In this document: piece by piece, positions 1-64,000 of the stretch
Numbering within the stretch: the stretch's first letter is position 1
Layout: the number at the start of each line of letters is the position of its first letter
DNA from: Escherichia phage vB_EcoM_Skers
Length of the DNA stretch: 64,000 bases
Direction: 5' to 3' (one strand)
Sequence record: MW748999.1
Position numbers and translations under genes: made by a program
The notes under the pieces: model-generated
Told to the model about the DNA's origin: nothing
Databases searched by the model: none
What the model saw: the letters and a program-made list of their open reading frames with translations, nothing else

Positions 1-497
1 CGCATACCACGCCAGATAGCACATAAACGGTCTTCTGTTTCATTGGTTGGCGTAAAGTCTTCTACCCACGGGTGCTTAAATGTATGTGCATATTTGCTCT
101 TAACTCGCTTAATTTTGATTTCACCGTGTGGATGAATCGGTTTGCGTCGCCACGCCATACCATACATATTGCCGACATTATAACCATTGAATCGCAAGGG
201 ATTCTTTTCTTTCATATCAAGACAGTTGCCGCGCCAAATATCAAAGGCTTCCTCGTCAAACTTGCCGCGTGTAATTTCCTGTAAGCGACGGCGGTCAAGT
301 GATCCCTCCATAAACCATAGCAATTCGCCAATTACAGAGGCTGTAGCCATCTTTTTAGTGGTCAGTAAGGGGAAACCCTTGCTTAAATCAATTCGCATCT
401 CTGCGCCGAATTTAGAGAGCGTACCTACCCCCGTTCGGTCGTCACGAGGCCAACCATTATCAAGAACATCACGCAATAGTTTCAAATATTCTTTCAT
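1..497 (-). CDS. td: thymidylate synthase, N-terminal part (gene continues beyond window start)
   Basis: Minus-strand frame from ATG at 497 is open to position 1; N-terminus MKEYLKLLRDVLDNGWPRDDRTGVGTLSKFGAEMRIDL matches the ThyA/Td N-terminus; SD AAGGTGA upstream. Confidence 0.85.
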   Translation of the reverse strand, partial: MKEYLKLLRDVLDNGWPRDDRTGVGTLSKFGAEMRIDLSKGFPLLTTKKMATASVIGELLWFMEGSLDRRRLQEITRGKFDEEAFDIWRGNCLDMKEKNPLRFNGYNVGNMYGMAWRRKPIHPHGEIKIKRVKSKYAHTFKHPWVEDFTPTNETEDRLCAIWRGM

Positions 498-738
498 CCC
501 ACATCACCTTTTTCTTATTGATTGCTTTCTTACGCAGTTTTGCTACTGTCTCGTCAATGTCTATAAAGATAACACCACGGTCGAATACAGTAACAGGTCT
601 TGAAATGTCGCTATTTTCCTGTACTGGAAGCCATGACGCTTGAGCTTCATCATAGAGATATTGTAAACCGTAATAATCTACGGCTACTGCGTAGTTTTCA
701 CTGGTAGCTGACCATAATTGAATAATACCGACTTTCAT
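469..738 (-). CDS. hypothetical small protein between frd and td (start uncertain; track ORF 469..765 begins with GTG)
   Basis: ORF track; no recognisable motif; internal ATG at 738 has only a weak SD. Confidence 0.35.
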   Translation of the reverse strand: MKVGIIQLWSATSENYAVAVDYYGLQYLYDEAQASWLPVQENSDISRPVTVFDRGVIFIDIDETVAKLRKKAINKKKVMWDERIFETIA

Positions 739-831
739 TATTGTTCCCGTCCGCAATGTAAACACCGACTACCAGCAAACATCAAAGATTCACCACAATG
801 TTTGCACTCATAATCTGTCAGAATTTTCATG

Positions 832-1401
832 TTACGCCTTCTTACGTTCTAAAATTTGTTCGCTGATCAGGTAATCATCAAGGAAGTAATTATGTTCTTC
901 TTTTGTTGCAAAGTCAAAATATAATTCCTGAATCATTTCCTTAGAGATACCAACATCATATTCGAACGGATCATTAATTCCTGCTCGTTGAACATACGTT
1001 AATACAATACGGTCCGCAAAGTCAACCGCTTTTTCAATCAGGGAAGGTCCGCCGATAACACTTACCAAACCTTGCGTTTTCTCTAGGGCTTTTAACAGAT
1101 CCTTCAATTCAATTCCAGTATACACATCAGGTTGGTCGCCGTTTTTAGCTTTCGGTTCTGGCTTGTTGGTATCGGTGCTAACAACCACATTCAAACGTCC
1201 CCAAAGTGCTTTAGGCAGACTTTCAAAGGTATTGCGTCCCATTACTACCGCAGAAAAATCAACCTCACCAATAGTGCGGATTTGAAAGTTTTCCATATCT
1301 TTTTTGATTGGACGACCCCACGGTAAGCCACCTTTAAAACCAAAAGCCCAATTTTCATCCGACATTTTAGTGTTACCAATCGCAAATACACATTGAATCA
1401 T
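832..1401 (-). CDS. frd: dihydrofolate reductase
   Basis: DHFR motifs (GLPWG, VIGG) in track ORF 832..1419; start moved to ATG 1401 (MIQCVFAIG) which has SD AGGAG at proper spacing. Confidence 0.85.
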   Translation of the reverse strand: MIQCVFAIGNTKMSDENWAFGFKGGLPWGRPIKKDMENFQIRTIGEVDFSAVVMGRNTFESLPKALWGRLNVVVSTDTNKPEPKAKNGDQPDVYTGIELKDLLKALEKTQGLVSVIGGPSLIEKAVDFADRIVLTYVQRAGINDPFEYDVGISKEMIQELYFDFATKEEHNYFLDDYLISEQILERKKA

Positions 1402-1415
1402 AATATAATCTCCTG

Positions 1416-1745
1416 TCAAATCAGTTTAAAGAAGTTTTCGTTTACATTTTCTTCTGTGATCTCGGTTTTAAATTCATTACCATCATCGGGAGAAACATAA
1501 TAGCGTTCGGAATAATCACGCCACATTTTCAGTAAGCTGACACCAACATTAACACCGTTTTCCCAGAAACGGAATACAATTTTATGTGCGGTGTAACGAT
1601 AATCACTTTGAATTAAGCTGCCATCCCCGCGACGAGATTCATAAACCGTAATACAATCGCGGTTAGCGGCGTTAAGACATTCTTCAATAGTCCCGCATGA
1701 GACAATTTCGGTTGATTCGTCTACGATTTTTTCTACTGTCCACAT
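1416..1745 (-). CDS. hypothetical protein (109 aa)
   Basis: ORF track; preceded by promoter-leader cassette with SD GAGAGGA; no recognisable domain. Confidence 0.55.
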   Translation of the reverse strand: MWTVEKIVDESTEIVSCGTIEECLNAANRDCITVYESRRGDGSLIQSDYRYTAHKIVFRFWENGVNVGVSLLKMWRDYSERYYVSPDDGNEFKTEITEENVNENFFKLI

Positions 1746-1776
1746 AATATAATCCTCTCTTTGTTTCGATGTTTGT

Positions 1777-1804
1777 ATTATACACTGTTGCGTTACGCTG
1801 TCAA
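1777..1804 (-). promoter_or_regulatory. sigma70-type early promoter TTGACA-N16-TATAAT
   Basis: Minus strand reads GTTGACAGCGTAACGCAACAGTGTATAATACAAACATCGAAACAAAGAGAGGATTATATTATG; -35 at 1799-1804, -10 at 1777-1782. Confidence 0.7.
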
Positions 1805-2971
1805 CTCTTTTTCAAAAGATTTTACGATATACATGATAGTGCTCAATTCAGACGGCGCTACTGTCTCTGTCCAGCCATCCGGCATATCTTCTTTCGAGAT
1901 ATAGGAAGTTTTACCTTTCATCGCTTCCTTGATTTTGTTTTCTAATTCTAAGATCTTTTGACCATCTTGTAAAGTCAATTCATAAAAGATCTCGTGATCG
2001 AACTTTGAAACACGAGATTGGTTTCTCATGCGCTCATGTGTTTCTTTGTTTGTTATTCCAAATTTCACGCCAACAAAGGAATCATTGTTGGTTAATTTCT
2101 GTATATAAAGAGTTCCTGTCTTTAATGCCTGATAACCATGCTTAGAACACAACGGGCAGCGTGTTCCGCGATTAACAAAATTATCAATAGTTACAACCCA
2201 TTCATGGTTACGTTCGCATGTCAGAAGTATTCTTGTTAATGCACCTTTCCACTTTCCTGAAATCCCAATAAATTTTAGTCTGTTGGTTTCGCATATTTTT
2301 TCAATTTGTTTTAATCGGTCACTTTTTGTTATTGGTGCTGTTCCGCTACATTTGTGACACCGACGACCTAGTTTGAACTTATCATAACTTTGTTCGTAAA
2401 TGTGATTATTAGGACACTCAAATTTAAGTTTAGTTTTTGTTCCTTTCCATTCCCCAATTATACCCAAAAATTTATAATCTCCTTTATTTTCATTTATATA
2501 AGATAAGGAATCTTCTTTATCATACATCTTGCCACCGTTACATAAAGGACATCTTGTTTTTTGATGAATGAAATCTGTATATGTTGGTTGGTATGTGTGT
2601 CCGTTTGCACAGTTCATAATGAGTCTTGTTCTGCTATTTTTATACTCCCCACCAACAAAACCAACAAATACATCGTTTGTTTCTTGTTTTATTCTTTCTA
2701 TCACATGGTTTAGGTTTAATCTTTGAGAATCAACCACACATTTCTTACACGAAACTTTTTTCCTGATATTTGCTAGAGTTGATGTGTATTCATGCTTGTT
2801 ATTACATAATATAAGAGCTTTTGTTTTGAGACCAGACCATTCTCCAACAAACCCCATGAAAGAATAACCAACTTCCAAACATGAATTTTTTACAACATTT
2901 TCCCAATAGAAGGGAGTTTTCGTGTTTCCTTTTATTTCTATACGAATCTCATGTGCTTGACGTACTAACAT
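1793..2971 (-). CDS. putative GIY-YIG (T5orf172-like) nuclease with four N-terminal zinc-ribbon repeats; possible selfish/homing gene
   Basis: Four repeats of FVGEW.G.KTK...C...H.Y...C.xC; C-terminal GTLYIQKLTNNDSFVGVKFGITNKETHERMRNQ resembles the GIY-YIG core of I-TevI; start set at second ATG (2971) which has SD AAGGAGG, track start 3010. Confidence 0.55.
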   Translation of the reverse strand: MLVRQAHEIRIEIKGNTKTPFYWENVVKNSCLEVGYSFMGFVGEWSGLKTKALILCNNKHEYTSTLANIRKKVSCKKCVVDSQRLNLNHVIERIKQETNDVFVGFVGGEYKNSRTRLIMNCANGHTYQPTYTDFIHQKTRCPLCNGGKMYDKEDSLSYINENKGDYKFLGIIGEWKGTKTKLKFECPNNHIYEQSYDKFKLGRRCHKCSGTAPITKSDRLKQIEKICETNRLKFIGISGKWKGALTRILLTCERNHEWVVTIDNFVNRGTRCPLCSKHGYQALKTGTLYIQKLTNNDSFVGVKFGITNKETHERMRNQSRVSKFDHEIFYELTLQDGQKILELENKIKEAMKGKTSYISKEDMPDGWTETVAPSELSTIMYIVKSFEKELTA

Positions 2972-3001
2972 AATTTTATCCTCCTTTGTTTCGATGTTTG
3001 T

Positions 3002-3029
3002 ATTATACATCCTAACATCAGCATGTCAA
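3002..3029 (-). promoter_or_regulatory. sigma70-type early promoter TTGACA-N16-TATAAT (second copy of the 1777-1804 cassette)
   Basis: Minus strand GTTGACATGCTGATGTTAGGATGTATAATACAAACATCGAAACAAAGGAGGATAAAATTATG; shares about 33 bp with the 1746-1790 cassette. Confidence 0.7.
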
Positions 3030-3051
3030 CACCTTTTTCATAAAAATTTAG

Positions 3052-3081
3052 GCAATAAAAAAGCCTCCCCGAAGGGAGGCT
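3052..3081 (-). terminator. rho-independent terminator downstream of gene 32
   Basis: Minus-strand RNA AGCCUCCC-UUCG-GGGAGGCU followed by UUUUUUAUU; 8-bp GC-rich stem with UUCG tetraloop. Confidence 0.8.
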
Positions 3082-3091
3082 GTAAAATTCA

Positions 3092-4066
3092 TTACATCGC
3101 TAACAGAGAATCCAGGTCATCCAGATCAGAAGCGGAGGAAGTACCGCCACCCAGATCCAGAGATGCCATCAGGTCATCAGCGGAAGAATCTAACGCCGTG
3201 CTAGCTGCGTTAATACCAACTACAGTGCTAGCTGCGGTCATACCAGAATCGAATGCATTCATCTGTGCGTCAAAATCGTCAAGCTGGCTGTTAATCGCTG
3301 CCGCAGCACTGGAAGCCGCAGCACCAGCTACCATAGAAACGCCCATAGTTTTCTTAAATTTGGTTTCCAGTTCATCGAACGGTTTAAACTGGCTAGGCGC
3401 TACAATCTCACTCAGATCAACCATGTTTTCCATCAGATATTTCTGATATGCTTCGTCTTCAATTTTCGGAAGCTGTGATTGCTGCATGAAACGAGAATCA
3501 TCATAGTTCTGGTGTTTATCAACCTTCTTAGCTTTCAGGAGGAAGTTAGCACCAGAGAACACACAAGTTACATCGACCGGAACTTCGCCCATATCGGTAT
3601 TCACGTTCACCATTGCAACGATCTTATCATAAATTTTCTGACCGAAGCGGAATTTGAATACCTTACCTTCATTTTCTGGTGCTTGAGGATCTTTCAGTAC
3701 CAGAATGTTTGCGTAGTAAGACGCTTTACGCTTAATCAGTTGCCATTCGGTTTTATCGGTATTGTACAAGTCTTTTTCGTTAATATATTTGCACACAGGG
3801 CAAGAATCAAAATCACCGTGGGTGCTGGAGCAGTTTTCCCAATACCATTTGCCATTAACTTTGAAGGAATGGTTTACCAGTTTCACAATCGGCAGACCGT
3901 CTTCTGTCTTAGACGGCAGGAAGCGAATCAGGGCTTCACCGTTACCTGCTGCATCAGTCTTAATCTTCCACTCTTTCGGATCTTCTTTGGAGAAACCGTT
4001 GCCACCTTTCAGTGCGGCCAGTTGAGCTTGCAATTTGGAGCTATCTTGACGACGAAACATGTTCAT
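3092..4066 (-). CDS. 32: single-stranded DNA-binding protein gp32
   Basis: Strong match to T4 gp32 by recall ([25 protein letters not shown], zinc site [10 protein letters not shown], acidic Ala/Ser/Asp-rich C-terminus); SD AAGAGG. Confidence 0.9.
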
Positions 4067-4112
4067 AATTATACCTCTTTATACATTAACTATTGATTAA
4101 TTTACGTTTTAT

Positions 4113-4141
4113 ACTATATCAGATACTTAATTGCTTGTCAA
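4113..4141 (-). promoter_or_regulatory. sigma70-type promoter for gene 32 embedded in the 3' end of the upstream HNH gene
   Basis: Minus strand TTGACAAGCAATTAAGTATCTGATATAGT (TTGACA-N17-TATAGT), followed by a 46-nt AT-rich leader and SD AAGAGG. Confidence 0.6.
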
Positions 4142-4723
4142 TACTTTATCAATTATATCTAACAGTTTTGGCTTTCTATTTTCAAATTCTAACATCTCTT
4201 CGGGAGAAATGTCAACTACTTCTGTTTTGTTGAAAAAGTTTGGGTCTATAGCATCAGCAACAAAGTTTCTCGCAAGTGCTGCCGCTTTCTCATGAACATA
4301 TATTCCCAAATATATCAACTTCTTTCTTTCGACCTGAATATTGGCAACATATTTACCATCTCGTTTATAAAGACTAACACCGATATATTCAGACGATCGA
4401 CCTTTCTGTTTACCCATATTTCTTGAGTTTTGTTGCTCGTTCGCATCTCTCAAGTTTTCAATCCGATTATCTGTTATAATTCGGTTAACATGGTCAACGT
4501 ATTTTGGCATGTATCCATGATGCATAAAGAAAATTATTCTATGCTCTTTATGATGTTTACCATCGATACACACCAATCTGTATCCATGACTAGGATTAAC
4601 TCCACCCGCTCTAGATCCGACTTTATGCTTTCGGTTTGTCGATATCTTGCGAATCAGCTTACCGTTATCATATTTAAAGAGTTCATGACAACGAGCATAC
4701 AATTCAGGATCATATGTTTTCAC
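4127..4723 (-). CDS. free-standing HNH homing endonuclease with AP2 DNA-binding domain
   Basis: HNH_3-like HGYRLVCIDGKHHKEHRIIFFMHHG...VDHVNRIITDNRIENL followed by AP2-like SEYIGVSLYKRDGKYVANIQVERKKLIYLGIY; sits between 59 and 32 where T4 carries segG. Confidence 0.75.
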   Translation of the reverse strand: MKTYDPELYARCHELFKYDNGKLIRKISTNRKHKVGSRAGGVNPSHGYRLVCIDGKHHKEHRIIFFMHHGYMPKYVDHVNRIITDNRIENLRDANEQQNSRNMGKQKGRSSEYIGVSLYKRDGKYVANIQVERKKLIYLGIYVHEKAAALARNFVADAIDPNFFNKTEVVDISPEEMLEFENRKPKLLDIIDKVLTSN

Positions 4724-5387
4724 CTTTTAACCTCGATATTTCTTTACACTCTTTAACTACTTTAACAAATAATGCTCTTGCTTTTGCGGCGTCAATAACA
4801 AGTAGTTTCTTGTACGCCTTCATTTTAACACTATAAGTTTGCCAAATCAAGTCTTTGGCTACCTTGTCGTGTTCGTCGATTATATTTAGAAAGCTATCTA
4901 ACAACATAAACGACTCAAACGATATAATCCGATTTTGCAGTAGTTTAAAAATACCGCTTGTTTCGGTTGCGGGATTATATGTAATTAGCTCTTTAAGAGT
5001 AACCCCGCGTTTCTCGGAGAAGTATACCAGACTTTTAATGTCATCGTCAAATCTTGTTGCTGCATCGGTTATCTTTCCTATGTATTCCATATAAAAGCCG
5101 TATGCGTCAACATCAGTGATTTCACCTACCCATGCATCGGTATTGGCTACCAGATTGCTTAGGAATAGGAAGTATAATTCTCTTAGATTGTATTTTTCCG
5201 CTAATTTCGCGAAATAATACTTATCTCTGCGTTTATTGAATGCGGCATCAGATAACCGCATCCTCCAATTATATTTTACGCAATCATAACGCCCGTTCAT
5301 ATGAGCTTTCATCATGCAATATAACATATACACAGATTTAGCATTAATTCGCATATCTGGATCTGGAGGAAGACGGTTTCTGATCAT
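4710..5387 (-). CDS. 59: helicase loader gp59
   Basis: Near-colinear match to T4 gp59 by recall (GKSVYMLYCMMKAHMNGRYD, KYNWRMRLSDAAFNKRRDKY, IISFESFMLLDSFLNIIDEHD). Confidence 0.9.
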   Translation of the reverse strand: MIRNRLPPDPDMRINAKSVYMLYCMMKAHMNGRYDCVKYNWRMRLSDAAFNKRRDKYYFAKLAEKYNLRELYFLFLSNLVANTDAWVGEITDVDAYGFYMEYIGKITDAATRFDDDIKSLVYFSEKRGVTLKELITYNPATETSGIFKLLQNRIISFESFMLLDSFLNIIDEHDKVAKDLIWQTYSVKMKAYKKLLVIDAAKARALFVKVVKECKEISRLKGENI

Positions 5388-5396
5388 ACATACCCC

Positions 5397-5651
5397 TTAA
5401 ATATCGAGAGTGTTGGTCGGTTCGTCGATCACTCCCTTCCTGAGTGTTCTATTTACTATACATTCTTGTGTGATCTTGTCAATAATGGACACCGGAATAT
5501 ACTTCTGATAGTGACCATATTCTATAGAGTTTTCCTCTACAAACTGAGTGGTCGCTTCAAGATAAGTCAATCCCTCTTCAACAACCAGTTTTTCGATTGC
5601 AAGACCGTTTGCTGTTTTGTTCGCGGCTTTTACCGCATGTTCATTAAGCAT
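5397..5651 (-). CDS. 33: late transcription co-activator gp33
   Basis: LTYLEATTQFVEENSIEYGHYQKYIP resembles T4 gp33; T4 position between dsbA and 59; start set at ATG 5651 overlapping the dsbA stop (track start 5666). Confidence 0.55.
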   Translation of the reverse strand: MLNEHAVKAANKTANGLAIEKLVVEEGLTYLEATTQFVEENSIEYGHYQKYIPVSIIDKITQECIVNRTLRKGVIDEPTNTLDI

Positions 5652-5919
5652 TGAACACCCGATCATAGAGTTCTACCGCTTCATCGCGTTCTGCTTCGAA
5701 GGTTTCGCGCTGTTGCTGGTGATACAGTTTAAACAGAATGCCCCACATTTTACCATCTACGCCTAATTCTTCTTTAGCACGCTGTTTGATCTCTTTGATC
5801 TTATCGCCATATGCTTCTTGAATGGTTTTCTGATCGCTGGCTTCTTTAATCAGTTGTGCCAGGGTATTTCCGTGTACATTTTCATCGAATACTACTTTTT
5901 CTTTTTTCTGTTCAGTCAT
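5644..5919 (-). CDS. dsbA: dsDNA-binding protein DsbA (late transcription enhancer)
   Basis: 91-aa basic protein at the T4 dsbA position; resembles T4 DsbA by recall (LIKEASD...ELGVDGKM...FEAE..VELYD.VF). Confidence 0.55.
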   Translation of the reverse strand: MTEQKKEKVVFDENVHGNTLAQLIKEASDQKTIQEAYGDKIKEIKQRAKEELGVDGKMWGILFKLYHQQQRETFEAERDEAVELYDRVFNA

Positions 5920-5924
5920 AATAT

Positions 5925-6524
5925 TTAACCCTCTTTCGTCATTAATTGAAAACCACGTTCAGCTTTTGAAATTTCGCTAGGACTTAAATCGTCACCAACA
6001 TATCCTAGCATCATTTCTCGGATAATGTCAAGTGCTTTTTCATCACCTGATTTTAACTCGAACTCAAGTTCATAATTCGCGCTTGTGTTGATATATCTAC
6101 CTATTCCTGCATAATTAAATGCATCGGTGCATATTTCAACTACGCCTATACCAGTATCAATTGTTCGAGCTACTCTAGCTGTCATAACATAAAATTGCGG
6201 TCTAAGTTGTGTTAAGTTAACACCCAAACAATTAACAAATTCAGAAAAATCTTGATAACTACAAAACACTATTTCTTCTCGGTTAAATAAACCGCTTTCG
6301 TGACTTCCATGTTTTATTAGAAATTTATTTGTCTTTTTGTCAAGACGTGCATACACTCCCTGTTTATGTAAAATATATTCTTCGTCATCATAATACGATT
6401 CTAGCTTATTATAGATTTTTCTGTCTACAATACTATAACAATCATATAACTTAGAACATGCGTCAAAAATAGACTTAAGCCCTTTGTTTGACCTTGCATA
6501 GTATTTTAATTCAAGTTCTTTCAT
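5925..6524 (-). CDS. CYTH/triphosphate-tunnel-metalloenzyme-like protein (no T4 counterpart at this position)
   Basis: N-terminal ExExK motif (MKELELKYYAR) and C-terminal alternating-acidic strand YELEFELKSGDE typical of the CYTH fold; 199 aa; tightly coupled between rnh and dsbA. Confidence 0.5.
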   Translation of the reverse strand: MKELELKYYARSNKGLKSIFDACSKLYDCYSIVDRKIYNKLESYYDDEEYILHKQGVYARLDKKTNKFLIKHGSHESGLFNREEIVFCSYQDFSEFVNCLGVNLTQLRPQFYVMTARVARTIDTGIGVVEICTDAFNYAGIGRYINTSANYELEFELKSGDEKALDIIREMMLGYVGDDLSPSEISKAERGFQLMTKEG

Positions 6525-6534
6525 ATGTCAACCC

Positions 6535-7482
6535 TTAGAACTCACCAATTTTCTGCAACATTTTAACTAACGCATTTGTTACAAAATAGTTATAAATCTT
6601 ACCGCGTGGTGCTGGTTTAGATTTCTCCCATGACTCCAGGATCTGATTCTGGATATTGTCTGGGATCTCGTCAAAGTCAATCAACTGACGGTTTTCATCA
6701 AATCGACGTGCTTCTTCCTCTGTCATCAAAGACTTTGGATCTTCGGCATCGAAAATTTGCTCTAACCATTTGGTTGCAATTGGTTTAGCTCGTTCTCCTT
6801 CCAGTCGTGAGATAATGAAATCACTACGGCACTTGATCGAAGCTACACCGTCTTTTGCGTCACCCTTAACACATTTTACCATAAGGTCTTTGTAAGGGCT
6901 ACCATATTTGCATTTCTTCCATGCTTTCTGTACTGGCGCCCACTGTTTCACGTTTTTGTATTTGTGCAACTGTGTGTAGTCACCATCGCCGGAGTTGATT
7001 AGCACCTGGCGACCTTCTACAGAAAACTTTTTAGTTAACACAGCGATTATATCATCCGCTTCAACTTTGTCAACCTTAATAACGTGATAAGGCATGTTCT
7101 CTTTAAACTCTTCGGTGATCTTATTGATCGCAGCAAAGATCATCTCCCAATCACGCGGATCTGCGTCTCGTTTTTCCTTACGGTTGCGTTTATAGTAAGG
7201 GGCGATATCACGTCGCCAGTAACCTTTGCTTGAATCAAAGGCAAGTACCGTAATTGGGTATTGCTCTTTGAATTTTGTCATATTATAACGCATGGTGTCA
7301 AGAATAAGATGACGGATCATGCCTTCACTAATAGGGTCTTCCGGTTTAAAGGTATGCGAGATAGTAGCAATCATAAGCTGCGACATATCAATCAAATGCA
7401 CACCTTCCGGCAGTTTATCTTCTGGAGCATCGAAGAAATCATTAAGTGTAGCGGTAGTTTTTGTAAACGGGTTATACGTCAT
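6535..7482 (-). CDS. rnh: RNase H (FEN-1-like 5'-3' exonuclease)
   Basis: Strong match to T4 RNase H by recall (GYWRRDIAPYYKRNR, VIKVDKVEADDIIAVL, GDGDYTQLHKYKNVKQW, RGKIYNYF). Confidence 0.9.
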   Translation of the reverse strand: MTYNPFTKTTATLNDFFDAPEDKLPEGVHLIDMSQLMIATISHTFKPEDPISEGMIRHLILDTMRYNMTKFKEQYPITVLAFDSSKGYWRRDIAPYYKRNRKEKRDADPRDWEMIFAAINKITEEFKENMPYHVIKVDKVEADDIIAVLTKKFSVEGRQVLINSGDGDYTQLHKYKNVKQWAPVQKAWKKCKYGSPYKDLMVKCVKGDAKDGVASIKCRSDFIISRLEGERAKPIATKWLEQIFDAEDPKSLMTEEEARRFDENRQLIDFDEIPDNIQNQILESWEKSKPAPRGKIYNYFVTNALVKMLQKIGEF

Positions 7483-7484
7483 AA

Positions 7485-7670
7485 TTAAGTTCTCTCCACT
7501 CTCACAACAACAGACTCATCAAACGAGCTAGATACTTCACGATCATACCCGTATTTCTCCATAACTCGCAGAATTGCATTGTTTAATTCGGCACGGAAAT
7601 AATTGTAATCCTTATCTGGGATTCTGTCAACTACCCATTTTGCACCATCTGACAAATCAAATTTAACCAT
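7485..7670 (-). CDS. hypothetical small protein upstream of rnh
   Basis: ORF track; SD AAGAGGA upstream; first gene of the minus-strand block divergent from gene 34. Confidence 0.5.
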   Translation of the reverse strand: MVKFDLSDGAKWVVDRIPDKDYNYFRAELNNAILRVMEKYGYDREVSSSFDESVVVRVERT

Positions 7671-7708
7671 AATATATCATCCTCTTTTGTTTCTATCAAG
7701 CCTTATTT

Positions 7709-7716
7709 TATAAATA
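7709..7716 (+). promoter_or_regulatory. T4-type late promoter TATAAATA for gene 34
   Basis: Exact TATAAATA 29 nt upstream of ATG 7745, followed by SD AAGGAG. Confidence 0.7.
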
Positions 7717-7744
7717 TGAACATACTATAAAAGGAGACCCAATA

Positions 7745-10700
7745 ATGGCAGATTTTTCTCAACATTTCAAGGCCACATTTGGCTTTGATGCTGGTAATGA
7801 AAAGGTCGTCAATGTAGCATTGGCTGATAAGAATGTCAACACCGATGCGGTCAACGTTGAATTTTTCAATTACCATAATGGTATTACTCAGTATGACACA
7901 ACTCGCGGTTATGATCAATACGGAACTACAATCTATCAAAACCGCCCGTATTATGCAAAAGAAGATATCGCAAAACCAGCAGGTGACTTTGACCCGACTA
8001 AATGGCAAGCACTGCGCACGGACCCACGTTGGGATTATGTTGCAGCAACTTCCGGCGATACTCCTTTAAAGTCCGGTGATTATATCGCAGCGGACTGTCA
8101 GTTTGCAAACTTGACATTCTCAATGCCTACTAATCCGGCAGAGGGCGACACTATAACAGTAAAAGATATCGGTGGCAAGTGCGGTGTTAATGAGTTATCG
8201 TTCCTTGCGGCTGGTCATGAGTTCTATCATAACGGTGTGGTAAACAACCGCAAATGGTATTGTACTACCCCTTATGCAATGAACTACTTCATTTTTGCTC
8301 GCAATCGCTGGCACGTTTACCAGACGGGAACGGAGCCACGCGGGGTATATGCACAGCCATCTATTGATCCGATCCAGATGCAAAACGGTGATCAGGTATT
8401 CCGCCGTAGTTCTTTGGGTAACATTGTTTTGATGCTTCCTAAGTTTGCTAATAACGGTGATATGATCCAGACTACCGATCTTGACGGATTGACTGCAACC
8501 AACCATGTTACGGTAAAAGTGCATGAAGGTGCGCAAGAACAATCGATCGGTACTTTCGGGGTAAAAGAAATTGTTGGTAAGCGTAGCGGTCATGGTGTAT
8601 TCATCTTTGACAAACCGGAAAACTTATGGCGTTTGTGGGATGGCGATCAGTCTGTTCGCTTGAATCCTATCATTAGTGATACTCGCTTATCCCCTAATAG
8701 CTATGTTGCTGTATTTGGTGATCGTGATGTTACCTTGACTTTACCGACCAATGTCGAGCCGGGTGATCGTATTCAAGTTTCTATGCAGTATATGCACGGA
8801 AACCAGACTTGCCGAATCATTACCTCAGAAGAGGATACAAAAATCCTTATGCAGAAAAACATGGTTCAGTTTCCTAAGCGTAGCGAGTACCCATTCAATG
8901 GGACCGATACATGGACGGGAGTGTCTGAATTGTCTTTCAACGCTGCAAATGATTATGTACCTTATCTGGAGTTCTCTTATTCAGAAGGTGATGATGGTAA
9001 GAAATACTGGTTGGTGGCACATGCTCACCCGATTGTAGAACGAGTAGATCCGACTCGTAAAGATCGTGTTGGTGTAATTGCACTGGCTACCCAGGATGAA
9101 ACAAACAAAAACCATGAAGATAATCCTAGCGACGAAGTTGCGGTGACTCCAAAGGTTCTGGCTAACAAAACAGCCAACGAAACTCGACGCGGTATTGCTC
9201 GCATTGCAACTCAAGCGGAAACGCATCAAGATACTGGTTCCAGCTTCCTGGATGATGTTATCGTTACACCTAAAAAGTTAAATGACTGTGTTGCTACCGA
9301 AGACCGTCGTGGTGTGATGGAAATTGCAACTCAACATGAAACAAACGAAGGTTTAGACGATACCCGCGCAATCACTCCTAAGAAGTTAGAAGAACGTCGC
9401 GCGTCCGAGGATCTTGCTGGTATCGCTGAAATTGTTCAGGTAGGCGGTAATGCTGCCGCTCTAAGGGGTGAAGCTGGTACAGGGATCTATAATATCAATG
9501 ACCATGCTAAAATTGTTACACCGCAAAACATCAACGAAGTTAAGGCGACCGAAACTTCCCGTGGTGTTGGGTATCTGGCGACGGATGAGGAAGTTCAAGG
9601 GGCGACTGAATCAACCCCACAAGATGCATTGCTTATCACTACTCGCACGTTAACCAAGCGTACTGCCACCGAATCCCGTACTGGTATCGCTGAAATTGCT
9701 ACGCAGGAAGAAACTAACTTAGGCCAAAGTGACAACCATATCATCACGCCTAAAAAGCTACATACTCGCCGCGCAACGGAAACTTTACACGGTTTAGCAG
9801 AAATTGCAACTCAGTCTGAATTTGACGCAGGTCGTGACGATGCTCGCATTTCTACCCCATTGAAGATTAAAACCTTCTTTGAGAATGCACAGCGTTTGAA
9901 AGTAGATCCGACTCAGGGGCTTAACCTTACTGGTGATTTGTGGCAAGGTATCATGATCAGCGGTCTTGATGCAACCGAAGATACAAAAGGTGTCGCGAAA
10001 GTTGCAACTACTCAGCTTACAGACGCAGGAGAAGATGACGCTACGATCATTACTCCTAAAAAGCTGCAAGGCAAAAAGGCCACCGAAGGTAAAGAAGGTA
10101 TTATCCGAGTTGGTACTCAAGACGAAACCGTAGCTGGTACTATGGACAATGTAGCAATTTCTCCGAAGAACTTCAAATATGTTGTTCAGACAGAGGATAC
10201 ATGGAAAGCAACCGAATCGCGTCGCGGATTCCTGAAAGTAGCAACACAAGAAAACTGTTTTGTTGGTGACAATCTGCAAGGTTCTACTCAAGATCTTGAT
10301 AACTATCAGCATGACGGGATTGCGGTAACTCCGAAAGGATTAAACTACGCACTTGCTAATTTCTTACCTAAGATGGCAACCGCTCAGAATAGTTTGAAAT
10401 TGGGTAACGTAGAGGCCGCTAAATGGGCGCGTAGAGACATTGACCAGACCATAGAGAGCAATTACACGTTTAATAAAAACGTTAACGTGAAGGGCGATTT
10501 AGAGTGCTTAAAATCAGGTTCCTTTGAAACTCTGTCTGTGACTAAGAACTCTACTGATGATCCGAGTAATGGTCATCTGGTGTTGGGTGAGCGTGGAGTT
10601 GACGGTCACACCGGAATTACTCTGCATGGCACAACCGCATCGGAAGGCATGGAAAACTCATGGTCTATTATCGTTGGTGGCACTGGAACATCTCAAGTTG

Positions 10701-11485
10701 TTGATAGTAATGCTATCGCTTTCGGTAAAATCAATGATGGTGGAGTCGTCGAGCATTACGCCTTTGCTATGGAACACAATGGCGACGCGACAGCATATAG
10801 AGACTTTATTGCAGGTCGTAACCTGTATGCGAAACAAGGCGGTTTATACATTGTTGATCAGTCTAATCCGGCGATGACTCGCTCAGAAGACGGTATGTTG
10901 AATATCGGGCACGGTGGAAGTGTTAACATCAAAGCAGGTTATCAGACGCTTACTACAGAGATTGCCGGACAGAAATATCAGATCGTCCACGCAGGAAACG
11001 CAGACGAAGTTCTTAATCGTCAGTTTGTTAAGAATGCTGGCGATACGATGACCGGAAAGCTGATGATGGATAATGCGTCTATTGTATCAGTTAAGCATGA
11101 AGCGATCGCTACTACTGCGCCAGCAATTGGTAACATTGGCTTCTGGAACATGCGAGTAACTACCCAAAACATCAAAGAAACCTACCCAGAAAAGAAAAAT
11201 GGTACATTGATGCAATGGGGTACTGATGAAAACGGCCTTACCCAAATCTGGTCGCCTGATGGTACTCATAAGCATTATATCCGTTCTGGTACAGATGGTC
11301 AATGGACCGCATGGGGCGAAATTTACACCAAACAGAACAAGCCTACCGCTCAGGAAATCGGGGCAGTGGTTGCCGAAGGTGGTTTGATGAACTCTATGAC
11401 GGTTCGTGATTGGATCAAAGTTGGTAATGTTAAAATCATCGCCAATAATCTGACTCGTACCGTAGACTTTATCTGGGAAGACTAA
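7745..11485 (+). CDS. 34: long tail fibre proximal subunit gp34
   Basis: 1246-aa ORF first in the 34-35-36-37 order; repeated TPKKL/ATE..G.A.IAT motifs typical of gp34. Confidence 0.85.
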   Translation: MADFSQHFKATFGFDAGNEKVVNVALADKNVNTDAVNVEFFNYHNGITQYDTTRGYDQYGTTIYQNRPYYAKEDIAKPAGDFDPTKWQALRTDPRWDYVAATSGDTPLKSGDYIAADCQFANLTFSMPTNPAEGDTITVKDIGGKCGVNELSFLAAGHEFYHNGVVNNRKWYCTTPYAMNYFIFARNRWHVYQTGTEPRGVYAQPSIDPIQMQNGDQVFRRSSLGNIVLMLPKFANNGDMIQTTDLDGLTATNHVTVKVHEGAQEQSIGTFGVKEIVGKRSGHGVFIFDKPENLWRLWDGDQSVRLNPIISDTRLSPNSYVAVFGDRDVTLTLPTNVEPGDRIQVSMQYMHGNQTCRIITSEEDTKILMQKNMVQFPKRSEYPFNGTDTWTGVSELSFNAANDYVPYLEFSYSEGDDGKKYWLVAHAHPIVERVDPTRKDRVGVIALATQDETNKNHEDNPSDEVAVTPKVLANKTANETRRGIARIATQAETHQDTGSSFLDDVIVTPKKLNDCVATEDRRGVMEIATQHETNEGLDDTRAITPKKLEERRASEDLAGIAEIVQVGGNAAALRGEAGTGIYNINDHAKIVTPQNINEVKATETSRGVGYLATDEEVQGATESTPQDALLITTRTLTKRTATESRTGIAEIATQEETNLGQSDNHIITPKKLHTRRATETLHGLAEIATQSEFDAGRDDARISTPLKIKTFFENAQRLKVDPTQGLNLTGDLWQGIMISGLDATEDTKGVAKVATTQLTDAGEDDATIITPKKLQGKKATEGKEGIIRVGTQDETVAGTMDNVAISPKNFKYVVQTEDTWKATESRRGFLKVATQENCFVGDNLQGSTQDLDNYQHDGIAVTPKGLNYALANFLPKMATAQNSLKLGNVEAAKWARRDIDQTIESNYTFNKNVNVKGDLECLKSGSFETLSVTKNSTDDPSNGHLVLGERGVDGHTGITLHGTTASEGMENSWSIIVGGTGTSQVVDSNAIAFGKINDGGVVEHYAFAMEHNGDATAYRDFIAGRNLYAKQGGLYIVDQSNPAMTRSEDGMLNIGHGGSVNIKAGYQTLTTEIAGQKYQIVHAGNADEVLNRQFVKNAGDTMTGKLMMDNASIVSVKHEAIATTAPAIGNIGFWNMRVTTQNIKETYPEKKNGTLMQWGTDENGLTQIWSPDGTHKHYIRSGTDGQWTAWGEIYTKQNKPTAQEIGAVVAEGGLMNSMTVRDWIKVGNVKIIANNLTRTVDFIWED

Positions 11486-11518
11486 TTAAAGGGGGCTAAA
11501 GCCCCCTATGGGGTTATT

Positions 11519-12658
11519 ATGACACAAGAGATAGAATTACGCAATACTGGAATTAAGTTTGCGCATTTCGACGAAGACTCCGCGACATTTACAAGCATTT
11601 CAGAAAACAACTCTGTGATGTATAAGCTGGAAGTGCGCGGATCTAATGCAGATTCTACCAAACCAGCAAGGATTAGATTTAATGGAGCGGAGATCGTTGG
11701 TACTGGCTATGAAAATGGCCTAAATTTTAAAGTTCTTACTCCAACTGGACAACTACACGAAGAAAAGGTATTCTATGGTCGCGGTGCTGTTTTGGCAATG
11801 CGTGATTATCTTTCTTTGCTGAAAGGTGACTATATCATTGCGATGGCAACGCATGGAGAATTGTTTGCAGATCCGATAAGTGATGTTGTATTTTCTAAGA
11901 TGGGATCTGTATCATTCCCGAATCACATTTTGTTACAGCAAATGCCTCGTGTATCCTATGCAGCAATTTATTCTACTAAAATGGGTAAAATTGTGTGTGA
12001 AGGGATGCAAGCAACGAACGGGGAAGGTCAAGATTCGTCTATACAGATCGAGAAAGTTTATGATACTATAGACGATCTTGCAATAACAGGAACACCACAA
12101 CGATTTTTAGATTATCCGGTTGAGTATGTTAGCGAAGATGCCGAACATTTCGAGCTAATACAATGGCCTCATGATGAGATCAGCGCACCACTTGAATATT
12201 TTAACATAAAGGCAGGTGACAAACTATCAATATCCTTTGAATTGTTCCGTGATAGTGCCGCAGCCGCAGCCAACGTAACAGCGCGTTTCTATCACAACTA
12301 CTTCACTGATGGACAATATCAAACTGGCGTTCGTTATAATGCCAGCCAGAAAGATCAATGGGAAAAGTTTGAAGCCGTCTATACCGTACCGGAAGGAGTT
12401 GATAGTGTTACCACTGGTTGTATCAGATATCCAACCAACTCAAATGAAGGTATTGTTAAAATTAGAAACATACTAATAACGCCGATCAGTGGAGTCGTCA
12501 AAACTACTGGTCCTACTTCATTTGGTGTTAATGGTGTTAGAACAACTCATATTCAGGATAACGGTGATTTTACTAACCCTGTAATGAGTCTTCTTAAACT
12601 ACCAAGAGACAATAAACATATCACATCCAACAACTTTAAAGAGTTTGATGTTGATTAA
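11519..12658 (+). CDS. 35: long tail fibre hinge protein gp35
   Basis: 379 aa (T4 gp35 372 aa) at the expected position between 34 and 36. Confidence 0.75.
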   Translation: MTQEIELRNTGIKFAHFDEDSATFTSISENNSVMYKLEVRGSNADSTKPARIRFNGAEIVGTGYENGLNFKVLTPTGQLHEEKVFYGRGAVLAMRDYLSLLKGDYIIAMATHGELFADPISDVVFSKMGSVSFPNHILLQQMPRVSYAAIYSTKMGKIVCEGMQATNGEGQDSSIQIEKVYDTIDDLAITGTPQRFLDYPVEYVSEDAEHFELIQWPHDEISAPLEYFNIKAGDKLSISFELFRDSAAAAANVTARFYHNYFTDGQYQTGVRYNASQKDQWEKFEAVYTVPEGVDSVTTGCIRYPTNSNEGIVKIRNILITPISGVVKTTGPTSFGVNGVRTTHIQDNGDFTNPVMSLLKLPRDNKHITSNNFKEFDVD

Positions 12659-12668
12659 CATTTTTAAC

Positions 12669-12698
12669 AAGCCGATCCTCGTGGTCGGCTTTATTTTT
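12669..12698 (+). terminator. rho-independent terminator after gene 35
   Basis: AAGCCGA-TCCTCGTGG-TCGGCTT hairpin followed by TTATTTTTAT. Confidence 0.65.
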
Positions 12699-12819
12699 AT
12701 ACAGTTGGTTAAAACATAACCAAAACGAAGAAAGATCTTTAGAATAATAGAAAATTTGTTTCGGTTAAAAAGTAGTCAGTGCCTCCGGCACGTCGCAAAG
12801 CGATATTTTGTTAACATTC

Positions 12820-12827
12820 TATAAATA
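12820..12827 (+). promoter_or_regulatory. T4-type late promoter TATAAATA for gene 36
   Basis: Exact TATAAATA 34 nt upstream of ATG 12861. Confidence 0.65.
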
Positions 12828-12860
12828 CTCGGAACTATAACTAATTTTTGAGGTTACTTT

Positions 12861-14351
12861 ATGGCAGATTTGAAACATGGATCTACTGTAGGCGGATCTC
12901 CCATTTGGACGCAAGGAAACTTGACGATCCAGCCAGCGGGTGATCAGCTTTTCTACAAAGGTCATAAAATCTATACCGCTTTTGATAAACCTTCGGCTGC
13001 CGATTTTGATGCTGTTAGTGCATCCGAAGGTGGTACATTTCAGAAACTGGTCCATTTTGAGGAAGGTTTAAGCGTAGGTAGCGCATCCGGTGGAGAAACC
13101 AAAAAGAACGGGATCTTTAAAGGAAATAGTGATGCGGCTAACTTTGATGGTGTAAGTTGGGGTTTGCATTCGTGGAAATCTATTGGTTTTGTTAATGCTC
13201 GTGATGATGTTATCATGGCTTATATTGACACTACCACAGGTGATTTTAAAACTAAAGGGACTATCGAAGGGACAACCATTAAAGACACAGGTCAACGCGT
13301 CTATAGCCCTGTTAATAAACCAACGAATAATGATTTAGATTTGGTGTCTCGTCGCGGTGATACCCTCACAGGAACATATAATTTAAACACTGTCACTGTT
13401 AAACTATCGGTTGATTCTAAATTAATTGCAAGGGAACGTGATTTAATTAATTTTGATGCGACTAAGATCTATTATGGTAACGTTCTTGATACGTTGGTCT
13501 TCCGAAGTAAAGATGAGCCTACCATTTTTGTTAATGGCAGAGAAGGTCGTTTTTATCACACCAACAATAAACCAACTAAAGCCGATGTTGGGCTAGGCAA
13601 TGTCACCAATGATGCACAGGTTAAACGTGCTGGTGATATTATGGAAGGTAACTTGCAAGCGCCTAGAATGTTGGCGACAAACGATCCTGCTGGTCCTAAT
13701 GAATTGGTTCGTTTGAGCTACTTTGAGAGAAAATCAATGGTAGCAAATCCAACCATCATTGGAAACGTTGATTGGAACACTCTTATTAATCGCGGTATCT
13801 ATCGTGTGGAAAATGCTGGGTCAGGTACTAATAAACCGTCTGATAGCTATTATAACGGCGTTTTGATGGTATATCGCCCAGAAGATGCGGTCGGTACTCG
13901 TCGAATTGTTCAGGTGTATTATCCTGAATCTATTGACCATCCGATGTGCTGGCGTTCGTGTTCTAATGAATCATGGACTGCATGGAACTATGTAGATCAC
14001 CGTAAATTGGCTGATATTCGCTATGTTAACGTCACTGGCGATACCATGACAGGACCGTTAACTGTTCCGGCTGCAAACGGTGTTCATACCGCAGAAGCTA
14101 ACTATAATGGTGATAATTGCTACGCTGGACTTAATAGCTTAAATGGTACAGCAATGATTTATCGTGTTAGCGATATTAAAGCGCACGAGAAACTAGGAAT
14201 CACACATGATTCTAAAATTATTTTCGTTAAATCTCGTGACAATACTCAGGACACCGATACCTTTGAATTATACCACGAAGGACATAAACCAACTCCTGAT
14301 GAGGTTGGCGCGGTTCCGCTCAATGCGGTAATTGATTTTGGTACTTTCTAA
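12861..14351 (+). CDS. 36: long tail fibre distal connector gp36 (496 aa, longer than the roughly 220 aa recalled for T4)
   Basis: N-terminus MADLKHGSTVGGSPIWTQGNLTIQPAGDQLFYKGHKIY closely matches the T4 gp36 N-terminus. Confidence 0.8.
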   Translation: MADLKHGSTVGGSPIWTQGNLTIQPAGDQLFYKGHKIYTAFDKPSAADFDAVSASEGGTFQKLVHFEEGLSVGSASGGETKKNGIFKGNSDAANFDGVSWGLHSWKSIGFVNARDDVIMAYIDTTTGDFKTKGTIEGTTIKDTGQRVYSPVNKPTNNDLDLVSRRGDTLTGTYNLNTVTVKLSVDSKLIARERDLINFDATKIYYGNVLDTLVFRSKDEPTIFVNGREGRFYHTNNKPTKADVGLGNVTNDAQVKRAGDIMEGNLQAPRMLATNDPAGPNELVRLSYFERKSMVANPTIIGNVDWNTLINRGIYRVENAGSGTNKPSDSYYNGVLMVYRPEDAVGTRRIVQVYYPESIDHPMCWRSCSNESWTAWNYVDHRKLADIRYVNVTGDTMTGPLTVPAANGVHTAEANYNGDNCYAGLNSLNGTAMIYRVSDIKAHEKLGITHDSKIIFVKSRDNTQDTDTFELYHEGHKPTPDEVGAVPLNAVIDFGTF

Positions 14352-14355
14352 TATT

Positions 14356-14378
14356 AGCGGGGATTTCCCCCGCTTTTC
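14356..14378 (+). terminator. stem-loop / weak terminator between genes 36 and 37
   Basis: AGCGGGG-ATTTC-CCCCGCT hairpin followed by TTTTCT. Confidence 0.5.
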
Positions 14379-14419
14379 TAAATAATATTATTCTAATAAC
14401 CGTTTAAGGATTTTATAAA

Positions 14420-17400
14420 ATGGCAGATTTAAACAGAATCCAGTTTAAACGCACTAGCGCAGCCGGACGTAAACCGGATGCTGGTACGATGAATCCGGGA
14501 GAGTTGGCAATTAACTTAGCAGACCAATATCTGCTTACAAAAAATGATGGTGGGCAAATTGTTAATTTAAGTTGCCCGCCAGTTTATGACAAGAGCGTAG
14601 ATCGGAAGAGCACACCGTCTGAACTCCAGTCACCGGCTATGATCTCGTTGACCGCCGTGGTCTACACGGCCCTGAACACTCTTTCCTACACGACGCTCTT
14701 CCGATCTGCAGATTTAAACAGAATCCAGTTTAAACGCACTAGCGCAGCCGGACGTAAACCGGATGCTGGTACGATGAATCCGGGAGAGTTGGCAATTAAC
14801 TTAGCAGACCAATATCTGCTTACAAAAAATGATGGTGGGCAAATTGTTAATTTAAGTTGCCCGCCAGTTTATGACAAGAGCGTTAATGTAAAAGGTCGTG
14901 TGGTTGCAGATGACCTTATGTGGAGTAATACCGCAAACTATTTCGATGACCCAACCGCACGGAATCTTGATAAATTCGGTGCATTTCGTACTAATGATAT
15001 GGATGGTCATCTAGCATTGGCTTTGCATATTCCTCATCCTAGCGGTATAAACCATGCTCGTGGGTTGGATTTTACTTATGGTTCTAACGTTGTTCCTACT
15101 GTAAAAACCTATGGTTATAACGCTGATGGTGCATTGGCATATTCATATCGCATGTATCACGAAGGTGATAAGCCTAGTCCGTCAGAATTAAATGTATACA
15201 GCAAACAAGAAGTAGATCGGATGTTCCAGAAGACCATCAACTTTGGTGTAGAAACTGGATGGTTTAAAATTGCTACAGCATTTATTCCGCAAAATGATGG
15301 ACGTAGCTTGAAAATTAGATTGGTTGGTGGAAATGGGTGGAACGTAGGCCAAACGGGACAATGTAATATTATTGAACTTGTTATAAGGACTAGCAACGGT
15401 TCCCCTAAAGGAATTAACTTTGTTGCATATCATCATGTTTCTGGTTACGAAAATCAATTTTGTGCCATTAATACAGGTGATGACACTTATGATATCTATG
15501 CATATTACTACGAATTTACTAATATGGTATTGGCTGAATATCAAGCGTCCAGCGATGTTAATTTAACTGTATTTGATCGACCTGAATATGTAGGCGAAAA
15601 ACCTGTAGCTGATCATATCTATGATGCATATACAATACGCTCCTTTAACAGTTTCAGTAACCGTGGAACATTAAATTTTGCTGGCAACCATCAAGGCCAA
15701 TATGACATTGAGCATATGAACGAACAACCGACAAATGCTAAAAAGATGTTGCGTCGGTTTCGAAGCTCTGCCAGCGCGACAATCTGGCATGAAACCGTTG
15801 ATGACCAGAATTATCGTCTTGCCGCTGGAAGTACAGACTCAAGTCAACAATTATTGTTGTCTACTGGGACTGGTTTGCATATTCGTAGATTGACCATCGA
15901 TGGTGGCTTAGGTTCCGGTTCTAATGCTGGTATTGATATTCGTCGAGGACCAAACGAATCAAGCCATTTTAATTTTATGGATTATCGCACTGGTCAAGAT
16001 GTTCGTAATGGTTGGTTTGGTTTTGGTGATTTGACGACCAAAGATTTTATTTGGTGGAACGATAACGGTCAAAACTCGATAAACTTGATCGAAAACGGTG
16101 AATTACATATTACTGGTGGTAAAGGCCAGAAAATTGTAATGAATAGCGAAGTTGCATTATCTGAAAATGCTCGTTTGGCTGTTAAAGGTGGTAATTATGG
16201 TTTGTTGTTCCGTAATGATGGTGTTAGTTTCCATATACTGACTACTAATTTAAAGGATTCTTTTGGAAATTGGAATAATCGTAGACCATTTAGTTATGAT
16301 TTTGCCGAAGGTGGATTGGATCTAGGTGGTACTGAAACTGCTCGTTGTTTGCATCTGGGGATCGATGGTAGTACCCGCATCGAAGATAACTTAGTTTTCC
16401 GATCTGGGTCGCGTCAATCAATGGACTATATTGAAATGATCCATTGGGGTAACAGTAATACAGGACGCAACAACGTTTTGAGTATGAAAGACTCGAAAGG
16501 ATTCTTGGCTGAATTTGAGCGCACCGGAACCAATAGCATTAAAACTAGATTCTTTGGTGAAACATTCACTGATGGTACATTATACCTAAATCAGATGAAT
16601 AATAGCTCTGAACGATTCTCTATCAATAATTGGGGAAATTCAGAAGTTGGTCGCGCGGCAGTCTTAGAAGTTGGTGATTCTAAAGGTTATCACTTTTATG
16701 CTGAACGCAGGACTGATAATAGTTCTTTGTTCTCTGTTGGTGGTGCTTTGTTTGTGCAGGGACCTTCCGGGATTATTATCAAAAACTCTGCTGGTGCTCG
16801 CCATGTTTGGTTTAAAGATGACGGTGATAATGAAAAGGCTGTTATTTGGGCGACCGATGAAGGTATATTACATCTACGAAATAATCATGATGGTGCATTT
16901 AGTCATCACTTCCAGGGCGCAATGATTAAACTGCAAGGGCGTGTTCCTTATGATGCAGCAAAGGGAATTGTTCGTGGTGAAGTTTCTGGTGGTGCATATG
17001 TTGCATGGAGAGACCGCCCTGCTGGTTTGTTAGTTGACTGCCAGCAAAGTGTTGATAGTGCTCATGCTGTTTGGAAAGCGGTTGATTGGGGGCGTCAATA
17101 TATCGCTGCTATGGACGTTCACTGTCCTGGTGATGGTAATAATACCGCAGCCGCTGTTCTTCATGTTCAGGCTGCTGATTATCAATTCCATGCAAGCGGA
17201 GAATTTCATGCCAGTGGCAACGGAAACTTTAACGATGTGTATATTCGTTCTGACCGTCGCCTTAAAGACAATATAGAAGATTATACTGGAAATGCGTTAA
17301 GTTTGATTGGTAAACTGAAAGTGAAAACTTACGATAAAGTTAAATCTCTTAAGGACCGTGAAATTATCGGTCACGAGATCGGCATTATCGCACAGGATTT

Positions 17401-17602
17401 ACAAGAAATATTACCGGAAGCTGTAAAATCTTCAAAAATTGGCAATCTTGATAATCCAGATGAAATTCTGACAATTTCTAACTCTGCCGTGAATGCTCTT
17501 TTAATTAAGGCTATTCAGGAAATGAGTGAAGAAATTAAAGAATTGAAAACACCTCTCTTTACTAAAATTGCTCGCAAAATTAGTAAATATTTTAAATTCT
17601 AA
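14420..17602 (+). CDS. 37: long tail fibre distal subunit gp37 with C-terminal intramolecular chaperone domain; ORF as given contains a 285-nt in-frame artefact
   Basis: N-terminus MADLNRIQFKRTSAAGRKPDAG..GELAINL matches the gp37 N-terminus; C-terminal YIRSDRRLKDNIEDYTG is the S74-type auto-cleaving chaperone motif; native length likely about 965 aa. Confidence 0.85.
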   Translation: MADLNRIQFKRTSAAGRKPDAGTMNPGELAINLADQYLLTKNDGGQIVNLSCPPVYDKSVDRKSTPSELQSPAMISLTAVVYTALNTLSYTTLFRSADLNRIQFKRTSAAGRKPDAGTMNPGELAINLADQYLLTKNDGGQIVNLSCPPVYDKSVNVKGRVVADDLMWSNTANYFDDPTARNLDKFGAFRTNDMDGHLALALHIPHPSGINHARGLDFTYGSNVVPTVKTYGYNADGALAYSYRMYHEGDKPSPSELNVYSKQEVDRMFQKTINFGVETGWFKIATAFIPQNDGRSLKIRLVGGNGWNVGQTGQCNIIELVIRTSNGSPKGINFVAYHHVSGYENQFCAINTGDDTYDIYAYYYEFTNMVLAEYQASSDVNLTVFDRPEYVGEKPVADHIYDAYTIRSFNSFSNRGTLNFAGNHQGQYDIEHMNEQPTNAKKMLRRFRSSASATIWHETVDDQNYRLAAGSTDSSQQLLLSTGTGLHIRRLTIDGGLGSGSNAGIDIRRGPNESSHFNFMDYRTGQDVRNGWFGFGDLTTKDFIWWNDNGQNSINLIENGELHITGGKGQKIVMNSEVALSENARLAVKGGNYGLLFRNDGVSFHILTTNLKDSFGNWNNRRPFSYDFAEGGLDLGGTETARCLHLGIDGSTRIEDNLVFRSGSRQSMDYIEMIHWGNSNTGRNNVLSMKDSKGFLAEFERTGTNSIKTRFFGETFTDGTLYLNQMNNSSERFSINNWGNSEVGRAAVLEVGDSKGYHFYAERRTDNSSLFSVGGALFVQGPSGIIIKNSAGARHVWFKDDGDNEKAVIWATDEGILHLRNNHDGAFSHHFQGAMIKLQGRVPYDAAKGIVRGEVSGGAYVAWRDRPAGLLVDCQQSVDSAHAVWKAVDWGRQYIAAMDVHCPGDGNNTAAAVLHVQAADYQFHASGEFHASGNGNFNDVYIRSDRRLKDNIEDYTGNALSLIGKLKVKTYDKVKSLKDREIIGHEIGIIAQDLQEILPEAVKSSKIGNLDNPDEILTISNSAVNALLIKAIQEMSEEIKELKTPLFTKIARKISKYFKF
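14423..14883 (+). repeat. perfect 176-bp direct duplication (14423-14598 and 14708-14883) flanking the adapter-derived insert
   Basis: The two copies are base-for-base identical and re-encode gp37 residues 2-60. Confidence 0.9.
14599..14707. other. Illumina adapter-derived sequence (library/assembly artefact)
   Basis: Begins AGATCGGAAGAGCACACCGTCTGAACTCCAGTCAC plus 8-nt index-like CGGCTATG and ATCTCGT; ends ACACTCTTTCCTACACGACGCTCTTCCGATCT; both are adapter sequences with single-base indels. Confidence 0.9.
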
Positions 17603-17638
17603 CAACAAGGGGGCGTTGCCCCCTTTGGAGTATAAATT

Positions 17639-18418
17639 ATGGCAGTAGTTGGTGTTCCTGGTTGGATTGGAAGTTCAGCCGCAAATGAAACAGGACAACG
17701 TTGGATGAGTCAAGCGGCTGGACAATTAAGATTGGGTGTTCCCTGCTGGATGAGTCAATTTGCAGGTCGCTCGCGAGAAATTATTCATACTGTAGGAGCA
17801 AACCACAATTTTAATGGCCAGTGGTTCCGTGATAGATGCTTTGAAGCTGGCGGTGCACCTATTGTATTCAATATTGTCGGTGATATCGTTTCTTATTCTA
17901 AAGATGTACCACTTTTCTTTATGTATGGAGATACACCTAATGAATATGTGGTTCTTAATATTCATGGCGGAGTTCATATGTGGGGACGAGGTGGTAACGG
18001 TACTGTAAACGGAAACCCGGGCACAAATGGCGGCGATGTAATCCAAAATGATATCGGCGGAAGACTTCGTATTTGGAACTATGGCGTTATTGCATCAGGC
18101 GGCGGCGGTGGTGGTGCAGTGTCATTACAGAATAGCTGGGCGCCAAATGCTACAGCAGGTGGCGGTGGTGGTAGACCATTTGGCATCGGCGGAGGCGGCG
18201 TTAATTGGCCGGGTGGTAATGCTAGTTATGACGCACCGGGCGGAGCCGGTTACACTTCCCAATTCGGCGGAGGCAATGGCGGTGATGCTGGAGGTTGGGG
18301 TGGAGATGGATGGGGTAATCACTTATCTAGATCCGGCGGTGGTGCTCCAGGTAGAGCGGTATTCGGTTCTTCACCATCATGGGGTGCTGTAGGGACAATT
18401 TATGGATCTTACATTTAA
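17639..18418 (+). CDS. 38: T2-type receptor-binding adhesin gp38 with glycine-rich motifs
   Basis: N-terminus [50 protein letters not shown] closely matches the T2 gp38 N-terminus; C-terminal half has poly-Gly blocks separated by variable segments. Confidence 0.85.
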
Positions 18419-18478
18419 CCGTTAAAAAAGAATTAAGGAAAACTCCCACGGAAGGGAACTTACTAAGGAGAAACGGCT

Positions 18479-18718
18479 ATGGTCTATAATATCGTCATTG
18501 GTGCTTTGTCTAATTTCGGAATGAAACTATTATCAAAGTTAATTAGTGAAAAGATGCTCACTAAAATTTTCTTCTACTGCGCTCGTCGTCTTGCGGCTTA
18601 TACCAATACGCCAATTGATGATCGTTTTGTGGAAGAACTTTATAAGGAGTTTAATAAAGATCAGTCAGAAGATAGTAACGAGCAAGATAAACCTAGTGAT
18701 AGTCAAGTACCTAAATAA
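18479..18718 (+). CDS. hypothetical small protein between 38 and t (hydrophobic N-terminus, acidic C-terminus)
   Basis: ORF track; SD AAGGAG 9 nt upstream of ATG. Confidence 0.55.
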   Translation: MVYNIVIGALSNFGMKLLSKLISEKMLTKIFFYCARRLAAYTNTPIDDRFVEELYKEFNKDQSEDSNEQDKPSDSQVPK

Positions 18719-18751
18719 GAGTACACTGTCATAGTTATTTTAGGGCATTAT

Positions 18752-19408
18752 ATGCAAGTTTCTGAAAAAGAGAAAGACTTTGCTATCTCAAATGTCCTGC
18801 GCGCTATTTTCACAACTAAAAGCACGGAGTTGCTCGTACTTCGTGTTTTTGCTGCCGTCGTGTTGTCCATATTAGCATTTGTCGTTTATAGTAAAAACGA
18901 GTTATTTGCCTTGTATAAAGAGACTCGTTATGAGACTTATGCTCACGTTCTCCAGGTAGAGAAAGACCGCAATTTTGATAATGCAGCACAGGAGCAGTTA
19001 CAGATAGTTCATGTGTCGGCTGATGCCGATTTTTCTGCTGTTTTTAGTTTTCGTCCGAAAAACCTAAACTATTTTGTTGATTTGGTGGCATATGAAGGAA
19101 AGCTACCACATACAATCGATGAAAAGAATTTAGGCGGATTCCCTATCAATAAAACGAGTGAAGAATATCGTAGGCATCTTTTAGGTAAATCATATTTTAC
19201 CGATAAAGATTTCCAGTATATTCCATCGAGGGAGAAAAAATTAGAGAATATCGATATAGGGTTTATGTATTCTTGTCCTATATTCAATCTCGATAATGTC
19301 TATTCTGGTAGTATTGCCATTGCATGGAAGAATAAACCAGATATTGACATTGAGAATTTAGATACTCTTTGTAATCAATCTGCCAGAATCCTCGGAAGGA
19401 TTAGATAA
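18752..19408 (+). CDS. t: holin t
   Basis: 218 aa, same as T4 holin; matches by recall LQIVHVSADADFSAVFSFRPKNLNYFVDLVAYEGKLP, FMYSCPIFNLDNVYSG, CNQSARILGR. Confidence 0.9.
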   Translation: MQVSEKEKDFAISNVLRAIFTTKSTELLVLRVFAAVVLSILAFVVYSKNELFALYKETRYETYAHVLQVEKDRNFDNAAQEQLQIVHVSADADFSAVFSFRPKNLNYFVDLVAYEGKLPHTIDEKNLGGFPINKTSEEYRRHLLGKSYFTDKDFQYIPSREKKLENIDIGFMYSCPIFNLDNVYSGSIAIAWKNKPDIDIENLDTLCNQSARILGRIR

Positions 19409-19413
19409 AATTA

Positions 19414-19448
19414 AAGGGGAAGCCTTTCGGCTTCCCCTTCTTTTTTTA
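19414..19448. terminator. bidirectional rho-independent terminator between convergent t and the minus-strand block
   Basis: Perfect 11-bp stem AAGGGGAAGCC-TTTC-GGCTTCCCCTT, T-run on the plus side and A/T-rich run on the minus side. Confidence 0.85.
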
Positions 19449-19694
19449 TTGACGCATAGACGCGCCTGAATCGCATTTTGACGCTGTGTGATGAAAACAG
19501 GTAGCGTACCAGTCATCGGCTTGTTTGTCTTCGTCAGAAAACGCGTAATTTCGTTGTACGCCGTTTTCTACTTTGACCAGTGCAATAGCTGTTTCTGGAA
19601 GATCAATCAATCGGACAAAATCGCCATCTTCCCATTCTACACGAGCAATATCATAGCCCATCTCAAAGTATACAATCGCTTGTTCTAATTTCAT
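19446..19694 (-). CDS. hypothetical protein (82 aa)
   Basis: ORF track; ATGA overlap with the upstream gene; not recognisably AsiA. Confidence 0.5.
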   Translation of the reverse strand: MKLEQAIVYFEMGYDIARVEWEDGDFVRLIDLPETAIALVKVENGVQRNYAFSDEDKQADDWYATCFHHTASKCDSGASMRQ

Positions 19695-20002
19695 TCTGGA
19701 AACTTCCCGTAAATGTTCTCTGCCAACATACGCGCATCGCTAATGATATCTTTCATGCTATGACCGTAGTGTTCAGCCATTGAGTTGACACAATCAACAA
19801 AGAAATTATAACGGCGACGGTTTAAGATTTCTTCTCTGTTATAGTTTTCATATTTGACGGTCGAGTGTGCTTTCTCGATTGCCTTGATCGCTATATTGAC
19901 TTCATTGATAATGGTTTTAGCATTGTATGCGCCACGACGGATCAGGATATTTGTCAATTCTCTTGCAATATCTTGCAATTCTTCATATTCATGTTCAAAC
20001 AT
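19691..20002 (-). CDS. hypothetical protein
   Basis: ORF track 19691..20023 starts with TTG; internal ATG at 20002 has SD GAGAGG. Confidence 0.5.
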   Translation of the reverse strand: MFEHEYEELQDIARELTNILIRRGAYNAKTIINEVNIAIKAIEKAHSTVKYENYNREEILNRRRYNFFVDCVNSMAEHYGHSMKDIISDARMLAENIYGKFPE

Positions 20003-20026
20003 AATCAACCTCTCAAAATACAATCC

Positions 20027-20359
20027 TTACAGATGAAAACCTGTTACAATTACCGCATCGATCGTACCGCTAGGAATAAACGGTTCACCCTCTTTTATTT
20101 CAACTTTGAATTGATGCCATTTCGCTAATACTTCTTCCGGTACACCCAGCGATTCGGCGTCTGCTTTAGTTTCATCCATAATCCAACTAGGCTGCATGAG
20201 AGCATAGTTTACATAGTCCATTTCTGGGGTCATGTCATCAATGTTAATATATTTGCAGTTGACGCGTTTCAGAATTTCAAATTCTTTATTATCAACCTGT
20301 ACCATGTATAATTCAGTAGTTTCTGGAATCAGTTCCCACACAATCAGTACATTTTTCAT
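20027..20359 (-). CDS. hypothetical protein (110 aa)
   Basis: ORF track; SD GAGGTGA upstream of ATG. Confidence 0.55.
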   Translation of the reverse strand: MKNVLIVWELIPETTELYMVQVDNKEFEILKRVNCKYINIDDMTPEMDYVNYALMQPSWIMDETKADAESLGVPEEVLAKWHQFKVEIKEGEPFIPSGTIDAVIVTGFHL

Positions 20360-20367
20360 AGTTCACC

Positions 20368-20736
20368 TCACTTAACAAAGATTTTCTTTAATGCTTTCAG
20401 GATCGTTGCTTCCGGTGCTTCTTCCGGTGGAGGAAGCAATTCTACCACTTCCTCTTCCAACTCGATATAGTCTACCAGATATTCTACATAGAATGCAAGT
20501 GCTTCCATGAAATTAGATGCTACATCCGATTCACCACAAGCGCCTACATGCATTGTATAAACATCACTGCGATCAAGTTTGTGGATGCTTCCCAGATAGT
20601 TCCGGTTATACCAGACTTCCCACACTTTCAGCTTTCCGGTTTTGGTTGATGTTTTATAATCGGTTTCGTAATGATGCAATTGACGTTGCAAATCATTGAT
20701 AATAACACATTTTTCGTAATTGTTTTGAATTTCCAT
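20368..20736 (-). CDS. hypothetical protein (122 aa)
   Basis: ORF track; co-directional tight packing. Confidence 0.5.
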   Translation of the reverse strand: MEIQNNYEKCVIINDLQRQLHHYETDYKTSTKTGKLKVWEVWYNRNYLGSIHKLDRSDVYTMHVGACGESDVASNFMEALAFYVEYLVDYIELEEEVVELLPPPEEAPEATILKALKKIFVK

Positions 20737-20746
20737 GATGTAATCC

Positions 20747-20938
20747 TCACTTATCGTTAAGAAGTTCTAAAACTTTCTGTCGTACTTTGTCAATATTAGT
20801 TGATTCAAAAACTGTACGGTATCCCCAGCTTTGACCGTATGAGCGGTTGCAATCTCCATATCCCCATTGTTCAACCTGATAGTATTCAAGGAATGGATGC
20901 TGCCGAACTATGATACCATCGCGATTAAAAATTACCAT
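20747..20938 (-). CDS. hypothetical small protein (63 aa)
   Basis: ORF track; tight packing. Confidence 0.45.
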   Translation of the reverse strand: MVIFNRDGIIVRQHPFLEYYQVEQWGYGDCNRSYGQSWGYRTVFESTNIDKVRQKVLELLNDK

Positions 20939-20961
20939 AATATAATCCTCACGTCAACAAC

Positions 20962-21249
20962 TTATTTTCGGTTGTGGTCACGATATGTTTTAAAATATCC
21001 CTCGTACCACGGTAAAACATCTGGATTTTTACCACTATACAGACCTTTAACCATCATGTCAATAAGACCGTCCGGTGTTTGATAATTACCAGCTTTTATA
21101 AGCTCTCTGATTAAAATTTCCCTGTATATGTCTTTCGGATCTTCGTAATCAACTTGTATCGTTGTTGTGGTCTCATTCAATTTGGTTTCTGGAGTATCTT
21201 GCATCGCCTTCCACCAATCTTTTGTGATCTTCATGTTATTGAATTGCAT
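20962..21249 (-). CDS. hypothetical protein (95 aa)
   Basis: ORF track; tight packing. Confidence 0.5.
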   Translation of the reverse strand: MQFNNMKITKDWWKAMQDTPETKLNETTTTIQVDYEDPKDIYREILIRELIKAGNYQTPDGLIDMMVKGLYSGKNPDVLPWYEGYFKTYRDHNRK

Positions 21250-21260
21250 AATTTAACCTC

Positions 21261-22019
21261 TTACTTGCAAACGTATTGATCTACATCAATTGCGCCACCG
21301 AATGTAGGATGACGTTTTTCAAATCGAATAGTTCCGTCGTTTGGTTCGAAAACGGAGTATTCATATAGATCTTTCTTACCAACATTCTTATAAAACCCGC
21401 CTTTAGTCATAACGGTTTCTTGTACGTTTGCTTTGTGTACGTTGTATTCATCAATGTATACAAAATCAACCATCTTCCCATTTTTAATGGTTACTTTAAG
21501 ATCCCCTGGCTGGTTTCCATATTTTGCATACAGTGGAGCCTCTTTAATTTTGGTGGAAATTCCATCTTTCATACTCCACTCATAACGAACGGTGCATTGA
21601 TAGGTAAAAGTTTCGTCCTTCGGTTCTTCCACCACTTTTTCTTCCTGTTTCGGTTGTTCTTCGTCAACCTTTGCAGAAGTCTCTGAATCGCTTTCTGACG
21701 CGGTTTCTTCTTTAGGTAATACATTCATCAAGTTTTGGATTTGAGCGTTGTATACAGCCTCCAGTGGCTGAATCTGCCCGATATTGATCATTGTATCACG
21801 AACAGTTTTATTCCAGTTACGTTGTTCTTGTTTCAGAGATGGATCAATCTTAACAGCCTTAACATATACTTCATGAAGTTTCGAATCCAGTGCGGAAATT
21901 GACTCATTAGCACAAATAAACTTCTCTGATTTGGTAGTGGCTTTAGCGCAATCGAAGGACGCAGCATTAGCACCGAATGCAGTAGCAGAAAGAACGATAG
22001 CAGCGATAATGTTTTTCAT
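21261..22019 (-). CDS. exported protein with DUF1311 (LprI/lysozyme-inhibitor-like) N-terminal domain
   Basis: Signal peptide MKNIIAAIVLSATAFGANA; then SFDCAKATTKSEKFICANESISALDSKLHEVY...EQRNWNKTVRD matching the DUF1311 pattern. Confidence 0.6.
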   Translation of the reverse strand: MKNIIAAIVLSATAFGANAASFDCAKATTKSEKFICANESISALDSKLHEVYVKAVKIDPSLKQEQRNWNKTVRDTMINIGQIQPLEAVYNAQIQNLMNVLPKEETASESDSETSAKVDEEQPKQEEKVVEEPKDETFTYQCTVRYEWSMKDGISTKIKEAPLYAKYGNQPGDLKVTIKNGKMVDFVYIDEYNVHKANVQETVMTKGGFYKNVGKKDLYEYSVFEPNDGTIRFEKRHPTFGGAIDVDQYVCK

Positions 22020-22053
22020 AATATATTCCTCAGTGTTTTGTCTTGATGGGAGT

Positions 22054-22082
22054 ATATTACTACTCCCTTAATCCGGTGTCAA
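22054..22082 (-). promoter_or_regulatory. PeSL-like early promoter
   Basis: Minus strand TTGACA-N17-TAATAT with palindrome GGGAGTA-GTAATA-TACTCCC spanning the -10. Confidence 0.55.
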
Positions 22083-22089
22083 CTACTTT

Positions 22090-22245
22090 TTAAATTTCTT
22101 CTACAGTAAAGTCTTCAATGTTGTTGTGCTCGGAGAACGTTGCCAAACCAGCATCCCATGCATCATCCTCAGAGAAGAATACACCGTAACGTTCATATCC
22201 CTTAGCGCCTTCAAATTTAACCATTAATTTGTGAGTATGTTTCAT
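22090..22245 (-). CDS. hypothetical small protein (51 aa)
   Basis: Track ORF 22090..22332 runs through the upstream promoter; start set at ATG 22245 (MKHTHKLM) with SD AAGGAG. Confidence 0.45.
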   Translation of the reverse strand: MKHTHKLMVKFEGAKGYERYGVFFSEDDAWDAGLATFSEHNNIEDFTVEEI

Positions 22246-22276
22246 TTTGATTCTCCTTCGTTGTCTTGATGAGTTT

Positions 22277-22305
22277 AGTATAGGGGATCGCCGATCCCCT
22301 GTCAA
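22277..22305 (-). promoter_or_regulatory. PeSL-like early promoter
   Basis: Minus strand TTGACA-GGGGATCGGCGATCCCC-TATACT; the 17-nt spacer is a perfect palindrome. Confidence 0.65.
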
Positions 22306-22319
22306 CCAGTTTTTAGAAA

Positions 22320-22580
22320 TTATTTTCGCCATTCACCGGAAACAATGAAGTTTGTAAAGTGATTGTGGTCCGTGATAATGTCATTAAGTACCATATGCGG
22401 ATATGCTTTAGTGTAATCACGTTTACGATCAGTCATCCAACCAACGAAAGTCGGTGCAAAGTACGGCACACCGTCAGATGATGCCATATTAAACCCTTTA
22501 TCAGCCATAAATGCAGCCGCCCTAAGATTTTTAATTGAAGTAGTGCGACTAATTTCAAAAACTTTATCAGTAAAATTCAT
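22320..22580 (-). CDS. hypothetical protein (86 aa)
   Basis: ORF track; ATGA-type overlap with the upstream ORF. Confidence 0.5.
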   Translation of the reverse strand: MNFTDKVFEISRTTSIKNLRAAAFMADKGFNMASSDGVPYFAPTFVGWMTDRKRDYTKAYPHMVLNDIITDHNHFTNFIVSGEWRK

Positions 22581-22792
22581 TTTAAGCCCCCCGCTCGTGC
22601 ATTAATACGCATTTTCTGAATAGCCATGATCTGGCTTACTGCTTCTTCTTTACGTTCTTGCGTGATAACGTGACCAGATTCCGCAAACTCTCCAGCAACT
22701 TCTTCTACGATCTCGCGAACTTGAGAACGTCCAAAGATGCGGTTTCCTTCGTAGCTCATAAACTCTGTTACTACTTGCTCGATAGATTTCAT
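22577..22792 (-). CDS. hypothetical protein (71 aa)
   Basis: ORF track; SD AAGGAG upstream. Confidence 0.5.
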   Translation of the reverse strand: MKSIEQVVTEFMSYEGNRIFGRSQVREIVEEVAGEFAESGHVITQERKEEAVSQIMAIQKMRINARAGGLK

Positions 22793-22821
22793 GTGATTCT
22801 CCTTTTGTTTGGTATGGGAGT

Positions 22822-22850
22822 ATGTTACTACTCCCTTATCTTTACGTCAA
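22822..22850 (-). promoter_or_regulatory. PeSL-like early promoter
   Basis: Minus strand TTGACG-N17-TAACAT overlapping palindrome GGGAGTA-TGTTAC-TACTCCC. Confidence 0.5.
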
Positions 22851-22857
22851 CTAGTTT

Positions 22858-23100
22858 TTAGAAATTTTTCGCTTCTTCTTCGGTCATCATCACCGCGCAT
22901 TCGTGCATAACTTTGAAAACCGGGTCAATCATATCGAATGCTTCGCGAGACAATTTACGAGAAGCGATTTTGATTGCTTCAACGTCTTCTACTACAGGAA
23001 CAAAAACAGTTTTCAGTTCATCGAGAACGGCAGCTTCTTTTTCATTCAGGAAGATTCCAGCGTCGTACAATGCAACTTCGATAACATTAACTTTAACCAT
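22858..23100 (-). CDS. hypothetical protein (80 aa)
   Basis: Track ORF 22858..23163 starts with TTG inside the promoter; start set at ATG 23100 (MVKVNVIEV) with SD GGAGG. Confidence 0.5.
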   Translation of the reverse strand: MVKVNVIEVALYDAGIFLNEKEAAVLDELKTVFVPVVEDVEAIKIASRKLSREAFDMIDPVFKVMHECAVMMTEEEAKNF

Positions 23101-23134
23101 TTTTATTTCCTCCAGTTCGTTTCGGTATGGGAGT

Positions 23135-23163
23135 ATAATACTACCGATGACCTTTGGCGTCAA
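23135..23163 (-). promoter_or_regulatory. early promoter TTGACG-N17-TATTAT
   Basis: Minus strand TTGACGCCAAAGGTCATCGGTAGTATTAT. Confidence 0.5.
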
Positions 23164-23365
23164 CTAGTTTTTTGTTATTTTCGTGAAATTTTTTCGTCGC
23201 CTCATGTGCTTTTCGCTGGGCTTCTAGTTGTGCTTTCTGGCGTGCTGCCTCTTGTGAAGCCATAACGGAAGCATTTGCAGCAGTTACAGCCGCGACCATC
23301 GCTGCGGTATTAGCATTTACCGTACATGCACTAGCCAGCAAAGCAATCGCAATCATTTTCTTCAT
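23141..23365 (-). CDS. small exported protein (signal peptide or possible lipoprotein)
   Basis: N-terminus MKKMIAIALLASACTVNANT (hydrophobic core plus LASAC); Ala/Gln/Lys-rich mature part. Confidence 0.5.
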   Translation of the reverse strand: MKKMIAIALLASACTVNANTAAMVAAVTAANASVMASQEAARQKAQLEAQRKAHEATKKFHENNKKLVDAKGHR

Positions 23366-23601
23366 AGTTTCCCCTTTAGGTTATCTTCGACCTTCACCCA
23401 TTCCGCGTATTCTTGCGCGGCTACTTTCGGATTTAGTCCGTCTTCGTACATTGCTTCAAGTAATTCTTCGTCGGTGGGCTTATACCCTAGATAAGCCTCC
23501 ACCTGATTTTTCCAAATTTTATACCAGTTCATATTATCACCAATCAAGAGCGCGTGTCTCTGCGTCTTCCCATGCTTGATCCATAACAGCCTTGAAAACA
23601 T
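23362..23601 (-). CDS. hypothetical protein (79 aa)
   Basis: ORF track; ATGA overlap with the downstream gene. Confidence 0.45.
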   Translation of the reverse strand: MFSRLLWIKHGKTQRHALLIGDNMNWYKIWKNQVEAYLGYKPTDEELLEAMYEDGLNPKVAAQEYAEWVKVEDNLKGKL

Positions 23602-23809
23602 ATTCTAGAGTATCATCTTTAGAGAATCCGAAGACTTTAGACGGAATATCTTCAATTGCTACTCCCGCAACTTCTGCATTACGCGCTTGGCAATAATGCA
23701 ACTCTAAGTTATCGAGATAGCGACCGCCTAATTTCTCCATATCATCCCAACATTTCCAGTAACCTACTTTATCTGCAATTGCCAACACTTTGCTGTTTTC
23801 GTTGTTCAT
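23537..23809 (-). CDS. hypothetical protein (90 aa)
   Basis: Track ORF 23537..23902 runs through promoter and terminator; start set at ATG 23809 (MNNENSK) with SD AAGGAG. Confidence 0.5.
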   Translation of the reverse strand: MNNENSKVLAIADKVGYWKCWDDMEKLGGRYLDNLELHYCQARNAEVAGVAIEDIPSKVFGFSKDDTLEYVFKAVMDQAWEDAETRALDW

Positions 23810-23840
23810 CTTTGATTCTCCTTTTGTTTGGTATGGGTGT

Positions 23841-23869
23841 ATTATGCAATGCTGGATTATGGAAGTCAA
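23841..23869 (-). promoter_or_regulatory. early promoter TTGACT-N17-CATAAT
   Basis: Minus strand TTGACTTCCATAATCCAGCATTGCATAAT. Confidence 0.5.
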
Positions 23870-23881
23870 ACAACTTTTCAA

Positions 23882-23911
23882 ATAAAAAAAAGCCGACCAC
23901 AAGGATCGGCT
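23882..23911 (-). terminator. rho-independent terminator
   Basis: Minus-strand RNA AAGCCGAUCCUUGUGGUCGGCU followed by UUUUUUUUAUU. Confidence 0.75.
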
Positions 23912-23921
23912 TAATAGTCAG

Positions 23922-24293
23922 TTACTTACTAAATTTCTTTTTGGCTTCGTCTACTGCATGAGATGCTAGTACCGCTGCCGCATGTGCACTTTTATCTGTG
24001 TTGCAGAGAACACCCAGATAAACATCACGCCAAAGTTTAATCATCTCGTAGATCATATCAATATCATTTTCTTGTTTGTTGGCGATGCTATTCATCGTTA
24101 TCTGGTAAGGCAACGGCTTGATCTGTACTGGTTCCGCCATCGGGCTAATCGGTTTCGGATCAGTCATAATAGGTGCTGTTGTTGGTGGTGTTTTCCATAC
24201 ACCATTATTCCACGGTTTAATCGTTGTATCGTAAAGTTTATAAGGATTTTTGTCTGGATTAACCATCCAGGCATGATGAAGTACCCAAACCAT
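23922..24293 (-). CDS. hypothetical protein (123 aa, Pro-rich middle)
   Basis: ORF track. Confidence 0.5.
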   Translation of the reverse strand: MVWVLHHAWMVNPDKNPYKLYDTTIKPWNNGVWKTPPTTAPIMTDPKPISPMAEPVQIKPLPYQITMNSIANKQENDIDMIYEMIKLWRDVYLGVLCNTDKSAHAAAVLASHAVDEAKKKFSK

Positions 24294-24310
24294 TTGAAGT
24301 AATGCGTCGT

Positions 24311-24520
24311 TCAGTCATACTTTCCCTCCAAAAATTCTTTCATCAAATAGTCTATCGTTGCTCTGTGTTCTGGTGTGTTTGTTATCTCTGCTAACTTGTT
24401 CAGAGATTCAATAGTGATCCGGTTGGCTTCTTCCATAGTCTCAACGACCATCGGTACAATCTTTTTATTGTTGTACACGAAAGCCACATAACCGCCTTCT
24501 GGATATTCTTTCATAATCAA
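24311..24520 (-). CDS. hypothetical protein (69 aa)
   Basis: ORF track; ATGA overlap with the gene 52 stop. Confidence 0.5.
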   Translation of the reverse strand: MIMKEYPEGGYVAFVYNNKKIVPMVVETMEEANRITIESLNKLAEITNTPEHRATIDYLMKEFLEGKYD

Positions 24521-25878
24521 CCCTTCTTAAGTTCTTTAAGATCTTTCTTATATTCCTTCATTGCGGTCGTCTTTGTCCAATACTCATATTCACTATGATG
24601 TTTATCGGCATCTTTGACCAGTCGATCATACTCTTCTTGAGTAACGCTATACAATGGCATAGAAACGAGCTTATCGGCATATGGGCGAAGTTTTTCATGT
24701 TCATTGATGGATTGCATTACCTCGGCCTTTTTCTTGCCCTGTAGCTCGATTTCGCCCTTAATTACGCGGTCGATAAATTCGGCTTTAGCCATTGCATAAT
24801 TGTATGCTTCCAGCGTTTCCGCTTGCATCAATTCAATGCGTTTATCGACATAGCCTAATCGGATTTCGACGAATCGACGGATCAGATCGCTCGCTTTCTC
24901 GAATACTTCTACTAAACCACGTTCGTTAACTACTACGATATTCTGGGCTACTAACTGCGTTAGTTTAAAATCCTTCATGATTTGCTCATGTCGAGCGGAT
25001 TCATCTTCGCTTTTGAAATAATCGCGTTTCAGTGTTACCTCAAATCTGAATCCGTCCTTAGAGCAACGGTCATTATACGATACAATCAGATCTTTTTCTT
25101 CCAGTGCATCCAGTACCGCTACATATTCTTCACGGTCGAACTTATAAGGAACTTCTGATATTGTCAGTTTAGTCTTGCCGTTTAGTTCATATGTACCCTC
25201 AAGAATCACACCATCGCGATCATCTCGCGGGATAACTTTACCCGTGAATTTCGGGAATTGAACACTAGGTTCTTTATCCAGTTTTCCGGCAAGTGCTAGC
25301 TCTGTGCATTCAATAAGGCTTTCCAATGAATGCGGTAAAATGTCAGTTTTATACCCTGTAGCAATACCACTAATACCATTAGCCAATACCATTGGCACAA
25401 CTGGCAAGTAGAACGCTGGCGGGATGTGTTCCAGATCTTCGTGCTTAGGTGCGCAATTCATATCTTTATAGATTTTAAAGAAGTTTTCATGCACACGAGC
25501 AAAGATATAACGTGCCGCACCTGCTTTCTGGACTAAACGCGATCCGAAGTTACCTTGACCGTCAAGCAGTGGAGTATTATTGCTCCATGTATTCGCCATA
25601 AGTGATCCGGCTTCTACGGCATTAGTTTCCCCGTGGTGATAACCCAACTCAGCAACACCAGATCCAATATCTGCCATCTTACGGAATTTCTTACGGTCGC
25701 CTTTACTCTTTTGAAGTGCGCACTCCATAACAAAGCGTTGTACTGGTTTAAGCCCATCTACCAATTGAGGAATCCCGCGTTCCTCGGCAGAATAGATCGC
25801 ATATTCCTTAGCTTCATTATGTACAATGCTTTCAAGGCTGCGGTAAGTAACTGATTTATTCATCTTCACCTCATACAC
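24517..25878 (-). CDS. 52: DNA topoisomerase II medium subunit gp52 (GyrA-like)
   Basis: GyrA-type motifs LVDGLKPVQRF, DGQGNFGS, AARYIFARV; strong match to T4 gp52 by recall. Confidence 0.9.
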   Translation of the reverse strand: MYEVKMNKSVTYRSLESIVHNEAKEYAIYSAEERGIPQLVDGLKPVQRFVMECALQKSKGDRKKFRKMADIGSGVAELGYHHGETNAVEAGSLMANTWSNNTPLLDGQGNFGSRLVQKAGAARYIFARVHENFFKIYKDMNCAPKHEDLEHIPPAFYLPVVPMVLANGISGIATGYKTDILPHSLESLIECTELALAGKLDKEPSVQFPKFTGKVIPRDDRDGVILEGTYELNGKTKLTISEVPYKFDREEYVAVLDALEEKDLIVSYNDRCSKDGFRFEVTLKRDYFKSEDESARHEQIMKDFKLTQLVAQNIVVVNERGLVEVFEKASDLIRRFVEIRLGYVDKRIELMQAETLEAYNYAMAKAEFIDRVIKGEIELQGKKKAEVMQSINEHEKLRPYADKLVSMPLYSVTQEEYDRLVKDADKHHSEYEYWTKTTAMKEYKKDLKELKKG

Positions 25879-26233
25879 GCTTACAAATCACATTCTTTAC
25901 TTTATCAGATTTATCCGCCCAATCCAATAGCCATTTTAACGGAAGGATTGAAACAATAAACGGGGCAGCAATCAAAGCAAACATGATACACCGGATAATC
26001 AGAAAAACGCAAGTAACAAAACTAGCGATAGTGATCCCGACAAAACAAAATACCATAGAAAACAGAGTAATGATATAGAAAGGCCAGAATACCCACTCCC
26101 GCATCTTAACGCCTTTGTATTCCCTGAATTGCTTAAAATCTACAAACAATTCTCGGATAGACGCGTACAGGACCGAAAAATCATCTTTCATTGCTCTGAA
26201 TGAGCAATCTTCTATTTTAGAATGATCTAGCAT
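25871..26233 (-). CDS. hypothetical integral membrane protein
   Basis: Two long hydrophobic segments (FYIITLFSMVFCFVGITIASFV and LIIRCIMFALIAAPFIVSILPL). Confidence 0.5.
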   Translation of the reverse strand: MLDHSKIEDCSFRAMKDDFSVLYASIRELFVDFKQFREYKGVKMREWVFWPFYIITLFSMVFCFVGITIASFVTCVFLIIRCIMFALIAAPFIVSILPLKWLLDWADKSDKVKNVICKRV

Positions 26234-26235
26234 TA

Positions 26236-26529
26236 TTAACCGCCTTTAACCATTGATACCGGAATTGTTTTCTGATTTGTGTATAAGTGGCCTACTTCAA
26301 ATTTTTCCTGAATCACCACAACGTTACAATATCCACTGTCTTTAAGTTTTCTGATAATGTCTCGCTTTTGTTCGTCGGTGATAGGATTGACTGTTCTCAC
26401 CAATTCATCGCAAATAATAGCACCATCTTTACAATTACCAGTAACTTTCATGCTACGACCGTGAACAACAACCACATCACCGTAAATCACATTTTTGTCT
26501 TCGTATTTGGTAATAATCGTGACCGTCAT
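26236..26529 (-). CDS. hypothetical protein (97 aa)
   Basis: ORF track; SD AGAGGGA; 5' UTR hairpin GGCCGC-TTTGC-GCGGCC upstream. Confidence 0.5.
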   Translation of the reverse strand: MTVTIITKYEDKNVIYGDVVVVHGRSMKVTGNCKDGAIICDELVRTVNPITDEQKRDIIRKLKDSGYCNVVVIQEKFEVGHLYTNQKTIPVSMVKGG

Positions 26530-26574
26530 AATGTATTCCCTCTAAGAAAGGCCGCGCAAAGCGGCCTATGTTGA

Positions 26575-26892
26575 TTATTGTTCTACAGTATAACCGTTGT
26601 TTTCAAGCCATGCAATAACAATCTTTTCACCAATTTCATCGAGCATTTCATCAGCGCCATATTCTTTAATGAAAGTCGATGGATCATTATTGCTTACTAC
26701 GTGCTGGATCACAACATGTTCAGGGATTGCATCTAGCAGTTCGCTATGATCATACTCATTAACGATATCTTCAACGGTAACATTATTAGCCAGATCCACA
26801 TCGTCTAAAGTCACCGTAACGCGTCGAGATGGATATGCTACCTGTTCTACTTCAACATGTGCACTTTCGCAAGTAACCTTCATATCAATCAT
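26575..26892 (-). CDS. hypothetical acidic protein (105 aa)
   Basis: ORF track. Confidence 0.5.
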   Translation of the reverse strand: MIDMKVTCESAHVEVEQVAYPSRRVTVTLDDVDLANNVTVEDIVNEYDHSELLDAIPEHVVIQHVVSNNDPSTFIKEYGADEMLDEIGEKIVIAWLENNGYTVEQ

Positions 26893-26906
26893 AATTAATT
26901 CCTCTA

Positions 26907-27899
26907 TTAGTAATGGCTAAAACCTTCGGTTACATCTTCAACCACATAGTAACGATGACAGCGCATTTTGGCATTCGCATAATCTTTCGGGATACTTACA
27001 ACGTGACGCGGATCAACTTTGCATTTAATGATTCGGCCTCGCCCACCGCCATAGTGCGGAATATAGTGTTTCGCTGCAACGTGGAGGCCATTAGAGCAAG
27101 TACGATCATCATCTGGGTCCACGTCTTTACGCTTCATTTTAACCGTTCGCCCTGGGCTATTATCAAACGTATGCGTAAAGAAATCTTTATAATCAACATC
27201 AACACGTTTCCATGCATAGAAACAACCGTCTTCCCCGATCTCAATGTCGTTGTGCTCTAAGAAGTCAAACAGACGATCTACGGCCTTACGGCTAGGGTTT
27301 TTCTTGCACTTCTCAAAGAAGTTCAGATAGTGCGTATATGGCTTATTCTCTTTAATAGACTCCACAACTCGACGAGTCAGATTATTATCAAGAACAATAT
27401 TATGATAATACACAATACCATTTTCGATACGGAAAGCGCCGTGATAATATACTTCAACCGCTTTCTTAATGTCAATCAGCGTAATTGCTTTAATGAAATC
27501 ATTCTGCTTAACTGCTTCCAGTGCTTCATTAAAGTTAACATGTGATGGATCAGCAGTATAAACAATGTCACCACATGTAATAGTAATAAACTTAGTTGAG
27601 GCTATGGCTACGATTTTTGAGGAAGTAGTCACGGGCTTTTTTGCGCGTTCACCGCCTTTTCCTTTACTGGTTTTACGGCGTGCTTTACGTTTTTCTAGTG
27701 CCTTGCGACCTTCCGCTACTGCGTCTTTCTGAATCAGTAATACACGGGAGGCAGTACGACGAGATACCCCAAATGCTGCCGCAAGTGCTTCGCGGGTAGT
27801 AAACTTACCTTCGCCCCACTGTTTAGCCAGTTTGATTTGTTTTTCAGAATCCAGGCATTGAACGTTACGGTCAGAGACGGTGATTTTTGCTTTAGTCAT
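26907..27899 (-). CDS. rIIB: rIIB protein
   Basis: Matches T4 rIIB by recall (SRKAVDRLFDFLEHNDIEIGEDGCFYAWK, FDNSPGRTVKM, HPRDVVSIP.DYNDAKMR); start set at second ATG (MTKAK) with SD AGAGGA, track start 27908. Confidence 0.85.
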   Translation of the reverse strand: MTKAKITVSDRNVQCLDSEKQIKLAKQWGEGKFTTREALAAAFGVSRRTASRVLLIQKDAVAEGRKALEKRKARRKTSKGKGGERAKKPVTTSSKIVAIASTKFITITCGDIVYTADPSHVNFNEALEAVKQNDFIKAITLIDIKKAVEVYYHGAFRIENGIVYYHNIVLDNNLTRRVVESIKENKPYTHYLNFFEKCKKNPSRKAVDRLFDFLEHNDIEIGEDGCFYAWKRVDVDYKDFFTHTFDNSPGRTVKMKRKDVDPDDDRTCSNGLHVAAKHYIPHYGGGRGRIIKCKVDPRHVVSIPKDYANAKMRCHRYYVVEDVTEGFSHY

Positions 27900-27961
27900 A
27901 GTATTCATTCCTCTATTAGTTGGGCGACTATCGCCGCCCGATTCACATCATTATACCAGAA

Positions 27962-28093
27962 TTATTTTGCTTCGACAACCTTGCGGATTGTGCGGTCTGA
28001 TACATTATAGATTCGTGCCAGTTCGCCTTTAGTCAAGCCGCGAGCGTATTGTTTACGGATGGTTTCTTTCTGGATAGCGGTCAGTTTAGTCAT
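27962..28093 (-). CDS. small HTH protein (43 aa) between rIIA and rIIB, paralogous to the rIIB N-terminal region
   Basis: MTKLTAIQKETIRKQYARGLTKGELARIYNVSDRTIRKVVEAK; strong SD GAGGTGA right after the rIIA stop; not in ORF track (<60 aa). Confidence 0.5.
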   Translation of the reverse strand: MTKLTAIQKETIRKQYARGLTKGELARIYNVSDRTIRKVVEAK

Positions 28094-28104
28094 AATATCA
28101 CCTC

Positions 28105-30213
28105 TTAAAATTTAACATTCTTAACCAGTTTCATAAAGTCTTGTGCGCGTTTGTCGTTATGCAGAATACGATACCAGTTATCTACAATATCATACAGTAA
28201 CGGGCTATTCTCTTTAAACTTCGCACAAACTGCTTTAATTCGTTCGTTTGCTGCCGTGAATTTTTCATCACAAATCTTTTTAGTTTCTTCGTCCATAATC
28301 CAACGAGTATGAAGGAGTAACTTGGAAACCTCTTTATTATAATGACGACCGTACAGTCTGTCAATAAATTCTGGAACACAGCGTTCTAGTTCATCGTCAT
28401 GAAACAACATAGTGATCACACCCAGATATTCGCCATACCCCAGATGATTGGTCTTAACCTTCTTAGCCAGACCAGCCAGCTTACCGCAAACAAATTCTAG
28501 CGCACATTCCAATTGTTCGTCAACGAGATATTTTTGTGTCTCGTTTCGAGTAATAATATACTTTGTTACCCCGAAGTAGTCAAGCGCCGTGTGTAATGTA
28601 TTTTCACTATGGATCGATTTACGACTACGGCTTTCGAATGCATCACCTACGCGGAACATGTGCAAGCCTGATAACTCGCGAATCTCTGCCGCTTTCATGT
28701 GATGGCTGGTTTTATGCCAATTGTCACCAATCTTTTCCATAATATACACGTTAGGCAGCTTGGGAGTAGCTTCACGTTGTGTACGCTCGGTCTTTTCCGG
28801 TTTAACTGCTTTAGCACGCAGATCATCGGCCTCAGACACCTTAATCACGGTCATTTCAGAATCATCATAATACTGTTTGATGTACTCGAAAGTCTCCATA
28901 TGTTTTTCGTTGCGCTGACGGAACACAAGTACCTTTTTATTGATGCCGTATTCCTGGACCATACCGTTAAGAGTCAGTGCACGCAGTTTCGGTTTATCGG
29001 TATCATCAATAAGACACGTAATATCTTCTTTATGCATCCATACAAAATGCGTAATGTTGTATTGACTGCTAACGAAAGCAGGGCGCAATTTGCTGATCGT
29101 GTGTCGATGATGATACAGAGTATACACTTGACCTTCTACGTCATTAGGCGAATCTTTACCCGCATTCACAAACTTATTATAGATTGCTACCGGATCGTCC
29201 CATTGTCCGATCTTACCCATCTTGCTAATAATATTGCGTTGAGTCGATGAATACTCGCTCATAAATTGCGCAAGTTTACGCTCTGTTTTAATGTTGGCGA
29301 TCTTTTCTTTAACCTTTTCCAACATCATTTCATTGATTTCTGCAATGCGTTTTTCGATGTTCGCTTTAGTCTCAATTGACAAGTGAACTTCTTCACGCGA
29401 TGGCATCAGGTCCAGATCACCCAACTCAAAATTAATGTAAATGGTCTGGTGCTGGCGGTTTACAGCTTCTAACCATGTTCCGCGAACATATTCATACGGG
29501 ATCGGATACTGGATCTTACCCATGATTGCATATACTACATAGGAATCGTTATCACGCCCATTACAAACATAATAATTATCAAAGCTAGGGAAATAATTAA
29601 TTTCGATTGCATTGATATTAGGTTTGTGTTCCCCAAAATGACGAAGTACAAATTGTGCTTCTCGATGCCATGTTTGAATGTCTTTTTCTTTCACCGGAAT
29701 AGTGATTTTCAGACCATTGTCTTCATAGGTCGGTTCGTCGAAAATCTGCACCATTTTCGGCATAGAGTTTTGCACAAATGCAGTAAAGCCATAAGCGCGA
29801 CCATTGTAGTAGTTTACGATTGTAAAGGTGTCGGTATAGCTATAAGCAGACTTCGCACCCAAACCAAAAGACCCGATATAGTCATTAGTCTGGTCTTTTG
29901 TTGATTCAAAGTAAACCGTAAACAGTTGTTCTAATTCTTTCTTAGACGGAATACCAGTACCATAATCACGCACAGAAAAATACGGTTCGATTGCAGTCGG
30001 TAAATGAATATCAAACGGACGATCTAAGGTTCCGGCTTCTTTGTGAGTGTCGGTAGCATTGCACGAATACTCACGGACGCAAGCGCGTTCACAATATTGA
30101 TAAGTGTTCTTAGAAAGCACCATAAAAGCCTTGCTACTTGCTTTCAGTGAAAAATCAACCGCACCGCTCAAGTCACTGCCAAATACTTCTTCATTATCAA
30201 TATGCATTTTCAT
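28105..30213 (-). CDS. rIIA: rIIA protein (GHKL-type ATPase domain)
   Basis: 702 aa (T4 725 aa); ATPase-like glycine motif FGLGAKSAY; directly upstream of rIIB as in T4. Confidence 0.8.
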   Translation of the reverse strand: MKMHIDNEEVFGSDLSGAVDFSLKASSKAFMVLSKNTYQYCERACVREYSCNATDTHKEAGTLDRPFDIHLPTAIEPYFSVRDYGTGIPSKKELEQLFTVYFESTKDQTNDYIGSFGLGAKSAYSYTDTFTIVNYYNGRAYGFTAFVQNSMPKMVQIFDEPTYEDNGLKITIPVKEKDIQTWHREAQFVLRHFGEHKPNINAIEINYFPSFDNYYVCNGRDNDSYVVYAIMGKIQYPIPYEYVRGTWLEAVNRQHQTIYINFELGDLDLMPSREEVHLSIETKANIEKRIAEINEMMLEKVKEKIANIKTERKLAQFMSEYSSTQRNIISKMGKIGQWDDPVAIYNKFVNAGKDSPNDVEGQVYTLYHHRHTISKLRPAFVSSQYNITHFVWMHKEDITCLIDDTDKPKLRALTLNGMVQEYGINKKVLVFRQRNEKHMETFEYIKQYYDDSEMTVIKVSEADDLRAKAVKPEKTERTQREATPKLPNVYIMEKIGDNWHKTSHHMKAAEIRELSGLHMFRVGDAFESRSRKSIHSENTLHTALDYFGVTKYIITRNETQKYLVDEQLECALEFVCGKLAGLAKKVKTNHLGYGEYLGVITMLFHDDELERCVPEFIDRLYGRHYNKEVSKLLLHTRWIMDEETKKICDEKFTAANERIKAVCAKFKENSPLLYDIVDNWYRILHNDKRAQDFMKLVKNVKF

Positions 30214-30227
30214 AATATAATCCTCAC

Positions 30228-30485
30228 TTAATTAAAATCTTCTTTGTCCATCTCTGCGTAAATTACATCCCACGCCCATAAATCAATAAACGCATTATAT
30301 GTCACGGTGCAATCGTTGTCAATCACTTCTTTCGCATATTTCTTGATGTTTTCGTAGGAAACTTGCGGATCAATTTTGTGTTTACGAAGATGCGCATATT
30401 CATACCTCAAACACTCCATAAACAGGTCCATCGATTTCTTTTCTCGATGACACTTGGCGATCATAAAATCAAAACTTCGACTCAT
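30228..30485 (-). CDS. hypothetical protein (85 aa)
   Basis: ORF track. Confidence 0.5.
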   Translation of the reverse strand: MSRSFDFMIAKCHREKKSMDLFMECLRYEYAHLRKHKIDPQVSYENIKKYAKEVIDNDCTVTYNAFIDLWAWDVIYAEMDKEDFN

Positions 30486-30495
30486 TTTCTACTCC

Positions 30496-30690
30496 TTATA
30501 CATTTTCAATCACCCATTGCAGATGGGCTTCTGCGTCAACCAGTTCAGCGCGGCTTTTCTCTAAGCACTTGCTGTATTCTTTACGTTCCCACTCGGCAAT
30601 TTCGTTTTTCAGGACTTCTTCATAGTAAGCAATTACGCCTTTCAGATCGGAAACTTTACGGCTTGCCAGTTCGATGTAATGGTTACGCAT
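30496..30690 (-). CDS. hypothetical protein (64 aa)
   Basis: ORF track. Confidence 0.45.
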   Translation of the reverse strand: MRNHYIELASRKVSDLKGVIAYYEEVLKNEIAEWERKEYSKCLEKSRAELVDAEAHLQWVIENV

Positions 30691-30877
30691 TTTGATTCTC
30701 CTTTGTTACTAGATAACGAATTTGGTCTTGCATTGCAATCAGTTCCCAGCGTGCTACTTTCATCATAGAAACCGACTCTTTGAACATAATATTAGCTTTT
30801 TCCTTATCCCCTGTCAAGTAGATTTCTGCAATTTTTTCACAAAATTTTTGAGTTTCTTCATTCTTAAACGGTTTCAT
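30683..30877 (-). CDS. hypothetical protein (64 aa)
   Basis: Track ORF 30683..30886 starts with TTG; ATG at 30877 (MKPFKNEE). Confidence 0.45.
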   Translation of the reverse strand: MKPFKNEETQKFCEKIAEIYLTGDKEKANIMFKESVSMMKVARWELIAMQDQIRYLVTKENQNA

Positions 30878-30907
30878 ATAAGTCAACCTTTTGTTTTCGA
30901 TGGGGAT

Positions 30908-30936
30908 ATTATGATATATCCCCGATCCGGTGTCAA
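30908..30936 (-). promoter_or_regulatory. PeSL-like early promoter
   Basis: Minus strand TTGACA-N17-CATAAT overlapping palindrome GGGGATAT-ATCATA-ATATCCCC. Confidence 0.55.
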
Positions 30937-30943
30937 CAGATTT

Positions 30944-31243
30944 TTAATCTTTTTTCAGTGCATCCATTACTCGCTCTGCGATCAGTTCTCTTAAGCACTG
31001 ATAACCATGATATTTGATGGCAATGTCACGCAGATCATTAACCAGTTCCCGTACTTCATGGTCTTTCAGATCGTCTCTGTATTTCGATTTAATCGTATCT
31101 TTAGGTGGATTGCGGATAACCTGAAAACCTTGTTCTGCAATCACTGCGGCTTCTCGCTGGCGTTCATGCTGTACTGTATTTTTGATCAGGTCTGCTTCCA
31201 TGAACTTTGCCACACTCATCATCATGTTATTCTTTTTGCTCAT
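30944..31243 (-). CDS. hypothetical protein (99 aa)
   Basis: Track ORF 30944..31324 overlaps the gene 39 3' end and the promoter; start set at ATG 31243 (MSKKNN) with SD GAGGA. Confidence 0.5.
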   Translation of the reverse strand: MSKKNNMMMSVAKFMEADLIKNTVQHERQREAAVIAEQGFQVIRNPPKDTIKSKYRDDLKDHEVRELVNDLRDIAIKYHGYQCLRELIAERVMDALKKD

Positions 31244-31277
31244 CGTTAAATCCTCATAAAAGAAAAGGGAGACTCCC

Positions 31278-31305
31278 ATTATAGAGAATCTCCCTTGTAT
31301 GTCAA
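31278..31305 (-). promoter_or_regulatory. PeSL-like early promoter immediately downstream of gene 39
   Basis: Minus strand TTGACATACAAGGGAGATTCTCTATAAT with GGGAGA...TCTCCC palindrome. Confidence 0.55.
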
Positions 31306-31308
31306 GTG

Positions 31309-33132
31309 TTATGATTGCATCCAAATTTTGCGTTGATCTGCATCTTCACTATAGAGCAAATCGAATAGCTCTTTATAGTTTTCCGGTAACGTGATGATCT
31401 CCATTACAGGATCGTTGATCACGCGATGATAATCTGATTCTGTAAGCGATGCTAACCCTTTGATATATCGAATGTTGTAACCTTTGATATTATCTCGGTC
31501 GTTCTCGAAATCTTCTAGGTCATAATACCATCGAACATCATCACCTTTCTTTGGTTCCGCAATGATAATAGGTGTTTTGATAAACCGGATTCGACCATCT
31601 TCGAACAATTCAGGCCAACGAGCAAAGAAAGAGATCAGACTAGGCTTAATAGACCCGATCCCGTCGGTATCAGCGTCTGTCATAATCGCAATATTTTTGT
31701 ATTGCATAACTTCCAATGCATCAACACCAAATTGCAAACCAGTGATCGCCATGATGTTAAAAATTTCAGCGTTCTTAACGATCTTTGCCTCCGGTTGTTC
31801 CCACGTTGTAAGAGTTTTGCCTCGCAACGGGAAACCGCCATGTAAATCTTGATCACGTACAGAGATCAGATAGTTGATCGCGGAATCACCTTCCGTCAAA
31901 AACAGGGTAGTTTCTGCGTCAGTTCCAATAAGGTTAGCTTTAACGTGCTTTGCTACCTTAGCCCGTTTTGCTGCCTTTGCTGCCTTAGTCGCTGCCGCTT
32001 TATCTGCTGCCTCTTTGCGTGCCAGGACTACAGCAATAATAGGCATGATAATGTTTTCTTTCTTCGCAATGACTTTAGCCAGCTTTTTAAAATCAAGATC
32101 AATATGACGCTTGATATCACCAGTCGGGTTAGTCAAGCGTTCTTTTGTCTGTGAATCAAAACGAAGGTTAGGCAATTCACGAACAATAAGAATACAGGTC
32201 AATCCAGATTTAACCGCAGCTTTAGTAACATCAACCTTATATTCTTTTTTGATTCGTTTTACAATCTCTTCACAAAGATCATCTGTCACATAATCAACGT
32301 GTGTTCCCCCGTTTTTGGTAAACAGACCGTTAGCAAAGGATACTGATTTAAAACCTTCTCCCTCGACCGCCGGAACGAGGGCAAGTGAAAAGTTTTTATC
32401 TTCAATGACAAACGGATCATCATTGTATAGTTTGGCATAATCCTTGAACTTGCTGGTTATCTTTTTGCCATTAAACTTAAACGTGATCTTAGGAAAGATT
32501 ACACTCAATGAATACATTCGATCGCAAATCACATCTGAAATTTCTTGTGACATGATCATACCTTCAAAATGATCGAAATCGGGGCAGAACGTAACCTTAG
32601 TTCCTTTCAGTTTTGACGGCTTAGATGACCAGCTAATATTTTCTGCACCATTGGTACATTGAACGGTCAGTTCATTCTCTCCGTCACACGTCACACCAGT
32701 AAACCAGGACGAGAAAAATGATGTGAGCGCGCTTCCGATCCCATTCATACCCATAGTAACACGATTTGTATCATCAAAGTTAGACCCTGCTTTAGCTCGT
32801 GTCCATGCAGCAACTGGTTGTGGAATCTGTTTCCCCTCTGGCGTCGTAACAATATGTTGCGGAATACCGCGACCATTATCTGTTACTGACACAATGTTAT
32901 CTTTTATATCCACACTAATAACATTAGCGTACTCAAAATTAGTGCGGATCGCCTCGTCTACCGAGTTGTCGATGATCTCATCAATGATTTTAACCAGTCC
33001 AGGAACGTATGAAACTTTGGTCCATTTTCCAAATAGGAAACGATTGTGTGATTCATAAGTCGTTGACCCGATGTACATTGAAGGTCTCTTAAGACAGTGA
33101 GCGCGATCATCTAACAGCAAAAATTCAGACAT
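31309..33132 (-). CDS. 39: DNA topoisomerase II large subunit, fused gp39/gp60 form (GyrB-like ATPase plus Toprim)
   Basis: 607-aa single ORF; GyrB-like N-terminus (RPSMYIGS, DNGRGIP) and Toprim EGDSA; no split or bypass as in T4 gene 60. Confidence 0.85.
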   Translation of the reverse strand: MSEFLLLDDRAHCLKRPSMYIGSTTYESHNRFLFGKWTKVSYVPGLVKIIDEIIDNSVDEAIRTNFEYANVISVDIKDNIVSVTDNGRGIPQHIVTTPEGKQIPQPVAAWTRAKAGSNFDDTNRVTMGMNGIGSALTSFFSSWFTGVTCDGENELTVQCTNGAENISWSSKPSKLKGTKVTFCPDFDHFEGMIMSQEISDVICDRMYSLSVIFPKITFKFNGKKITSKFKDYAKLYNDDPFVIEDKNFSLALVPAVEGEGFKSVSFANGLFTKNGGTHVDYVTDDLCEEIVKRIKKEYKVDVTKAAVKSGLTCILIVRELPNLRFDSQTKERLTNPTGDIKRHIDLDFKKLAKVIAKKENIIMPIIAVVLARKEAADKAAATKAAKAAKRAKVAKHVKANLIGTDAETTLFLTEGDSAINYLISVRDQDLHGGFPLRGKTLTTWEQPEAKIVKNAEIFNIMAITGLQFGVDALEVMQYKNIAIMTDADTDGIGSIKPSLISFFARWPELFEDGRIRFIKTPIIIAEPKKGDDVRWYYDLEDFENDRDNIKGYNIRYIKGLASLTESDYHRVINDPVMEIITLPENYKELFDLLYSEDADQRKIWMQS

Positions 33133-33138
33133 ATTATA

Positions 33139-33897
33139 TCATTCTCCGTCAGTTCGTTTCAGGTATTCCAATGCCGCATATAATCTTTGAGGATCGTCTT
33201 TGAACATCCCTAATCCGGCATTACATTTTCCACAAAGAACACCTCTTATCTTACCAGTCTTATGATTATGGTCAAGATGTTTCCACTTTTGGCGTTTTCT
33301 CTCGCCGCATCGTTCATTTATGAATTTTACACCGCATATCTCGCAATTGTCAACTCTGCCTAAAATTTCTAACGCTTCTCTTTTTGATATTTTTATACCA
33401 TTTTCGGCATGATGATATGGCCTATCTAGTTCTCGCTCTCGCTTCTCAAACAATCGACACTCATCAGAACAATACTTTTGAGATGCGTTTATTGCAACAA
33501 ATGGTTTACCACATTTAGCGCATTCTCGTTCAATCTTTATGTTTTGTGCCTGGTCCAACGATGCGCAACGAGAACAGCAAAATTTATGATAGCCTCTAGA
33601 GTATGTATGATAATTTACAGGATTTGGGCATCTTGCACACTTAACTATTCCTGTTATTCCGTGGCGCAATCTATAAACAGCCTCGTTATATGGTTGTTGA
33701 TTTCTGAGACCTCCATTACAGAACTTAAACTCATTCCTTATAATCTGAAATTCCGCAGGATACAATTTTTCCATTTCTGGAATTTTATTTTCTTTAAAAA
33801 GATTTGAGTTTAGTCTATTTCCGCTTTTCGCCTCCAGAACATCAACAATAAACTTTTTGATGTTCACTTTTCTCTCTCCAATACATAACATAACCAT
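33139..33897 (-). CDS. Endonuclease VII-type nuclease with Cys-rich zinc-ribbon N-terminal region; probable free-standing homing endonuclease
   Basis: C-terminal HLDHNHKTGKIRGVLCGKCNAGLGMF matches the T4 endo VII (gp49) catalytic motif; N-terminal CxxC pairs CARCP...CCSRC, CAKCG...CSDEC. Confidence 0.65.
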   Translation of the reverse strand: MVMLCIGERKVNIKKFIVDVLEAKSGNRLNSNLFKENKIPEMEKLYPAEFQIIRNEFKFCNGGLRNQQPYNEAVYRLRHGITGIVKCARCPNPVNYHTYSRGYHKFCCSRCASLDQAQNIKIERECAKCGKPFVAINASQKYCSDECRLFEKRERELDRPYHHAENGIKISKREALEILGRVDNCEICGVKFINERCGERKRQKWKHLDHNHKTGKIRGVLCGKCNAGLGMFKDDPQRLYAALEYLKRTDGE

Positions 33898-33969
33898 AAC
33901 TTACTGCAACCGCCACAAAGACGGCTGCAACAATCATATTAAAAATTGAGTGATTGTCAAGTATATGAC

Positions 33970-34143
33970 TCATGACACGCGCACATTTTTATCATAGTAC
34001 CCGCCATTAATCCCGCGCGGGGCAGTTAATCCCTGTTTGCATTCTTTACCACATTCAGGGCATTCTGCCTTTTCACGCTCGGAAATTTTGCGGATTTTCT
34101 GAAATTGACCGTGTTCTTCACAAGAATAATCGTATAATGGCAT
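33970..34143 (-). CDS. FmdB-family zinc-ribbon protein
   Basis: MPLYDYSCEEHGQFQ...CPECG matches the FmdB zinc-ribbon signature; start at ATG 34143 with SD AAGGGG (track start 34224). Confidence 0.5.
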   Translation of the reverse strand: MPLYDYSCEEHGQFQKIRKISEREKAECPECGKECKQGLTAPRGINGGYYDKNVRVS

Positions 34144-34144
34144 A

Positions 34145-34813
34145 TTATCCCCTTTGTTTCTTAACTGAATTTGGATCTGGATTTTCTGGTAGGTCTTCCA
34201 GACCCATAGCATAACGTTGTGCATAGATTAGCATAAGAATATCGCGAGCGCAATCATGAATTGCATCATGTGCGATAAAACCATCTAGCGTACCCATTGG
34301 TAACGGACACTCACACATCCCGCGATGCATCAATGTACGCTCAATGGCGGTGCGAACATCTCGGATATTCCAGAATCGCACAGGTTCAAGGCTGAACGTC
34401 TCTCGTGTATTGTGTGCACGGCGGATCATATCAACTAGTAACGGAATATCAAACGCATTACCGCGTGACCACAATACGGATTTAACCGGATCTACTCCTA
34501 CGGCTTCACAGAATGCGTTAAAACGCGCTAAACCTTCTTTAGTTGATACTTCCGTACCATTTGTGATTAATTGCTTTCTCATGCCTTCTGAGGCGGTATT
34601 CTTCCACCATTCAACCACACCATGATCAAACACCCTTACACCTTTCTGGGAAGGAATATCAAATTTTACCAGAAAGGAATTGTCCACCAGTTCTTTAAAT
34701 GTAGGTGGATTGTGCGGATCTTCTTTAAATCCGATTGCCGCCATATTGATCACCGCCCCATCAGGCGGATAACCTAAACTTTCAAAGTCAATCATTAAAT
34801 CCACTGGAAGCAT
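34145..34813 (-). CDS. dexA: exonuclease A (DnaQ-like 3'-5' exonuclease)
   Basis: Matches T4 DexA by recall (MIDFESLG, HGVVEWWKN, CPLPMGTLDGFIAHDAIHDCARDI, YAMGLEDLP); start at ATG 34813 with SD GGAGG (track start 34885). Confidence 0.85.
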   Translation of the reverse strand: MLPVDLMIDFESLGYPPDGAVINMAAIGFKEDPHNPPTFKELVDNSFLVKFDIPSQKGVRVFDHGVVEWWKNTASEGMRKQLITNGTEVSTKEGLARFNAFCEAVGVDPVKSVLWSRGNAFDIPLLVDMIRRAHNTRETFSLEPVRFWNIRDVRTAIERTLMHRGMCECPLPMGTLDGFIAHDAIHDCARDILMLIYAQRYAMGLEDLPENPDPNSVKKQRG

Positions 34814-34814
34814 T

Positions 34815-35057
34815 TTAAATATCCTCCGCGATATGCCGGAACAACTCCAGATCGTTTTTATCCAGAATGAAACCGCTACAATCAATAATCCCGTTACCGT
34901 AATTATCGGTTAACAGTCGGTCCGTTGCCATGTATGCGCGTACTTTGTTGTTAAAATTCATTACATGTTGTGCATAGTCACAATGAATCTTTTGACGGTT
35001 CCACGCGACAATTGATTGTAGATGTATTACATTAGCCATATTATTAATAACAACCAT
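34815..35057 (-). CDS. hypothetical protein (80 aa), third of three tandem small genes
   Basis: Track ORF 34815..35120; ATG 35057 preceded by SD GCGAGGG and the TGATATG stop-start junction. Confidence 0.5.
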   Translation of the reverse strand: MVVINNMANVIHLQSIVAWNRQKIHCDYAQHVMNFNNKVRAYMATDRLLTDNYGNGIIDCSGFILDKNDLELFRHIAEDI

Positions 35058-35290
35058 ATCAAAACCCTCGCTTAGTGGAATGTTCTGGCATTTTATTGAT
35101 ACATACAGCTTGGTAGTCACGAGATTTTTTTGACGAATTAAGAGCTACAGCCAAAAAATCCTGTAACTGTTCGTTTGTCATTTTTGGCTTACACCGCGTA
35201 TCTAAACCCTTCGTTCTTCTAGCTTCATTAGCCATATCAAAAACCTCGCTTAGTGAAATGCTCGATCATTTTATTGATACATGCAGCTTC
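35053..35290. repeat. two ~58-bp direct repeats (about 85% identical) at 35053-35110 and 35231-35290 spanning consecutive stop/start junctions
   Basis: ccatatcaaaaccctcgcttagtggaatgttctggcattttattgatacatacagctt versus ccatatcaaaaacctcgcttagtgaaatgctcgatcattttattgatacatgcagctt. Confidence 0.7.
35059..35235 (-). CDS. hypothetical small protein (58 aa), shares C-terminal tail with the next gene
   Basis: MANEARRTKGLDTRCKPK...AVCINKMPEHSTKRGF; stop-start TGATATG; not in ORF track. Confidence 0.45.
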   Translation of the reverse strand: MANEARRTKGLDTRCKPKMTNEQLQDFLAVALNSSKKSRDYQAVCINKMPEHSTKRGF

Positions 35291-35404
35291 ACTATCGCCG
35301 GACACGTTCCAGCCGTATAGACCCCATCTAAAGCACATGGTAACAGTTCCATTGTGACGGCTTACCGTCACATCATTAAATTCTGGGATACTTCGCATAA
35401 TCAT
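35237..35404 (-). CDS. hypothetical small protein (55 aa)
   Basis: MIMRSIPEFNDVTVSRHNGTV...AACINKMIEHFTKRGF; SD GAGGAA overlapping the dda stop; not in ORF track. Confidence 0.45.
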   Translation of the reverse strand: MIMRSIPEFNDVTVSRHNGTVTMCFRWGLYGWNVSGDSEAACINKMIEHFTKRGF

Positions 35405-35414
35405 AATAATTTCC

Positions 35415-36806
35415 TCAAATATAGTCTACTCGATACCGCGCACGGGTAACACCCACATATAATAACTGCATTGCCAATTCAAAGTCAACATTGTCTGTAC
35501 ACATGCAAGGAGTATACAGGAACACGCGGTCTACGCTGATCCCTTGTGACTTATGAATGGTGCAAGCTGGTAATGCTTTTACATTCAAGAACATACGCTT
35601 CATCGTCCAGAAGGAATCCCAATCTGGTTTAAATTTTGGATTCTCTTTCTTCATTTCGCGATATTGTCCGGCGACCGTATTCAGATAGATAGAGAAAATG
35701 TTCTTCTGACGTTGTTCTGTCAGAATGTTGATTTCTACTAAATCTGGTTTATCTGTAGTGATTCCGACTGCATCTAAACCGACTTTCTGATTTAGGATTT
35801 CTTTGTCTTCGTCATCATCGACGCTTTCCACTTTCAGAGTATAGCCTAAAACTGGTTGCGGATCTACCCCCGTGCAACGTAATGTAAATTCGCGCGGGAT
35901 GACCTCTTTAACTCGGATCATCTCACCATTGTTAAAAATAACATTGGGAATCTTCTTCCCGCGTTCATCTCGCAGATATTCGATCAATGGTTCCTGAGTA
36001 ACCAGAATTTCATCTACAATCACTGGTTCATCGGTGTTATAAACGCGCTTACGCACAATTTCATTGAGTTTTTCGACGCTCTTGTTAGTGTAGGCCAGAA
36101 TACGGTTTTCTAGCAGGTCTTCCGGCGTTTTAACGGTTTCGAAATAATGCTTCATAAACTCCGGCAGAGTTGAGCTATGGAATACACCCTCGTTGCCGCA
36201 CTGCTTTTCGAATACCCATTTACCATTACGGACAGCGGTCGCCACATCAATGATCGGTGCATTAGATCGTTTAATTTCTGTCAACTCCACGTTTTGAAAA
36301 TTTTCATCCGTGAAGAAAGGAGAGATCGACGTTGCACCGCTCGGATCAACTGGTCGTAACTGGTGCGGATCGCCAACTGCAATAACAACAATTCGACCGT
36401 TGATACTCTTCATGAGAATATCAAATAGTTTCTTATCGACCATACTCGCTTCATCAACAATGATGATCTGAACATCATCTAGCTTAGGAGTATCTTTTTG
36501 TTCAAATACTTGAGTATCTTCATAGTTGGTTGGATTTAGTCGCAGTAGTGCATGTAAAGTAAATGCTTGACGACCTACCGCCTTACTCAAAACTTTTTTA
36601 GCCTGGTGGGTAGGCGTTGCCAAAACCACACCAGTTACACCACGGCGGACCATTTCCTGAACAATGAATTTCATCATTGCGGTTTTACCAGTACCCGCCG
36701 CACCACGGACAGTTGTATGCTTCTTTTGTTCAATACGTTTCATTAGAACATCAAAAGCATGTTTTTGCCCGTCTGTTAACATATCGAAAGTTAATACTCT
36801 GCTCAT
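35415..36806 (-). CDS. dda: Dda DNA helicase (SF1B)
   Basis: Walker A GAAGTGKT, IIIVDEASMVD, KRSNAPIIDVATAVRNGKW, YVGVTRAR; strong match to T4 Dda by recall. Confidence 0.9.
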   Translation of the reverse strand: MSRVLTFDMLTDGQKHAFDVLMKRIEQKKHTTVRGAAGTGKTAMMKFIVQEMVRRGVTGVVLATPTHQAKKVLSKAVGRQAFTLHALLRLNPTNYEDTQVFEQKDTPKLDDVQIIIVDEASMVDKKLFDILMKSINGRIVVIAVGDPHQLRPVDPSGATSISPFFTDENFQNVELTEIKRSNAPIIDVATAVRNGKWVFEKQCGNEGVFHSSTLPEFMKHYFETVKTPEDLLENRILAYTNKSVEKLNEIVRKRVYNTDEPVIVDEILVTQEPLIEYLRDERGKKIPNVIFNNGEMIRVKEVIPREFTLRCTGVDPQPVLGYTLKVESVDDDEDKEILNQKVGLDAVGITTDKPDLVEINILTEQRQKNIFSIYLNTVAGQYREMKKENPKFKPDWDSFWTMKRMFLNVKALPACTIHKSQGISVDRVFLYTPCMCTDNVDFELAMQLLYVGVTRARYRVDYI

Positions 36807-37156
36807 TATCCTAAAATCCTCACCTTGCGAACACAGATAGTATTGAGTTCTCGCCGTACCCGTTCTTTTTCATATTCAGGAATTTTATATTCGATACCAT
36901 CCCGAACAATTTCAGAAGACCGGATTATGCCAAATTTTCGTTTAGGTACAACCTTGTATTTCGGTTCACCCGCCAATAGACTCTCACAATAATCTATCTG
37001 ATCACACATTGACGCTAACGCAGCATCATGTGTTTCGCAAGTTAGGACGCGACCCTTCGCGTCCACTGAGTATTGAAAGAATCCGTCTTTATCACGATAA
37101 CATACAGCAAATACATGCATTATAAACCTACCTTCGCTTTCATCAATTCGATCCAC
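36806..37156 (-). CDS. hypothetical protein (116 aa)
   Basis: ORF track. Confidence 0.5.
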   Translation of the reverse strand: MDRIDESEGRFIMHVFAVCYRDKDGFFQYSVDAKGRVLTCETHDAALASMCDQIDYCESLLAGEPKYKVVPKRKFGIIRSSEIVRDGIEYKIPEYEKERVRRELNTICVRKVRILG

Positions 37157-37875
37157 GACGCATCAATCGGAAGCCCGTATTTCACGCGTTCTTTTTGTGC
37201 TGGCGTTAAGTTCTCATACTTAGAAAGAGATTCAATCAAAACGCTGGTATATTTTAGCACGATTTCGGTATTGTTTGCAATAGCCTTAAGTTTTTCTTCT
37301 TTCTTGTTGATTTCGCTAAGGGCTTGCTTGAGATCTGCAATTTTCTGATAACGTTCTTCCATACGTAAGAGAGTATTTTTAATCGCTCGCTCGGCTGCCT
37401 CTGCTTTCTCCGGTTCGTTGTGCTTTTTGTGGCGCTCTATTGCTAATTTCTTTTCTTCGATTGCCATTTCCTGATTTTTGATGCGATTCTCGTTAAGTTC
37501 GATCCACTCGATGTACTTCGCACGTAGGGCAATTTCATCATCAGAAAGTTTACCGTTAGTTCCTAGTTCCTGGATCTCTTTAAGAGATTCGATAGTGTGA
37601 TTGCCACGGAAAGAATTGTATTTCAGTTTAACCGGAATTACATTGCCATCAACATATCCCAGATTGCAATCAATGCGCTCTAAGGAGAGTCCGTCATCAC
37701 CTTCACCGAAAGCCTCACCTGAATAGGCACAATGAGTCTGGCGGTAAATGTTACGCACAGTGACTAAGCTCATAGAGAAGTCTTTGTTGCGACGTGAAGC
37801 ACCAGCCATGATAGAGTTCAGCCGGAAAACAACCAGCGCCAATTCTTCGTTAGATTTAAAAGCAAACAGTTTCAT
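37120..37875 (-). CDS. hypothetical protein with long coiled-coil C-terminal half (occupies the T4 srd position)
   Basis: ORF track; SD AAGGAG; N-terminal Cys/His segment HCAYSGEAF...LERIDCNLGYVDGNVIP, then a Glu/Lys-rich heptad region. Confidence 0.5.
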   Translation of the reverse strand: MKLFAFKSNEELALVVFRLNSIMAGASRRNKDFSMSLVTVRNIYRQTHCAYSGEAFGEGDDGLSLERIDCNLGYVDGNVIPVKLKYNSFRGNHTIESLKEIQELGTNGKLSDDEIALRAKYIEWIELNENRIKNQEMAIEEKKLAIERHKKHNEPEKAEAAERAIKNTLLRMEERYQKIADLKQALSEINKKEEKLKAIANNTEIVLKYTSVLIESLSKYENLTPAQKERVKYGLPIDASWIELMKAKVGL

Positions 37876-37904
37876 AATTGATTCTCCTTAGTTGGTATGT
37901 GTGT

Positions 37905-37933
37905 ATTATTGTCTATCTGGTTTGTGCTGTCAA
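37905..37933 (-). promoter_or_regulatory. early promoter TTGACA-N17-AATAAT
   Basis: Minus strand TTGACAGCACAAACCAGATAGACAATAAT. Confidence 0.45.
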
Positions 37934-37936
37934 CAC

Positions 37937-38440
37937 TTAAATTAAAGAAAATTTGTAAATCTCTATCAGATCGCCATTACACGCGTAAACTTCCTCGATC
38001 TCATCAAGGATCATGGTCGTCCCTGTCTTGTATATGCACTCGCGCTCATCTGCCAACATAGCATACAAAGACAGTCGAGTAGTCGGATTGTCATACTCTT
38101 TAGACACCACTCGGTCAATAGCATGTTCGTAATAATTCATGCAAGGCTTGGTAGGTTTTATTGCAATAATCTTTCCTGTTGCATAAACATCGGTTGCAAA
38201 GTCCTCTGCTGTTGATTGCAGTGGCGTAAAGCTCATAGGACGCTCTACAACGAAAGAATCGCCTACAATTAAGGTATCCAGCTTACGGCCTTCTCTTTTG
38301 CTCACACCGCGATACAAGGCTTCATGATGCACTAACCGCTCAGTCTTTTCAATCAATCCATTAAGGATCGACATATCGATATTTTCTTTAGAGTTCATCA
38401 CCTCATCAATGATGTTAAGTTCTTCTGGTGTAAATTGCAT
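37937..38440 (-). CDS. putative ADP-ribosyltransferase (Mod-like), tentative
   Basis: 167 aa at the T4 modA/modB position; candidate R-S-E triad (YRGVS, LQSTAED, ADERE); weak evidence. Confidence 0.4.
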   Translation of the reverse strand: MQFTPEELNIIDEVMNSKENIDMSILNGLIEKTERLVHHEALYRGVSKREGRKLDTLIVGDSFVVERPMSFTPLQSTAEDFATDVYATGKIIAIKPTKPCMNYYEHAIDRVVSKEYDNPTTRLSLYAMLADERECIYKTGTTMILDEIEEVYACNGDLIEIYKFSLI

Positions 38441-38473
38441 AATAAAAAAGCCTCCAATCTTTCGACGGGAGGC
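38441..38473 (-). terminator. rho-independent terminator whose 3' arm doubles as the SD of the downstream gene
   Basis: Minus-strand RNA GCCUCCC-GUC-GAAA-GAU-UGGAGGC followed by UUUUUUAUU and then AUG. Confidence 0.7.
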
Positions 38474-38502
38474 ATAATAAAACCATTATAGAGTAGTGTC
38501 AA
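38474..38502 (-). promoter_or_regulatory. early promoter TTGACA-N17-TATTAT immediately upstream of the terminator hairpin
   Basis: Minus strand TTGACACTACTCTATAATGGTTTTATTAT, 8 nt after the gene 56 stop. Confidence 0.55.
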
Positions 38503-38509
38503 CTAATTT

Positions 38510-39034
38510 TTAGTAGCCGCGTTCTTGACGGGCGAAGTTTTCAGCATTTTTCAGATAGTACAGAATAAAGAGTTCTTGAGCGTCAATACCCAGCGGGATC
38601 ATCTTTGACAGAATGAAGTGGATCGCGTCCACAAATTCAAATTTCACTTCAAGCTGATCTTCCGGTGACAGTTCAGAGAATTTACGCGCTCGCGCTTCCC
38701 CGTGGTTCTTTTTCCACATTTTCCAGATTGCACTTGCATCTTTACCATTGGACATTCCACCCAGCGATGTGTAAAGCTCTCGTGTTTCGTCTGCGATAGC
38801 GTCATCCATCCGTTGCATCCAATCCAGCATTTCACCGCAAGTCTCTAGCTTAGTTGGATTTGGGACCCAATCAAATTTTTCGGATAATGCAACCTGCAAA
38901 CCAGTTTGCATTTCGAGCATCACCTGAAACGGATCTTTACCTTCTGCAATCGCGTGATGATATGCGGCGATAGCCGCGTTAATATCTTTTTCGTTAACCA
39001 GACCAGCACAAGAATTAAATTCTGACATATTCAC
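38510..39034 (-). CDS. 56: dCTP pyrophosphatase gp56 (MazG-like)
   Basis: Matches T4 gp56 by recall (DPFQVMLEMQTGLQ, ELYTSLGGMSNGKDASAIWKMWKK, SPEDQLEVKFEFVDAIHF, YYLKNAENFARQERGY). Confidence 0.85.
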   Translation of the reverse strand: MNMSEFNSCAGLVNEKDINAAIAAYHHAIAEGKDPFQVMLEMQTGLQVALSEKFDWVPNPTKLETCGEMLDWMQRMDDAIADETRELYTSLGGMSNGKDASAIWKMWKKNHGEARARKFSELSPEDQLEVKFEFVDAIHFILSKMIPLGIDAQELFILYYLKNAENFARQERGY

Positions 39035-39042
39035 CTCATTAA

Positions 39043-40071
39043 TTAAAATTTACAATATTTCATAAACCGCATTTTAGCCATCAGACCTTGTACGGTGTTC
39101 TCTTTGATATATTCCATGATCTGGTCGCGTGTAGCGCCCTCGTCCTGAATCATGGCGTTAACGTCTTTAGAATGCCACGGGCAGCGATCCCACAAAACAA
39201 TCTTTTCCCCTGCATTGATAAACTTTTCCAGTCGGTGCATTGTATCGGCAGACCGTGGTTCCGCATCAAGTACAAACACTCGCTGATCAGGGAAAGGAAT
39301 TTCATCTAATCCCAAAGTACCGCCAGTAATTGCACACCCGTTATCAATAAACAATGAATCGATCGGACCTTCTAAGAAATACACAGGTTTACTCGGATCG
39401 GCGCGTTCAAGACCATAGACCTTACTCGCTAACTCATGAGTTTTAATCGTCATATATTTGGTCTTTCCGTAATCCTTTCTCAATGCTCGCCCCTGAATGG
39501 ATTCTATCTTGTTCTCGCGGTTAAAGATAGGAATCACTAAACGCGGTTCAGGTTGTGGATTCTTGAAAGTATCAGCCTTAATGTGATTTGCTACCTTTTG
39601 CCATTCTCTCGTGAAATACAGAAGATCCCATTTATCGTGAGGAATACAGCGATCACTGACATACTTTATTATAGGATGATTAGCCGGAAGAGTATCTAAT
39701 CTCTCGCAGAAAGGCAATGTTTGCACTTTCTTAATCTCCGGCTTTTCTACCTTTTTCAGTGGCTTGAACGTGGTGTTCTTGTGGTCGCCTTGTTCCTTCC
39801 GTCTCTCCATAAGCCATTCCCTGAATAGGTCCGGCTTATACTGTTTGAGAAATTCACCTAACGGCTGATTGTAGTTACAGTTGAAACAACCACAACGCAA
39901 ACTATCTTTATAGGTATAGATACGGAATCGCGCTTGAGTATGATTTTTCTTTGAGTCACCGCAGATCGGACAACTACAGACCAGCGTAAATGAGCTAGTA
40001 TGCAACCGTTTAAAATTTCGTTCGCCGTATATGGCTTTTTCCGCTATTTCATAATCTGCGTAGTAAATCAT
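39043..40071 (-). CDS. 61: DNA primase gp61
   Basis: 342 aa, same as T4; zinc ribbon CSCPICGDS...CGCFNCNY and Toprim-like C-terminal half. Confidence 0.85.
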   Translation of the reverse strand: MIYYADYEIAEKAIYGERNFKRLHTSSFTLVCSCPICGDSKKNHTQARFRIYTYKDSLRCGCFNCNYNQPLGEFLKQYKPDLFREWLMERRKEQGDHKNTTFKPLKKVEKPEIKKVQTLPFCERLDTLPANHPIIKYVSDRCIPHDKWDLLYFTREWQKVANHIKADTFKNPQPEPRLVIPIFNRENKIESIQGRALRKDYGKTKYMTIKTHELASKVYGLERADPSKPVYFLEGPIDSLFIDNGCAITGGTLGLDEIPFPDQRVFVLDAEPRSADTMHRLEKFINAGEKIVLWDRCPWHSKDVNAMIQDEGATRDQIMEYIKENTVQGLMAKMRFMKYCKF

Positions 40072-40080
40072 AATAACCTC

Positions 40081-40284
40081 TTATAGCTCAAATTTCATGA
40101 AAGTTCCTACACTTTCATTTTCATTCTCTCCGTTTTCATCTAAGCCAAATTTGTAGACACTACCATCTGGCGATGTGTAAGAGAATACACGAAAACGGCC
40201 TACCGAATCAAGTTCTGTAAATTCATATTCTTTTCCGGCTTCAAAAAGTGCATATGTGCTTTTAAGACATTTCATCGTAATCAT
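40081..40284 (-). CDS. hypothetical small protein (67 aa)
   Basis: ORF track; ATGA overlap with the upstream micro-ORF. Confidence 0.45.
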   Translation of the reverse strand: MITMKCLKSTYALFEAGKEYEFTELDSVGRFRVFSYTSPDGSVYKFGLDENGENENESVGTFMKFEL

Positions 40285-40424
40285 TTAAGCGCCACCGACA
40301 ACAGAATGAGAACTACACCAACATACATTGTGATCTCGGATAACTTTTCTGTTTTTGTTTTGTGTCCAGATAATCCGAAAACAACAACACCGATAATAGC
40401 GGACAGCAAGCCAACGATAAACAT
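40281..40424 (-). CDS. predicted 47-aa two-transmembrane-helix micro-protein
   Basis: MFIVGLLSAIIGVVVFGLSGHKTKTEKLSEITMYVGVVLILLSVALK; stop overlaps the next start (ATGA); not in ORF track; SD weak. Confidence 0.35.
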   Translation of the reverse strand: MFIVGLLSAIIGVVVFGLSGHKTKTEKLSEITMYVGVVLILLSVALK

Positions 40425-40431
40425 GATGATA

Positions 40432-40608
40432 CTAAGCACCGTCTTTCTCCTTTTTGCGTTTTTCTTTACCCGCTACACTAGGTCCACGATTGGTAATAGA
40501 TCCGCTCGTTTCACCTGCTGCGATCTTCTCAGGATTGCCGCCAGCATCGCCAGCGGTCATATCTTCTTTGAGTTTATTTTCTTCAACAAACTGTTTAAAG
40601 CCAATCAT
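40432..40608 (-). CDS. predicted 58-aa Lys/Gly-rich micro-protein
   Basis: ATGA overlap with the stop of 40605..40982; not in ORF track. Confidence 0.35.
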   Translation of the reverse strand: MIGFKQFVEENKLKEDMTAGDAGGNPEKIAAGETSGSITNRGPSVAGKEKRKKEKDGA

Positions 40609-40982
40609 AGAATAATCTCTTTCAGTAAGTCAACAATCTGGTCTTTCGTCAGTTTATCCTGATTCTCTACAATCTTGATAACACAAGCGTTAACATCTTT
40701 TCGAGTAACGCGGGAGATCGTTTTAATACGATGAAACGGTTCGTAGAAATATACTGCTTCATTATAGAGCGCAGCAATTTTTCGACGCATTTGATCTTTA
40801 TCCGACAAGAAAACAAGTGCTGTTTTATGACCTTCTACACCCGCCACGTTATATAGTTCAGCAACACCCCAGCGACCTTCCGGTTCAATCATTCCGGCGT
40901 GTTTACCGTCGATAAAAATAAGAATATCTCCGTTGAATGCGGTTTTGAATGCTACATCTTCCGGCGTAATCATATTTTTCAT
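40605..40982 (-). CDS. hypothetical protein (125 aa)
   Basis: ORF track. Confidence 0.5.
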   Translation of the reverse strand: MKNMITPEDVAFKTAFNGDILIFIDGKHAGMIEPEGRWGVAELYNVAGVEGHKTALVFLSDKDQMRRKIAALYNEAVYFYEPFHRIKTISRVTRKDVNACVIKIVENQDKLTKDQIVDLLKEIIL

Positions 40983-41012
40983 AATATAGTCTCCTTAGAG
41001 TTTCATTATAGA

Positions 41013-41648
41013 TCAATCGAATGTAGAAAGCAAATGTTTTGTTTCTTTCAGTTGTCGTTCAAGATCTTTGCGTTTCTCTTTAAGTTGCATTTTAGCATTA
41101 TTTCGCTGTTTTTCAACATCTTTATCAATGCTCTTATTCCAGTTATCAATATCAGAATAAGTTGGCATACCCAATTCTAGACCTAATGCGGTTGGATACA
41201 GGGTAACAGTCCATAAACCGCTAATCTTCTTAAATAGGTCGGGGTGTAGTGTACTATCTACATCTTCCGGTGTCAACTCTTTTTCTTCTTTCAGTGGTGG
41301 GATCTCGTCATATGGTTCCAGTGCATTTACTTTAATATCAGATACCTCATCAAAGAATCCGCGTACATCCGCAGGAAATACACAAGCAATTTCCCAACCG
41401 TGATCACGCAGAGAAGTAATATTTTTCACTCCCCCACCATGTGTGATGATTGATGTGACATTGCCATCAAGGTCCACCGAATTTACGAGAAATGGCTTAT
41501 CGTCTGTCAGATCATTATAAAACTGTGCTTCGGCTGTAGTCATCTCCAGAAACAGATCTCGGATCGGACGACCATCAGGTGCGTTACCTTCCTTGAGAGT
41601 ATAAAAGCGACTTACGATCCATTTTGGCGGTAAAGCATTAGCGATCAT
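41013..41648 (-). CDS. hypothetical protein (211 aa)
   Basis: ORF track. Confidence 0.5.
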   Translation of the reverse strand: MIANALPPKWIVSRFYTLKEGNAPDGRPIRDLFLEMTTAEAQFYNDLTDDKPFLVNSVDLDGNVTSIITHGGGVKNITSLRDHGWEIACVFPADVRGFFDEVSDIKVNALEPYDEIPPLKEEKELTPEDVDSTLHPDLFKKISGLWTVTLYPTALGLELGMPTYSDIDNWNKSIDKDVEKQRNNAKMQLKEKRKDLERQLKETKHLLSTFD

Positions 41649-41698
41649 GTTATATCTCCTATCAAATCATTCACCAGCGCCCCGCAGGGCGCATTTTA

Positions 41699-43111
41699 TT
41701 AGAAAGTCATGTTATTTGCTAGCTCGTCGAGTTTTTCTCGTTTCTCGGCTTGCTGTGCGCTTTGTGGTTTAACTTGTGCATTCTCCTGATCTGCGATCTG
41801 GTTTGGTACTTCATACCAACGCTGATTGCCTTTCTTCACACCAACGTTAAACCGTGAATAATAGTTCTTGTCACCGTAACGAGACTTGATCTGCTTCATG
41901 AGTTGGACGCCCATTTTAGCCAGGTCTTCGGTTTCGATAACACCCAACATAAAGTCGGCAGTAGCCGGAAGACCTGCTGATTCAGCGGTATCACTCATGT
42001 TAAGGTCGGAAGCATCCCAACCCGCGCGGGTAGTCTGTGCCGCAGTCCAACCAACAACATCCCACTTAACAAAAAATCCTCGCAGTTCTTCCGCAATCGC
42101 CTTAACTAGTGTGTAACTATTTTCAGAGTATACACGCAAGCGAGACGATGCGCAAATCCCAAGATAGTCAACAATCACAACATCAGGTTTAAACTGTTTC
42201 TTGAGTCGCAATTCATTCATTAACGCCTCAAAGTGATTGGAGTTTGCGCCACCAGTCGGATACTGCTTGATCATCAATTTTCCAACCGGACGATCTCCGA
42301 TCTTCTTATTCTTAACACGCTTCATGCGTGCGGAATATTCCGCAAAAGAAACATTACCATTATCCAATTCATCTAATGTAATGTCAAGCAAGTTTGCGTC
42401 GATACGTTTTGCTACTACATGCTCTGCCATCTCCATTGAGATATACAATACATCATAACCACATTCCATATAATCCGCAGCAAGAGAACACAAGCCAAGC
42501 GATTTACCAACGTTTACACCAGCAAGCAACACATTTAGCGTTTTTCTTTCCGCCCCTCCTTTCGTGATTTTATTCAACATCGGCAGCTTAAACGGGATCT
42601 TATTCGCCTTAGTCTGATATAGCAAGAATCGTTTTTCAAAGTCATTAAACCAGTCATGACCTACATCAGAATCAAACGTAATGGATAGTGCTTCCTGCAT
42701 GATCTCAGGAATAGCACCCTCACTCGGCAATTTCTTATTCTGTTTCTCTTTTGGTAGTTGTGCGTTCGCCTGAATCTCTAGCGCCCGTGACATTGCATTG
42801 TACATAGCACGGTCACGAATAAATTTTTCGGTTTCCTTCATTAACCAATCAAGGTCTTCCGGTGTATTCTCCAGCGAATCGAGAAGATTTTTAGCCCCTT
42901 CATATGTTGTCTGATTGCCTCTCTCCTTGTCTAAAGCAATCTGTAATGCAGTTGGCGTAGGAATATTGGAATATTCGTCTACGTGCTTTTTAATCAGCTT
43001 ATAAATCAGTTTTTCTTCGTCTTCGGTGAAGTAGTCCGCTTTAAGGTGAGGCCATACATTCGTAAAGAATGCGCCATTGTAAATCAACTGTGAAAAGATA
43101 GTTTTAATCAT
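41699..43111 (-). CDS. 41: replicative DNA helicase gp41 (DnaB-like)
   Basis: Walker A GVNVGKS, RecA-like core; 470 aa (T4 475 aa); position between 61 and uvsX. Confidence 0.9.
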   Translation of the reverse strand: MIKTIFSQLIYNGAFFTNVWPHLKADYFTEDEEKLIYKLIKKHVDEYSNIPTPTALQIALDKERGNQTTYEGAKNLLDSLENTPEDLDWLMKETEKFIRDRAMYNAMSRALEIQANAQLPKEKQNKKLPSEGAIPEIMQEALSITFDSDVGHDWFNDFEKRFLLYQTKANKIPFKLPMLNKITKGGAERKTLNVLLAGVNVGKSLGLCSLAADYMECGYDVLYISMEMAEHVVAKRIDANLLDITLDELDNGNVSFAEYSARMKRVKNKKIGDRPVGKLMIKQYPTGGANSNHFEALMNELRLKKQFKPDVVIVDYLGICASSRLRVYSENSYTLVKAIAEELRGFFVKWDVVGWTAAQTTRAGWDASDLNMSDTAESAGLPATADFMLGVIETEDLAKMGVQLMKQIKSRYGDKNYYSRFNVGVKKGNQRWYEVPNQIADQENAQVKPQSAQQAEKREKLDELANNMTF

Positions 43112-43425
43112 ACATAGCTCCCAACTACACGCATAACAAAGGTCTTGAGTTTATACCAGAAAGTTTCTTTTTTCAACTTTTCTTCTGCTTCTTTGATCTG
43201 CGCGGTTAACGCCTTAATGACGTGTGGATATACCACATCACGATCTGACGGCGTGGAGTAGTCGACCACAATACCTTTAGTGTCTGGATCGTATTCAACA
43301 TTATGAATATAGACAATATGATGTTCTCCCTCTTCATCAACAATTATCAGTTCCTGGATAACTGTCTTCATTGCTTCTTGAATCAAGCTGTGTGCTTCTT
43401 CTAAACTTGTTGGTTTCTTATCCAT
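43108..43425 (-). CDS. 40: gp40-like protein (assigned by position between uvsX and 41)
   Basis: 105 aa with hydrophobic C-terminus; ATGA overlap with gene 41; assignment by synteny only. Confidence 0.45.
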   Translation of the reverse strand: MDKKPTSLEEAHSLIQEAMKTVIQELIIVDEEGEHHIVYIHNVEYDPDTKGIVVDYSTPSDRDVVYPHVIKALTAQIKEAEEKLKKETFWYKLKTFVMRVVGSYV

Positions 43426-43480
43426 AATATAATCCTCTCTAGATATGAAAAAGGGGCACGTAGCCCCTTTACTACCATTG

Positions 43481-44551
43481 TTATGCTAACATATCTTCGA
43501 TTTCTTTGTCAACTGCTTCGTCGCTGATCACTTGCCCCAGCTTATAATGATCGTTGATTGCTTCGTTAAACTTATCGTTTGTCAGAAGTGGTTTCCAGAA
43601 CTCAATGCTATTGGTTTCTTTAGCACGGAACTTGCGTTCTTCGGTTTCCATCTCTCCGGTCTCGGTATTTAGGATTGAACGAGAATACCAGCCGTTTGAC
43701 GGTTTCACTACCCAGCCTAACTCTACAGCCAATTCCAGCAAGCCGGAATAAGGATCGATGCCACCGCTAAATGTTACGCTAATCGGGAACTTAGATTTTT
43801 CTTTAACGGTTCGTGATTTTTCCGCATTCAGGATAAAATCATAACCAGTAATTTCGGTTCCTTCTTTCTGCTGACGACGACCAATAATGAAAACTTCATT
43901 GGCTGAATACATCGCGCCAGTACCGCCGGACATAACGGTCTTACTAAACATTTCTTGCGTTTCGTAAGTGTGGTTAATAGCGATGCACGGGATATCATTC
44001 ATAGTCAGATACGGCGTAACCATACGGAACAAGCCTTTAAGTGCTTTCGCTCGCGTCATATCCTGTGCGGATTTCTCATTAATCGCGTCTTCAACTTCTT
44101 TTTTACTTGCTAAGTTACCGATTGAGTCAATAAAGATGATCACTTTATCTTCACGGGTAATTTGCTCAAGCTGGTTCATGATTTCAAATTTAAGTTCTTC
44201 GATGTTCTTGATTGGAACATGCACCACGCGATCAGGATCTACGCCCATAGATTCCAGATAAGCGGATGTAATACCGAACTCAGAATCAAAGAACAAACAC
44301 GCCGCATCAGGATTCTGTTTCATGTATGCACTAACACAGGTTAATCCCATGTTTGATTTAAAGTGCTTAGACGGACCAGCAAAGAAAATCAGACCAGATT
44401 GAAAGCCTTTTTTAAGATCACCTGAAAACGCAATATTCAGCATCGGGATCTTAGTGCGAGTATTTGTTTTTTCGTTAAAGAAGCTGGATTTAGACAGTAC
44501 CGCAGTAGTTTTCAGGGTAGAGTTCTTTTTCAGTTTTTCCAGTACAGACAT
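43481..44551 (-). CDS. uvsX: UvsX RecA-like recombinase
   Basis: Matches T4 UvsX by recall (KIPMLNIAFSGDL, FAGPSKHFKSN, INHTYETQEMFSKTVMSGGTG, EKSRTVKEKSKF). Confidence 0.9.
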   Translation of the reverse strand: MSVLEKLKKNSTLKTTAVLSKSSFFNEKTNTRTKIPMLNIAFSGDLKKGFQSGLIFFAGPSKHFKSNMGLTCVSAYMKQNPDAACLFFDSEFGITSAYLESMGVDPDRVVHVPIKNIEELKFEIMNQLEQITREDKVIIFIDSIGNLASKKEVEDAINEKSAQDMTRAKALKGLFRMVTPYLTMNDIPCIAINHTYETQEMFSKTVMSGGTGAMYSANEVFIIGRRQQKEGTEITGYDFILNAEKSRTVKEKSKFPISVTFSGGIDPYSGLLELAVELGWVVKPSNGWYSRSILNTETGEMETEERKFRAKETNSIEFWKPLLTNDKFNEAINDHYKLGQVISDEAVDKEIEDMLA

Positions 44552-44562
44552 TATTAATACCT

Positions 44563-44751
44563 CTATTCAGTTAATCCGTAATACTTTAATTGCTTCATTG
44601 TTATTCGATCTTTGTAGTGCTCTTGAATTAACTTTTTCATCGCACCAACATCGATCGTCACAAATACTTCGTTGCTGTGATTTCCGTGAACTTTCTTGAA
44701 ATGCTCTATGCCTTCCTCACGTCCACGTTTAATCTTTTCAATGTATCTCAT
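44563..44751 (-). CDS. hypothetical small protein (62 aa)
   Basis: Track ORF 44563..44790 begins with GTG; ATG at 44751 (MRYIEKIK). Confidence 0.4.
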   Translation of the reverse strand: MRYIEKIKRGREEGIEHFKKVHGNHSNEVFVTIDVGAMKKLIQEHYKDRITMKQLKYYGLTE

Positions 44752-44795
44752 AATATATTTCTCACATTGACGGGTATCGTCACCCAACACCCGCC

Positions 44796-44823
44796 ATTAT
44801 ACACACTTTATCTTAAATGTCAA
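44796..44823 (-). promoter_or_regulatory. strong sigma70-type promoter TTGACA-N16-TGTGTATAAT (extended -10) just downstream of gene 43
   Basis: Minus strand TTGACATTTAAGATAAAGTGTGTATAAT. Confidence 0.65.
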
Positions 44824-47491
44824 ACAGGTCAGTCAGAGAAGCAACTTTTTCATATTGCAGCTTTGCAGCCGTGGTAATGTTCTCCAGTGGTTTGACGAAA
44901 GTCTTATTAAACAACAAAGGCCAGTCCAACCACTTCAACACCTCTGATTCAATTTCTGGCGGAATACGAGTACCGGACAACCAACCAAAACAGATTTCTC
45001 CAAACGGATTTCGATCTTTAAGCGGTACAATCATAACCTTCTCGCCTTCACGAATCGGATCTAGTCCGAATTTTCGAGCATTACGATTATAACACAATAC
45101 ACTCTTAACCGCATACGGACAACCCTTAATCGGATACCCGTTTGAATCGCTGTATTTCTGTAGGTTGTTTGCAGATGATACCGCAGCAACCTCAAGATAG
45201 TCAAGTTTTCTAAACTCTTGCTCAAAAATACCGTAGTATTCCTGCAATGACTCTTCACCTTCCTGCAACATACGGCGAATACATTCTTTCAGTGATTTCT
45301 GACATGCTTTAGGGGTGGAGCTACGTTGCGTTTCCAAGCCCATGATTTTTAGCTTAGGCTCAGCAAAGCGCGTTCCTTCCATATCCCAAACATTAAGAGC
45401 ATAACGCTTTTTGCCAGTCCAGAATCCACCGATACCCGCAGATTTCAACGGAGGACCAGCAATTGCCTCACGGTCCATAAACATCAAGTGCTCATAGTTG
45501 TTCATGTACTCGCATAACTCGCGATATCCCTTGTCGATAATCGGTTCCATTCTATGTTTACCGAAATTATCAAGGAAGTCAACAAGTTTTTCGGTATCGT
45601 CGAAACGATCTTCCCCGCCAACCTTATCAACAACATTGTTAACCAGCACATAAACGGAGTCAGTATCACAATAACGAACATATGCAAAATCAGTTGTTCC
45701 GCAAAGCTCGTTTAAGTATTCGTTAATCTTGCGCTCAATCCACTGAATTGCAAGCTGACCGAACAAGGTGATCGCACTAGCGTTGCGGAGATCATAAAAA
45801 CGGAATTTAGGATTCCCCAACGCACCATAAAGGGAGTTGATCAAAACTTTTCGAGAAAGCTGGTTTGTATTGCACAAGATCGACTCGTCTTTACATTCTT
45901 CCAGCAATTTCTCTAAGGCATCTTTACTTAATTCAGAAAGCATCGATTTAAACGCTTCATCGAAGTCGTGACGTACTTCAACGCTATAGCTAATGGTTCC
46001 CCCATAAACATGATTTTCATCGTGTAGAATCGCTTTACAGAGTTCAGCATTGCGATCACATGCCAACATCATGTTTTTGTACTGCTTACGCTGATCGAAT
46101 ACCTTTTTAATCTCAATAGGTACGATACCGTGAATATCTTTTCTATACATCCATCCGTTAGGCGAGCAAGAATACTCATCACTCGGACGTGGTGCAGTTT
46201 TATTGATATACTCGTGCATCGGTGCAGCATCAAAAGATCCGGCGATTGTTTCCGGCGAAATGTTAACCTGTCGAATAATAGATGGATACAGACTTGTTAG
46301 GTCAAAGCTCATCATCCAACGGTAAGCATTCGGCACAGGTTCTTTTACAAATGCGCCTGGATACGTCTGCTTAGGATGTATCTTATTTTCCGGTACTACT
46401 TTACCCTCAGCTTTCAGAGATCCGAAGATAATAGCATCCCATACTTTCATCGGGTTATAAACATGGTTAAATTTAATCTTTGCATAGAAACATAGGCTAT
46501 ACACCAGATCGATAAATCCGCGCTTTTTATCAATCGCCAGCACACGATCAACGTCGCCGATGTTATAATCGATGTAAAGTTGATGGTTGTCATCACGCAA
46601 TTTCTTTAACGGACCATCATAATCAACCTTACCGATTCCGGTCTCATATTCAGCAACATAATCTAATGCATATGTTGGTTGAGTCGTAAAGCTAAACTTC
46701 TTGTACAGGTCAATATAATCAAGGCTTTCGATCCCCATGATCGTAAATGCTTCACGCTCGTTGCCAAAATCATCCTGTGAGATTCGGGATTTAATCTTAC
46801 CGCACGGGCTTAGACGGTTTGCCGTTCGACTTCCAAACTTATTCCCGATACGTTTAATGATATATGGAATATCGAATGTTTCTGTGTTCCAGCCAGTGAA
46901 ACCAACGGGTCGGTTTTCCTCAAAGAATCGGATGTATTCTAACAGCAATTCATCTTCTGTGTCATAGACGTTATAAACAACGCGCTCTACAATATCAGGT
47001 CGAAGAATAGACTTGCTAGATTCCCAGATTTCACCGTTTTTTCCTTTCAAATCAAATACAAAGAAACGATCATGTACGGAATCATAATGCGTAATTGCAT
47101 CGATAGGATATTTCGCTTCTTCTGGTTTAGGAAATTCTGGGGCAGTGACCTCAATATCAACCCATGCTACACGGATTTTATTTCGGTCATATCGAATCTC
47201 GCCTTTATATGTATCGGACAGATAGGAGATGATAAAATCATCCATCCCTAGTGCCTCCTGCCCCATTTCTCCCATCTTTTTACGCCATTTGTTGGCCTCG
47301 TTCATAGATGGGAATTTTTTAGCAATGCAAGGCTTGCCGTAGATATCTTTATAATTCGTAACCATACCAGGCGCGGCATGATGAAATAAAGTTGGCATAT
47401 ATTCAACGTAACGCTCTTGTTCTTGTCCAGCATCATCAATATAACGCTCGTAGATCTTATCACCCACTCGCTCACATGACAGAAAATACAT
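44813..47491 (-). CDS. 43: DNA polymerase gp43 (family B)
   Basis: Strong match to T4 gp43 by recall (ERYIDD, YDRNKIRVAWVDIEVT, FDLTSLYPSIIRQVNISPETI, NSLYGALGN, YCDTDSVYV); start at ATG 47491 with SD AAGGAG (track starts at GTG 47521). Confidence 0.9.
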   Translation of the reverse strand: MYFLSCERVGDKIYERYIDDAGQEQERYVEYMPTLFHHAAPGMVTNYKDIYGKPCIAKKFPSMNEANKWRKKMGEMGQEALGMDDFIISYLSDTYKGEIRYDRNKIRVAWVDIEVTAPEFPKPEEAKYPIDAITHYDSVHDRFFVFDLKGKNGEIWESSKSILRPDIVERVVYNVYDTEDELLLEYIRFFEENRPVGFTGWNTETFDIPYIIKRIGNKFGSRTANRLSPCGKIKSRISQDDFGNEREAFTIMGIESLDYIDLYKKFSFTTQPTYALDYVAEYETGIGKVDYDGPLKKLRDDNHQLYIDYNIGDVDRVLAIDKKRGFIDLVYSLCFYAKIKFNHVYNPMKVWDAIIFGSLKAEGKVVPENKIHPKQTYPGAFVKEPVPNAYRWMMSFDLTSLYPSIIRQVNISPETIAGSFDAAPMHEYINKTAPRPSDEYSCSPNGWMYRKDIHGIVPIEIKKVFDQRKQYKNMMLACDRNAELCKAILHDENHVYGGTISYSVEVRHDFDEAFKSMLSELSKDALEKLLEECKDESILCNTNQLSRKVLINSLYGALGNPKFRFYDLRNASAITLFGQLAIQWIERKINEYLNELCGTTDFAYVRYCDTDSVYVLVNNVVDKVGGEDRFDDTEKLVDFLDNFGKHRMEPIIDKGYRELCEYMNNYEHLMFMDREAIAGPPLKSAGIGGFWTGKKRYALNVWDMEGTRFAEPKLKIMGLETQRSSTPKACQKSLKECIRRMLQEGEESLQEYYGIFEQEFRKLDYLEVAAVSSANNLQKYSDSNGYPIKGCPYAVKSVLCYNRNARKFGLDPIREGEKVMIVPLKDRNPFGEICFGWLSGTRIPPEIESEVLKWLDWPLLFNKTFVKPLENITTAAKLQYEKVASLTDLFDI

Positions 47492-47523
47492 AATATAAAC
47501 TCCTTCACTTACGAAAGACACTC

Positions 47524-47552
47524 ATTATAGGGGAATCGACCTAGTTTGTCAA
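47524..47552 (-). promoter_or_regulatory. early promoter TTGACA-N17-TATAAT for gene 43
   Basis: Minus strand TTGACAAACTAGGTCGATTCCCCTATAAT, with TAGGGG...CCCCTA palindrome around it. Confidence 0.6.
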
Positions 47553-47573
47553 TACCCCTATCCCATCAGTATC

Positions 47574-47936
47574 TTATCGCCCGATCTGATATTTCTCTAT
47601 CAGCGTCCACTCTTCTTTCTGTTTGAAAGACAGTACACGGAAATTATTAACTTCGGTAGTTTCAAAATCACTATCAATCAGGGTACACAGATTCCACTGC
47701 GCCAGAAGTTTTGCAATGTTATTACGGCGTAATTCATCTTCCCACGTCATTTTAACACTACGACCATCTAATTTCAACAACTCCTTGAAATGAACGATGT
47801 AATAGCGCCCTTTCTTCTGGAGAATATGACAAGACTGATACAGTGTCTTGTCACGATTGTTGGCAATGCCGCAGCGGGTTAAAGTTTCCTTAATTTTAAG
47901 GAAGTTTTCAGGACTAATCAAATTAATTTCAATCAT
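47574..47936 (-). CDS. regA: translational repressor RegA
   Basis: Matches T4 RegA by recall (ETLTRCGIANNRDKTLYQSCHILQKKGRYYIVHFKE, NNFRVLSFKQKEEW). Confidence 0.9.
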   Translation of the reverse strand: MIEINLISPENFLKIKETLTRCGIANNRDKTLYQSCHILQKKGRYYIVHFKELLKLDGRSVKMTWEDELRRNNIAKLLAQWNLCTLIDSDFETTEVNNFRVLSFKQKEEWTLIEKYQIGR

Positions 47937-47937
47937 T

Positions 47938-48516
47938 TTACCACCTTTCTATAATCTTTTTAAGTCGTTTCCTTTCTGTCTGATTCTTAGTAACACCCGC
48001 CAAAAGTTCATCGGTCGCATACGGTTTAATGTGCTTCAATAACTTGTCCATATATCCCTTTTCATTAGCCAAATCGAGATAAAACCGGGCGTCATCCATA
48101 TTTACACAATATGCTTTCGCCACTGCCATTAAAACCAATTTTTGGTCCAATTCTTCTGTTAGTTTAGCCCATTTACCGTATCGTTTCCCCTTAGAAATAC
48201 TCTGTAAGAGATAATCAAAATGCATTTGATCTGGGAGGCCATGACCGATTAAATTCATCACATACGCGCTATATAGGCAATCTGCGTGCTGGGAAAGAGC
48301 GGTATTAATCCATCTCTGATTGTATGCAGAATTATTCCCAACATTCACGCGCTGTTTATCTAAGGTGATATGATCCATCAGAGCAAATAATGCATTGTCG
48401 GTTTTCTCGGTGAATGTATCCGCTAATTCAGACACCTTTTCCCAATCACGAGAGCGCCATGCAATTTCATGCTCGTTTAATTGTGTATCATCTTCACCGA
48501 AAAATTGACCTAACAT
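47938..48516 (-). CDS. 62: clamp loader small subunit gp62
   Basis: Matches T4 gp62 by recall (QLNEHEIAW.S.DW, YVMNLIGHGL, KGKRYGKWAKL). Confidence 0.85.
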   Translation of the reverse strand: MLGQFFGEDDTQLNEHEIAWRSRDWEKVSELADTFTEKTDNALFALMDHITLDKQRVNVGNNSAYNQRWINTALSQHADCLYSAYVMNLIGHGLPDQMHFDYLLQSISKGKRYGKWAKLTEELDQKLVLMAVAKAYCVNMDDARFYLDLANEKGYMDKLLKHIKPYATDELLAGVTKNQTERKRLKKIIERW

Positions 48517-49490
48517 TATACGAACTCCAATTCAACCATTAATTGCATTAACAAAAAGACAATGTGAATCTCTTTATCAGCCGCGTGCGCAAACATCTGA
48601 TTATTTTCACCGATAATCTCGGTCAGACGAATAATCGACGCTGGCTTAACTTGAGTATACAACTCATTATAAAGTTTCTTGATAAATTGAGGGTATGTAT
48701 TGGTATATCGCGGTGCAAGTTTACGCACATTAGCAAACTGTTTAGTTTTCAGTGCTTCCACCACATCGGTTACTTCGGTATTGCTACTTTCGATAACCAT
48801 GCTCAATACGCCAGCATCAATTTTACCATGTTTAGCGTAGCGGTCCAAAAGTTTCATTACGCGTCGGAAGTCTGGGAAGTTCTGCTTAACCAATTCCGCT
48901 AATACGCGCATTTCTTCTACTGGTACACCTTCTTTATCAAGAATTGCTTTACACCGGACGATCATTTCTTTCATCATGCGAAGCTGATCATCTTTAGTCG
49001 GAGATCCAAACGTGATGGGGTCAAAACGAGATCGTAACGCTGGGATAATACCTTCTAGATCGTTTGCTGTGATAATGAATGTTACATTGTTTGAGTATGC
49101 CTCAGAGAAACTACGCAAGTGTCTTTGAGCGTCAGCCAACCCCGCTCGGTCATACTCATCGATAATAACAACTTTGCCTTTTTCTCGTTTTTCTTCATCG
49201 AGTGATACACTCTGCGCAAAGCGTGTAATCTCATCGCGGATAAAATCAATCTTACAATCTGCGCCGTTAACAAACAGATAATCAACACCCACATCTTCGC
49301 AAAGCGCCTTAGCAACGGTTGTTTTACCAGTACCCGGCGATGGGCTATGCAGGATCATAGAAGGGATTCGGCCTTGCTTAACAATCTGCGCGAAGATCTT
49401 TTTATCTGCTTCCGGCAGAATACATTCAGAAATTGATTTCGGACGGTATTTCTGTTCCCACTGAAACTCATTTTCATTAACACTCAGCAT
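48516..49490 (-). CDS. 44: clamp loader large subunit gp44 (AAA+)
   Basis: Walker A SPSPGTGKTT, Walker B IIDEYD, sensor ITAN; start at ATG 49490 with SD GAGAGGTGA (track start 49505). Confidence 0.9.
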   Translation of the reverse strand: MLSVNENEFQWEQKYRPKSISECILPEADKKIFAQIVKQGRIPSMILHSPSPGTGKTTVAKALCEDVGVDYLFVNGADCKIDFIRDEITRFAQSVSLDEEKREKGKVVIIDEYDRAGLADAQRHLRSFSEAYSNNVTFIITANDLEGIIPALRSRFDPITFGSPTKDDQLRMMKEMIVRCKAILDKEGVPVEEMRVLAELVKQNFPDFRRVMKLLDRYAKHGKIDAGVLSMVIESSNTEVTDVVEALKTKQFANVRKLAPRYTNTYPQFIKKLYNELYTQVKPASIIRLTEIIGENNQMFAHAADKEIHIVFLLMQLMVELEFV

Positions 49491-49515
49491 ATAATCACCT
49501 CTCACAAATTACATC

Positions 49516-49543
49516 ATTAAAACGGGGAGTATTTACACTCCCC
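49516..49543 (-). terminator. intercistronic hairpin / attenuator between 45 and 44
   Basis: Minus-strand RNA GGGGAGU-GUAAAU-ACUCCCC followed by GUUUUAAU. Confidence 0.5.
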
Positions 49544-49555
49544 ACAAACATTATA

Positions 49556-50245
49556 TTAGTCGGTGTAGCTGGAGTCAAGGTCACACGCGATCATATAAGA
49601 TACGGTTTCACTTGCCAGCCATACAGCCTTACGGCGAGTGAAGCTCAGTTTGTAATCGCCGAAGTCAGTAGCAACCAGTTTCATGTTATCTTTACGAATA
49701 AAGAAATGGAAGTCGGCGGTTCCGGCATATTCGCCCATGTCAAGACAAAACATCTCATTAGGATTATTTTTGTCAATCTCTTCCCAACCTTTGATCATCA
49801 GACGACCATCAATCGGAAGAAATTCAAGGCGGTCCACTTTAAGCTGATTGCTCATTTTCATAAGCTGTTTCAGATCGTCGTTGCTCAGTTCGTAATCTAC
49901 ATCGCTTGCAGGTGGAGTAACTCGGCCTTTCGGTGATACGATAGCAGCAGCACTAGCACCAGGATAATTAATTTTCAGACGATCATTAGACACACGAATG
50001 TTTCCGGTGCGGTTATCAACCGTAATATCTGCTTCATCGCCTACCAGATTCAGAATACCCAAGAAAGAGTTAAGATCATAGATCCCAATTTCGTGTTCCA
50101 GTTCTTGATTCAGAGTCGCTTCACCATATACAACGTTTGTCATGTTTTTGGTGATCAGGACGTTTCCTTTTTTCAGGATGATACCTGGGTTAATAGCGGA
50201 AAAGTTTTTCAGGGTAGCAATGGTTTCTTTAGTCAGTTTCATCAA
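49556..50245 (-). CDS. 45: sliding clamp gp45
   Basis: 229 aa (T4 228 aa); matches T4 gp45 by recall (ATLKNFSAINPGI, IYDLNSFLGILNLV). Confidence 0.9.
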   Translation of the reverse strand: MMKLTKETIATLKNFSAINPGIILKKGNVLITKNMTNVVYGEATLNQELEHEIGIYDLNSFLGILNLVGDEADITVDNRTGNIRVSNDRLKINYPGASAAAIVSPKGRVTPPASDVDYELSNDDLKQLMKMSNQLKVDRLEFLPIDGRLMIKGWEEIDKNNPNEMFCLDMGEYAGTADFHFFIRKDNMKLVATDFGDYKLSFTRRKAVWLASETVSYMIACDLDSSYTD

Positions 50246-50272
50246 ATCACCTTTATCATGTTAATCAATTAA

Positions 50273-50671
50273 TTACGGGTTTACTTCGTGCTCATTTTGA
50301 ATCTTTAGCATTCTTTCGATAAATTTTTTCTCGGCTTCCTTATCGGATGAGTGAGTATACTTCAATCCAATGTAAGCTGTCAAGTATTGTTGCAGAGCAT
50401 AGACAGTAACAGGATTCTTTGCGGTCTTTTTTCCGTCGAGATATACCAGATCACCACGAACATCAAACGCAAGTTTACGACGAATCACATCATCAACAAA
50501 TTTATCTAGGACAAAATACCACTCAATACACTCTATCCCGTGACGGTAGTTCATTACATCATTATCTTTGATATAGTCAAACGGAATATGACATAATTTA
50601 CTATTTTGTAGGATGAATAGCATTTGTTCTTTTAAGCTCATACGTTTCATTCTATCACTTCCCATCAGCAA
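50273..50671 (-). CDS. rpbA: RNA polymerase-binding protein RpbA (assigned mainly by position)
   Basis: 132 aa immediately upstream of gene 45 as in T4. Confidence 0.55.
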   Translation of the reverse strand: MLMGSDRMKRMSLKEQMLFILQNSKLCHIPFDYIKDNDVMNYRHGIECIEWYFVLDKFVDDVIRRKLAFDVRGDLVYLDGKKTAKNPVTVYALQQYLTAYIGLKYTHSSDKEAEKKFIERMLKIQNEHEVNP

Positions 50672-51047
50672 TTGCGATCAGACGAGTTACTACTACGCTA
50701 GCGGCTTCAATCAGCAGTTCATCAGTGTCAATCTGATAACCCTTTTCGAGAATATCTTTACCTCGAATAGTTTTAGCGCCTTTAGCAATTGAATCATCGT
50801 AATACTTGCGCATTGCCGCGATCCATTCTTTTTGCACCATATCATCAATATGCGCGTACAGTTCAAAGCGTGCTTGCTGCGGGATAACCTTCATTTTAGC
50901 TTTCTCGCTTTCCGGCATTTGTAGTACCCACGCTTTACGGATCTTGTTCATTGCTCGGTCAAATTCGAGACTGGTTTTCTTGTTCTGAATGTCTGCTACA
51001 GTAATTTTAGCCAGGTTTGCGGAATTAGTCATAATATTAATCTCCAA
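50655..51047 (-). CDS. hypothetical protein (130 aa)
   Basis: ORF track. Confidence 0.5.
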   Translation of the reverse strand: MEINIMTNSANLAKITVADIQNKKTSLEFDRAMNKIRKAWVLQMPESEKAKMKVIPQQARFELYAHIDDMVQKEWIAAMRKYYDDSIAKGAKTIRGKDILEKGYQIDTDELLIEAASVVVTRLIAIADGK

Positions 51048-51061
51048 ATAAAATCAGTATA

Positions 51062-51292
51062 TCACGTTCTAAAGTTTGTTGCAACCCCAGCATCAGGGTA
51101 ATCAAGTTTATCAAAGTTGGGGACCAGCATAAACTCATGATGACGGCAAGACAACATTTTTGTTATGTCTTCATCGCTGTATATGCTGTTTTTCATATCC
51201 CCCATACTAACTACATATTCTTCACCGGAATATAGATTGATTAAGGTATACAATTCTAACTCCGGCTGCGTTACTCTGTCAAATGTTAACAT
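51062..51292 (-). CDS. hypothetical protein (76 aa)
   Basis: ORF track; overlaps the gene 46 stop. Confidence 0.45.
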   Translation of the reverse strand: MLTFDRVTQPELELYTLINLYSGEEYVVSMGDMKNSIYSDEDITKMLSCRHHEFMLVPNFDKLDYPDAGVATNFRT

Positions 51293-52961
51293 TCATTTCA
51301 GTGAATCGCCCACGTTTAACCATCTTGAGATGACGGCTAAAATCATCAGGGTTATGGTCACGATGGCTGATAATATACACGTTATCATCTAACTTGTCAA
51401 TGATGGAATCAAGTGCTTTTACGCCTTGAACGTCCGTAGCCCCATCATAAATTTCGTCGAGTACCAACAAAGAAATATTAGTACCAGATACTTTACCAGC
51501 AACATCACGCCATGTAAAGAGCATCGCAAGGTCAATACGTGCTTTTTCGCCTTGACTGAATGATGTATACGAAAACGATTCACGCCCCCGTGATTTGATT
51601 GTTTCGTTAAACTCTTCATCTAGCGTAAAGATATAATCCGCTTCCATGATATCTAGATAATACGCAATCCGATCATTGAAATATGGAATATATTTCTTGA
51701 CGATAGACGCCTTAACACCGGAATCCTTCAACATTTCTGTTACAAATCCACGATGATATTTTTCAAGAACTAGCTTTGATTTTTCATTAGTAATCTCTAC
51801 CAGTTCGTGTTCCAGTTTAGCAAGTTCTTCGGAATTGTCAACCCTTTCTTTTTGTAATTCCTGAATTGCTTTCTGGATCTGTTTAGCCCGACCTACAGAT
51901 GCCGTTAAATTCGCTCTCTGTGACTCTATAGCGCGTTTAATTTCCAAGACCTTAGTTTGTGCTGTCTGGAAAGAATTGGCCTTCTCCGCGTATTCTACGC
52001 GTTTCTCGTCAATCAGAGACAGTTTATGTTCTGCTTGTGCTTTTTGTTCGCGTACAGCTTGATCATTACCTTGAATGATCGGTTGTGTGCACGTAGGACA
52101 GACCCCGCCTTTCTCATGCATATGAATAACACGGTCAAAGTTCTGGATCTGCGCACCAATCTGTGCGATAGCCGTATTAATTTTAGCCAATGCCGCGCTA
52201 GGATCTTCCGGCATAACAACAGCCAATAGCTCATCGGTCAAGCGCGTTTCTTCGGCTTTAAATGCTTTAGCCGATTCTACCTCTTTATCATACATATTCT
52301 GTAAACGCTGGATATTCTCGGCACTCGCCTTGCTAGCGTCTTCTATGTACTTTTTATGAGTGTTGATTTGTTGCTGAACGTGATTAGCTTTCATTTCCTG
52401 CATTTGGATATTCTGGGTAATCTCGCGCACATACGCTTTATTCAGTTTATCCATTTCGCCTAGCGTAGCAATATCAAGCAAATCCTCTACCAGTTTACGG
52501 CGACCCGCTGCCGGAAGACTCATAAACGGAACATAACCAGCAGTGCCTAAAACAACGATCTGTTTGAAGCTGGCTAGGTTCATGCCTATGATACCTTCAA
52601 AATATTCCTGAAAGTCTTTGGTGCTTGCGCTCTCGTCGATCTTTTGACCGTCGCGATGCACTTCGAATACTTCCGGCTTTTGACCACGTTTGATATAAAA
52701 CTCTTTCCCGTCCAGTTCAAACCAGACTTCGACTAACAGTTTCTTTTTGTTGACGCTGTTAATCAATTGGCCTTTCTTGATACTACGAAACGGTTTACCG
52801 AACAACACAAAGCAAAGCGCCTCGATCATGGTCGATTTACCAGCACCGTTAACACCAGTGATTAGTGTCTTTTTGAATCCGTCTAGCTGAATCTCAACAG
52901 GTTCAGCACCCACGCTCATTATATTTTGATAGCGCAAGGTTTTAAAATTTAACTTTGCCAT
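51279..52961 (-). CDS. 46: recombination endonuclease subunit gp46 (Rad50/SbcC-like)
   Basis: Walker A GVNGAGKST, signature FSQGEKARIDLA, Walker B LLVLDE; start at ATG 52961 (MAKLNFK, SD GGAGTG) gives 560 aa as in T4. Confidence 0.9.
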   Translation of the reverse strand: MAKLNFKTLRYQNIMSVGAEPVEIQLDGFKKTLITGVNGAGKSTMIEALCFVLFGKPFRSIKKGQLINSVNKKKLLVEVWFELDGKEFYIKRGQKPEVFEVHRDGQKIDESASTKDFQEYFEGIIGMNLASFKQIVVLGTAGYVPFMSLPAAGRRKLVEDLLDIATLGEMDKLNKAYVREITQNIQMQEMKANHVQQQINTHKKYIEDASKASAENIQRLQNMYDKEVESAKAFKAEETRLTDELLAVVMPEDPSAALAKINTAIAQIGAQIQNFDRVIHMHEKGGVCPTCTQPIIQGNDQAVREQKAQAEHKLSLIDEKRVEYAEKANSFQTAQTKVLEIKRAIESQRANLTASVGRAKQIQKAIQELQKERVDNSEELAKLEHELVEITNEKSKLVLEKYHRGFVTEMLKDSGVKASIVKKYIPYFNDRIAYYLDIMEADYIFTLDEEFNETIKSRGRESFSYTSFSQGEKARIDLAMLFTWRDVAGKVSGTNISLLVLDEIYDGATDVQGVKALDSIIDKLDDNVYIISHRDHNPDDFSRHLKMVKRGRFTEMNVNI

Positions 52962-53205
52962 TAATCCACTCCGCAATCACACATTCCATAATATTAAATG
53001 CTAACACATCTTCATCAATGTTGTAAACACTTGCTGCCTTCACTTTAACTAATGTGTCTCTGCGATCTGGCAGCATGATCACATAATCCAGTGTCGCAGG
53101 ATCATATGTCATAAAGGGATCAATGTAAACCCCTTTATTCAGTGCCAGATATTCGCGAAGACCTTCTATAACCCTATGTCTAAGGTAGGTCATCGATAGA
53201 ATCAT
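52942..53205 (-). CDS. hypothetical protein (87 aa)
   Basis: ORF track. Confidence 0.45.
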   Translation of the reverse strand: MILSMTYLRHRVIEGLREYLALNKGVYIDPFMTYDPATLDYVIMLPDRRDTLVKVKAASVYNIDEDVLAFNIMECVIAEWINGKVKF

Positions 53206-53798
53206 TTTAGTTTATGTTCCTCTAAAAATTCTTCAATTTCACCTTGCAGGTCTTCCGCTTGCTGTTCCAGAATATCGCGAAATTCACCTACAGTCAAGCG
53301 GTAATCACATTTCACCAGTCGATGCGGGAGAATATACCCTTTATACATTGTCTCTGACGCTTCCAGGAATACCCCACTATGCATGACAGAGATCCAACCT
53401 GTTAACGTCAATGGAGTATTCGGAAAATAATACTTGCTGGATTGTTTCCACTGTACGAAAGCACCATATACAATCGGATTATATTCACCAACCACACTCT
53501 TAATAATGGATTCTACTTTGTCTTTTACAAAGTCGCCAATGTCCATAGTTACCATCAAATCCTGTGGATGAATCACTTTAAGGTAACGACGATAACCGTC
53601 ATCATACCACATCTTAACCACTGGCTGACCCCACATTTTAGCAATACGCGCTTTCAGATAGCCATAGATCGGATTCTTGTAATATGATTGTTTTAGTGTG
53701 TATGTGTGCACCAATTTAATAAAATGTTCCATTACCAGCAAATCAGAATCAGCCGCGACCATAGTCGTATTCATAATATGTTCCTCGTTCAATCTCAT
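53202..53798 (-). CDS. hypothetical protein (198 aa)
   Basis: ORF track. Confidence 0.5.
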   Translation of the reverse strand: MRLNEEHIMNTTMVAADSDLLVMEHFIKLVHTYTLKQSYYKNPIYGYLKARIAKMWGQPVVKMWYDDGYRRYLKVIHPQDLMVTMDIGDFVKDKVESIIKSVVGEYNPIVYGAFVQWKQSSKYYFPNTPLTLTGWISVMHSGVFLEASETMYKGYILPHRLVKCDYRLTVGEFRDILEQQAEDLQGEIEEFLEEHKLK

Positions 53799-54066
53799 AT
53801 TGTTTCAGGTCTTCTAAAAGTTCATCCACTGCTTGTTTCAGCACATGACGCAGCGTAAAGTAATAACTTTCATCAAATTCTATTTCCGCGCGAGGAATAG
53901 AGCGAAACTTACACTTAACAGTAGTATCGGTGAGTCGCTTTTCGACCATCATCCGAACTTCTTCATGCTCTTTGGAATACCATACATCAACGGAGATCCC
54001 CTTACGTCGAGCAAACATAGGCAACGCTGAATTAAATTCCATTACTTTTTGTGCAAGTGTTTTCAT
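53749..54066 (-). CDS. hypothetical protein (105 aa)
   Basis: ORF track. Confidence 0.45.
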   Translation of the reverse strand: MKTLAQKVMEFNSALPMFARRKGISVDVWYSKEHEEVRMMVEKRLTDTTVKCKFRSIPRAEIEFDESYYFTLRHVLKQAVDELLEDLKQYEIERGTYYEYDYGRG

Positions 54067-54314
54067 CGTACAGACTCCATAGATCCACGCGCAATAACAT
54101 TCTGGGTAATATCAGCAACCTTACGGGATACGATGTTTGTTAGCCCCTCTTTGGTGATATTTTCACGATCAAATGGGATTTCGTCATGAGTCCACAAACC
54201 ATAGTTAGACCGAAATGATAGCATATACTGACCATCTCGCACAACCTCAAATACATGGATCTTAGTGAATTTCGATAAACCTTCGTTGATTTCTTTCAGT
54301 GCATTAGTAATCAT
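54063..54314 (-). CDS. hypothetical protein (83 aa)
   Basis: Track ORF 54063..54326 starts with TTG; ATG at 54314 (MITNALKE) with SD GGAGG. Confidence 0.5.
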   Translation of the reverse strand: MITNALKEINEGLSKFTKIHVFEVVRDGQYMLSFRSNYGLWTHDEIPFDRENITKEGLTNIVSRKVADITQNVIARGSMESVR

Positions 54315-54339
54315 AACAACCTCCAATCAATTTTTAGAG

Positions 54340-54368
54340 AGTATAACGGGGATTTCTCCCCGCGTCAA
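54340..54368 (-). promoter_or_regulatory. PeSL-like early promoter
   Basis: Minus strand TTGACG-CGGGGAGAAATCCCCGT-TATACT; spacer is a hairpin with GAAA loop. Confidence 0.6.
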
Positions 54369-55394
54369 CTAACTTTTTGCGCTATTTACTTCGGCTAAAA
54401 GTTCATCAGAAATACGCTTGACCGCCGCAAGTTCTTCCGGTTCTAGGTTTTGTTCTTCCAGATATTCATAGACCATCTGAATAGTGCTTTTAACTTCAAT
54501 AACACCTGTTTCCTGTGATGCGCTACTCTCCAGCTTATGGACCACTTTTAGCTTGTGCACAACGGACTCTAACGCGCTTTCTAACTTAGTTAACCCATTA
54601 TCAGCGACCGTTGCGATAAGACGCACACTAAGCCCTTTAAAGCGTTCTACGTCGATTTTATCATCTGACGGGTAAGTGATACGCACATGATAAGTTTTGT
54701 CATTCTGAATAAACTCTTTTTTGTGTGTATCGGTATCGAATACCCAAAAACCACGAGGGTCGTTTTCGTCACCCGCCGTTAGTGTGTATGGTGTACCGAT
54801 ATATGTTACGTTACCGCCATCGCTGATAGTATGAAAATGACCGGAAAACACTTCACGGTATTTCTTTAGGAAGTCCGCGCTATAACCTTCGGATTTTAGT
54901 CCTTTATAGAAATAGTAGCCAGACAATTCCCAATGGCCTACACAATATTCACTGAATGAGTTTTGAATAAACTCTAAAATCTCTGATTTATTGTCATCAC
55001 AAAACCACGGGAACAGATCAAATGATACACCATCAAAGGTAACTGTTTCCGGTTTATCGATAACCTTAATGCAATCATACTGGCTTAACACTTCACGCGG
55101 TGCGTTAGGCTGGATCTTGTTTCGTTTAAACATATCATGATTCCCGACCGTGGTATAACAAGTAATATCAGCCTCTTCCAGTAACGGGATGACCTTAGTA
55201 CGGTTAAATTTCATGGTTTCATGGGTAATTGCTTTTCGGCAATCAAACCAATCCCCTGTTTGAATCCATGTCTTAATATTATGCTCTTTGGAGTATTCAA
55301 CCGCTTTCTTGATGGTATCAAGAATATACTCATGCACCCACGGATCATCGCCACCGATACCAGTATGCAGATCACCCAAAAGCAAAATTTTCAT
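54369..55394 (-). CDS. 47: recombination nuclease subunit gp47 (Mre11/SbcD-like)
   Basis: Calcineurin-like phosphoesterase motifs LLGDLH, GDWFD, GNHD; 341 aa (T4 339 aa). Confidence 0.9.
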   Translation of the reverse strand: MKILLLGDLHTGIGGDDPWVHEYILDTIKKAVEYSKEHNIKTWIQTGDWFDCRKAITHETMKFNRTKVIPLLEEADITCYTTVGNHDMFKRNKIQPNAPREVLSQYDCIKVIDKPETVTFDGVSFDLFPWFCDDNKSEILEFIQNSFSEYCVGHWELSGYYFYKGLKSEGYSADFLKKYREVFSGHFHTISDGGNVTYIGTPYTLTAGDENDPRGFWVFDTDTHKKEFIQNDKTYHVRITYPSDDKIDVERFKGLSVRLIATVADNGLTKLESALESVVHKLKVVHKLESSASQETGVIEVKSTIQMVYEYLEEQNLEPEELAAVKRISDELLAEVNSAKS

Positions 55395-55435
55395 AGTCTC
55401 TTCCTCTCTTCGTTTTCGATGCTCTCACTATATCA

Positions 55436-55473
55436 CAGAAAAATAAAAAGGGAAACCCCTTTCAGAGTCTCCC
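55436..55473 (-). terminator. rho-independent terminator
   Basis: Minus-strand RNA GGGAGAC-loop-GUUUCCC (one G-U pair) followed by UUUUUAUUUUU. Confidence 0.6.
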
Positions 55474-55484
55474 TTATAAAGCCA

Positions 55485-55799
55485 TTACAGCATACTTAAT
55501 ACCGTTTGCCGTGTACTAATCCACATAGCAGAAAGCAGTTCTGGCGTGTGTGGCTGTTTGTAGATATCACGTAACTTTCCGATAGCGTAGATATACGCAT
55601 CACGGTTATCATCGATGATAGCTTGTTCAGCCCACCGCTTAAGGCGTGCAATCTCTCGCGAGTTCTTACGCAAGATCTTTTCCGCTTTCTTAGCGGCTTT
55701 AGCCTCTAGTTCTGCTTGTACTTTGTCTACTTCACTCACTGCAATCTGGTCATGCTGTTCATCGTAAGTCATGTTATTTTCCTTCTGGGATATAATCAA
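55485..55799 (-). CDS. hypothetical protein (104 aa)
   Basis: ORF track. Confidence 0.5.
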   Translation of the reverse strand: MIISQKENNMTYDEQHDQIAVSEVDKVQAELEAKAAKKAEKILRKNSREIARLKRWAEQAIIDDNRDAYIYAIGKLRDIYKQPHTPELLSAMWISTRQTVLSML

Positions 55800-56007
55800 T
55801 TATTAAAGAAAATTCATCTTCTGATACATTATAGCTATGTGAGATTGTACCCGTCAAGACCTCAAGATCCGGTGATTTGATATTGCACGGATCGATAATC
55901 ACCGGAACGCCGCAATCTCTCAAAAATAATTTGGCGAAATACGGCACAAGGTCAGTTTCAAACTCTGCTTCTTCCAGCAAACGGGAAATGTTAATTTTCA
56001 ATCTCAT
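55774..56007 (-). CDS. hypothetical protein (77 aa)
   Basis: ORF track. Confidence 0.45.
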
Positions 56008-56524
56008 AAAATTGGTCCAGGCTAGGCAATTCCTCGGTCAATACATCTTCAACCTTTGGCGCTTTCGGTTTATTGACCGATTCCTCGTAGTTGTTGATTT
56101 TATCGTAAATGTCCTGTATGAATGCCTCATCAGCAATCTGGCACATATCAGCGTCGCGTTCGTCATATACATGATGCACAAAATATTTGTATTTTGCGGC
56201 TGTCGCTGTTCTCTCTTTTTTAATGCGCTGTACAAAAGCATTAAAGCACGCTTGCGTGATGTAAGCATGAGGATTTTTATACTTTGTCTCGTCAAAATTA
56301 ATCAAACCCTTGACCGCCGCTTCGATTCCGTCGTCGATCATTTCTTCGCGCCATGTTTGACTATAACCAGAAAAGTTAAAACGACGTGATAGATTTTTAG
56401 AGATTTGCATAATTGCTAGGCCGATTTGATCGCTCATTGGAACTTGCCGACCTTCTGCTGCAATTCGTTGTTTCCAACGGCAAATTTCTTCGTAAAGCTC
56501 TTTATTGTTTACATAATCAGACAC
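55991..56524 (-). CDS. 55: late sigma factor gp55
   Basis: Strong match to T4 gp55 by recall ([67 protein letters not shown]). Confidence 0.9.
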
Positions 56525-56564
56525 TTCGCACCCTCGCTATTATTTAGGAAATAACCCTTTCGGA

Positions 56565-58034
56565 CTATTCCCCATTACCATTATACTTTCTTTGTTTAGT
56601 TATCCACACTCTAACCATCTCTACTGATTCACCGTCAGACGGGTCAAGAGTTTTTCCCTTTTTCTTCATGCGGTACTTAAATCCGTTAAATCTTGCATTC
56701 TCTTGTTCGTTAAAGTCGAACATCTTTTTAAATGATTTTCGCCCTTTACGCTCACCACATTCTAGCGGAATCATTCGGTCTGTTATTACATTGGCATTAG
56801 GTAGAAACGTTTTTAGATAATCGACCAACGCCCAATCAGGAACATATAGATTAACATTCTCCTTGCTCTCGTTGTCTCTCAGGTTACAACGCAAACATAA
56901 TTGAAATGCTGGTTCCAGATAATCAGACACATGACGCGCTTTCAAAAACTCGTTTGTTGGGAGATCGCAACTATTAGCAAGACCTTTTAAAATATCAATC
57001 TCCCATCGTTGAGGGTTAAAGCTGAACATCACAGCAACATTTTTATGATGAATGTAAGAGTTAAGACCATAAGATCCGTAAGGTATCCGCTCACCAATAC
57101 CATTTGTACACGCTTCACGGTCCCGATTCACGGTATAAATGAAGTCATCGCCACATTCATTTTTAACCATATCAACAAGACGTTCAAAGGTATTGTTTGT
57201 TTCTGACTGGTGACGAGACCATCGTTCGGAGTCCGTCATAAGGATGATGTTAACTCTATCTGTATTTTTATACTCTTTGAAATATAGTCTGGATTCTAGC
57301 GCACTCGGAACAAAATCGCAATTTGCATAGTATCGTAGATACTTCCCACTATATGTATCAAAGAGATTTGCACATGCTATCGTAACCTTTTTAAAGTCTC
57401 CCCACGTACCGTGTTTGTTATCGTTCAAGAAAACAATTTTCGACCCATTCTTCCGGTGTCCTTCGTTATGTTTTACCATAACGTTGATTTTCTTCTCTAA
57501 TAACGCCTCATAAAGCCCTCTAAGAGAAGAATCGATCATATCAGTACCATCCTTTGCACTTTCTATCTTTTCTTTGATAGCGGCCTTCTCAGAGTCTTTT
57601 AGAACTAAGTTCTGTAGGCATTCCGATTCGTCGGCGATTGGTTCGCAATGCTTCGTGATAAGTTCAAGATTAGACTTAAACGGATACTCATTAAATTCAA
57701 CCAGTTGAGGAACTTCATCAATATAAAGAGCATATTCACTAAACATTTTTGAACGTTCCATATTAGATAACGCTGTATGTGTGATGAATATCACATCAGC
57801 ACCATCTTTAACTGATTGCATTATCGACGCTTGCACTGTCTTAAGGCTTCTTAGTCTGGTGCTATCAATCAAGACAGCACGACCGCCCATTCTTTTAAAC
57901 TTATTGTAAGATTGTTCACTTAAAACACGAGATGGCGAAGCAATAACCGCTTTTTCTTTTGTCTCTAGGACGTGGGAAAGTATAGCATCCGTTTTCCCCG
58001 CCGCTGGCAATGCGATTAATGTTTCAATCTTCAT
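56565..58034 (-). CDS. P-loop NTPase of unknown function (489 aa)
   Basis: N-terminal Walker A ALPAAGKT and Walker B-like LYIDEVPQ; Lys/Arg-rich C-terminal tail; no confident family assignment. Confidence 0.5.
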   Translation of the reverse strand: MKIETLIALPAAGKTDAILSHVLETKEKAVIASPSRVLSEQSYNKFKRMGGRAVLIDSTRLRSLKTVQASIMQSVKDGADVIFITHTALSNMERSKMFSEYALYIDEVPQLVEFNEYPFKSNLELITKHCEPIADESECLQNLVLKDSEKAAIKEKIESAKDGTDMIDSSLRGLYEALLEKKINVMVKHNEGHRKNGSKIVFLNDNKHGTWGDFKKVTIACANLFDTYSGKYLRYYANCDFVPSALESRLYFKEYKNTDRVNIILMTDSERWSRHQSETNNTFERLVDMVKNECGDDFIYTVNRDREACTNGIGERIPYGSYGLNSYIHHKNVAVMFSFNPQRWEIDILKGLANSCDLPTNEFLKARHVSDYLEPAFQLCLRCNLRDNESKENVNLYVPDWALVDYLKTFLPNANVITDRMIPLECGERKGRKSFKKMFDFNEQENARFNGFKYRMKKKGKTLDPSDGESVEMVRVWITKQRKYNGNGE

Positions 58035-58339
58035 TAGAAACCCTTACGTCGTGCTTTCTGGCATTTCTTGATCATTTTATCAGAAATTTCGCGCTTAGGT
58101 GCAATCTCTTTCACACCGAAAGCACTAATGCCAAATTCAGAGAGAATATATTCAACTAACAATTCACGCACACGCGCTTTACCGATATTCACGCCGTTAT
58201 TTTTCAGATATGTCTGGCCTTCGACTTGCATCAGATCTAAATCTGCGTCGGTAATATTGATTTCTTCCATGCGCCCAAATCGAGAATAAACCATGTGTGC
58301 GATTGCATTGTGTACTAACATAATATATTCCTCACTCAA
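58034..58339 (-). CDS. hypothetical protein (101 aa)
   Basis: ORF track. Confidence 0.5.
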   Translation of the reverse strand: MSEEYIMLVHNAIAHMVYSRFGRMEEINITDADLDLMQVEGQTYLKNNGVNIGKARVRELLVEYILSEFGISAFGVKEIAPKREISDKMIKKCQKARRKGF

Positions 58340-58490
58340 GAATTACTTAATGATACTTACTTTACCAGATCCGTGACAATGAGCACAACACCCATCACCA
58401 CGCAATCCTGTTCCGTTACAGTGTTTACACTTCTTCAACGGTAAAGTCATTATAGCAAATAAAGCAATAATGAACACCGAAACTAAATTC

Positions 58491-58760
58491 TCAATAATCA
58501 TAAATCGCCCTCAGTTCTTTATAGCCTCCAATGTGCTCGTTGTCAATGAATATCTGGGGGTATACAAACCGGAGGCTCTTTGAGTTCAGCCTCCCCGCCA
58601 GTTCTTCAATCATATCACGGTCGGGAATAATGTCAACCCCGACCTGCTTGAATACTGGTTTAAGTGTATACGGAATACCCAGATCATCCAGTAGCTTCAT
58701 TGCACTAATACAACCATAACAATGATAAGCCTCTTTCGGTATACCGTATATCTCGATCAT
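58491..58760 (-). CDS. nrdH: glutaredoxin-like protein NrdH
   Basis: 89 aa with CYGC redox motif in a glutaredoxin-like context (IEIYGIPKEAYHCYGCISAMKLLD). Confidence 0.75.
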   Translation of the reverse strand: MIEIYGIPKEAYHCYGCISAMKLLDDLGIPYTLKPVFKQVGVDIIPDRDMIEELAGRLNSKSLRFVYPQIFIDNEHIGGYKELRAIYDY

Positions 58761-59257
58761 TTCTCAGCCTTTAATCTTTCTAGTTCTTCTTCCAGTTCCT
58801 TGATCCGTTGGTCACGTTCAAAGTCACGCTGTATCTTAGTGGCGAATACTCGTTTAAACTGATTGTAATCATCGATTTTAAACACTTCTTCTTCGCCATA
58901 GCGACGCACAGAAACTTCGTAGTTATTGAAGAATTGTTGCATCATTGCTTCGGATGATAGCTCTGCTGATACCACTTTAAAATATTGATCTTCGGTAGGT
59001 GAAAACCAATTACAAGCATAAAGATAAACCTTTTCATTGTCTGGACACTGGTAAGCCTTACCATCGATTTCAATCACAGAAACATATTCAGGTATACTAG
59101 ATGAATCAATAGCTAAGACTTTAAACGCACGGTCCCCGATAAACTCGGAGATCACACGATTCGCATCACTGGTTGCAAATGCTTTACGCGCTTGTTCGTT
59201 TTTCCACTGATAGGTCATACCAACAACAAACATATTACCAACCTCGCTCTTTACCAA
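58757..59257 (-). CDS. paralogous family member P4 (WExGKTY module plus coiled-coil tail)
   Basis: MTYQWKNEQARKAF...AFKVLAID...VIEIDGKAY...NWFSPTEDQYFKVV; C-terminal IKELEEELERLKAEK. Confidence 0.55.
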   Translation of the reverse strand: MVKSEVGNMFVVGMTYQWKNEQARKAFATSDANRVISEFIGDRAFKVLAIDSSSIPEYVSVIEIDGKAYQCPDNEKVYLYACNWFSPTEDQYFKVVSAELSSEAMMQQFFNNYEVSVRRYGEEEVFKIDDYNQFKRVFATKIQRDFERDQRIKELEEELERLKAEK

Positions 59258-60059
59258 TCAAAAATTCAACTTCACGACGTTTAATGTCTTCTTGAAGGTC
59301 TTTAATCTTCTGGCGATCTTGCATTATTTCATCCATCTTGTCAAGTGCCGCAATGAAATCATCGAAACGTTCAAAGGTTTTACCTTCATTTGCTTCGCCA
59401 AATTTAACCATTGTCAGGCCATAACGACTACTAAAAAGACGCTTCAACTGTCCAACGATCTTAGAATCAGTGGTTATAACTTCCAATTCTTCTACTTCTT
59501 GAAAGAATTTTCTATCAGAATCAATAAACCAGCTAGTTCCTTTATGGTCGCTATCTTCTGTTGCACTCATTAGAGTATGGTCTTTACCATCAATTTCAAT
59601 TACATTAACTTGCCCACATAGACTAACATTTTTAACAGTAAAAGGTCTATAATTTATTGCTCGTGCAATAACATAATTAAGGTTAGATACGTTTTCAGCA
59701 TAATGACAGAAGTCGGTCATAGCATTCGCATCTTTCCAAGTATAAGTTTTACCAACTTCCCATTTCTGGGGAACTTCTTCAACTTCACGAAAGAATTTTC
59801 GATCGAATGGACTAAAGAAATATGTTGCAGTCCAAATGTCTTTTCCTGTAGCAGTTTTCGCCGTATGATAAACACCGTCTAGCTCTATTGCATTAATCCA
59901 ACCGTTACCCTCGATCTCGATGATGGTAAATGGCTTGTCACCAATAGCTGCACTAATATCGCTGTTAAGTGGAGAAAGAACACCTTCTCCGTTAGTAATA
60001 AACTCAGTTTTAGCGTTTTCATCTTTCCAAGTGTAAGTTTTACCAATTTCCCATTTCAT
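59235..60059 (-). CDS. paralogous family member P3 (two tandem WExGKTY modules)
   Basis: MKWEIGKTYTWKDENAKTEF... and internal QKWEVGKTYTWKDANAMTDF...; each followed by RPF.V, IEIDG and DRKFF.EVEE. Confidence 0.55.
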   Translation of the reverse strand: MKWEIGKTYTWKDENAKTEFITNGEGVLSPLNSDISAAIGDKPFTIIEIEGNGWINAIELDGVYHTAKTATGKDIWTATYFFSPFDRKFFREVEEVPQKWEVGKTYTWKDANAMTDFCHYAENVSNLNYVIARAINYRPFTVKNVSLCGQVNVIEIDGKDHTLMSATEDSDHKGTSWFIDSDRKFFQEVEELEVITTDSKIVGQLKRLFSSRYGLTMVKFGEANEGKTFERFDDFIAALDKMDEIMQDRQKIKDLQEDIKRREVEFLIGKERGW

Positions 60060-60071
60060 AATATATTCCCC

Positions 60072-60551
60072 TTAACCGATTTTATCAAGTTCGTTTAATG
60101 CTTTCTCTGCTTCCTGTATAGCTTGCACCCTTTCCGGCATTTTGTCAAGAAAATCTTTCAACTCTTCAAAACTGGAGATATGACGCAAGGCGTTAGCACC
60201 GATAGCTGCATGTGATTTGCATTCAAAGCGGATTTTATAATTATCCATAGCCAGCTTGAGTAGGTCCATTAGTTTAGATTCTTCTGGAATACTAATTTCT
60301 TCAAATCTGCTACGGTCGTGATCCAGAAACCAACAATATAGACCTACATCGGTTGAACTCATATAAGTTCCATCATGAAGATATACAGATCGCACGTATC
60401 CTTTTTTCGCATCAACCGACGCAACTTTAAACGGTAATCGCAGATATTTCAAATAATCAACATCATACCATTTAAAAAATTGGTTTGCATCTTTTACATC
60501 TTTCCATACATAGGTCTTACCAGCTTCCCATTTCATAATATCATCTCTCAT
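60072..60551 (-). CDS. paralogous family member P2
   Basis: MKWEAGKTYVWKDVKDANQFF...LPFKVASVD...FLDHDRSRFEEI; helical C-terminus. Confidence 0.55.
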   Translation of the reverse strand: MRDDIMKWEAGKTYVWKDVKDANQFFKWYDVDYLKYLRLPFKVASVDAKKGYVRSVYLHDGTYMSSTDVGLYCWFLDHDRSRFEEISIPEESKLMDLLKLAMDNYKIRFECKSHAAIGANALRHISSFEELKDFLDKMPERVQAIQEAEKALNELDKIG

Positions 60552-61077
60552 TTTTGATACGTGATTCTAATTGGATCATACGGTCGCGCGTTTGTTTGTA
60601 TTCTCGGATAGCACCGATCCGGCTAGGCATACCATCCAGTACGCTCTTAATACCTTCTAGGGTAGTAATTTTGGCAATGCTATTATGTAACCCCATCTTA
60701 TCGATCAACTGAATGTCGTAGGCTTCCATAAGCAGACCCAGGCGTTCTAAAGTTAGGTCTTCTTCTTTTTCTTCTGAATCTGGAATCTTAGGTTCAATAG
60801 TAACTTCGGTAAAGAAACGACGCTCACCCGACCAAAACCACACACCAGAACAACCAATAGGGGATTCTTTTAACGTCATAGAGTCGAAATCACTACCAAT
60901 AATAGTAATTTCTCTAACATCACCATCATCGTCAAGGTCTTCTACCCTAAACGGGCGACCAGCCAACAAGTCAACAATACATCTGTTAATAAACGACGAA
61001 AATTTAGTCAGTTCGGCTTTCGACGCTTCGCATTCGATCTTGTAAGTTTTACCAACTTCCCATTCCATAATAATCAC
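60541..61077 (-). CDS. paralogous family member P1
   Basis: MEWEVGKTYKIECEASKAEL...RPFRVEDL...WFWSGERRFFTEV; helical C-terminus. Confidence 0.55.
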   Translation of the reverse strand: MIIMEWEVGKTYKIECEASKAELTKFSSFINRCIVDLLAGRPFRVEDLDDDGDVREITIIGSDFDSMTLKESPIGCSGVWFWSGERRFFTEVTIEPKIPDSEEKEEDLTLERLGLLMEAYDIQLIDKMGLHNSIAKITTLEGIKSVLDGMPSRIGAIREYKQTRDRMIQLESRIKNER

Positions 61078-61078
61078 C

Positions 61079-61582
61079 TCAAATAATTTTCACTGGAATA
61101 CTATTAACAATCTTGTATTGTACTTGATTGTCAGATCCCCGCCACGGCTTCTTCGTTGGCATATCTTTAATATAACGCCCATCGATGAACATGTCAACTG
61201 ATTCTACAATTTTTCTTTGCTCATCATTCAATTGGTCAAGGGTATAACCAGACCATAGCCAAATATCTTTATTTGGCATCCATGATTTTACTTCATCGAT
61301 GATCCGCTGTACACCCTTTAAATTGCGTTTATACAATGGATCGCCACCTAAGAATGTTAGCCCCTGAATAAAATCAGGTCTAAGCAGATCCAGAATCAAT
61401 CCCATTGTATCATCGGTGAATGGTTCCCCGTTCTTAGGATTGAGTAGACTGGAATTAAAGCAACCATCACATGCGTGTGAACATCCGGTAACGTAAAGGG
61501 AGACTCTCACTCCCTCACCGTTAACCATATCACAATCTTTAATATCGGCATAGCGTAGTTTGCCGTATGTATCAGAACTCAT
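61079..61582 (-). CDS. nrdG: anaerobic ribonucleotide reductase activating protein NrdG (radical SAM)
   Basis: Radical-SAM cluster motif CSHACDGC; track ORF 61079..61588 starts at TTG, ATG at 61582. Confidence 0.8.
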   Translation of the reverse strand: MSSDTYGKLRYADIKDCDMVNGEGVRVSLYVTGCSHACDGCFNSSLLNPKNGEPFTDDTMGLILDLLRPDFIQGLTFLGGDPLYKRNLKGVQRIIDEVKSWMPNKDIWLWSGYTLDQLNDEQRKIVESVDMFIDGRYIKDMPTKKPWRGSDNQVQYKIVNSIPVKII

Positions 61583-61724
61583 ATTCAATTACCCCGAACT
61601 CGTTTACAATCTGCGCTTTATAGTAACCACCGCGAGATGCTAATAGATAAGCTGGGCTTAGGTATTCGTATTCACGGATTTCTACTTGTGCGTTTTCAGT
61701 TTCCCAAATCAGTAAAGTCCACAT
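61572..61724 (-). CDS. hypothetical small protein (50 aa)
   Basis: Track ORF 61572..61799 runs through the promoter; ATG 61724 (MWTLLIWE) with SD AGGAG. Confidence 0.4.
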   Translation of the reverse strand: MWTLLIWETENAQVEIREYEYLSPAYLLASRGGYYKAQIVNEFGVIEYEF

Positions 61725-61766
61725 ATTTGATTCTCCTGTAAAGTTGTATCTCGTCTTGATGAATAT

Positions 61767-61795
61767 AGTATAGGGGATCTCGCGATCCCCGTCAA
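61767..61795 (-). promoter_or_regulatory. PeSL-like early promoter
   Basis: Minus strand TTGACG-GGGATCGCGAGATCCCC-TATACT; palindromic 17-nt spacer. Confidence 0.65.
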
Positions 61796-61799
61796 GCAT

Positions 61800-62333
61800 T
61801 TATTTTAAATTTTTTCGAATGTATTCAGACCATTCCTTCCCTGTCATTTCGGACCCATTCTGGAAACTGAAATATTCATACGGCATCGAGTCAAGATAAA
61901 ACAGGATCATACATCGCGCCATATAATACCAATCACGATTAAAGTAAACTACGTTATCGCCAGTACCATCAGCACCTTTATCATAACCATCGCGGGTACG
62001 GGCGACCCATTGAATGGTATCATTTTTCTCACGGATAGTAACAGGTTCCCAATATCCAGCACATCCAGCATGACCACACGAACAAGTAAGGAAATATTGA
62101 CCTTTTGCTTTGTTGTCATCCCATTCACGATGAATTGGTTCGATTTCGTGAAACAGTGCTAAGCAATCATGATTATGCAACACTGGCTCACCATCAATCA
62201 ATGCATGGAATGTATACAAACGACCCGTAGACAAATAGCTATCCTCACGCTCAACCAGTTCAATAGCAATCTTTTTAGCTTGTTCTTTGTGTCGTTGTGC
62301 TTTACGTTTACGGTTTAATGATTTCATAGTCAC
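61800..62333 (-). CDS. hypothetical protein (177 aa; Cys/His cluster CSCGHAGCAGYW)
   Basis: ORF track. Confidence 0.5.
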   Translation of the reverse strand: MTMKSLNRKRKAQRHKEQAKKIAIELVEREDSYLSTGRLYTFHALIDGEPVLHNHDCLALFHEIEPIHREWDDNKAKGQYFLTCSCGHAGCAGYWEPVTIREKNDTIQWVARTRDGYDKGADGTGDNVVYFNRDWYYMARCMILFYLDSMPYEYFSFQNGSEMTGKEWSEYIRKNLK

Positions 62334-62344
62334 CTCACATTATT

Positions 62345-62884
62345 TCAAAGATCGCGATATTGTACATTATGAAAATGAGAACTTGCATTACCAATATTGT
62401 AGATAACAAATTCTTCATCCGGCGCTTGCGCTACAAATTGAGTATGAGCAACCGCTACGACTTTAAAAATACGATCCGTGATCTTGTGTTTAATTTCGAC
62501 TCCTACTTCCATAGGAACATATTCATGTGTTTCTGTTTCAGTCGCAAAACAGCCATCTTCTTCATAAGCACGAACAAATCGATCGCAATCAGTACGCTTA
62601 ACAAATTCAAGAGTATACAATTCTCGTGAATTGTCGGTATAGACCAATACAGAATTATTATGATAGCGAATCACATACAGGTTATTATCATCGTCAATTA
62701 CGCAAAAGCTACGGATTCCTTCGCCTTGACTCCAGCAGATATTAACCACCGTTCCTCTAATAAAAAAACTTTCCTTTAAATTAAAACTAGTCAATGTGCT
62801 AGCGTGCATTTTAACAACAACACCATCGCCAATTTCCAGTTTACGAAGTTTAACTTCTTTGCTCAGTACACAAAACATCATCAT
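62345..62884 (-). CDS. hypothetical protein (179 aa)
   Basis: ORF track; SD GAGAGGA; preceded by the promoter-leader cassette. Confidence 0.5.
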   Translation of the reverse strand: MMMFCVLSKEVKLRKLEIGDGVVVKMHASTLTSFNLKESFFIRGTVVNICWSQGEGIRSFCVIDDDNNLYVIRYHNNSVLVYTDNSRELYTLEFVKRTDCDRFVRAYEEDGCFATETETHEYVPMEVGVEIKHKITDRIFKVVAVAHTQFVAQAPDEEFVIYNIGNASSHFHNVQYRDL

Positions 62885-62913
62885 GTTGTCCTCTCGTTGT
62901 TTTCGATGTGAAC

Positions 62914-62941
62914 ATTATACATTAGCTAATCAGGTTGTCAA
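62914..62941 (-). promoter_or_regulatory. early promoter TTGACA-N16-TATAAT with the ACATCGAAAACAA leader (third copy of the cassette)
   Basis: Minus strand TTGACAACCTGATTAGCTAATGTATAATGTTCACATCGAAAACAACGAGAGGACAACATG. Confidence 0.65.
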
Positions 62942-62946
62942 CACCT

Positions 62947-62979
62947 AAAAACGAAAAAGCCGACCCTTTCGGATCGGCT
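62947..62979 (-). terminator. rho-independent terminator downstream of nrdD
   Basis: Minus-strand RNA AGCCGAUCCGAAAGGGUCGGCU followed by UUUUUCGUUUUU. Confidence 0.7.
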
Positions 62980-62984
62980 GAAAA

Positions 62985-64000
62985 TTACATGTGCTTAACG
63001 CGGTTTACCATCTCGGAGTGTTTCCCGTGGTTAAATGGACGCAGATCAACAGATCCAAGATATCCACTAACGCGACGGATAACATTCATCTTTTCCAGAT
63101 TATCATTTCCGCAATCAGGACAAACAAAACCAAACTCGGTCGCTCTCATTTCCTTAGTAGACCCGCATACATGACATACATCAGAAGGAGTATTAACACC
63201 GAAGTAGTGCAATTTATCCATTGCATAGTCTACTACAGTTTCAAGACCTTTCAGGTTGTTTTTCATGTCTGGGAACTCAACATAAGAGATCATGCCACCG
63301 GACGCCAGCCAGTGATAATCTTTCTCAAAGTCGATTTTCTCAAATGGAGTGACTTTCCGGTCTACGTCAAGGTGGAATGAGTTGGTGTACCAGTCTTTAT
63401 CGGTAGCACCCTTAACAATACCAAATTGCTCTCGGTCCAGTCGATTAAATCGATAGCAAAGGCTCTCGGCTGGCGTACCGTAAAGACTAAACCCAAGTCC
63501 GGTTTCGTCCTTCCATTTTTCAGTATAATGACGCAAGATCTTAAGAATATGTTTACCGTATCGCTGCGCATCTTCCGAATCAAACGGATGAACACCAAAC
63601 AGGACGCTCAATACCTCATGTAAACCAATATATCCAAGAGAGATACTAGCGCGACCATCTTTCAACACTTCCAAAATTTCATCGTTTTGATGAATACGGA
63701 AAAATGCACCTTCTGTATACAGCACCGGAGCAACATTGGCTTTAGCCCCTTTTAAAGCGTCTACGCGACTCATGAGCGCATCAAAGCAAATAGGCATACG
63801 ATTAGCTAGCTCTTGTTCGAATAGCTCAATTCTGCGCATTACAGACGCTTTACCAGCACGACGCGCGGCAATAAGGGCAATACGCGGAAGATTCAGAGTC
63901 ACAACACCTAAGTTATTACGTCCGTCTAATACTTCCTCGCCTTTCTCATTATGCCACACACCCAGGAAGCTACGACAACCCATCGGGCTAACCGGAACAC
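62985..64000 (-). CDS. nrdD: anaerobic ribonucleoside-triphosphate reductase NrdD, C-terminal part (N-terminus beyond window end)
   Basis: C-terminal zinc site CHVCGS...CPDCG and glycyl-radical motif RRVSGYLGSVD; frame open to position 64000. Confidence 0.85.
   Translation of the reverse strand, partial: VPVSPMGCRSFLGVWHNEKGEEVLDGRNNLGVVTLNLPRIALIAARRAGKASVMRRIELFEQELANRMPICFDALMSRVDALKGAKANVAPVLYTEGAFFRIHQNDEILEVLKDGRASISLGYIGLHEVLSVLFGVHPFDSEDAQRYGKHILKILRHYTEKWKDETGLGFSLYGTPAESLCYRFNRLDREQFGIVKGATDKDWYTNSFHLDVDRKVTPFEKIDFEKDYHWLASGGMISYVEFPDMKNNLKGLETVVDYAMDKLHYFGVNTPSDVCHVCGSTKEMRATEFGFVCPDCGNDNLEKMNVIRRVSGYLGSVDLRPFNHGKHSEMVNRVKHM

Follow-up and report, generated by a model that had tools for sequence, protein, structure and literature searches.

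The junction described here lies within a window of 64,000 nucleotides (the whole stretch of DNA that was analyzed) from an RB49-like coliphage (Krischvirus). Over a 1.4-kb stretch at the junction, the window is 99.5% identical to coliphage RB49 and 99.1 to 99.6% identical to the other listed Krischvirus genomes. Read along the minus strand, the genes are ordered gp61 primase, gp56 dCTPase, ModB-like ADP-ribosyltransferase, Srd, a small ORF, and Dda. Gene 56, whose product is named gp56 in the RB49 and GEC-3S annotations, is the final gene of the upstream unit, and the modB-like gene opens the downstream unit. The modB-like product shares about 30% identity with T-even ModA/ModB and is annotated modB in RB49; a Pfam search of this protein returned no match, while PHROGs gave one. 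The gene is highly conserved (98.8 to 100% across 58 records). Between gene 56 and modB is a gap of 69 nt, and the features in and around it are as follows, in reading order.

39043-40071, minus strand: gp61 primase.
38510-39034, minus strand: gene 56, dCTPase / NTP pyrophosphohydrolase (from the ORF list; PHROG 173, E = 5e-37).
38512-38510, minus strand: TAA stop codon of gene 56.
The next 7 nt, minus strand: AAATTAG, between the stop codon and the -35 hexamer.
38497-38502, minus strand: -35 hexamer TTGACA (annotated as minus_35_signal in GEC-3S; the same in all relatives).
38480-38496, minus strand: promoter spacer, 17 nt.
38474-38479, minus strand: -10 hexamer TATTAT (annotated as minus_10_signal in GEC-3S; the same in relatives).
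38466-38467, minus strand: predicted transcription start (standard sigma-70 geometry, 7-8 nt past the -10).
38450-38473, minus strand: terminator hairpin GCCUCC-C-GUC-GAAA-GAU-U-GGAGGC, 24 nt.
38451-38455, minus strand: Shine-Dalgarno sequence (SD) GGAGG of modB, within the 3' arm of the hairpin and 10 nt 5' of the AUG.
38441-38449, minus strand: U-tract UUUUUUAUU (U6 at 38449-38444, then AUU).
38440-38438, minus strand: AUG of modB.
37937-38440, minus strand: modB-like ADP-ribosyltransferase gene, 167 aa (PHROG 832, "RNA polymerase ADP-ribosylase," E = 1e-20).
37905-37933, minus strand: next early promoter, TTGACA-17-AATAAT, before srd (found by scan; annotated in GEC-3S).

These elements, their positions, and their overlap can be read directly from the DNA. 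An initial annotation had described TTGACA, 17 nt, and TATTAT, followed by a hairpin, a U-tract, and the ATG of the next gene, and all of these are present on the minus strand in that order; its count of 8 nt between the gene 56 stop and TTGACA is corrected here to 7 nt. The A/T-rich sequence TAAAAATTAG, which includes the gene 56 stop, adjoins the -35 hexamer on its 5' side, and the hairpin begins 36 nt past that stop. The lower stem of the hairpin pairs GCCUCC with GGAGGC over 6 bp (5' arm at 38473-38468, 3' arm at 38455-38450); above it come a C.U mismatch at 38467/38456, an upper stem of GUC/GAU, and a GAAA loop. The initial annotation also assigned the SD to the GGAGGC arm, and we agree, as GGAGG in this arm is the sole SD-like sequence from the hairpin to the modB start codon. 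Its spacing of 10 nt to the AUG compares with about 8 nt in the other cassettes of the window.

Which transcription units does this junction separate? On the upstream side, the preceding minus-strand terminator in the RB49 list (Nolan et al. 2006, PMC1524935) is 40<--uvsX, so the hairpin would end a unit of ~5 kb, g40-g41-...-61-56, which has internal early promoters at window positions 42387, 41276/41116, and 40633. On the downstream side, the promoter before srd, which is Pe:8927 in Nolan et al. 2006 (PMC1524935), comes without a stem-loop, and modB transcripts should therefore continue into srd. The Srd-like protein itself (window 37123-37875, minus strand) matches PHROG 1400 (E = 9e-74), and its residues 20-180 also match HNH-endonuclease PHROGs at about 1e-12.

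An independent scan recovered the 56/modB promoter as an 11/12 match to sigma-70. At 11/12 or better, the window has 33 matches on its minus strand and 1 on its plus strand, compared with 1.8 +/- 1.3 in dinucleotide shuffles, which amounts to an 18-fold enrichment of near-consensus promoters on the minus strand. By arithmetic from the shuffle rate, the chance of such a match within a 69-nt gap is ~0.002. In RB49, Nolan et al. 2006 (PMC1524935) predict the early promoter Pe:9496 (9446-9496, minus strand); with an offset of +29020, taken from the gene 56 stop, the 3' end of their model falls at window 38466, within the hairpin. The score of the 56/modB promoter in the published RB49 early-promoter HMM is low (11.3, 7th lowest of 51). 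On the 5' side of the -35, the context TAAAAAnTAGTTGACAC is common to 56/modB and other cassettes. The spacer holds a conserved TATAAT at 38490-38485, merely 6 nt from the -35, and this short separation makes it unusable as a -10 for TTGACA. A GT-rich stretch 5' of the -10 is a known trait of T4-type early promoters.

Judged from its sequence, the hairpin with U6 after the gene 56 stop is a predicted intrinsic terminator of canonical form, with five G-C pairs in the lower stem, a stem of 6+3 bp, and U6 adjoining. Its computed stability is -15.0 kcal/mol (z = -4.5), a value equaled by none of 200 shuffles and ranging from -13.8 to -15 across foldings. Nolan et al. 2006 (PMC1524935) list an RB49 TransTerm terminator at 9430-9453, "modB<--56," with a score of 100 and a 10-bp stem; with the +29020 offset, it coincides exactly with window 38450-38473. 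The Makalu GenBank record also annotates a terminator here, with the RBS inside. A simple terminator scan, which required a contiguous stem and a loop of no more than 8 nt, missed the hairpin because the internal mismatch breaks the stem, and Rfam gave no family in 34000-44000 at E <= 1.

Elsewhere in the window, the gene 32 terminator (3054-3081, minus strand; RB49 140943-140964) reads GCCUCCC-UUCG-GGGAGGC-UUUUUUAUU. Its arms and U6AUU tail match those of the 56/modB hairpin, which would make the latter a terminator type that the phage uses elsewhere. At gene 32, the layout is the canonical one: the terminator comes first, the promoter at 3029 follows ~20 nt later, and a separate SD precedes the ATG. 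At 56/modB, the elements are compressed, and the terminator arm doubles as SD. Because the matching arms of the gene 32 terminator have no SD role, the G-rich 3' arm at 56/modB need not have been selected as an SD. The initial annotation had proposed that read-through from gene 56 terminates at the hairpin, and both the TransTerm score of 100 and the gene 32 terminator, with its identical arms and tail, support this in silico; RNAs terminated at the U-tract would end shortly 5' of the modB AUG. The 56/modB arm sequences also occur in reversed order in a hairpin GGAGGCU...AGCCUCC at window 58590-58636 (minus strand).

Sigma-70 geometry places the predicted start at C38467/G38466, just beyond the 5' arm of the lower stem. 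The initial annotation had the start inside this arm. Its consequence stands, in that RNA from the promoter loses the arm, but the predicted start is at the 3' edge of the arm and not in its middle. Folding of both transcript types, which had been suggested as a check, gives the expected contrast: read-through RNA forms the hairpin, and RNA from the predicted start is not significantly structured (-2.3 kcal/mol, z = +0.5). Because this start lies past the 5' arm, the computed cost of opening GGAGG drops from 10.6-10.8 kcal/mol (~10.7) in read-through RNA to 1.8-3.0 kcal/mol in RNA from 38467/38466, which upholds in silico the earlier claim that promoter RNA frees the SD. RNAs from 38470, 38469, 38468, or 38463 give 1.6-3.4 kcal/mol, so that opening stays cheap at all six starts tested from 38470 to 38463. 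In contrast, the cost is about 9 kcal/mol for RNA starting at or upstream of 38473, and RNA from near 38478 folds the whole terminator (-17.5 kcal/mol). Under the standard model of intrinsic termination, a U-tract without the lower stem should be unable to terminate. A literature search found no paper on Krischvirus transcript-end mapping or transcriptomes; the 5' ends of some RB49 early transcripts have reportedly been mapped.

The arrangement recalls the PeSLs (promoter-early stem-loop cassettes) of RB49, phi1, and further T4-like phages, which Arbiol et al. 2010 (PMC2839356) defined in RB49 and phi1 and which number about 51 per genome. A PeSL comprises the upstream gene's stop codon, surrounded by A/T-rich sequence, a sigma-70 promoter close to consensus, a stable stem-loop that may take any of five positions, an SD, and an ATG (PMC2839356); PeSLs are described from hyperplastic regions or from beside plastic genes. 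Arbiol et al. 2010 (PMC2839356) propose that the stem-loop terminates incoming transcription, which then restarts. In their lacZ fusions (PMC2839356), promoter/terminator activity was found only for PeSL193/192, 206/205, and 211/210; 56/modB is not among these. The stem "frequently" has a G-run, loop, and C-run, which is typical but not obligatory (PMC2839356, PMC4122927), and neither PeSL paper (PMC2839356; Comeau et al. 2014, PMC4122927) treats translation.

RB49 and phi1 belong to the same species group as the window phage, and the likeness of 56/modB to their cassettes extends to each part. TTGACA-17-TATTAT (11/12) corresponds to the near-consensus TTGACA-N17-TATAAT; TAAAAATTAG with its stop stands directly before TTGACA, a context that recurs at other cassettes; a stable stem-loop abuts the promoter, starting at the base after the -10; and the 3' end of the cassette has an SD and then an ATG, with the SD within the stem. 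The differences concern the stem-loop. Typical RB49 stems read G-run, loop, C-run, whereas 56/modB has GCCUCC on the 5' side and GGAGGC on the 3' side. Typical stems also occupy the space between hexamers or span the -10, without a U-tract and with a separate SD, whereas the 56/modB stem comes after the -10, has a full U6 tail, and contains the SD.

A survey of cassettes places these differences in context. In the window, 39 of the 40 combinations of promoter, SD, and ORF are on the minus strand, and many of the cassettes have a GC-rich stem-loop lying between the two hexamers, spanning the -10, or following it. A survey of 139 kb of RB49 gave 74 such cassettes, 47 of them with a hairpin of -8 kcal/mol or better, which lies over the -10 in 32 cases, lies between the hexamers in 7, begins at most 8 nt after the -10 in 5, and begins farther downstream in 3. 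The strong hairpins of both the window and RB49 are nearly all G-rich on the 5' side and C-rich on the 3' side, and in both surveys the other strong cassette hairpins lack a comparable uninterrupted U6 tail. Among the surveyed cassettes, only 56/modB combines a stable hairpin and U-tract with an SD that is part of the 3' arm. Cross-tabulating the published RB49 lists gave 13 juxtaposed terminator/promoter pairs: 11 have the terminator first, with a gap of 2-20 nt, and in 1 the terminator is inside the promoter. The modB<--56 pair is the only one with the promoter first; its terminator overlaps the 3' end of the promoter and carries the SD.

Two other layouts came to light in these surveys. Hairpins of the form GGGRGUAGUAAKAUACYCCC, with the -10 in the loop and no U-tract after, are found at many junctions (window 22082, minus strand; RB49 38220, 131500, 131725, 132006, 158746, and others). 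At window 43455-43512 (minus strand; RB49 about 14433-14492), TTGACA-18-TAGCAT (10/12) is followed by the terminator AAAGGGGCUACGUGCCCCUUUUU, which starts about 13 nt past the -10, downstream of the promoter's own predicted start. This terminator is published as 40<--uvsX; the 10/12 promoter is absent from the published list and so is probably spurious.

The 56/modB cassette was seen solely in Krischvirus-like genomes, at no less than 97% identity in 55 phage records. In all other T4-like phages, homology ceases at the gene 56 stop; a small ORF whose beginning overlaps this stop is present in Tequatrovirus, Marfavirus, and Gelderlandvirus, and no independent cassette was found at the 56 junction in other T4-like genera. 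Across all copies, changes are limited to the first 6 nt of the spacer (substitutions among relatives at 38496, 38494, 38492, and 38491), the mismatch base 38456, and the length of the T-run (5-7). Phage genomes, IMG/VR, and metagenomes yielded only near-identical copies in which the hairpin stem is constant throughout, and this invariance leaves no covariation to examine. The ModB of a metagenomic relative, L005 (IMGVR_UViG_3300005711_000037), is 75% identical. In L005, the bodies of gene 56 and modB have 50-78% DNA identity to the window, with the exception of one internal 40-nt stretch of gene 56 (38766-38727) at 95%; identity rises to 90-98% over a 159-nt island (38540-38382) that contains the cassette. 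The cassette sits between core gene 56 and modB, where both gene bodies are mosaic against this one relative and synteny with other genera breaks. From the aligned sequences, the pattern of conservation would fit either functional constraint or a PeSL-type recombination junction.

Two further observations concern these alignments. In L005, the sequence from 37914 onward (srd, dda) is mostly about 90-100% identical to the window, and the mosaic divergence suggests that alleles may have been exchanged between bounds set by two cassettes. The last 51 nt of gene 56 (38510-38560, minus strand) have 82-94% DNA identity across many T4-like genera, far above the rest of the gene.

Altogether, we consider it likely that the junction is a compact PeSL-type regulatory element that separates two early transcription units. 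In the mechanism we propose, polymerase from the g40-g41-...-61-56 unit would transcribe the complete hairpin and U6, and the inferred termination efficiency is such that most of it would stop a few bases 5' of the modB AUG. In read-through RNA that escapes, the anti-SD-like 5' arm GCCUCC would hold the modB SD GGAGG in a duplex. Initiation by host sigma-70 polymerase would also occur at TTGACA-17-TATTAT, with RNA beginning at about C38467/G38466. Since this RNA would start past the 5' arm, no terminator should form, the U-tract should be read through, and the SD should be free; we infer a difference in translation between the two RNAs. How much ModB is made would thus depend on the gene's own early promoter, and not on transcription accumulated from upstream. 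As a strictly conserved gene, modB would presumably need this promoter, as it would otherwise sit behind a terminator with its SD buried. The initial annotation likewise held that the Mod-like gene would be uncoupled from upstream transcription, a view favored, by analogy, by the role proposed for the RB49 and phi1 cassettes (PMC2839356). With the terminator downstream of the promoter, the promoter would be unprotected from occlusion by incoming polymerases. Overall, the interpretation is supported in silico by every available test.

It is worth asking whether a simpler reading would suffice. The hairpin could merely be the terminator of the g41-61-56 unit, with a promoter match that is weak or unused and modB made at a low level from read-through. 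The hairpin is a canonical terminator, the promoter has a low HMM score (11.3), and this is the sole RB49 junction with a promoter ahead of the neighboring terminator, all of which is consistent with such a reading. Cloned ModB-type enzymes are toxic to E. coli, and toxicity of this kind makes low expression conceivable. However, an 11/12 match at ideal spacing has a chance of ~0.002 in the 69-nt gap and stands on a strand enriched 18-fold, the hexamers are invariant while the intervening spacer is variable, and the PeSL 5' context TAAAAAnTAGTTGACAC is present. Moreover, with the SD of read-through RNA buried by ~10.7 kcal/mol, a strictly conserved gene would go nearly unexpressed. We thus regard this reading as unlikely.

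The cassette could instead be kept mainly as a recombination module, through PeSL shuffling of gene 56 and modB alleles, with the regulatory overlap a by-product of compaction. This reading is compatible with the regulatory element that we favor, and recombination is a role proposed for PeSLs (PMC2839356, PMC4122927). In its favor, the 159-nt cassette island is 90-98% identical in L005 between bodies at 50-78% (38766-38727 at 95%), and homology to all other T4-like genera ends exactly at the gene 56 stop. However, purifying selection on the signals explains the island equally, and conservation at the 3' end of gene 56 extends to other genera regardless. In addition, beyond the -35 context and the terminator arms, there is no extended similarity to the other cassettes of the window, which would leave little substrate for ectopic exchange. 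As the main reason for keeping the cassette, recombination seems improbable to us.

A further reading has every modB transcript carry the full hairpin, from a start 5' of 38473 (e.g., using TATAAT at 38490-38485), so that the hairpin would be an attenuator, a 5' stabilizer, or a translational brake, and no switch would exist. TATAAT at 38490-38485 is indeed kept in all relatives, and the cassettes at window 49578, 43512, and 27978 have their stem-loop past the predicted start. But only 6 nt separate this TATAAT from TTGACA, and the hexamer at 17 nt is CTAAAA, which leaves TATAAT no usable -35; RNA from near 38478 forms the terminator (-17.5 kcal/mol) and would stop after about 35 nt; and the GT-rich feature of early promoters explains the conservation of the TATAAT region. 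Such a layout is very improbable, and we rejected the embedded TATAAT as a real -10 on account of its missing -35 and the self-termination expected of its RNA. Least probable by far, and rejected as well, is a reading in which the endoribonuclease RegB targets the GGAG of the 3' arm, with promoter RNA cut early, read-through RNA protected, and ModB made in a short pulse: RB49 does encode regB, and RegB cleaves GGAG in early SD regions and is blocked by secondary structure, but the modB context GGAGGCUUUUUU departs from the strong-site consensus GG*AGRAYARAA, with its A-rich 3' side, and would be a poor site at best.

The regulatory element that we favor has a parallel in T4. As reviewed by Uzan & Miller 2010 (PMC3014915), long transcripts of T4 e, soc, 49, and I-TevI sequester their RBS in a helix, and a promoter located within the 5' strand of that helix yields translatable RNA. 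At 56/modB, similarly, the SD is paired in read-through RNA (in silico), and RNA from the predicted internal start lacks the helix's 5' strand. The two differ in the promoter: the T4 internal promoter is late (gp55, TATAAATA) and gives early-off/late-on control, whereas the 56/modB promoter is early sigma-70, with neither TATAAATA nor KTAAATA in or near the cassette. They also differ in that the 56/modB helix doubles as a full intrinsic terminator, and there is no sequence homology. On the T4 map, soc occupies the corresponding region, downstream of gene 56.

Over a wider interval, the minus strand from 38510 to 48099 (within 9.5 kb upstream) has no TATAAATA, ATAAATA, or KTAAATA; the "hypothetical late promoters" annotated in RB49 have the sequence GTAAATA and correspond to window positions 48099 and 49530. 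Given the absence of late motifs from 38510-48099, a T4-style early/late switch was rejected, and the 56/modB element would instead insulate modB from upstream early transcription.

Much of this is already known from the literature, which holds the cassette class, the locus predictions, and the switch logic. The 56/modB promoter and terminator were individually predicted in 2006 (Nolan et al., PMC1524935), and both appear, exactly, in the RB49 lists of junctions. What the initial annotation left as an open inference belongs to a described class, the PeSLs. Our addition is modest: this is the only RB49 junction with the promoter-then-terminator order and the SD in the terminator arm. It is tempting to regard 56/modB as a distinct PeSL variant, with the promoter before the terminator, the 3' arm as SD, a dual barrier acting on upstream RNA alone, and its own promoter bypassing both; the case for this is, in our judgment, evenly balanced. 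If true, ModB synthesis would be confined to its own promoter, as an early-promoter counterpart to the late-only control of T4 e and soc. If verified, a single 24-nt hairpin would insulate a host-modifying gene from upstream transcription in a dense phage genome, acting on both transcription and translation of foreign transcripts alone. The cassette raises no new question, and its hairpin could be a compact insulator part for synthetic biology.

The late-promoter motif is strongly avoided in the early region. Its core, ATAAATA, occurs 2 times in 64 kb (7709-7716 and 12820-12827, both on the plus strand), where 23.4 +/- 4.5 are expected, and KTAAATA occurs 12 times in the window versus 37.8 +/- 7.7 expected. 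The GTAAATA at window 49530-49536 (minus strand; RB49 20510-20516) forms the loop of GGGGAGU-GUAAAUA-CUCCCC in the cassette at 49578. This stem-loop directly follows the early promoter upstream of gene 44, an overlapping early/late layout.

Follow-up and report, generated by a model that had tools for sequence, protein, structure and literature searches.

Between the gene for the late sigma factor, gene 55, and nrdH, Escherichia phage vB_EcoM_Skers (record MW748999.1) carries a large ORF for which a reading of the sequence alone (the original prediction) had proposed a P-loop NTPase of unknown family. The question raised by this locus is what kind of enzyme the ORF encodes, and which role it may have in relatives of T4. 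Phage T4 is the textbook model of phage replication and has three helicases, gp41, Dda and UvsW. The stretch of DNA analysed here, called the window, comprises 64,000 nucleotides of the record.

Reading frame and neighbouring genes

The predicted ORF of 489 aa was recovered on the minus strand with an ATG start, and its position between gene 55 and nrdH (58491..58760) was as described; the features of the locus are listed in Table 1. The phage is of the RB49 type (Krischvirus), and the region of the locus is 99% identical to RB49 and to about 57 other Krischvirus genomes. The reading frame is real, since an identical or 99%-identical protein is encoded in 58 phage records and a full-length orthologue (35-42% identity to the 489-aa protein) in about 185 others. 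The GC content of the gene resembles that of the neighbouring genes.

A gap of 40 nt separates the stop of the gene from gene 55, which lies downstream. The small ORF on its other side is a homologue of T4 gp55.2 (42% identity, E 7e-20), beyond which a 52-aa ORF and then nrdH are found further upstream. For this small ORF, a length of 101 aa, a coupled stop-start and a position following the large gene had been proposed. The coupling stands, with the overlap TAATG at 58034; however, both ORFs are on the minus strand, and the small ORF therefore precedes the large one in transcription. Its translation probably begins at the ATG at 58321, which follows GAGGAA (Shine-Dalgarno); this gives 95 aa and matches the annotation of RB49p045, and the alternative TTG at 58339 (101 aa) is less likely.

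Table 1. Features of the locus and two further helicase genes; positions refer to the window, residues to the 489-aa protein.
Feature	Position	Strand	Basis or remarks
SF2 helicase gene, 489 aa, RB49p044 orthologue	56565..58034 (stop codon included)	minus	ATG-start ORF
Gene 55 (late sigma factor), downstream	55991..56524	minus	phrog_234, E 4.8e-63; RB49 annotation
gp55.2 homologue, upstream, 95 aa from ATG	58034..58321	minus	Pfam DUF7570, E 1.4e-28
Motif I / Walker A ALPAAGKT, residues 8-15	57990..58013	minus	P10, G13, K14, T15 invariant in 26/26 orthologues
Motif II / Walker B LYIDEVPQ, residues 103-110	57705..57728	minus	D106, E107 invariant in both alignments (26, 88)
Arch-like insert, residues 111-215, RecA domain 1, between motifs II and III	57390..57704	minus	
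Motif III-like TIACAN, residues 218-223	57366..57383	minus	T218 invariant, N223 nearly so in 26 orthologues
Motif V-like YGSYGLNSY, residues 319-327, RecA domain 2	57054..57080	minus	G323, N325 invariant in 88 relatives
Motif VI FQLCLRCNLR, residues 377-386	56877..56906	minus	Q..xR...R type; Q378, R382, R386 invariant in 88 relatives
Basic helical C-terminal tail, residues 425-489	56568..56762	minus	26% K+R, pI 9.8 (core pI 6.2)
Sigma-70-like promoter match TTGTCA-18-TATCAT, just upstream of the 55.2-helicase pair	58350..58379	minus	consensus match only
Stronger sigma-70-like match TTGACA-16-TATGAT with TG	58636..58609	minus	consensus scan
Dda	35415..36806		separate ORF in window
gp41	41699..43111		separate ORF in window

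Sequence searches and existing annotation

Residues 11-130 match the Pfam family DEAD (28.6 bits against a gathering cut-off of 26; E 1.4e-6), and the protein gave a weak match to AAA_34; among 88 relatives, DEAD was found in 59 members and ResIII in 36. DEAD_2 (PF06733) and Helicase_C_2 (PF13307) gave no match to the protein at E<=1, nor were they among the 25 most frequent Pfam families of the 88 relatives. Searches of the PDB sequences with the single sequence and with an orthologue profile gave nothing useful. A broader profile yielded generic matches to SF2 domain 1 (DEAD-box, PriA, Mfd, reverse gyrase, NS3, UvrB, XPB); the best of these were the DEAD-box proteins Mss116, DDX52 and DDX42, and the best 60 did not include XPD or DinG. 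As judged from these profiles, it is RecA domain 1 alone that resembles known helicases at the sequence level. No match to the 489-aa protein was found in NCBIfam, the sole match in PADLOC was irrelevant (E 0.0087), and relatives gave weak N-terminal PADLOC matches to CasDinG, Cas3 and PbeA.

The helicase nature of the protein is already known in part. The automatic names for close copies at NCBI and UniProt read 'DEAD/DEAH box helicase' (family or domain-containing) protein, and the record of phage W115 has 'putative helicase'; RB49p044 and most phage submissions are 'hypothetical protein', and the matching PHROG family (phrog_2467, E 2.6e-174) is still listed under 'unknown function'. A literature search found no paper on this helicase family.

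Conserved motifs

Two alignments were used, one of 26 orthologues (33-74% identical) and a wider one of 88 relatives (down to about 18% identity). In the former, the SF2 motifs I, Ia, Ib, II, III, V and VI are kept in canonical order. The two motifs on which the assignment as a P-loop NTPase had been based hold, as does that assignment: the Walker A motif ALPAAGKT is present, at residues 8-15 and not 9-16 as first counted, and the Walker B-like LYIDEVPQ was correctly recognised. The remark that about 350 aa without recognisable helicase motifs follow was mistaken, for TIACAN, YGSYGLNSY and FQLCLRCNLR are conserved in this part of the protein, and a second RecA-like domain is seen in the model (below).

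In the 26 orthologues, a motif Ia-like SxxLSxQS is located at residues 35-42 and FITH at 83-86; the consensus of the motif III-like element is TIAxAN (TIxxAN in the 88 relatives), that of the motif V region PYNPHGLNxY (about residues 317-327), and that of motif VI FQLCxRxNxR. The sole invariant positions in the 88-sequence alignment are K14, D106, E107, G323, N325, Q378, R382 and R386; they coincide with Walker A, Walker B, motif V and motif VI of SF2, and the ATPase site is therefore under selection. Cysteine is missing before residue 130, and among the cysteines C130 and C380 alone are invariant. The Lys/Arg-rich C-terminal tail of the original prediction was confirmed (Table 1); it has helices at 443-458 and 468-486 in the AlphaFold2 model as well as two residues invariant among the 26 orthologues (E445, W477), and is possibly a nucleic-acid-binding module.

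Predicted fold

An AlphaFold2 model with the orthologue alignment as input reached a mean pLDDT of 87.2 and a pTM of 0.76. It holds a second RecA-like domain, which carries the arginine-rich motif VI, so that both domains of an SF2 helicase are represented. The best fold matches in a structure comparison of the model were XPD, DinG and CasDinG. A Foldseek search, one of the checks recommended initially, agreed independently: the top 16 matches are all XPD, DinG or CasDinG (E 1e-10 to 2e-7), and the next is the defence helicase Hna. The TM-scores against XPD/DinG are only about 0.45-0.5, and the aligned length of 316-347 residues is longer than against other SF2 proteins. DEAD-box proteins rank well below and match one domain only (about 140 residues), and UvsW is a generic SF2 structural match only.

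A further element of the model is an insert of 105 residues in RecA domain 1, which begins right after Walker B and comprises three strands and four to five helices. The arch domain is defined as an insertion in helicase domain 1 after motif II (PMC10450177), and its kinds of secondary structure are comparable with those of residues 111-215. From position, secondary structure and aligned length, residues 111-215 are probably an arch-like domain, and the longer alignment to XPD/DinG fits the presence of this predicted insert.

XPD, Rad3 and DinG are SF2 5'->3' DNA helicases with a 4Fe-4S or vestigial Fe-S domain between motifs Ia and II, which contains four Cys in canonical members. The phage protein has an XPD/DinG-like layout with the putative arch and is nearest to those members of the family that lack an Fe-S cluster (type IV-A CRISPR CasDinG, firmicute DinG). 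It differs from XPD/Rad3/DinG in having neither an Fe-S nor a vestigial Fe-S domain (about 87 residues from Walker A to Walker B, with no Cys among them; only about 40 residues between Ia and Ib, so that room for such a domain is lacking), in its much smaller size (489 aa, Walker A at residue 8, no N-terminal domain), and in a basic helical C-terminal tail; the sequence signature of the family was not found. In XPD/DinG, the Fe-S domain forms the DNA pore and the wedge together with the arch, and with this domain absent, unwinding by the phage protein may therefore differ or not occur. Because nothing XPD-specific is present at the sequence level, we refer to an XPD/DinG-like layout rather than to family membership; on the basis of the model, the protein is a complete SF2 helicase with this layout, and by sequence it is not a member of the XPD/DinG family. 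The members of phrog_2467 and the 'hypothetical proteins' in RefSeq can accordingly be renamed SF2 (XPD/DinG-like) helicases, and a very small SF2 helicase with a predicted arch and no Fe-S domain would be a useful minimal model for unwinding.

The T4 helicases UvsW (SF2), Dda (SF1B) and gp41 (DnaB-like) are likewise phage-encoded replication/recombination helicases, and UvsW shares with the phage protein the superfamily and a size of about 500 aa; orthology of the phage protein to any of the three was not found.

Distribution and synteny

Full-length orthologues were found by tblastn in 243 phage records. The carriers comprise Krischvirus, the RB43/RB16-type phages and their Enterobacter, Cronobacter, Citrobacter and Klebsiella relatives, the Aeromonas phages 44RR, 31, 25, phiAS4/5, PX29 and CC2, phages of Proteus, Morganella, Serratia, Yersinia and Erwinia, and, more distantly, the Agrobacterium jumbo phage Atu_ph07. 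Only 63 of the matching records are from Escherichia, Shigella or 'Enterobacteria', and the numerous T4- and RB69-type phages therefore appear to lack the helicase; from these record counts we infer its absence from the whole T4 genome. That no T4 counterpart exists at this position had been suspected, rightly so: the T4 slot between 55 and 55.2 is occupied by the unrelated 87-aa gene 55.1, and the helicase gave no tblastn match in the syntenic T4 DNA. Descent of the helicase by growth or divergence of T4 55.1 was considered and rejected, as the two have no similarity.

The gene order nrdD-nrdG-nrdH-...-55.2-helicase-55-a-gt.5-a-gt.4-47-46 is found in CC2, PX29, Proteus phage Pm5461, Cronobacter phage LPCS28, Serratia phage 92A1, Erwinia phage Cronus and 44RR; the helicase is located in the 46-47-55-nrd cluster for replication, recombination and nucleotide metabolism, with synteny kept in at least nine genera. 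In the same phages, identity to the proteins of the window is 35-42% for the helicase, 34-65% for gp55 and 42-56% for gp47. The divergence of the helicase tracks that of gp55 and gp47, which fits a gene inherited vertically over a long time and lost from some lineages. Confinement of the helicase to T4 relatives without hydroxymethylcytosine was rejected, since Erwinia phage Cronus, a member of the Tevenvirinae, carries an alpha-glucosyltransferase gene at its helicase locus. A 'DprA-like' label on a neighbouring gene in Aeromonas phages is without Pfam support.

Relatives fused to a primase-polymerase

An exhaustive profile search returned 1341 cluster representatives at E<=1e-3, and of the best 150 relatives about one in three has a length of 750-900 aa. 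Residues 1-417 of the phage family, including the arch-like insert, align with these phrog_31024-like forms of about 800 aa (hhalign probability 100%, E 9e-53), whose homologous core has the same invariant residues and is followed by a C-terminal AEP primase-polymerase with PriCT-1. Their extension shows invariant Asp residues in an LDxDGG-like motif and in a GxD motif, and matches to PriCT-1. The phage protein, in contrast, is a short form without a primase domain: it stops 65 residues past the helicase core with its basic tail, has no AEP/PriCT-1, and is encoded by a lytic phage that already has a primase, gp61. The label 'DNA primase' on a Klebsiella phage orthologue is unjustified for the short form.

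In alphaproteobacterial genomes 46 long-form genes were located, as many as four of them in one genome (Terasakiella brassicae); 16 of the loci have a serine resolvase gene nearby, and tyrosine integrases of three separate clusters are encoded near 7, 4 and 5 loci. A helicase-PrimPol fusion that is encoded beside recombinase genes, sometimes in multiple copies, is most simply read as a replication protein of mobile elements, and such fusions may represent an unrecognised replicase type of integrative elements. Judging by this fusion and the genomic context, the family most likely acts on DNA, chiefly in replication, which for the phage protein is an argument from its relatives. Gp191 of Atu_ph07 (762 aa) matches the long form over the helicase core only and fits it in length, and some relatives of about 520-570 aa gave only sub-threshold matches to a C-terminal HTH. 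A Sinorhizobium plasmid was also among the matches of the relatives.

Proposed function and alternative explanations

Taken as a conserved accessory SF2 helicase of many T4-related phages, which by sequence comparison is absent from T4, the protein would be an additional helicase of its phage, because Dda and gp41 are already encoded in the window (Table 1); so are gp61 (a DnaG-type primase), UvsX, gp43 and gp46/47. UvsW is listed in a table of T4-like core genes (PMC2993671). The explanation that we consider probable is that of an active ATP-dependent SF2 motor, with the XPD/DinG layout but no Fe-S domain, which serves as an accessory DNA helicase for replication, restart or recombination. 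Substrate (DNA), polarity and biological role are proposed by analogy, and the most likely role on these grounds would be that of an early/middle accessory helicase in replication or recombination. Transcribed together with the early/middle 55.2-55 cluster, the protein would bind ssDNA in the cleft across its two RecA domains, as XPD and DinG do, hydrolyse ATP by means of K14 and D106/E107 with the arginines R382/R386, and translocate on ssDNA, probably 5'->3' like its structural models; duplex DNA, and perhaps RNA:DNA hybrids, would be split against the arch-like domain, with the basic tail contributing affinity for nucleic acids, and the helicase would assist phage replication, restart or recombination besides gp41, Dda and UvsW. 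An extra conserved helicase with a predicted XPD/DinG-like fold and no Fe-S domain is carried by many T4 relatives (RB49, RB43, 44RR, CC2, PX29, and Proteus, Serratia, Cronobacter and Erwinia phages), and knowledge of its role would show how these phages differ from one another and from T4 in replication, restart or R-loop handling. The generic nature of the best sequence matches, the missing Fe-S domain and the modest TM-scores speak against this explanation, as does the fact that T4 does well without the gene.

Four other explanations were weighed, and none of them is favoured. An RNA helicase or RNP remodeller of the DEAD-box kind, whose targets would be phage or host transcripts, or R-loops alone, and not DNA, would account for DEAD as the only Pfam match above threshold, for the DEAD-box proteins at the head of the PDB profile matches, and for a gene that adjoins that of the late sigma factor. 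We regard it as unlikely: with Walker A starting at residue 8, the 7 residues before it leave no room for a Q motif, the sequences DEVP, ACAN and QLCLRCNLR (QLCxRxNxR in the family) stand in the place of D-E-A-D, S-A-T and HRIGRxGR, XPD/DinG come out far ahead of DEAD-box proteins when the fold of the entire protein is compared, and relatives are fused to a DNA primase-polymerase. The fold comparison is also what points to a conflict factor, i.e. an anti-defence protein or superinfection-exclusion motor akin to defence helicases instead of a replication/recombination enzyme, as the structural neighbours include CasDinG, Hna, DdmD and ZorD; in addition, the gene is accessory and T4 is without it, and the T4 55.x region holds host-modifying ORFans such as 55.1 and 55.2 (PMC4396842). 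Such a function has a low probability in our view, given that PADLOC gave no significant match and only the weak N-terminal ones for relatives, that the phage protein has no nuclease or other effector domain, and that its locus is stable and vertically inherited across genera, whereas typical counter-defence genes turn over fast. Hna itself (PDB 9yhn) differs in its C-terminal nuclease and in being host-borne rather than phage-borne, and it has no sequence match to the phage protein.

A non-unwinding dsDNA translocase or protein-displacing remodeller (Snf2/Mfd/HsdR-like), e.g. one that clears proteins ahead of forks or polymerases, is suggested by the next-best structural and sequence matches (the Snf2-family proteins CSB and Ino80, HsdR, Mfd), by the weak AAA_34 match and by the missing strand-separating Fe-S wedge of XPD; we judge it improbable. 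The least credible explanation, close to negligible, is that of the original prediction in its strict form, an orphan NTPase of a wholly unknown family and with no helicase features. The empty NCBIfam and single-sequence PDB searches, the PHROG label and the many 'hypothetical protein' entries would speak for it, but it is refuted by the Pfam DEAD match above threshold, the complete set of core SF2 motifs through VI, the two RecA-like domains and XPD/DinG-like fold of the model, and the automatic helicase names that already exist.

Adjacency to gp55.2 and expression signals

T4 gp55.2 is an inhibitor of E. coli topoisomerase I (PMC4396842). When 10 phage loci were searched with a 55.2-family HMM, 55.2 was located directly upstream of the helicase gene in 7, where it abuts or overlaps it; these include the RB43-type phages, in which the downstream neighbour of the helicase is a tail-fibre gene and not gene 55. 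Two to five small ORFs intervene between 55.2 and the helicase in 44RR, Serratia phage 92A1 and Erwinia phage Cronus. An obligate pair of helicase and 55.2 is weakened by these three interrupted loci and by T4, which keeps 55.2 alone, and the adjacency may for the same reasons be plain synteny and not function.

R-loops are favoured when topoisomerase I activity is lost, and RNA:DNA hybrids are among the substrates that E. coli DinG unwinds. Unwinding of such hybrids is described for CasDinG as well (PMC10450177). The helicase next to gp55.2 could handle structures (R-loops) that are favoured by topoisomerase I inhibition, to which we assign a low probability. Also rather doubtful is a proposal that extends to the long forms: the SF2-helicase-PrimPol proteins encoded beside integrase/resolvase genes in alphaproteobacterial genomes might be replicases of a class not described so far, and the phage protein a stand-alone version of their initiator helicase that would open origins or R-loops for initiation or restart in RB49-, RB43- and 44RR-type phages. 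Its partner might then be gp55.2, encoded upstream; as an inhibitor of topoisomerase I, gp55.2 should promote negative supercoiling and R-loops. These three types of phages would gain an initiation route that is absent from T4.

Consensus scans of the cluster located the two sigma-70-like promoter matches of Table 1; on the minus strand, the helicase gene and gene 55 are not separated by any terminator-like site. The T4-type late promoter TATAAATA has no match in the cluster, and its only two matches in the window are distant and on the opposite strand. The scans fit an early/middle co-transcription of the helicase gene with 55.2 and 55.

Helicase relatives with a primase domain

The N-terminal SF2 helicase part of the ~800-aa proteins encoded in alphaproteobacterial genomes is homologous to the 489-aa predicted helicase of the window, and their C-terminal part comprises an AEP primase-polymerase domain and PriCT-1; this domain order, i.e. 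helicase followed by AEP primase-polymerase and PriCT-1, is unusual among primase-helicases. The corresponding genes adjoin serine resolvases, tyrosine integrases, DUF6641 and DUF6626, and up to four copies of the helicase-primase gene are found per genome in Terasakiella brassicae. These proteins probably serve as replicase for an integrative element that has not yet been described.

The helicase orthologue of Klebsiella phage phi1_146002 bears the annotation 'DNA primase', which looks like an annotation error; the name was probably carried over from the fused helicase-primase family. For the RB43-type phages (RB43 and phi1_146002), the gp55.2 homologue gene and the helicase gene are followed by long tail fibre genes, not by gene 55 (late sigma factor); the locus is rearranged, with the 55.2-helicase pair kept together. 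ORF049c of Aeromonas phage 44RR2.8t is labeled 'DprA-like DNA recombination-mediator protein' in RefSeq; a Pfam search with this ORF gave no match at E<=0.01.

Table. Coordinates of features in the window and in related phages
Feature	Location	Strand	Remarks
Late promoter motif (T4-type, exact)	window 7709..7716 and 12820..12827	+	motif scan
Gene 47/a-gt.4 gap	window 55394..55485
52-aa ORF	window 58343..58501	-	phrog_3931; weak Pfam matches
Four consecutive ORFs	window 58757..61077	-	166, 274, 159 and 178 aa; RB49p048-051, each annotated 'hypothetical'
RB49p040, RB49	L001 2941..3495		HNH/AP2 homing endonuclease
ORF049c, Aeromonas phage 44RR2.8t	L003 3441..4004		187 aa; overlaps helicase start in Aeromonas phages
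Long tail fibre genes, RB43	L004 5484..9143
gp191, Agrobacterium phage Atu_ph07	L007 5995..8283		grouped with ~800-aa relatives by helicase core and length alone
Short-form helicase orthologue, Klebsiella phage phi1_146002	L008 6001..7428		475 aa, without primase domain
Long tail fibre genes, phi1_146002	L008 7484..11143

Other features of the window

The four consecutive ORFs, which lie between nrdH and nrdG, have in common a module starting with W-E-x-GKTY-x-WKD, and the 274-aa ORF contains two copies of this module; no family match was obtained for any of the four in a Pfam search, and they look like a tandem paralogue array.

The 52-aa ORF upstream of 55.2 encodes a hydrophobic helix at the N-terminus, followed by CKHCNGTG...CAHCHGSG, i.e. 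two CxxCxGxG zinc-knuckle motifs resembling the DnaJ central domain, to which the Pfam matches are weak; its counterpart in the related phage W115 is annotated as putative membrane protein.

RB49 carries the RB49p040 gene between gene 47 and a-gt.4, whereas this gap is only ~90 bp in the window, and likewise in W115; the mobile endonuclease gene is polymorphic at this site, being present in some of these phages and absent from others.

The exact late promoter motif TATAAATA occurs only twice in the whole 64 kb window, which is below the shuffled expectation of 5.5, and both sites are located just upstream of large plus-strand ORFs (starting at 7745 and 12861).

What the first reader, a model, noticed from the sequence alone, without database searches (positions are those of the whole stretch)
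58757..61077. Tandem array of four diverged paralogs (five WExGKTY modules) between nrdH and nrdG
Four consecutive minus-strand genes share a roughly 95-aa N-terminal module (W-E-x-G-K-T-Y-x-W-K-D ... RPF-x-V ... IEIDG ... W-F ... DR-x-FF-x-EV) and a helical, coiled-coil-like C-terminal tail. The 274-aa member has the module twice. The copies are only about 30-40% identical to each other, which is the signature of a fast-evolving family. The array breaks the nrdD-nrdG-nrdH synteny that I recall as compact in T4.
Basis: seen in the sequence. Interest (0 to 1): 0.55.

Follow-up and report, generated by a model that had tools for sequence, protein, structure and literature searches.

The report
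Tandem GoF-family paralogs in RB49-like phage
Four neighbouring genes of an RB49-like coliphage are diverged copies of the phage T4 goF family, whose normal function is unknown. Each has a small barrel-shaped front domain that closely related phages swap like a cassette, joined to a tail that stays nearly constant.

Summary
The window is a Krischvirus (RB49-like, 98% identical). Four tightly packed minus-strand genes (RB49p048-051) lie between nrdH and nrdG. Together they carry five significantly related N-terminal modules of about 90 aa.

A profile built from the five window modules alone finds T4 GoF. PHROG profiles link the genes to 'goF mRNA metabolism modulator' families. [quoted passage not shown] 2025).

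RB49-type genomes hold nine such genes with twelve modules. They lack goF at its T4 position.

The apparently new point concerns variation between related Krischviruses. The N-terminal modules fall into discrete alleles of 37-60% identity with saturated synonymous divergence. The C-terminal tails and flanking genes stay at 88-100%. dN/dS is 0.2-0.4. This indicates cassette replacement by recombination, not rapid in-place evolution. The 274-aa gene also gains and loses modules.

Function is inferred only. The most likely role is an early accessory protein with a variable recognition domain on a constant tail, acting on host RNA-metabolism or defence factors.

Verdict: new member of a known but poorly understood family; moderate interest.

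The parts
60541..61068 (-). Gene D (175 aa, = RB49p051): GoF-like N-terminal module, acidic linker and helical tail
60793..61068 (-). N-terminal module of D (aa 1-92)
   Evidence: HMM domain. Two allele classes exist among Krischviruses. It is 48% identical to the L013 allele with dS 1.65, while the tail is 96% identical.
60072..60536 (-). Gene C (154 aa, = RB49p050)
   Evidence: phrog_5347 E 9e-59. Its tail is homologous to the D tail.
60285..60536 (-). N-terminal module of C (aa 1-84); the only basic module (pI 7.8)
   Evidence: It is 51% identical to the L013 allele, against 96% for the tail.
59235..60059 (-). Gene B (274 aa, = RB49p049): two tandem modules and one tail
   Evidence: Two HMM domains; phrog_5347 E 2e-91 with 2 stretches. 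AlphaFold gives both modules pLDDT 80-89 with the same order of secondary-structure elements.
59772..60059 (-). Module B1 (aa 1-96)
   Evidence: It is the only module present in the 184-aa B ortholog of L013.
59484..59771 (-). Module B2 (aa 97-192), the most polymorphic module
   Evidence: Two discrete allele classes, 29 versus 12 modules in the clustering, under 55% identical to each other. Against phage JK32, nucleotide identity falls to 38-45% only across about 59480-59740, inside an otherwise 90-100% identical region. A B2-only single-module protein also exists (P0160).
58757..59233 (-). Gene A (158 aa, = RB49p048); its start lies 1 nt after the stop of B
   Evidence: phrog_5347 E 3e-60.
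58961..59233 (-). N-terminal module of A (aa 1-91), with a degenerate start motif MFVVGMTYQWKN
   Evidence: It is 60% identical to the L013 allele, against 88% for the tail.
61169..61197 (-). Sigma-70-like promoter match (TTGACA-17-TATATT) inside the 3' end of nrdG, about 100 nt upstream of D; a candidate early promoter for the array
   Evidence: Consensus scan only; function not shown.
41013..41648 (-). Dc2 (211 aa): a further GoF-family paralog in the window, immediately downstream of helicase gene 41
   Evidence: Five-module HMM E 2e-6; jackhmmer E 5e-26; ORF; BFVD structural hit 'Dc2'.
61079..61582 (-). nrdG, the upstream flank (anaerobic RNR activase); 99% conserved in the phages whose array modules differ
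58491..58760 (-). nrdH, the downstream flank (glutaredoxin)

Best explanation
**What it is.** The four genes are a lineage-specific tandem expansion of the T4 GoF (ComC-alpha) / Frd.2 / MotB.1 family in Krischvirus phages. Each protein has one or two N-terminal small beta-barrel modules of about 90 aa. The barrel has an SH3/FeoA-like ('LSm-like') fold with a two-helix insert after strand 1. An acidic linker follows, then a helical C-terminal tail.

**Shown.**
- Membership of the family.
- The predicted fold.
- Nine genes and twelve modules per RB49-type genome.
- Among closely related phages the N-terminal modules exist as discrete, deeply diverged alleles. These are exchanged or lost by recombination at the conserved module edges. 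The tails and neighbouring genes stay nearly identical.

**Inferred.**
- The barrel is a recognition domain for a polymorphic partner.
- The constant tail provides self-association or docking.
- The proteins are made before replication starts.
- They act as non-essential host-takeover factors that bind host proteins of RNA metabolism. T4 goF interacts genetically with Rho, and a goF mutant protein stabilises mRNA.
- Protein binding is more likely than direct RNA binding, because most modules are acidic.
For: **Identity of the window.** It is 98% identical to RB49.

**Family membership.**
- All four genes match phrog_5347 at E 1e-59 to 1e-91. Weaker hits go to goF-annotated PHROGs 13003, 2980 and 8944.
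- A profile of the five window modules alone finds T4 GoF residues 4-91 at E 2e-7.
- jackhmmer converges on 8 genes in the window plus RB49, together with T4 GoF.
- A profile that contains no sequence from the second array finds RB49p058, p060, p059 and p057 at E 1e-14 to 8e-4.

**Fold.**
- N-terminal domains have pLDDT 80-92.

**Variable head, constant tail.**
- Against the metagenomic Krischvirus L013, the N-terminal domains of D, C and A are 48, 51 and 60% identical (dS 1.0-1.65). Their tails are 96, 96 and 88% identical (dS 0.38-0.54). nrdG is 99% identical.
- Against JK32, only the interior of B2 is replaced.
- Over all clusters of relatives retrieved, mean pairwise identity is 71-77% for the A, D and B2 modules and 89% for B1, against 92-97.5% for the tails.
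- Allele classes are discrete.
- dN/dS of 0.23-0.39, intact ORFs in 58 genomes and confident folds all indicate functional proteins.

**Recombination substrates.** A conserved 69-nt block sits at the 5' end of four modules. A 30-nt block sits at the 3' end of B1 and B2.

**Link to GoF genetics.** At the position of the T4 GoF suppressor mutation G84R, 167 of 173 Krischvirus modules have K or R. T4-type GoF proteins have E or G there.

**Protein binding rather than RNA binding.** Module pI is 4.5-5.0 for five of six. Wild-type T4 GoF does not stabilise RNA (PMC12152347).
Against: - No experiment or characterised homolog shows what any wild-type family member does. [quoted passage not shown]
- Early expression rests only on a consensus promoter match and on analogy with T4.
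- Self-association through the tail is not shown. Tail pLDDT is 54-76 and heptad periodicity is weak.
- The Krischvirus tails show no detectable similarity to the T4 GoF or Frd.2 C-terminal domains. Function may therefore differ from T4 GoF.
- Variable-head, constant-tail mosaicism could partly reflect where recombination is mechanically easy, rather than selection on a partner.
Confidence: 0.55

Rival explanations
1. The modules are true LSm/Hfq-like RNA binders. The paralogs would be a set of phage RNA chaperones or protectors, each stabilising a subset of phage mRNAs, in the way T4 GoF(D25Y) stabilises gene 41 mRNA.
For: - They are homologous to GoF, and the D25Y mutant raises mRNA half-life post-transcriptionally (PMC12152347).
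- The second suppressor mutation, G84R, creates the basic residue that is standard in Krischvirus modules. The motif is R-[KR]-F-F there, against A-[GE]-F-F in T4-type GoF.
- MAFFT aligns GoF D25 with an aromatic residue in B2, C and D.
- Paralog Dc2 lies next to gene 41.
Against: - Five of six window modules are acidic, with net charge -4 to -8.
- Wild-type GoF and MotB.1 have little effect on RNA, and D25Y is interpreted as a gain of function.
- The D25 equivalence depends on the alignment: hmmalign puts a gap there.
- There is no Pfam LSM or Hfq hit.
Confidence: 0.2
2. The array is a counter-defence repertoire. The variable barrels would act as decoys or inhibitors for polymorphic host immunity proteins. 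Allele swapping and paralog expansion would then be the phage side of an arms race.
For: - Discrete, deeply diverged alleles are maintained in otherwise near-identical genomes. Module copy number varies, and there are nine paralogs.
- The proteins are small, acidic and, by analogy with T4, non-essential.
- They lie in accessory DNA next to other hypervariable genes, the RB49p055 and RB49p044 orthologs.
Against: - There is no similarity to any characterised anti-defence protein.
- The PADLOC scan, which covers host defence systems only, gave one chance-level hit (CARF_PIN, E 0.003, 14.7 bits).
- No host-range or defence data exist.
- dN/dS is below 1 throughout.
- This rival overlaps the best explanation and differs from it only in the identity of the partner.
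Confidence: 0.2
3. The modules are FeoA-like domains with a role in iron or metal handling, serving the iron-sulfur anaerobic ribonucleotide reductase genes that the two arrays flank.
For: - FeoA is the best structural match.
- The arrays lie on both sides of the nrdD...nrdG block.
Against: - There is no sequence match to FeoA in Pfam.
- The invariant residues are Y, F, F and G, with no conserved His or Cys ligands.
- The 2025 paper notes that GoF lacks the metal-binding histidines.
Confidence: 0.03
4. The similarity is chance, or the ORFs are decaying duplicates that are not expressed.
For: None beyond the lack of Pfam and NCBIfam hits.
Against: - Strong PHROG matches.
- The four-gene array was seen intact in every relative examined gene by gene: RB49, JK32 and the metagenomic contig L013. 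All 58 Krischvirus records in the phage collection carry the module.
- dN/dS of 0.2-0.4.
- Confident folds.
Confidence: 0.01

Closest known systems
T4 GoF (ComC-alpha, NP_049624, 141 aa)
   Same: - The N-terminal module is homologous over about 90 aa.
- The layout is the same: barrel, acidic linker, then a short C-terminal domain.
- The fold class is the same. FeoA is the best PDB neighbour here, as published for GoF.
   Different: - The Krischvirus C-terminal tails are longer, end in a long charged helix, and show no detectable similarity to the GoF C-terminal domain.
- Krischvirus has no goF gene at the T4 position between gene 39 and dexA.
- It has nine paralogs in three loci, some with 2-3 modules per protein.
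- The residue at the G84 position is basic rather than E or G.
T4 Frd.2 and MotB.1 (the other two members of the 2025 'LSm-like fold' family)
   Same: Small early proteins with an N-terminal barrel followed by a linker and a C-terminal domain. Their function is also unknown, and knocking them out gives no phenotype.
   Different: They were not recovered by my sequence profiles at E 1e-3. The original authors also linked them to GoF mainly by deep searches and structure. RB49p058, labelled frd.2/goF in RefSeq, has three modules.
RB49p057-p060 (second array, between nrdD and gene 49) and Dc2
   Same: They carry the same module and the same layout. Two of them are already annotated 'goF mRNA metabolism modulator'. 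They also diverge between Krischviruses (66-86% identity) while the flanking gp49 is 99% identical.
   Different: They form a separate sequence subfamily. Only C and D share a demonstrably homologous tail. The second array lies outside the window.
FeoA / SH3-like small beta-barrels (6e55, 7r7b)
   Different: Sequence identity is 8-15% and there is no profile match. The phage modules have a two-helix insert after strand 1. There is no link to iron transport.
Hfq / Sm (LSm) proteins
   Same: They share a five-stranded bent beta-sheet topology, according to PMC12152347.
PeSL-mediated ORFan shuffling in RB49/phi1 (Arbiol et al. 2010, PMC2839356)
   Same: Both involve recombinational replacement of accessory genes in the same phage group.
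   Different: PeSL shuffling swaps whole genes at intergenic promoter/stem-loop cassettes. Here the exchanged unit is a domain inside a gene, bounded by conserved coding motifs. No PeSL lies between the array genes.

Membership tests
GoF / Frd.2 / MotB.1 phage family (PMC12152347) | Significant sequence similarity of the N-terminal domain to GoF | tested here: met
   A profile of the five window modules alone hits T4 GoF residues 4-91 at E 2e-7. goF-annotated PHROGs 13003 and 2980 hit B at about E 1e-9 and A at 6e-6 to 9e-5. C and D reach GoF only through the shared profile.
GoF / Frd.2 / MotB.1 phage family (PMC12152347) | Predicted N-terminal five-stranded antiparallel small beta-barrel, with FeoA-type SH3 folds as nearest PDB neighbours | tested here: met
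GoF / Frd.2 / MotB.1 phage family (PMC12152347) | Layout: N-terminal domain, flexible (acidic) linker, then a C-terminal domain of variable structure | tested here: met
   pLDDT is below 50 at D residues 93-103, which are rich in E, D and K. Helical C-terminal domains follow.
GoF / Frd.2 / MotB.1 phage family (PMC12152347) | Early (prereplicative) expression and high abundance | tested here: inconclusive
   The only evidence is sigma-70 consensus matches upstream, at 61197-61169 and 62941-62914. No transcript data are available.
GoF / Frd.2 / MotB.1 phage family (PMC12152347) | Genetic interaction with host rho alleles, or an effect on mRNA stability | not testable with these tools
   This needs phage genetics or reporter assays.
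Hfq / LSm RNA chaperones | Sm1/Sm2 sequence motifs or a Pfam LSM/Hfq profile match | tested here: not met
   No Pfam hit at E up to 0.1.
Hfq / LSm RNA chaperones | Closest structural neighbours are Sm or Hfq proteins; ring-forming oligomer | tested here: not met
FeoA (PF04023) | Sequence-profile membership | tested here: not met
   No Pfam or NCBIfam hit. A PDB sequence-profile search found nothing.
Known anti-phage defence components (PADLOC) | Profile match to a defence-system protein | tested here: not met
   One chance-level hit only: CARF_PIN, E 0.003, 14.7 bits, for B.

The most novel reading that the evidence does not exclude
The GoF-like barrels are a recombination-driven specificity repertoire. 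A pool of discrete recognition-domain alleles would be shuffled, by homologous exchange at conserved module edges, onto constant effector or oligomerisation tails. This would let Krischviruses retarget a set of early inhibitors to polymorphic host proteins, for example defence sensors or variants of the RNA-decay machinery. Domain-level cassette switching of this kind is well known for tail-fibre adhesins but has not been described for intracellular early proteins of T4-like phages.
Probability: 0.15. Interest if true: 0.7.

Novelty: new member of a known kind. Interest (0 to 1): 0.4.

Why it matters
GoF has been a genetic puzzle since the 1970s. Mutants rescue T4 growth on rho-mutant hosts, yet the wild-type function is unknown, and the family was defined only in 2025.

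Krischviruses carry nine paralogs instead of three. They also supply a natural experiment: near-isogenic phages that differ in single barrel alleles, such as B2 in the window phage versus JK32. Allele-swap and pull-down experiments on such pairs could show what the barrel recognises. The pattern also indicates which half of the protein is likely to carry specificity (the barrel) and which the constant function (the tail).

If the partners prove to be host defence or RNA-decay proteins, the family would be a new class of modular host-takeover factor. If no partner is found, this remains an ordinary expansion of an accessory gene family in a plastic genome region.

Tried and rejected
- **Pfam, NCBIfam and PADLOC scans of the four proteins.** These gave no meaningful hits. 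DUF4686 and DUF6674 matches fall below cut-off on the charged tails. CARF_PIN at 14.7 bits was rejected as chance.
- **PDB sequence-profile search.** It found nothing below E 0.19.
[quoted passage not shown] A single common tail domain for all paralogs is therefore not demonstrated.
- **Equivalence of T4 GoF D25 with an aromatic residue in B2, C and D.** MAFFT shows it but hmmalign does not. I treat it as unreliable and do not use it as evidence.
- **Positive selection.** Pairwise dN/dS is below 0.5 everywhere, so it is rejected in the simple pairwise sense.
- **Iron or FeoA function.** Rejected; see the rival explanations.
- **IMG/VR locus scan with the module profile.** It returned only four loci, because the back-translated pattern was narrow, so it says little about distribution.
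- **afdb50 fold library.** It was not available.
- **Literature.** The HIDEN-SEQ preprint and the PeSL paper say nothing about these genes.
Full report
**What is there.** The window is an RB49-like coliphage of the genus Krischvirus. Region 58400-61700 is 98.3% identical to RB49 and 90-99% identical to 58 phage records.

Four tightly packed minus-strand genes lie between nrdG (61079-61582) and nrdH (58491-58760). With RBS-supported ATG starts that match the RB49 annotation (RB49p048-051), they are A 58757-59233, B 59235-60059, C 60072-60536 and D 60541-61068.

The five N-terminal modules are significantly related. Smith-Waterman z-scores against 500 shuffles are 4.5-42. Identity is 26-41%, and 50% for B1-B2. 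T4 has only the small ORF 55.8 between nrdH and nrdG.

**What family it is.** All four proteins match phrog_5347 (unknown function) end to end, at E 1e-59 to 1e-91. Weaker matches go to PHROGs annotated 'goF mRNA metabolism modulator'. Pfam, NCBIfam and PADLOC gave nothing meaningful.

The T4 GoF sequence visibly carries the same module. An HMM built only from the five window modules finds T4 GoF residues 4-91 at E 2e-7.

[quoted passage not shown] Each has an N-terminal five-stranded 'LSm-like' barrel, a flexible linker and a variable C-terminal domain. Its main points are:
- Their closest PDB neighbours were FeoA-type SH3 folds.
- The wild-type function is unknown, and knocking out or deleting the three genes gives no phenotype.
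- The mutant GoF(D25Y) stabilises gene 41 mRNA post-transcriptionally.

The paper does not mention RB49, Krischvirus or tandem arrays.

A profile search of 1.84 billion cluster representatives found only 104 clusters at E up to 1e-3. Several of them carry 2-3 modules. This is a small, phage-restricted family.

**Size of the expansion.** A six-frame HMM census of the complete RB49 genome gives nine genes with twelve modules:
- The four array genes, with five modules.
- A second array, RB49p057-p060, between nrdD and gene 49, with six modules. p058 alone has three. This array lies outside the window.
- Dc2, next to helicase gene 41 (window 41013-41648).

RefSeq already labels p058 and p059 as goF. 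RB49 lacks goF, motB and motB.1 at the T4 position between gene 39 and dexA. Close relatives of the four array genes occur only in Krischvirus-sized contigs.

**How it varies.** This is the part that goes beyond the annotation.

Against phage JK32, every gene from RB49p054 to RB49p044 is 92-100% identical in protein, except B at 77% (RB49p055, just upstream of this stretch, is itself only 60% identical). The difference in B is confined to module B2, which is 45% identical with dS 1.9. Nucleotide identity drops to 38-45% only across about 59480-59740, the interior of B2.

Against a metagenomic Krischvirus contig (L013):
- nrdG, nrdD, gp55 and gp49 are 97-100% identical.
- The N-terminal modules of D, C and A are 48, 51 and 60% identical, with dS 1.0-1.65.
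- Their tails are 96, 96 and 88% identical, with dS 0.38-0.54. This is close to the flanking nrdG and nrdD genes (dS 0.25-0.41).
- dN/dS is 0.23-0.39 in the modules.

Across all clusters of relatives retrieved, mean pairwise identity is 71-77% for the A, D and B2 modules, with minima of 37-56%. B1 is less variable, at 89%. For the tails it is 92-97.5%.

Modules fall into discrete allele classes rather than a continuum. B2 has two classes, D two, C two and A three.

B exists in three forms: B1+B2, B1 only (L013) and B2 only (P0160). At the DNA level, four modules share a 69-nt block at their 5' ends. B1 and B2 share a 30-nt block at their 3' ends. These are suitable substrates for homologous exchange and unequal crossing-over.

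Between alleles, the conserved positions are the barrel core and the terminal motifs. Variation concentrates in the two-helix insert and the beta3-beta5 segment.

T4-type GoF orthologs show the same tendency in a milder form: 84% for the N-terminal domain against 95% for the C-terminal domain.

The correct description is therefore domain-level cassette replacement under purifying selection. It is not rapid in-place evolution.

**Mechanism.** The following are shown: family membership, the predicted fold, the architecture, and the pattern of a variable head on a constant tail.

The following are inferred: the barrel is a recognition domain for a polymorphic partner, and the conserved tail provides self-association or docking.

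I favour protein binding over direct RNA binding. Five of six window modules are acidic, with pI 4.5-5.0. Wild-type T4 GoF does not stabilise RNA.

One robust link to GoF genetics remains. At the position of the second T4 suppressor mutation, G84R, 167 of 173 Krischvirus modules carry K or R. T4-type GoF proteins carry E or G there. The corresponding claim for D25 depends on the alignment method and I do not rely on it.

Early expression is suggested only by sigma-70 consensus matches: one inside the 3' end of nrdG, and one perfect match downstream of nrdD.

The tails are predicted helical. Heptad periodicity is weak, and the tails show no similarity to the T4 GoF or Frd.2 C-terminal domains.

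**Rivals.**
- Direct LSm-like RNA binding.
- A counter-defence repertoire, which differs from my best explanation only in what the partner is.
- An FeoA-like metal role suggested by the nrd context. This is weak: there are no conserved metal ligands, and the T4 homologs lie elsewhere.
- Chance or decaying ORFs, which the data refute.

**Verdict.** The four genes are new members of a known but functionally unresolved phage family. I found no earlier description of the domain-level allele swapping or the nine-gene expansion in the papers searched. The variation gives a practical handle on GoF function. Interest is moderate (0.4).

Noticed in passing
window 62914-62979 (-): A GC-rich stem-loop terminator (AGCCGATCCGAAAGGGTCGGCT followed by a T-run) is directly followed by a perfect TTGACA-16-TATAAT promoter. 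It sits between nrdD and the next gene. It looks like one of the PeSL promoter/stem-loop cassettes described for RB49 and phi1 (PMC2839356), which that paper says are associated with nrdD.
   Followed up: partly
window 62345-62884 (-) and 56565-58034 (-): Two neighbouring genes of unknown function are also hypervariable between Krischviruses. The RB49p055 ortholog is 60% identical to JK32 and 73% to L013. The 489-aa RB49p044 ortholog carries a P-loop-like AAGKT motif and a weak DEAD-helicase Pfam mark. It is 100% identical to JK32 but only 72% to L013, with saturated dS. Adjacent genes are 93-100% identical.
   Followed up: partly
window 41013-41648 (-): Dc2, an RB49 ORF that has a name but no known function, is a GoF-family member. 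It lies immediately downstream of helicase gene 41. Gene 41 is the gene whose mRNA level is affected by the T4 goF(D25Y) mutation.
   Followed up: partly
RB49 NC_005066 3205-5971 (locus L004): RB49 has no goF, cef, motB, motB.1 or motB.2 between gene 39 and dexA, where T4 has them. All of its GoF-family genes sit elsewhere.
   Followed up: yes
RB49 NC_005066 36433-39070 (L001 12494-15131), just beyond the window's right end: A second tandem array of four GoF-family genes (p057-p060, six modules) lies between nrdD and gene 49. The two arrays therefore bracket the anaerobic ribonucleotide reductase block. These genes also diverge (66-86% identity) while gp49 stays at 99%.
   Followed up: partly
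window 61572-61799 (-): The maximal ORF here is 75 aa, but only its last 50 aa match DUF7170 and the annotated RB49p053. The gene's 3' end overlaps the start of nrdG by about 11 nt.
   Followed up: no
proteins P0254, P0262, P0290, P0291, P0313, P0315: Six long proteins (524-5094 aa) hit the module profile through 5-14 short stretches each. They are probably repeat proteins matching the IEIDG-like strand rather than true relatives.
   Followed up: no
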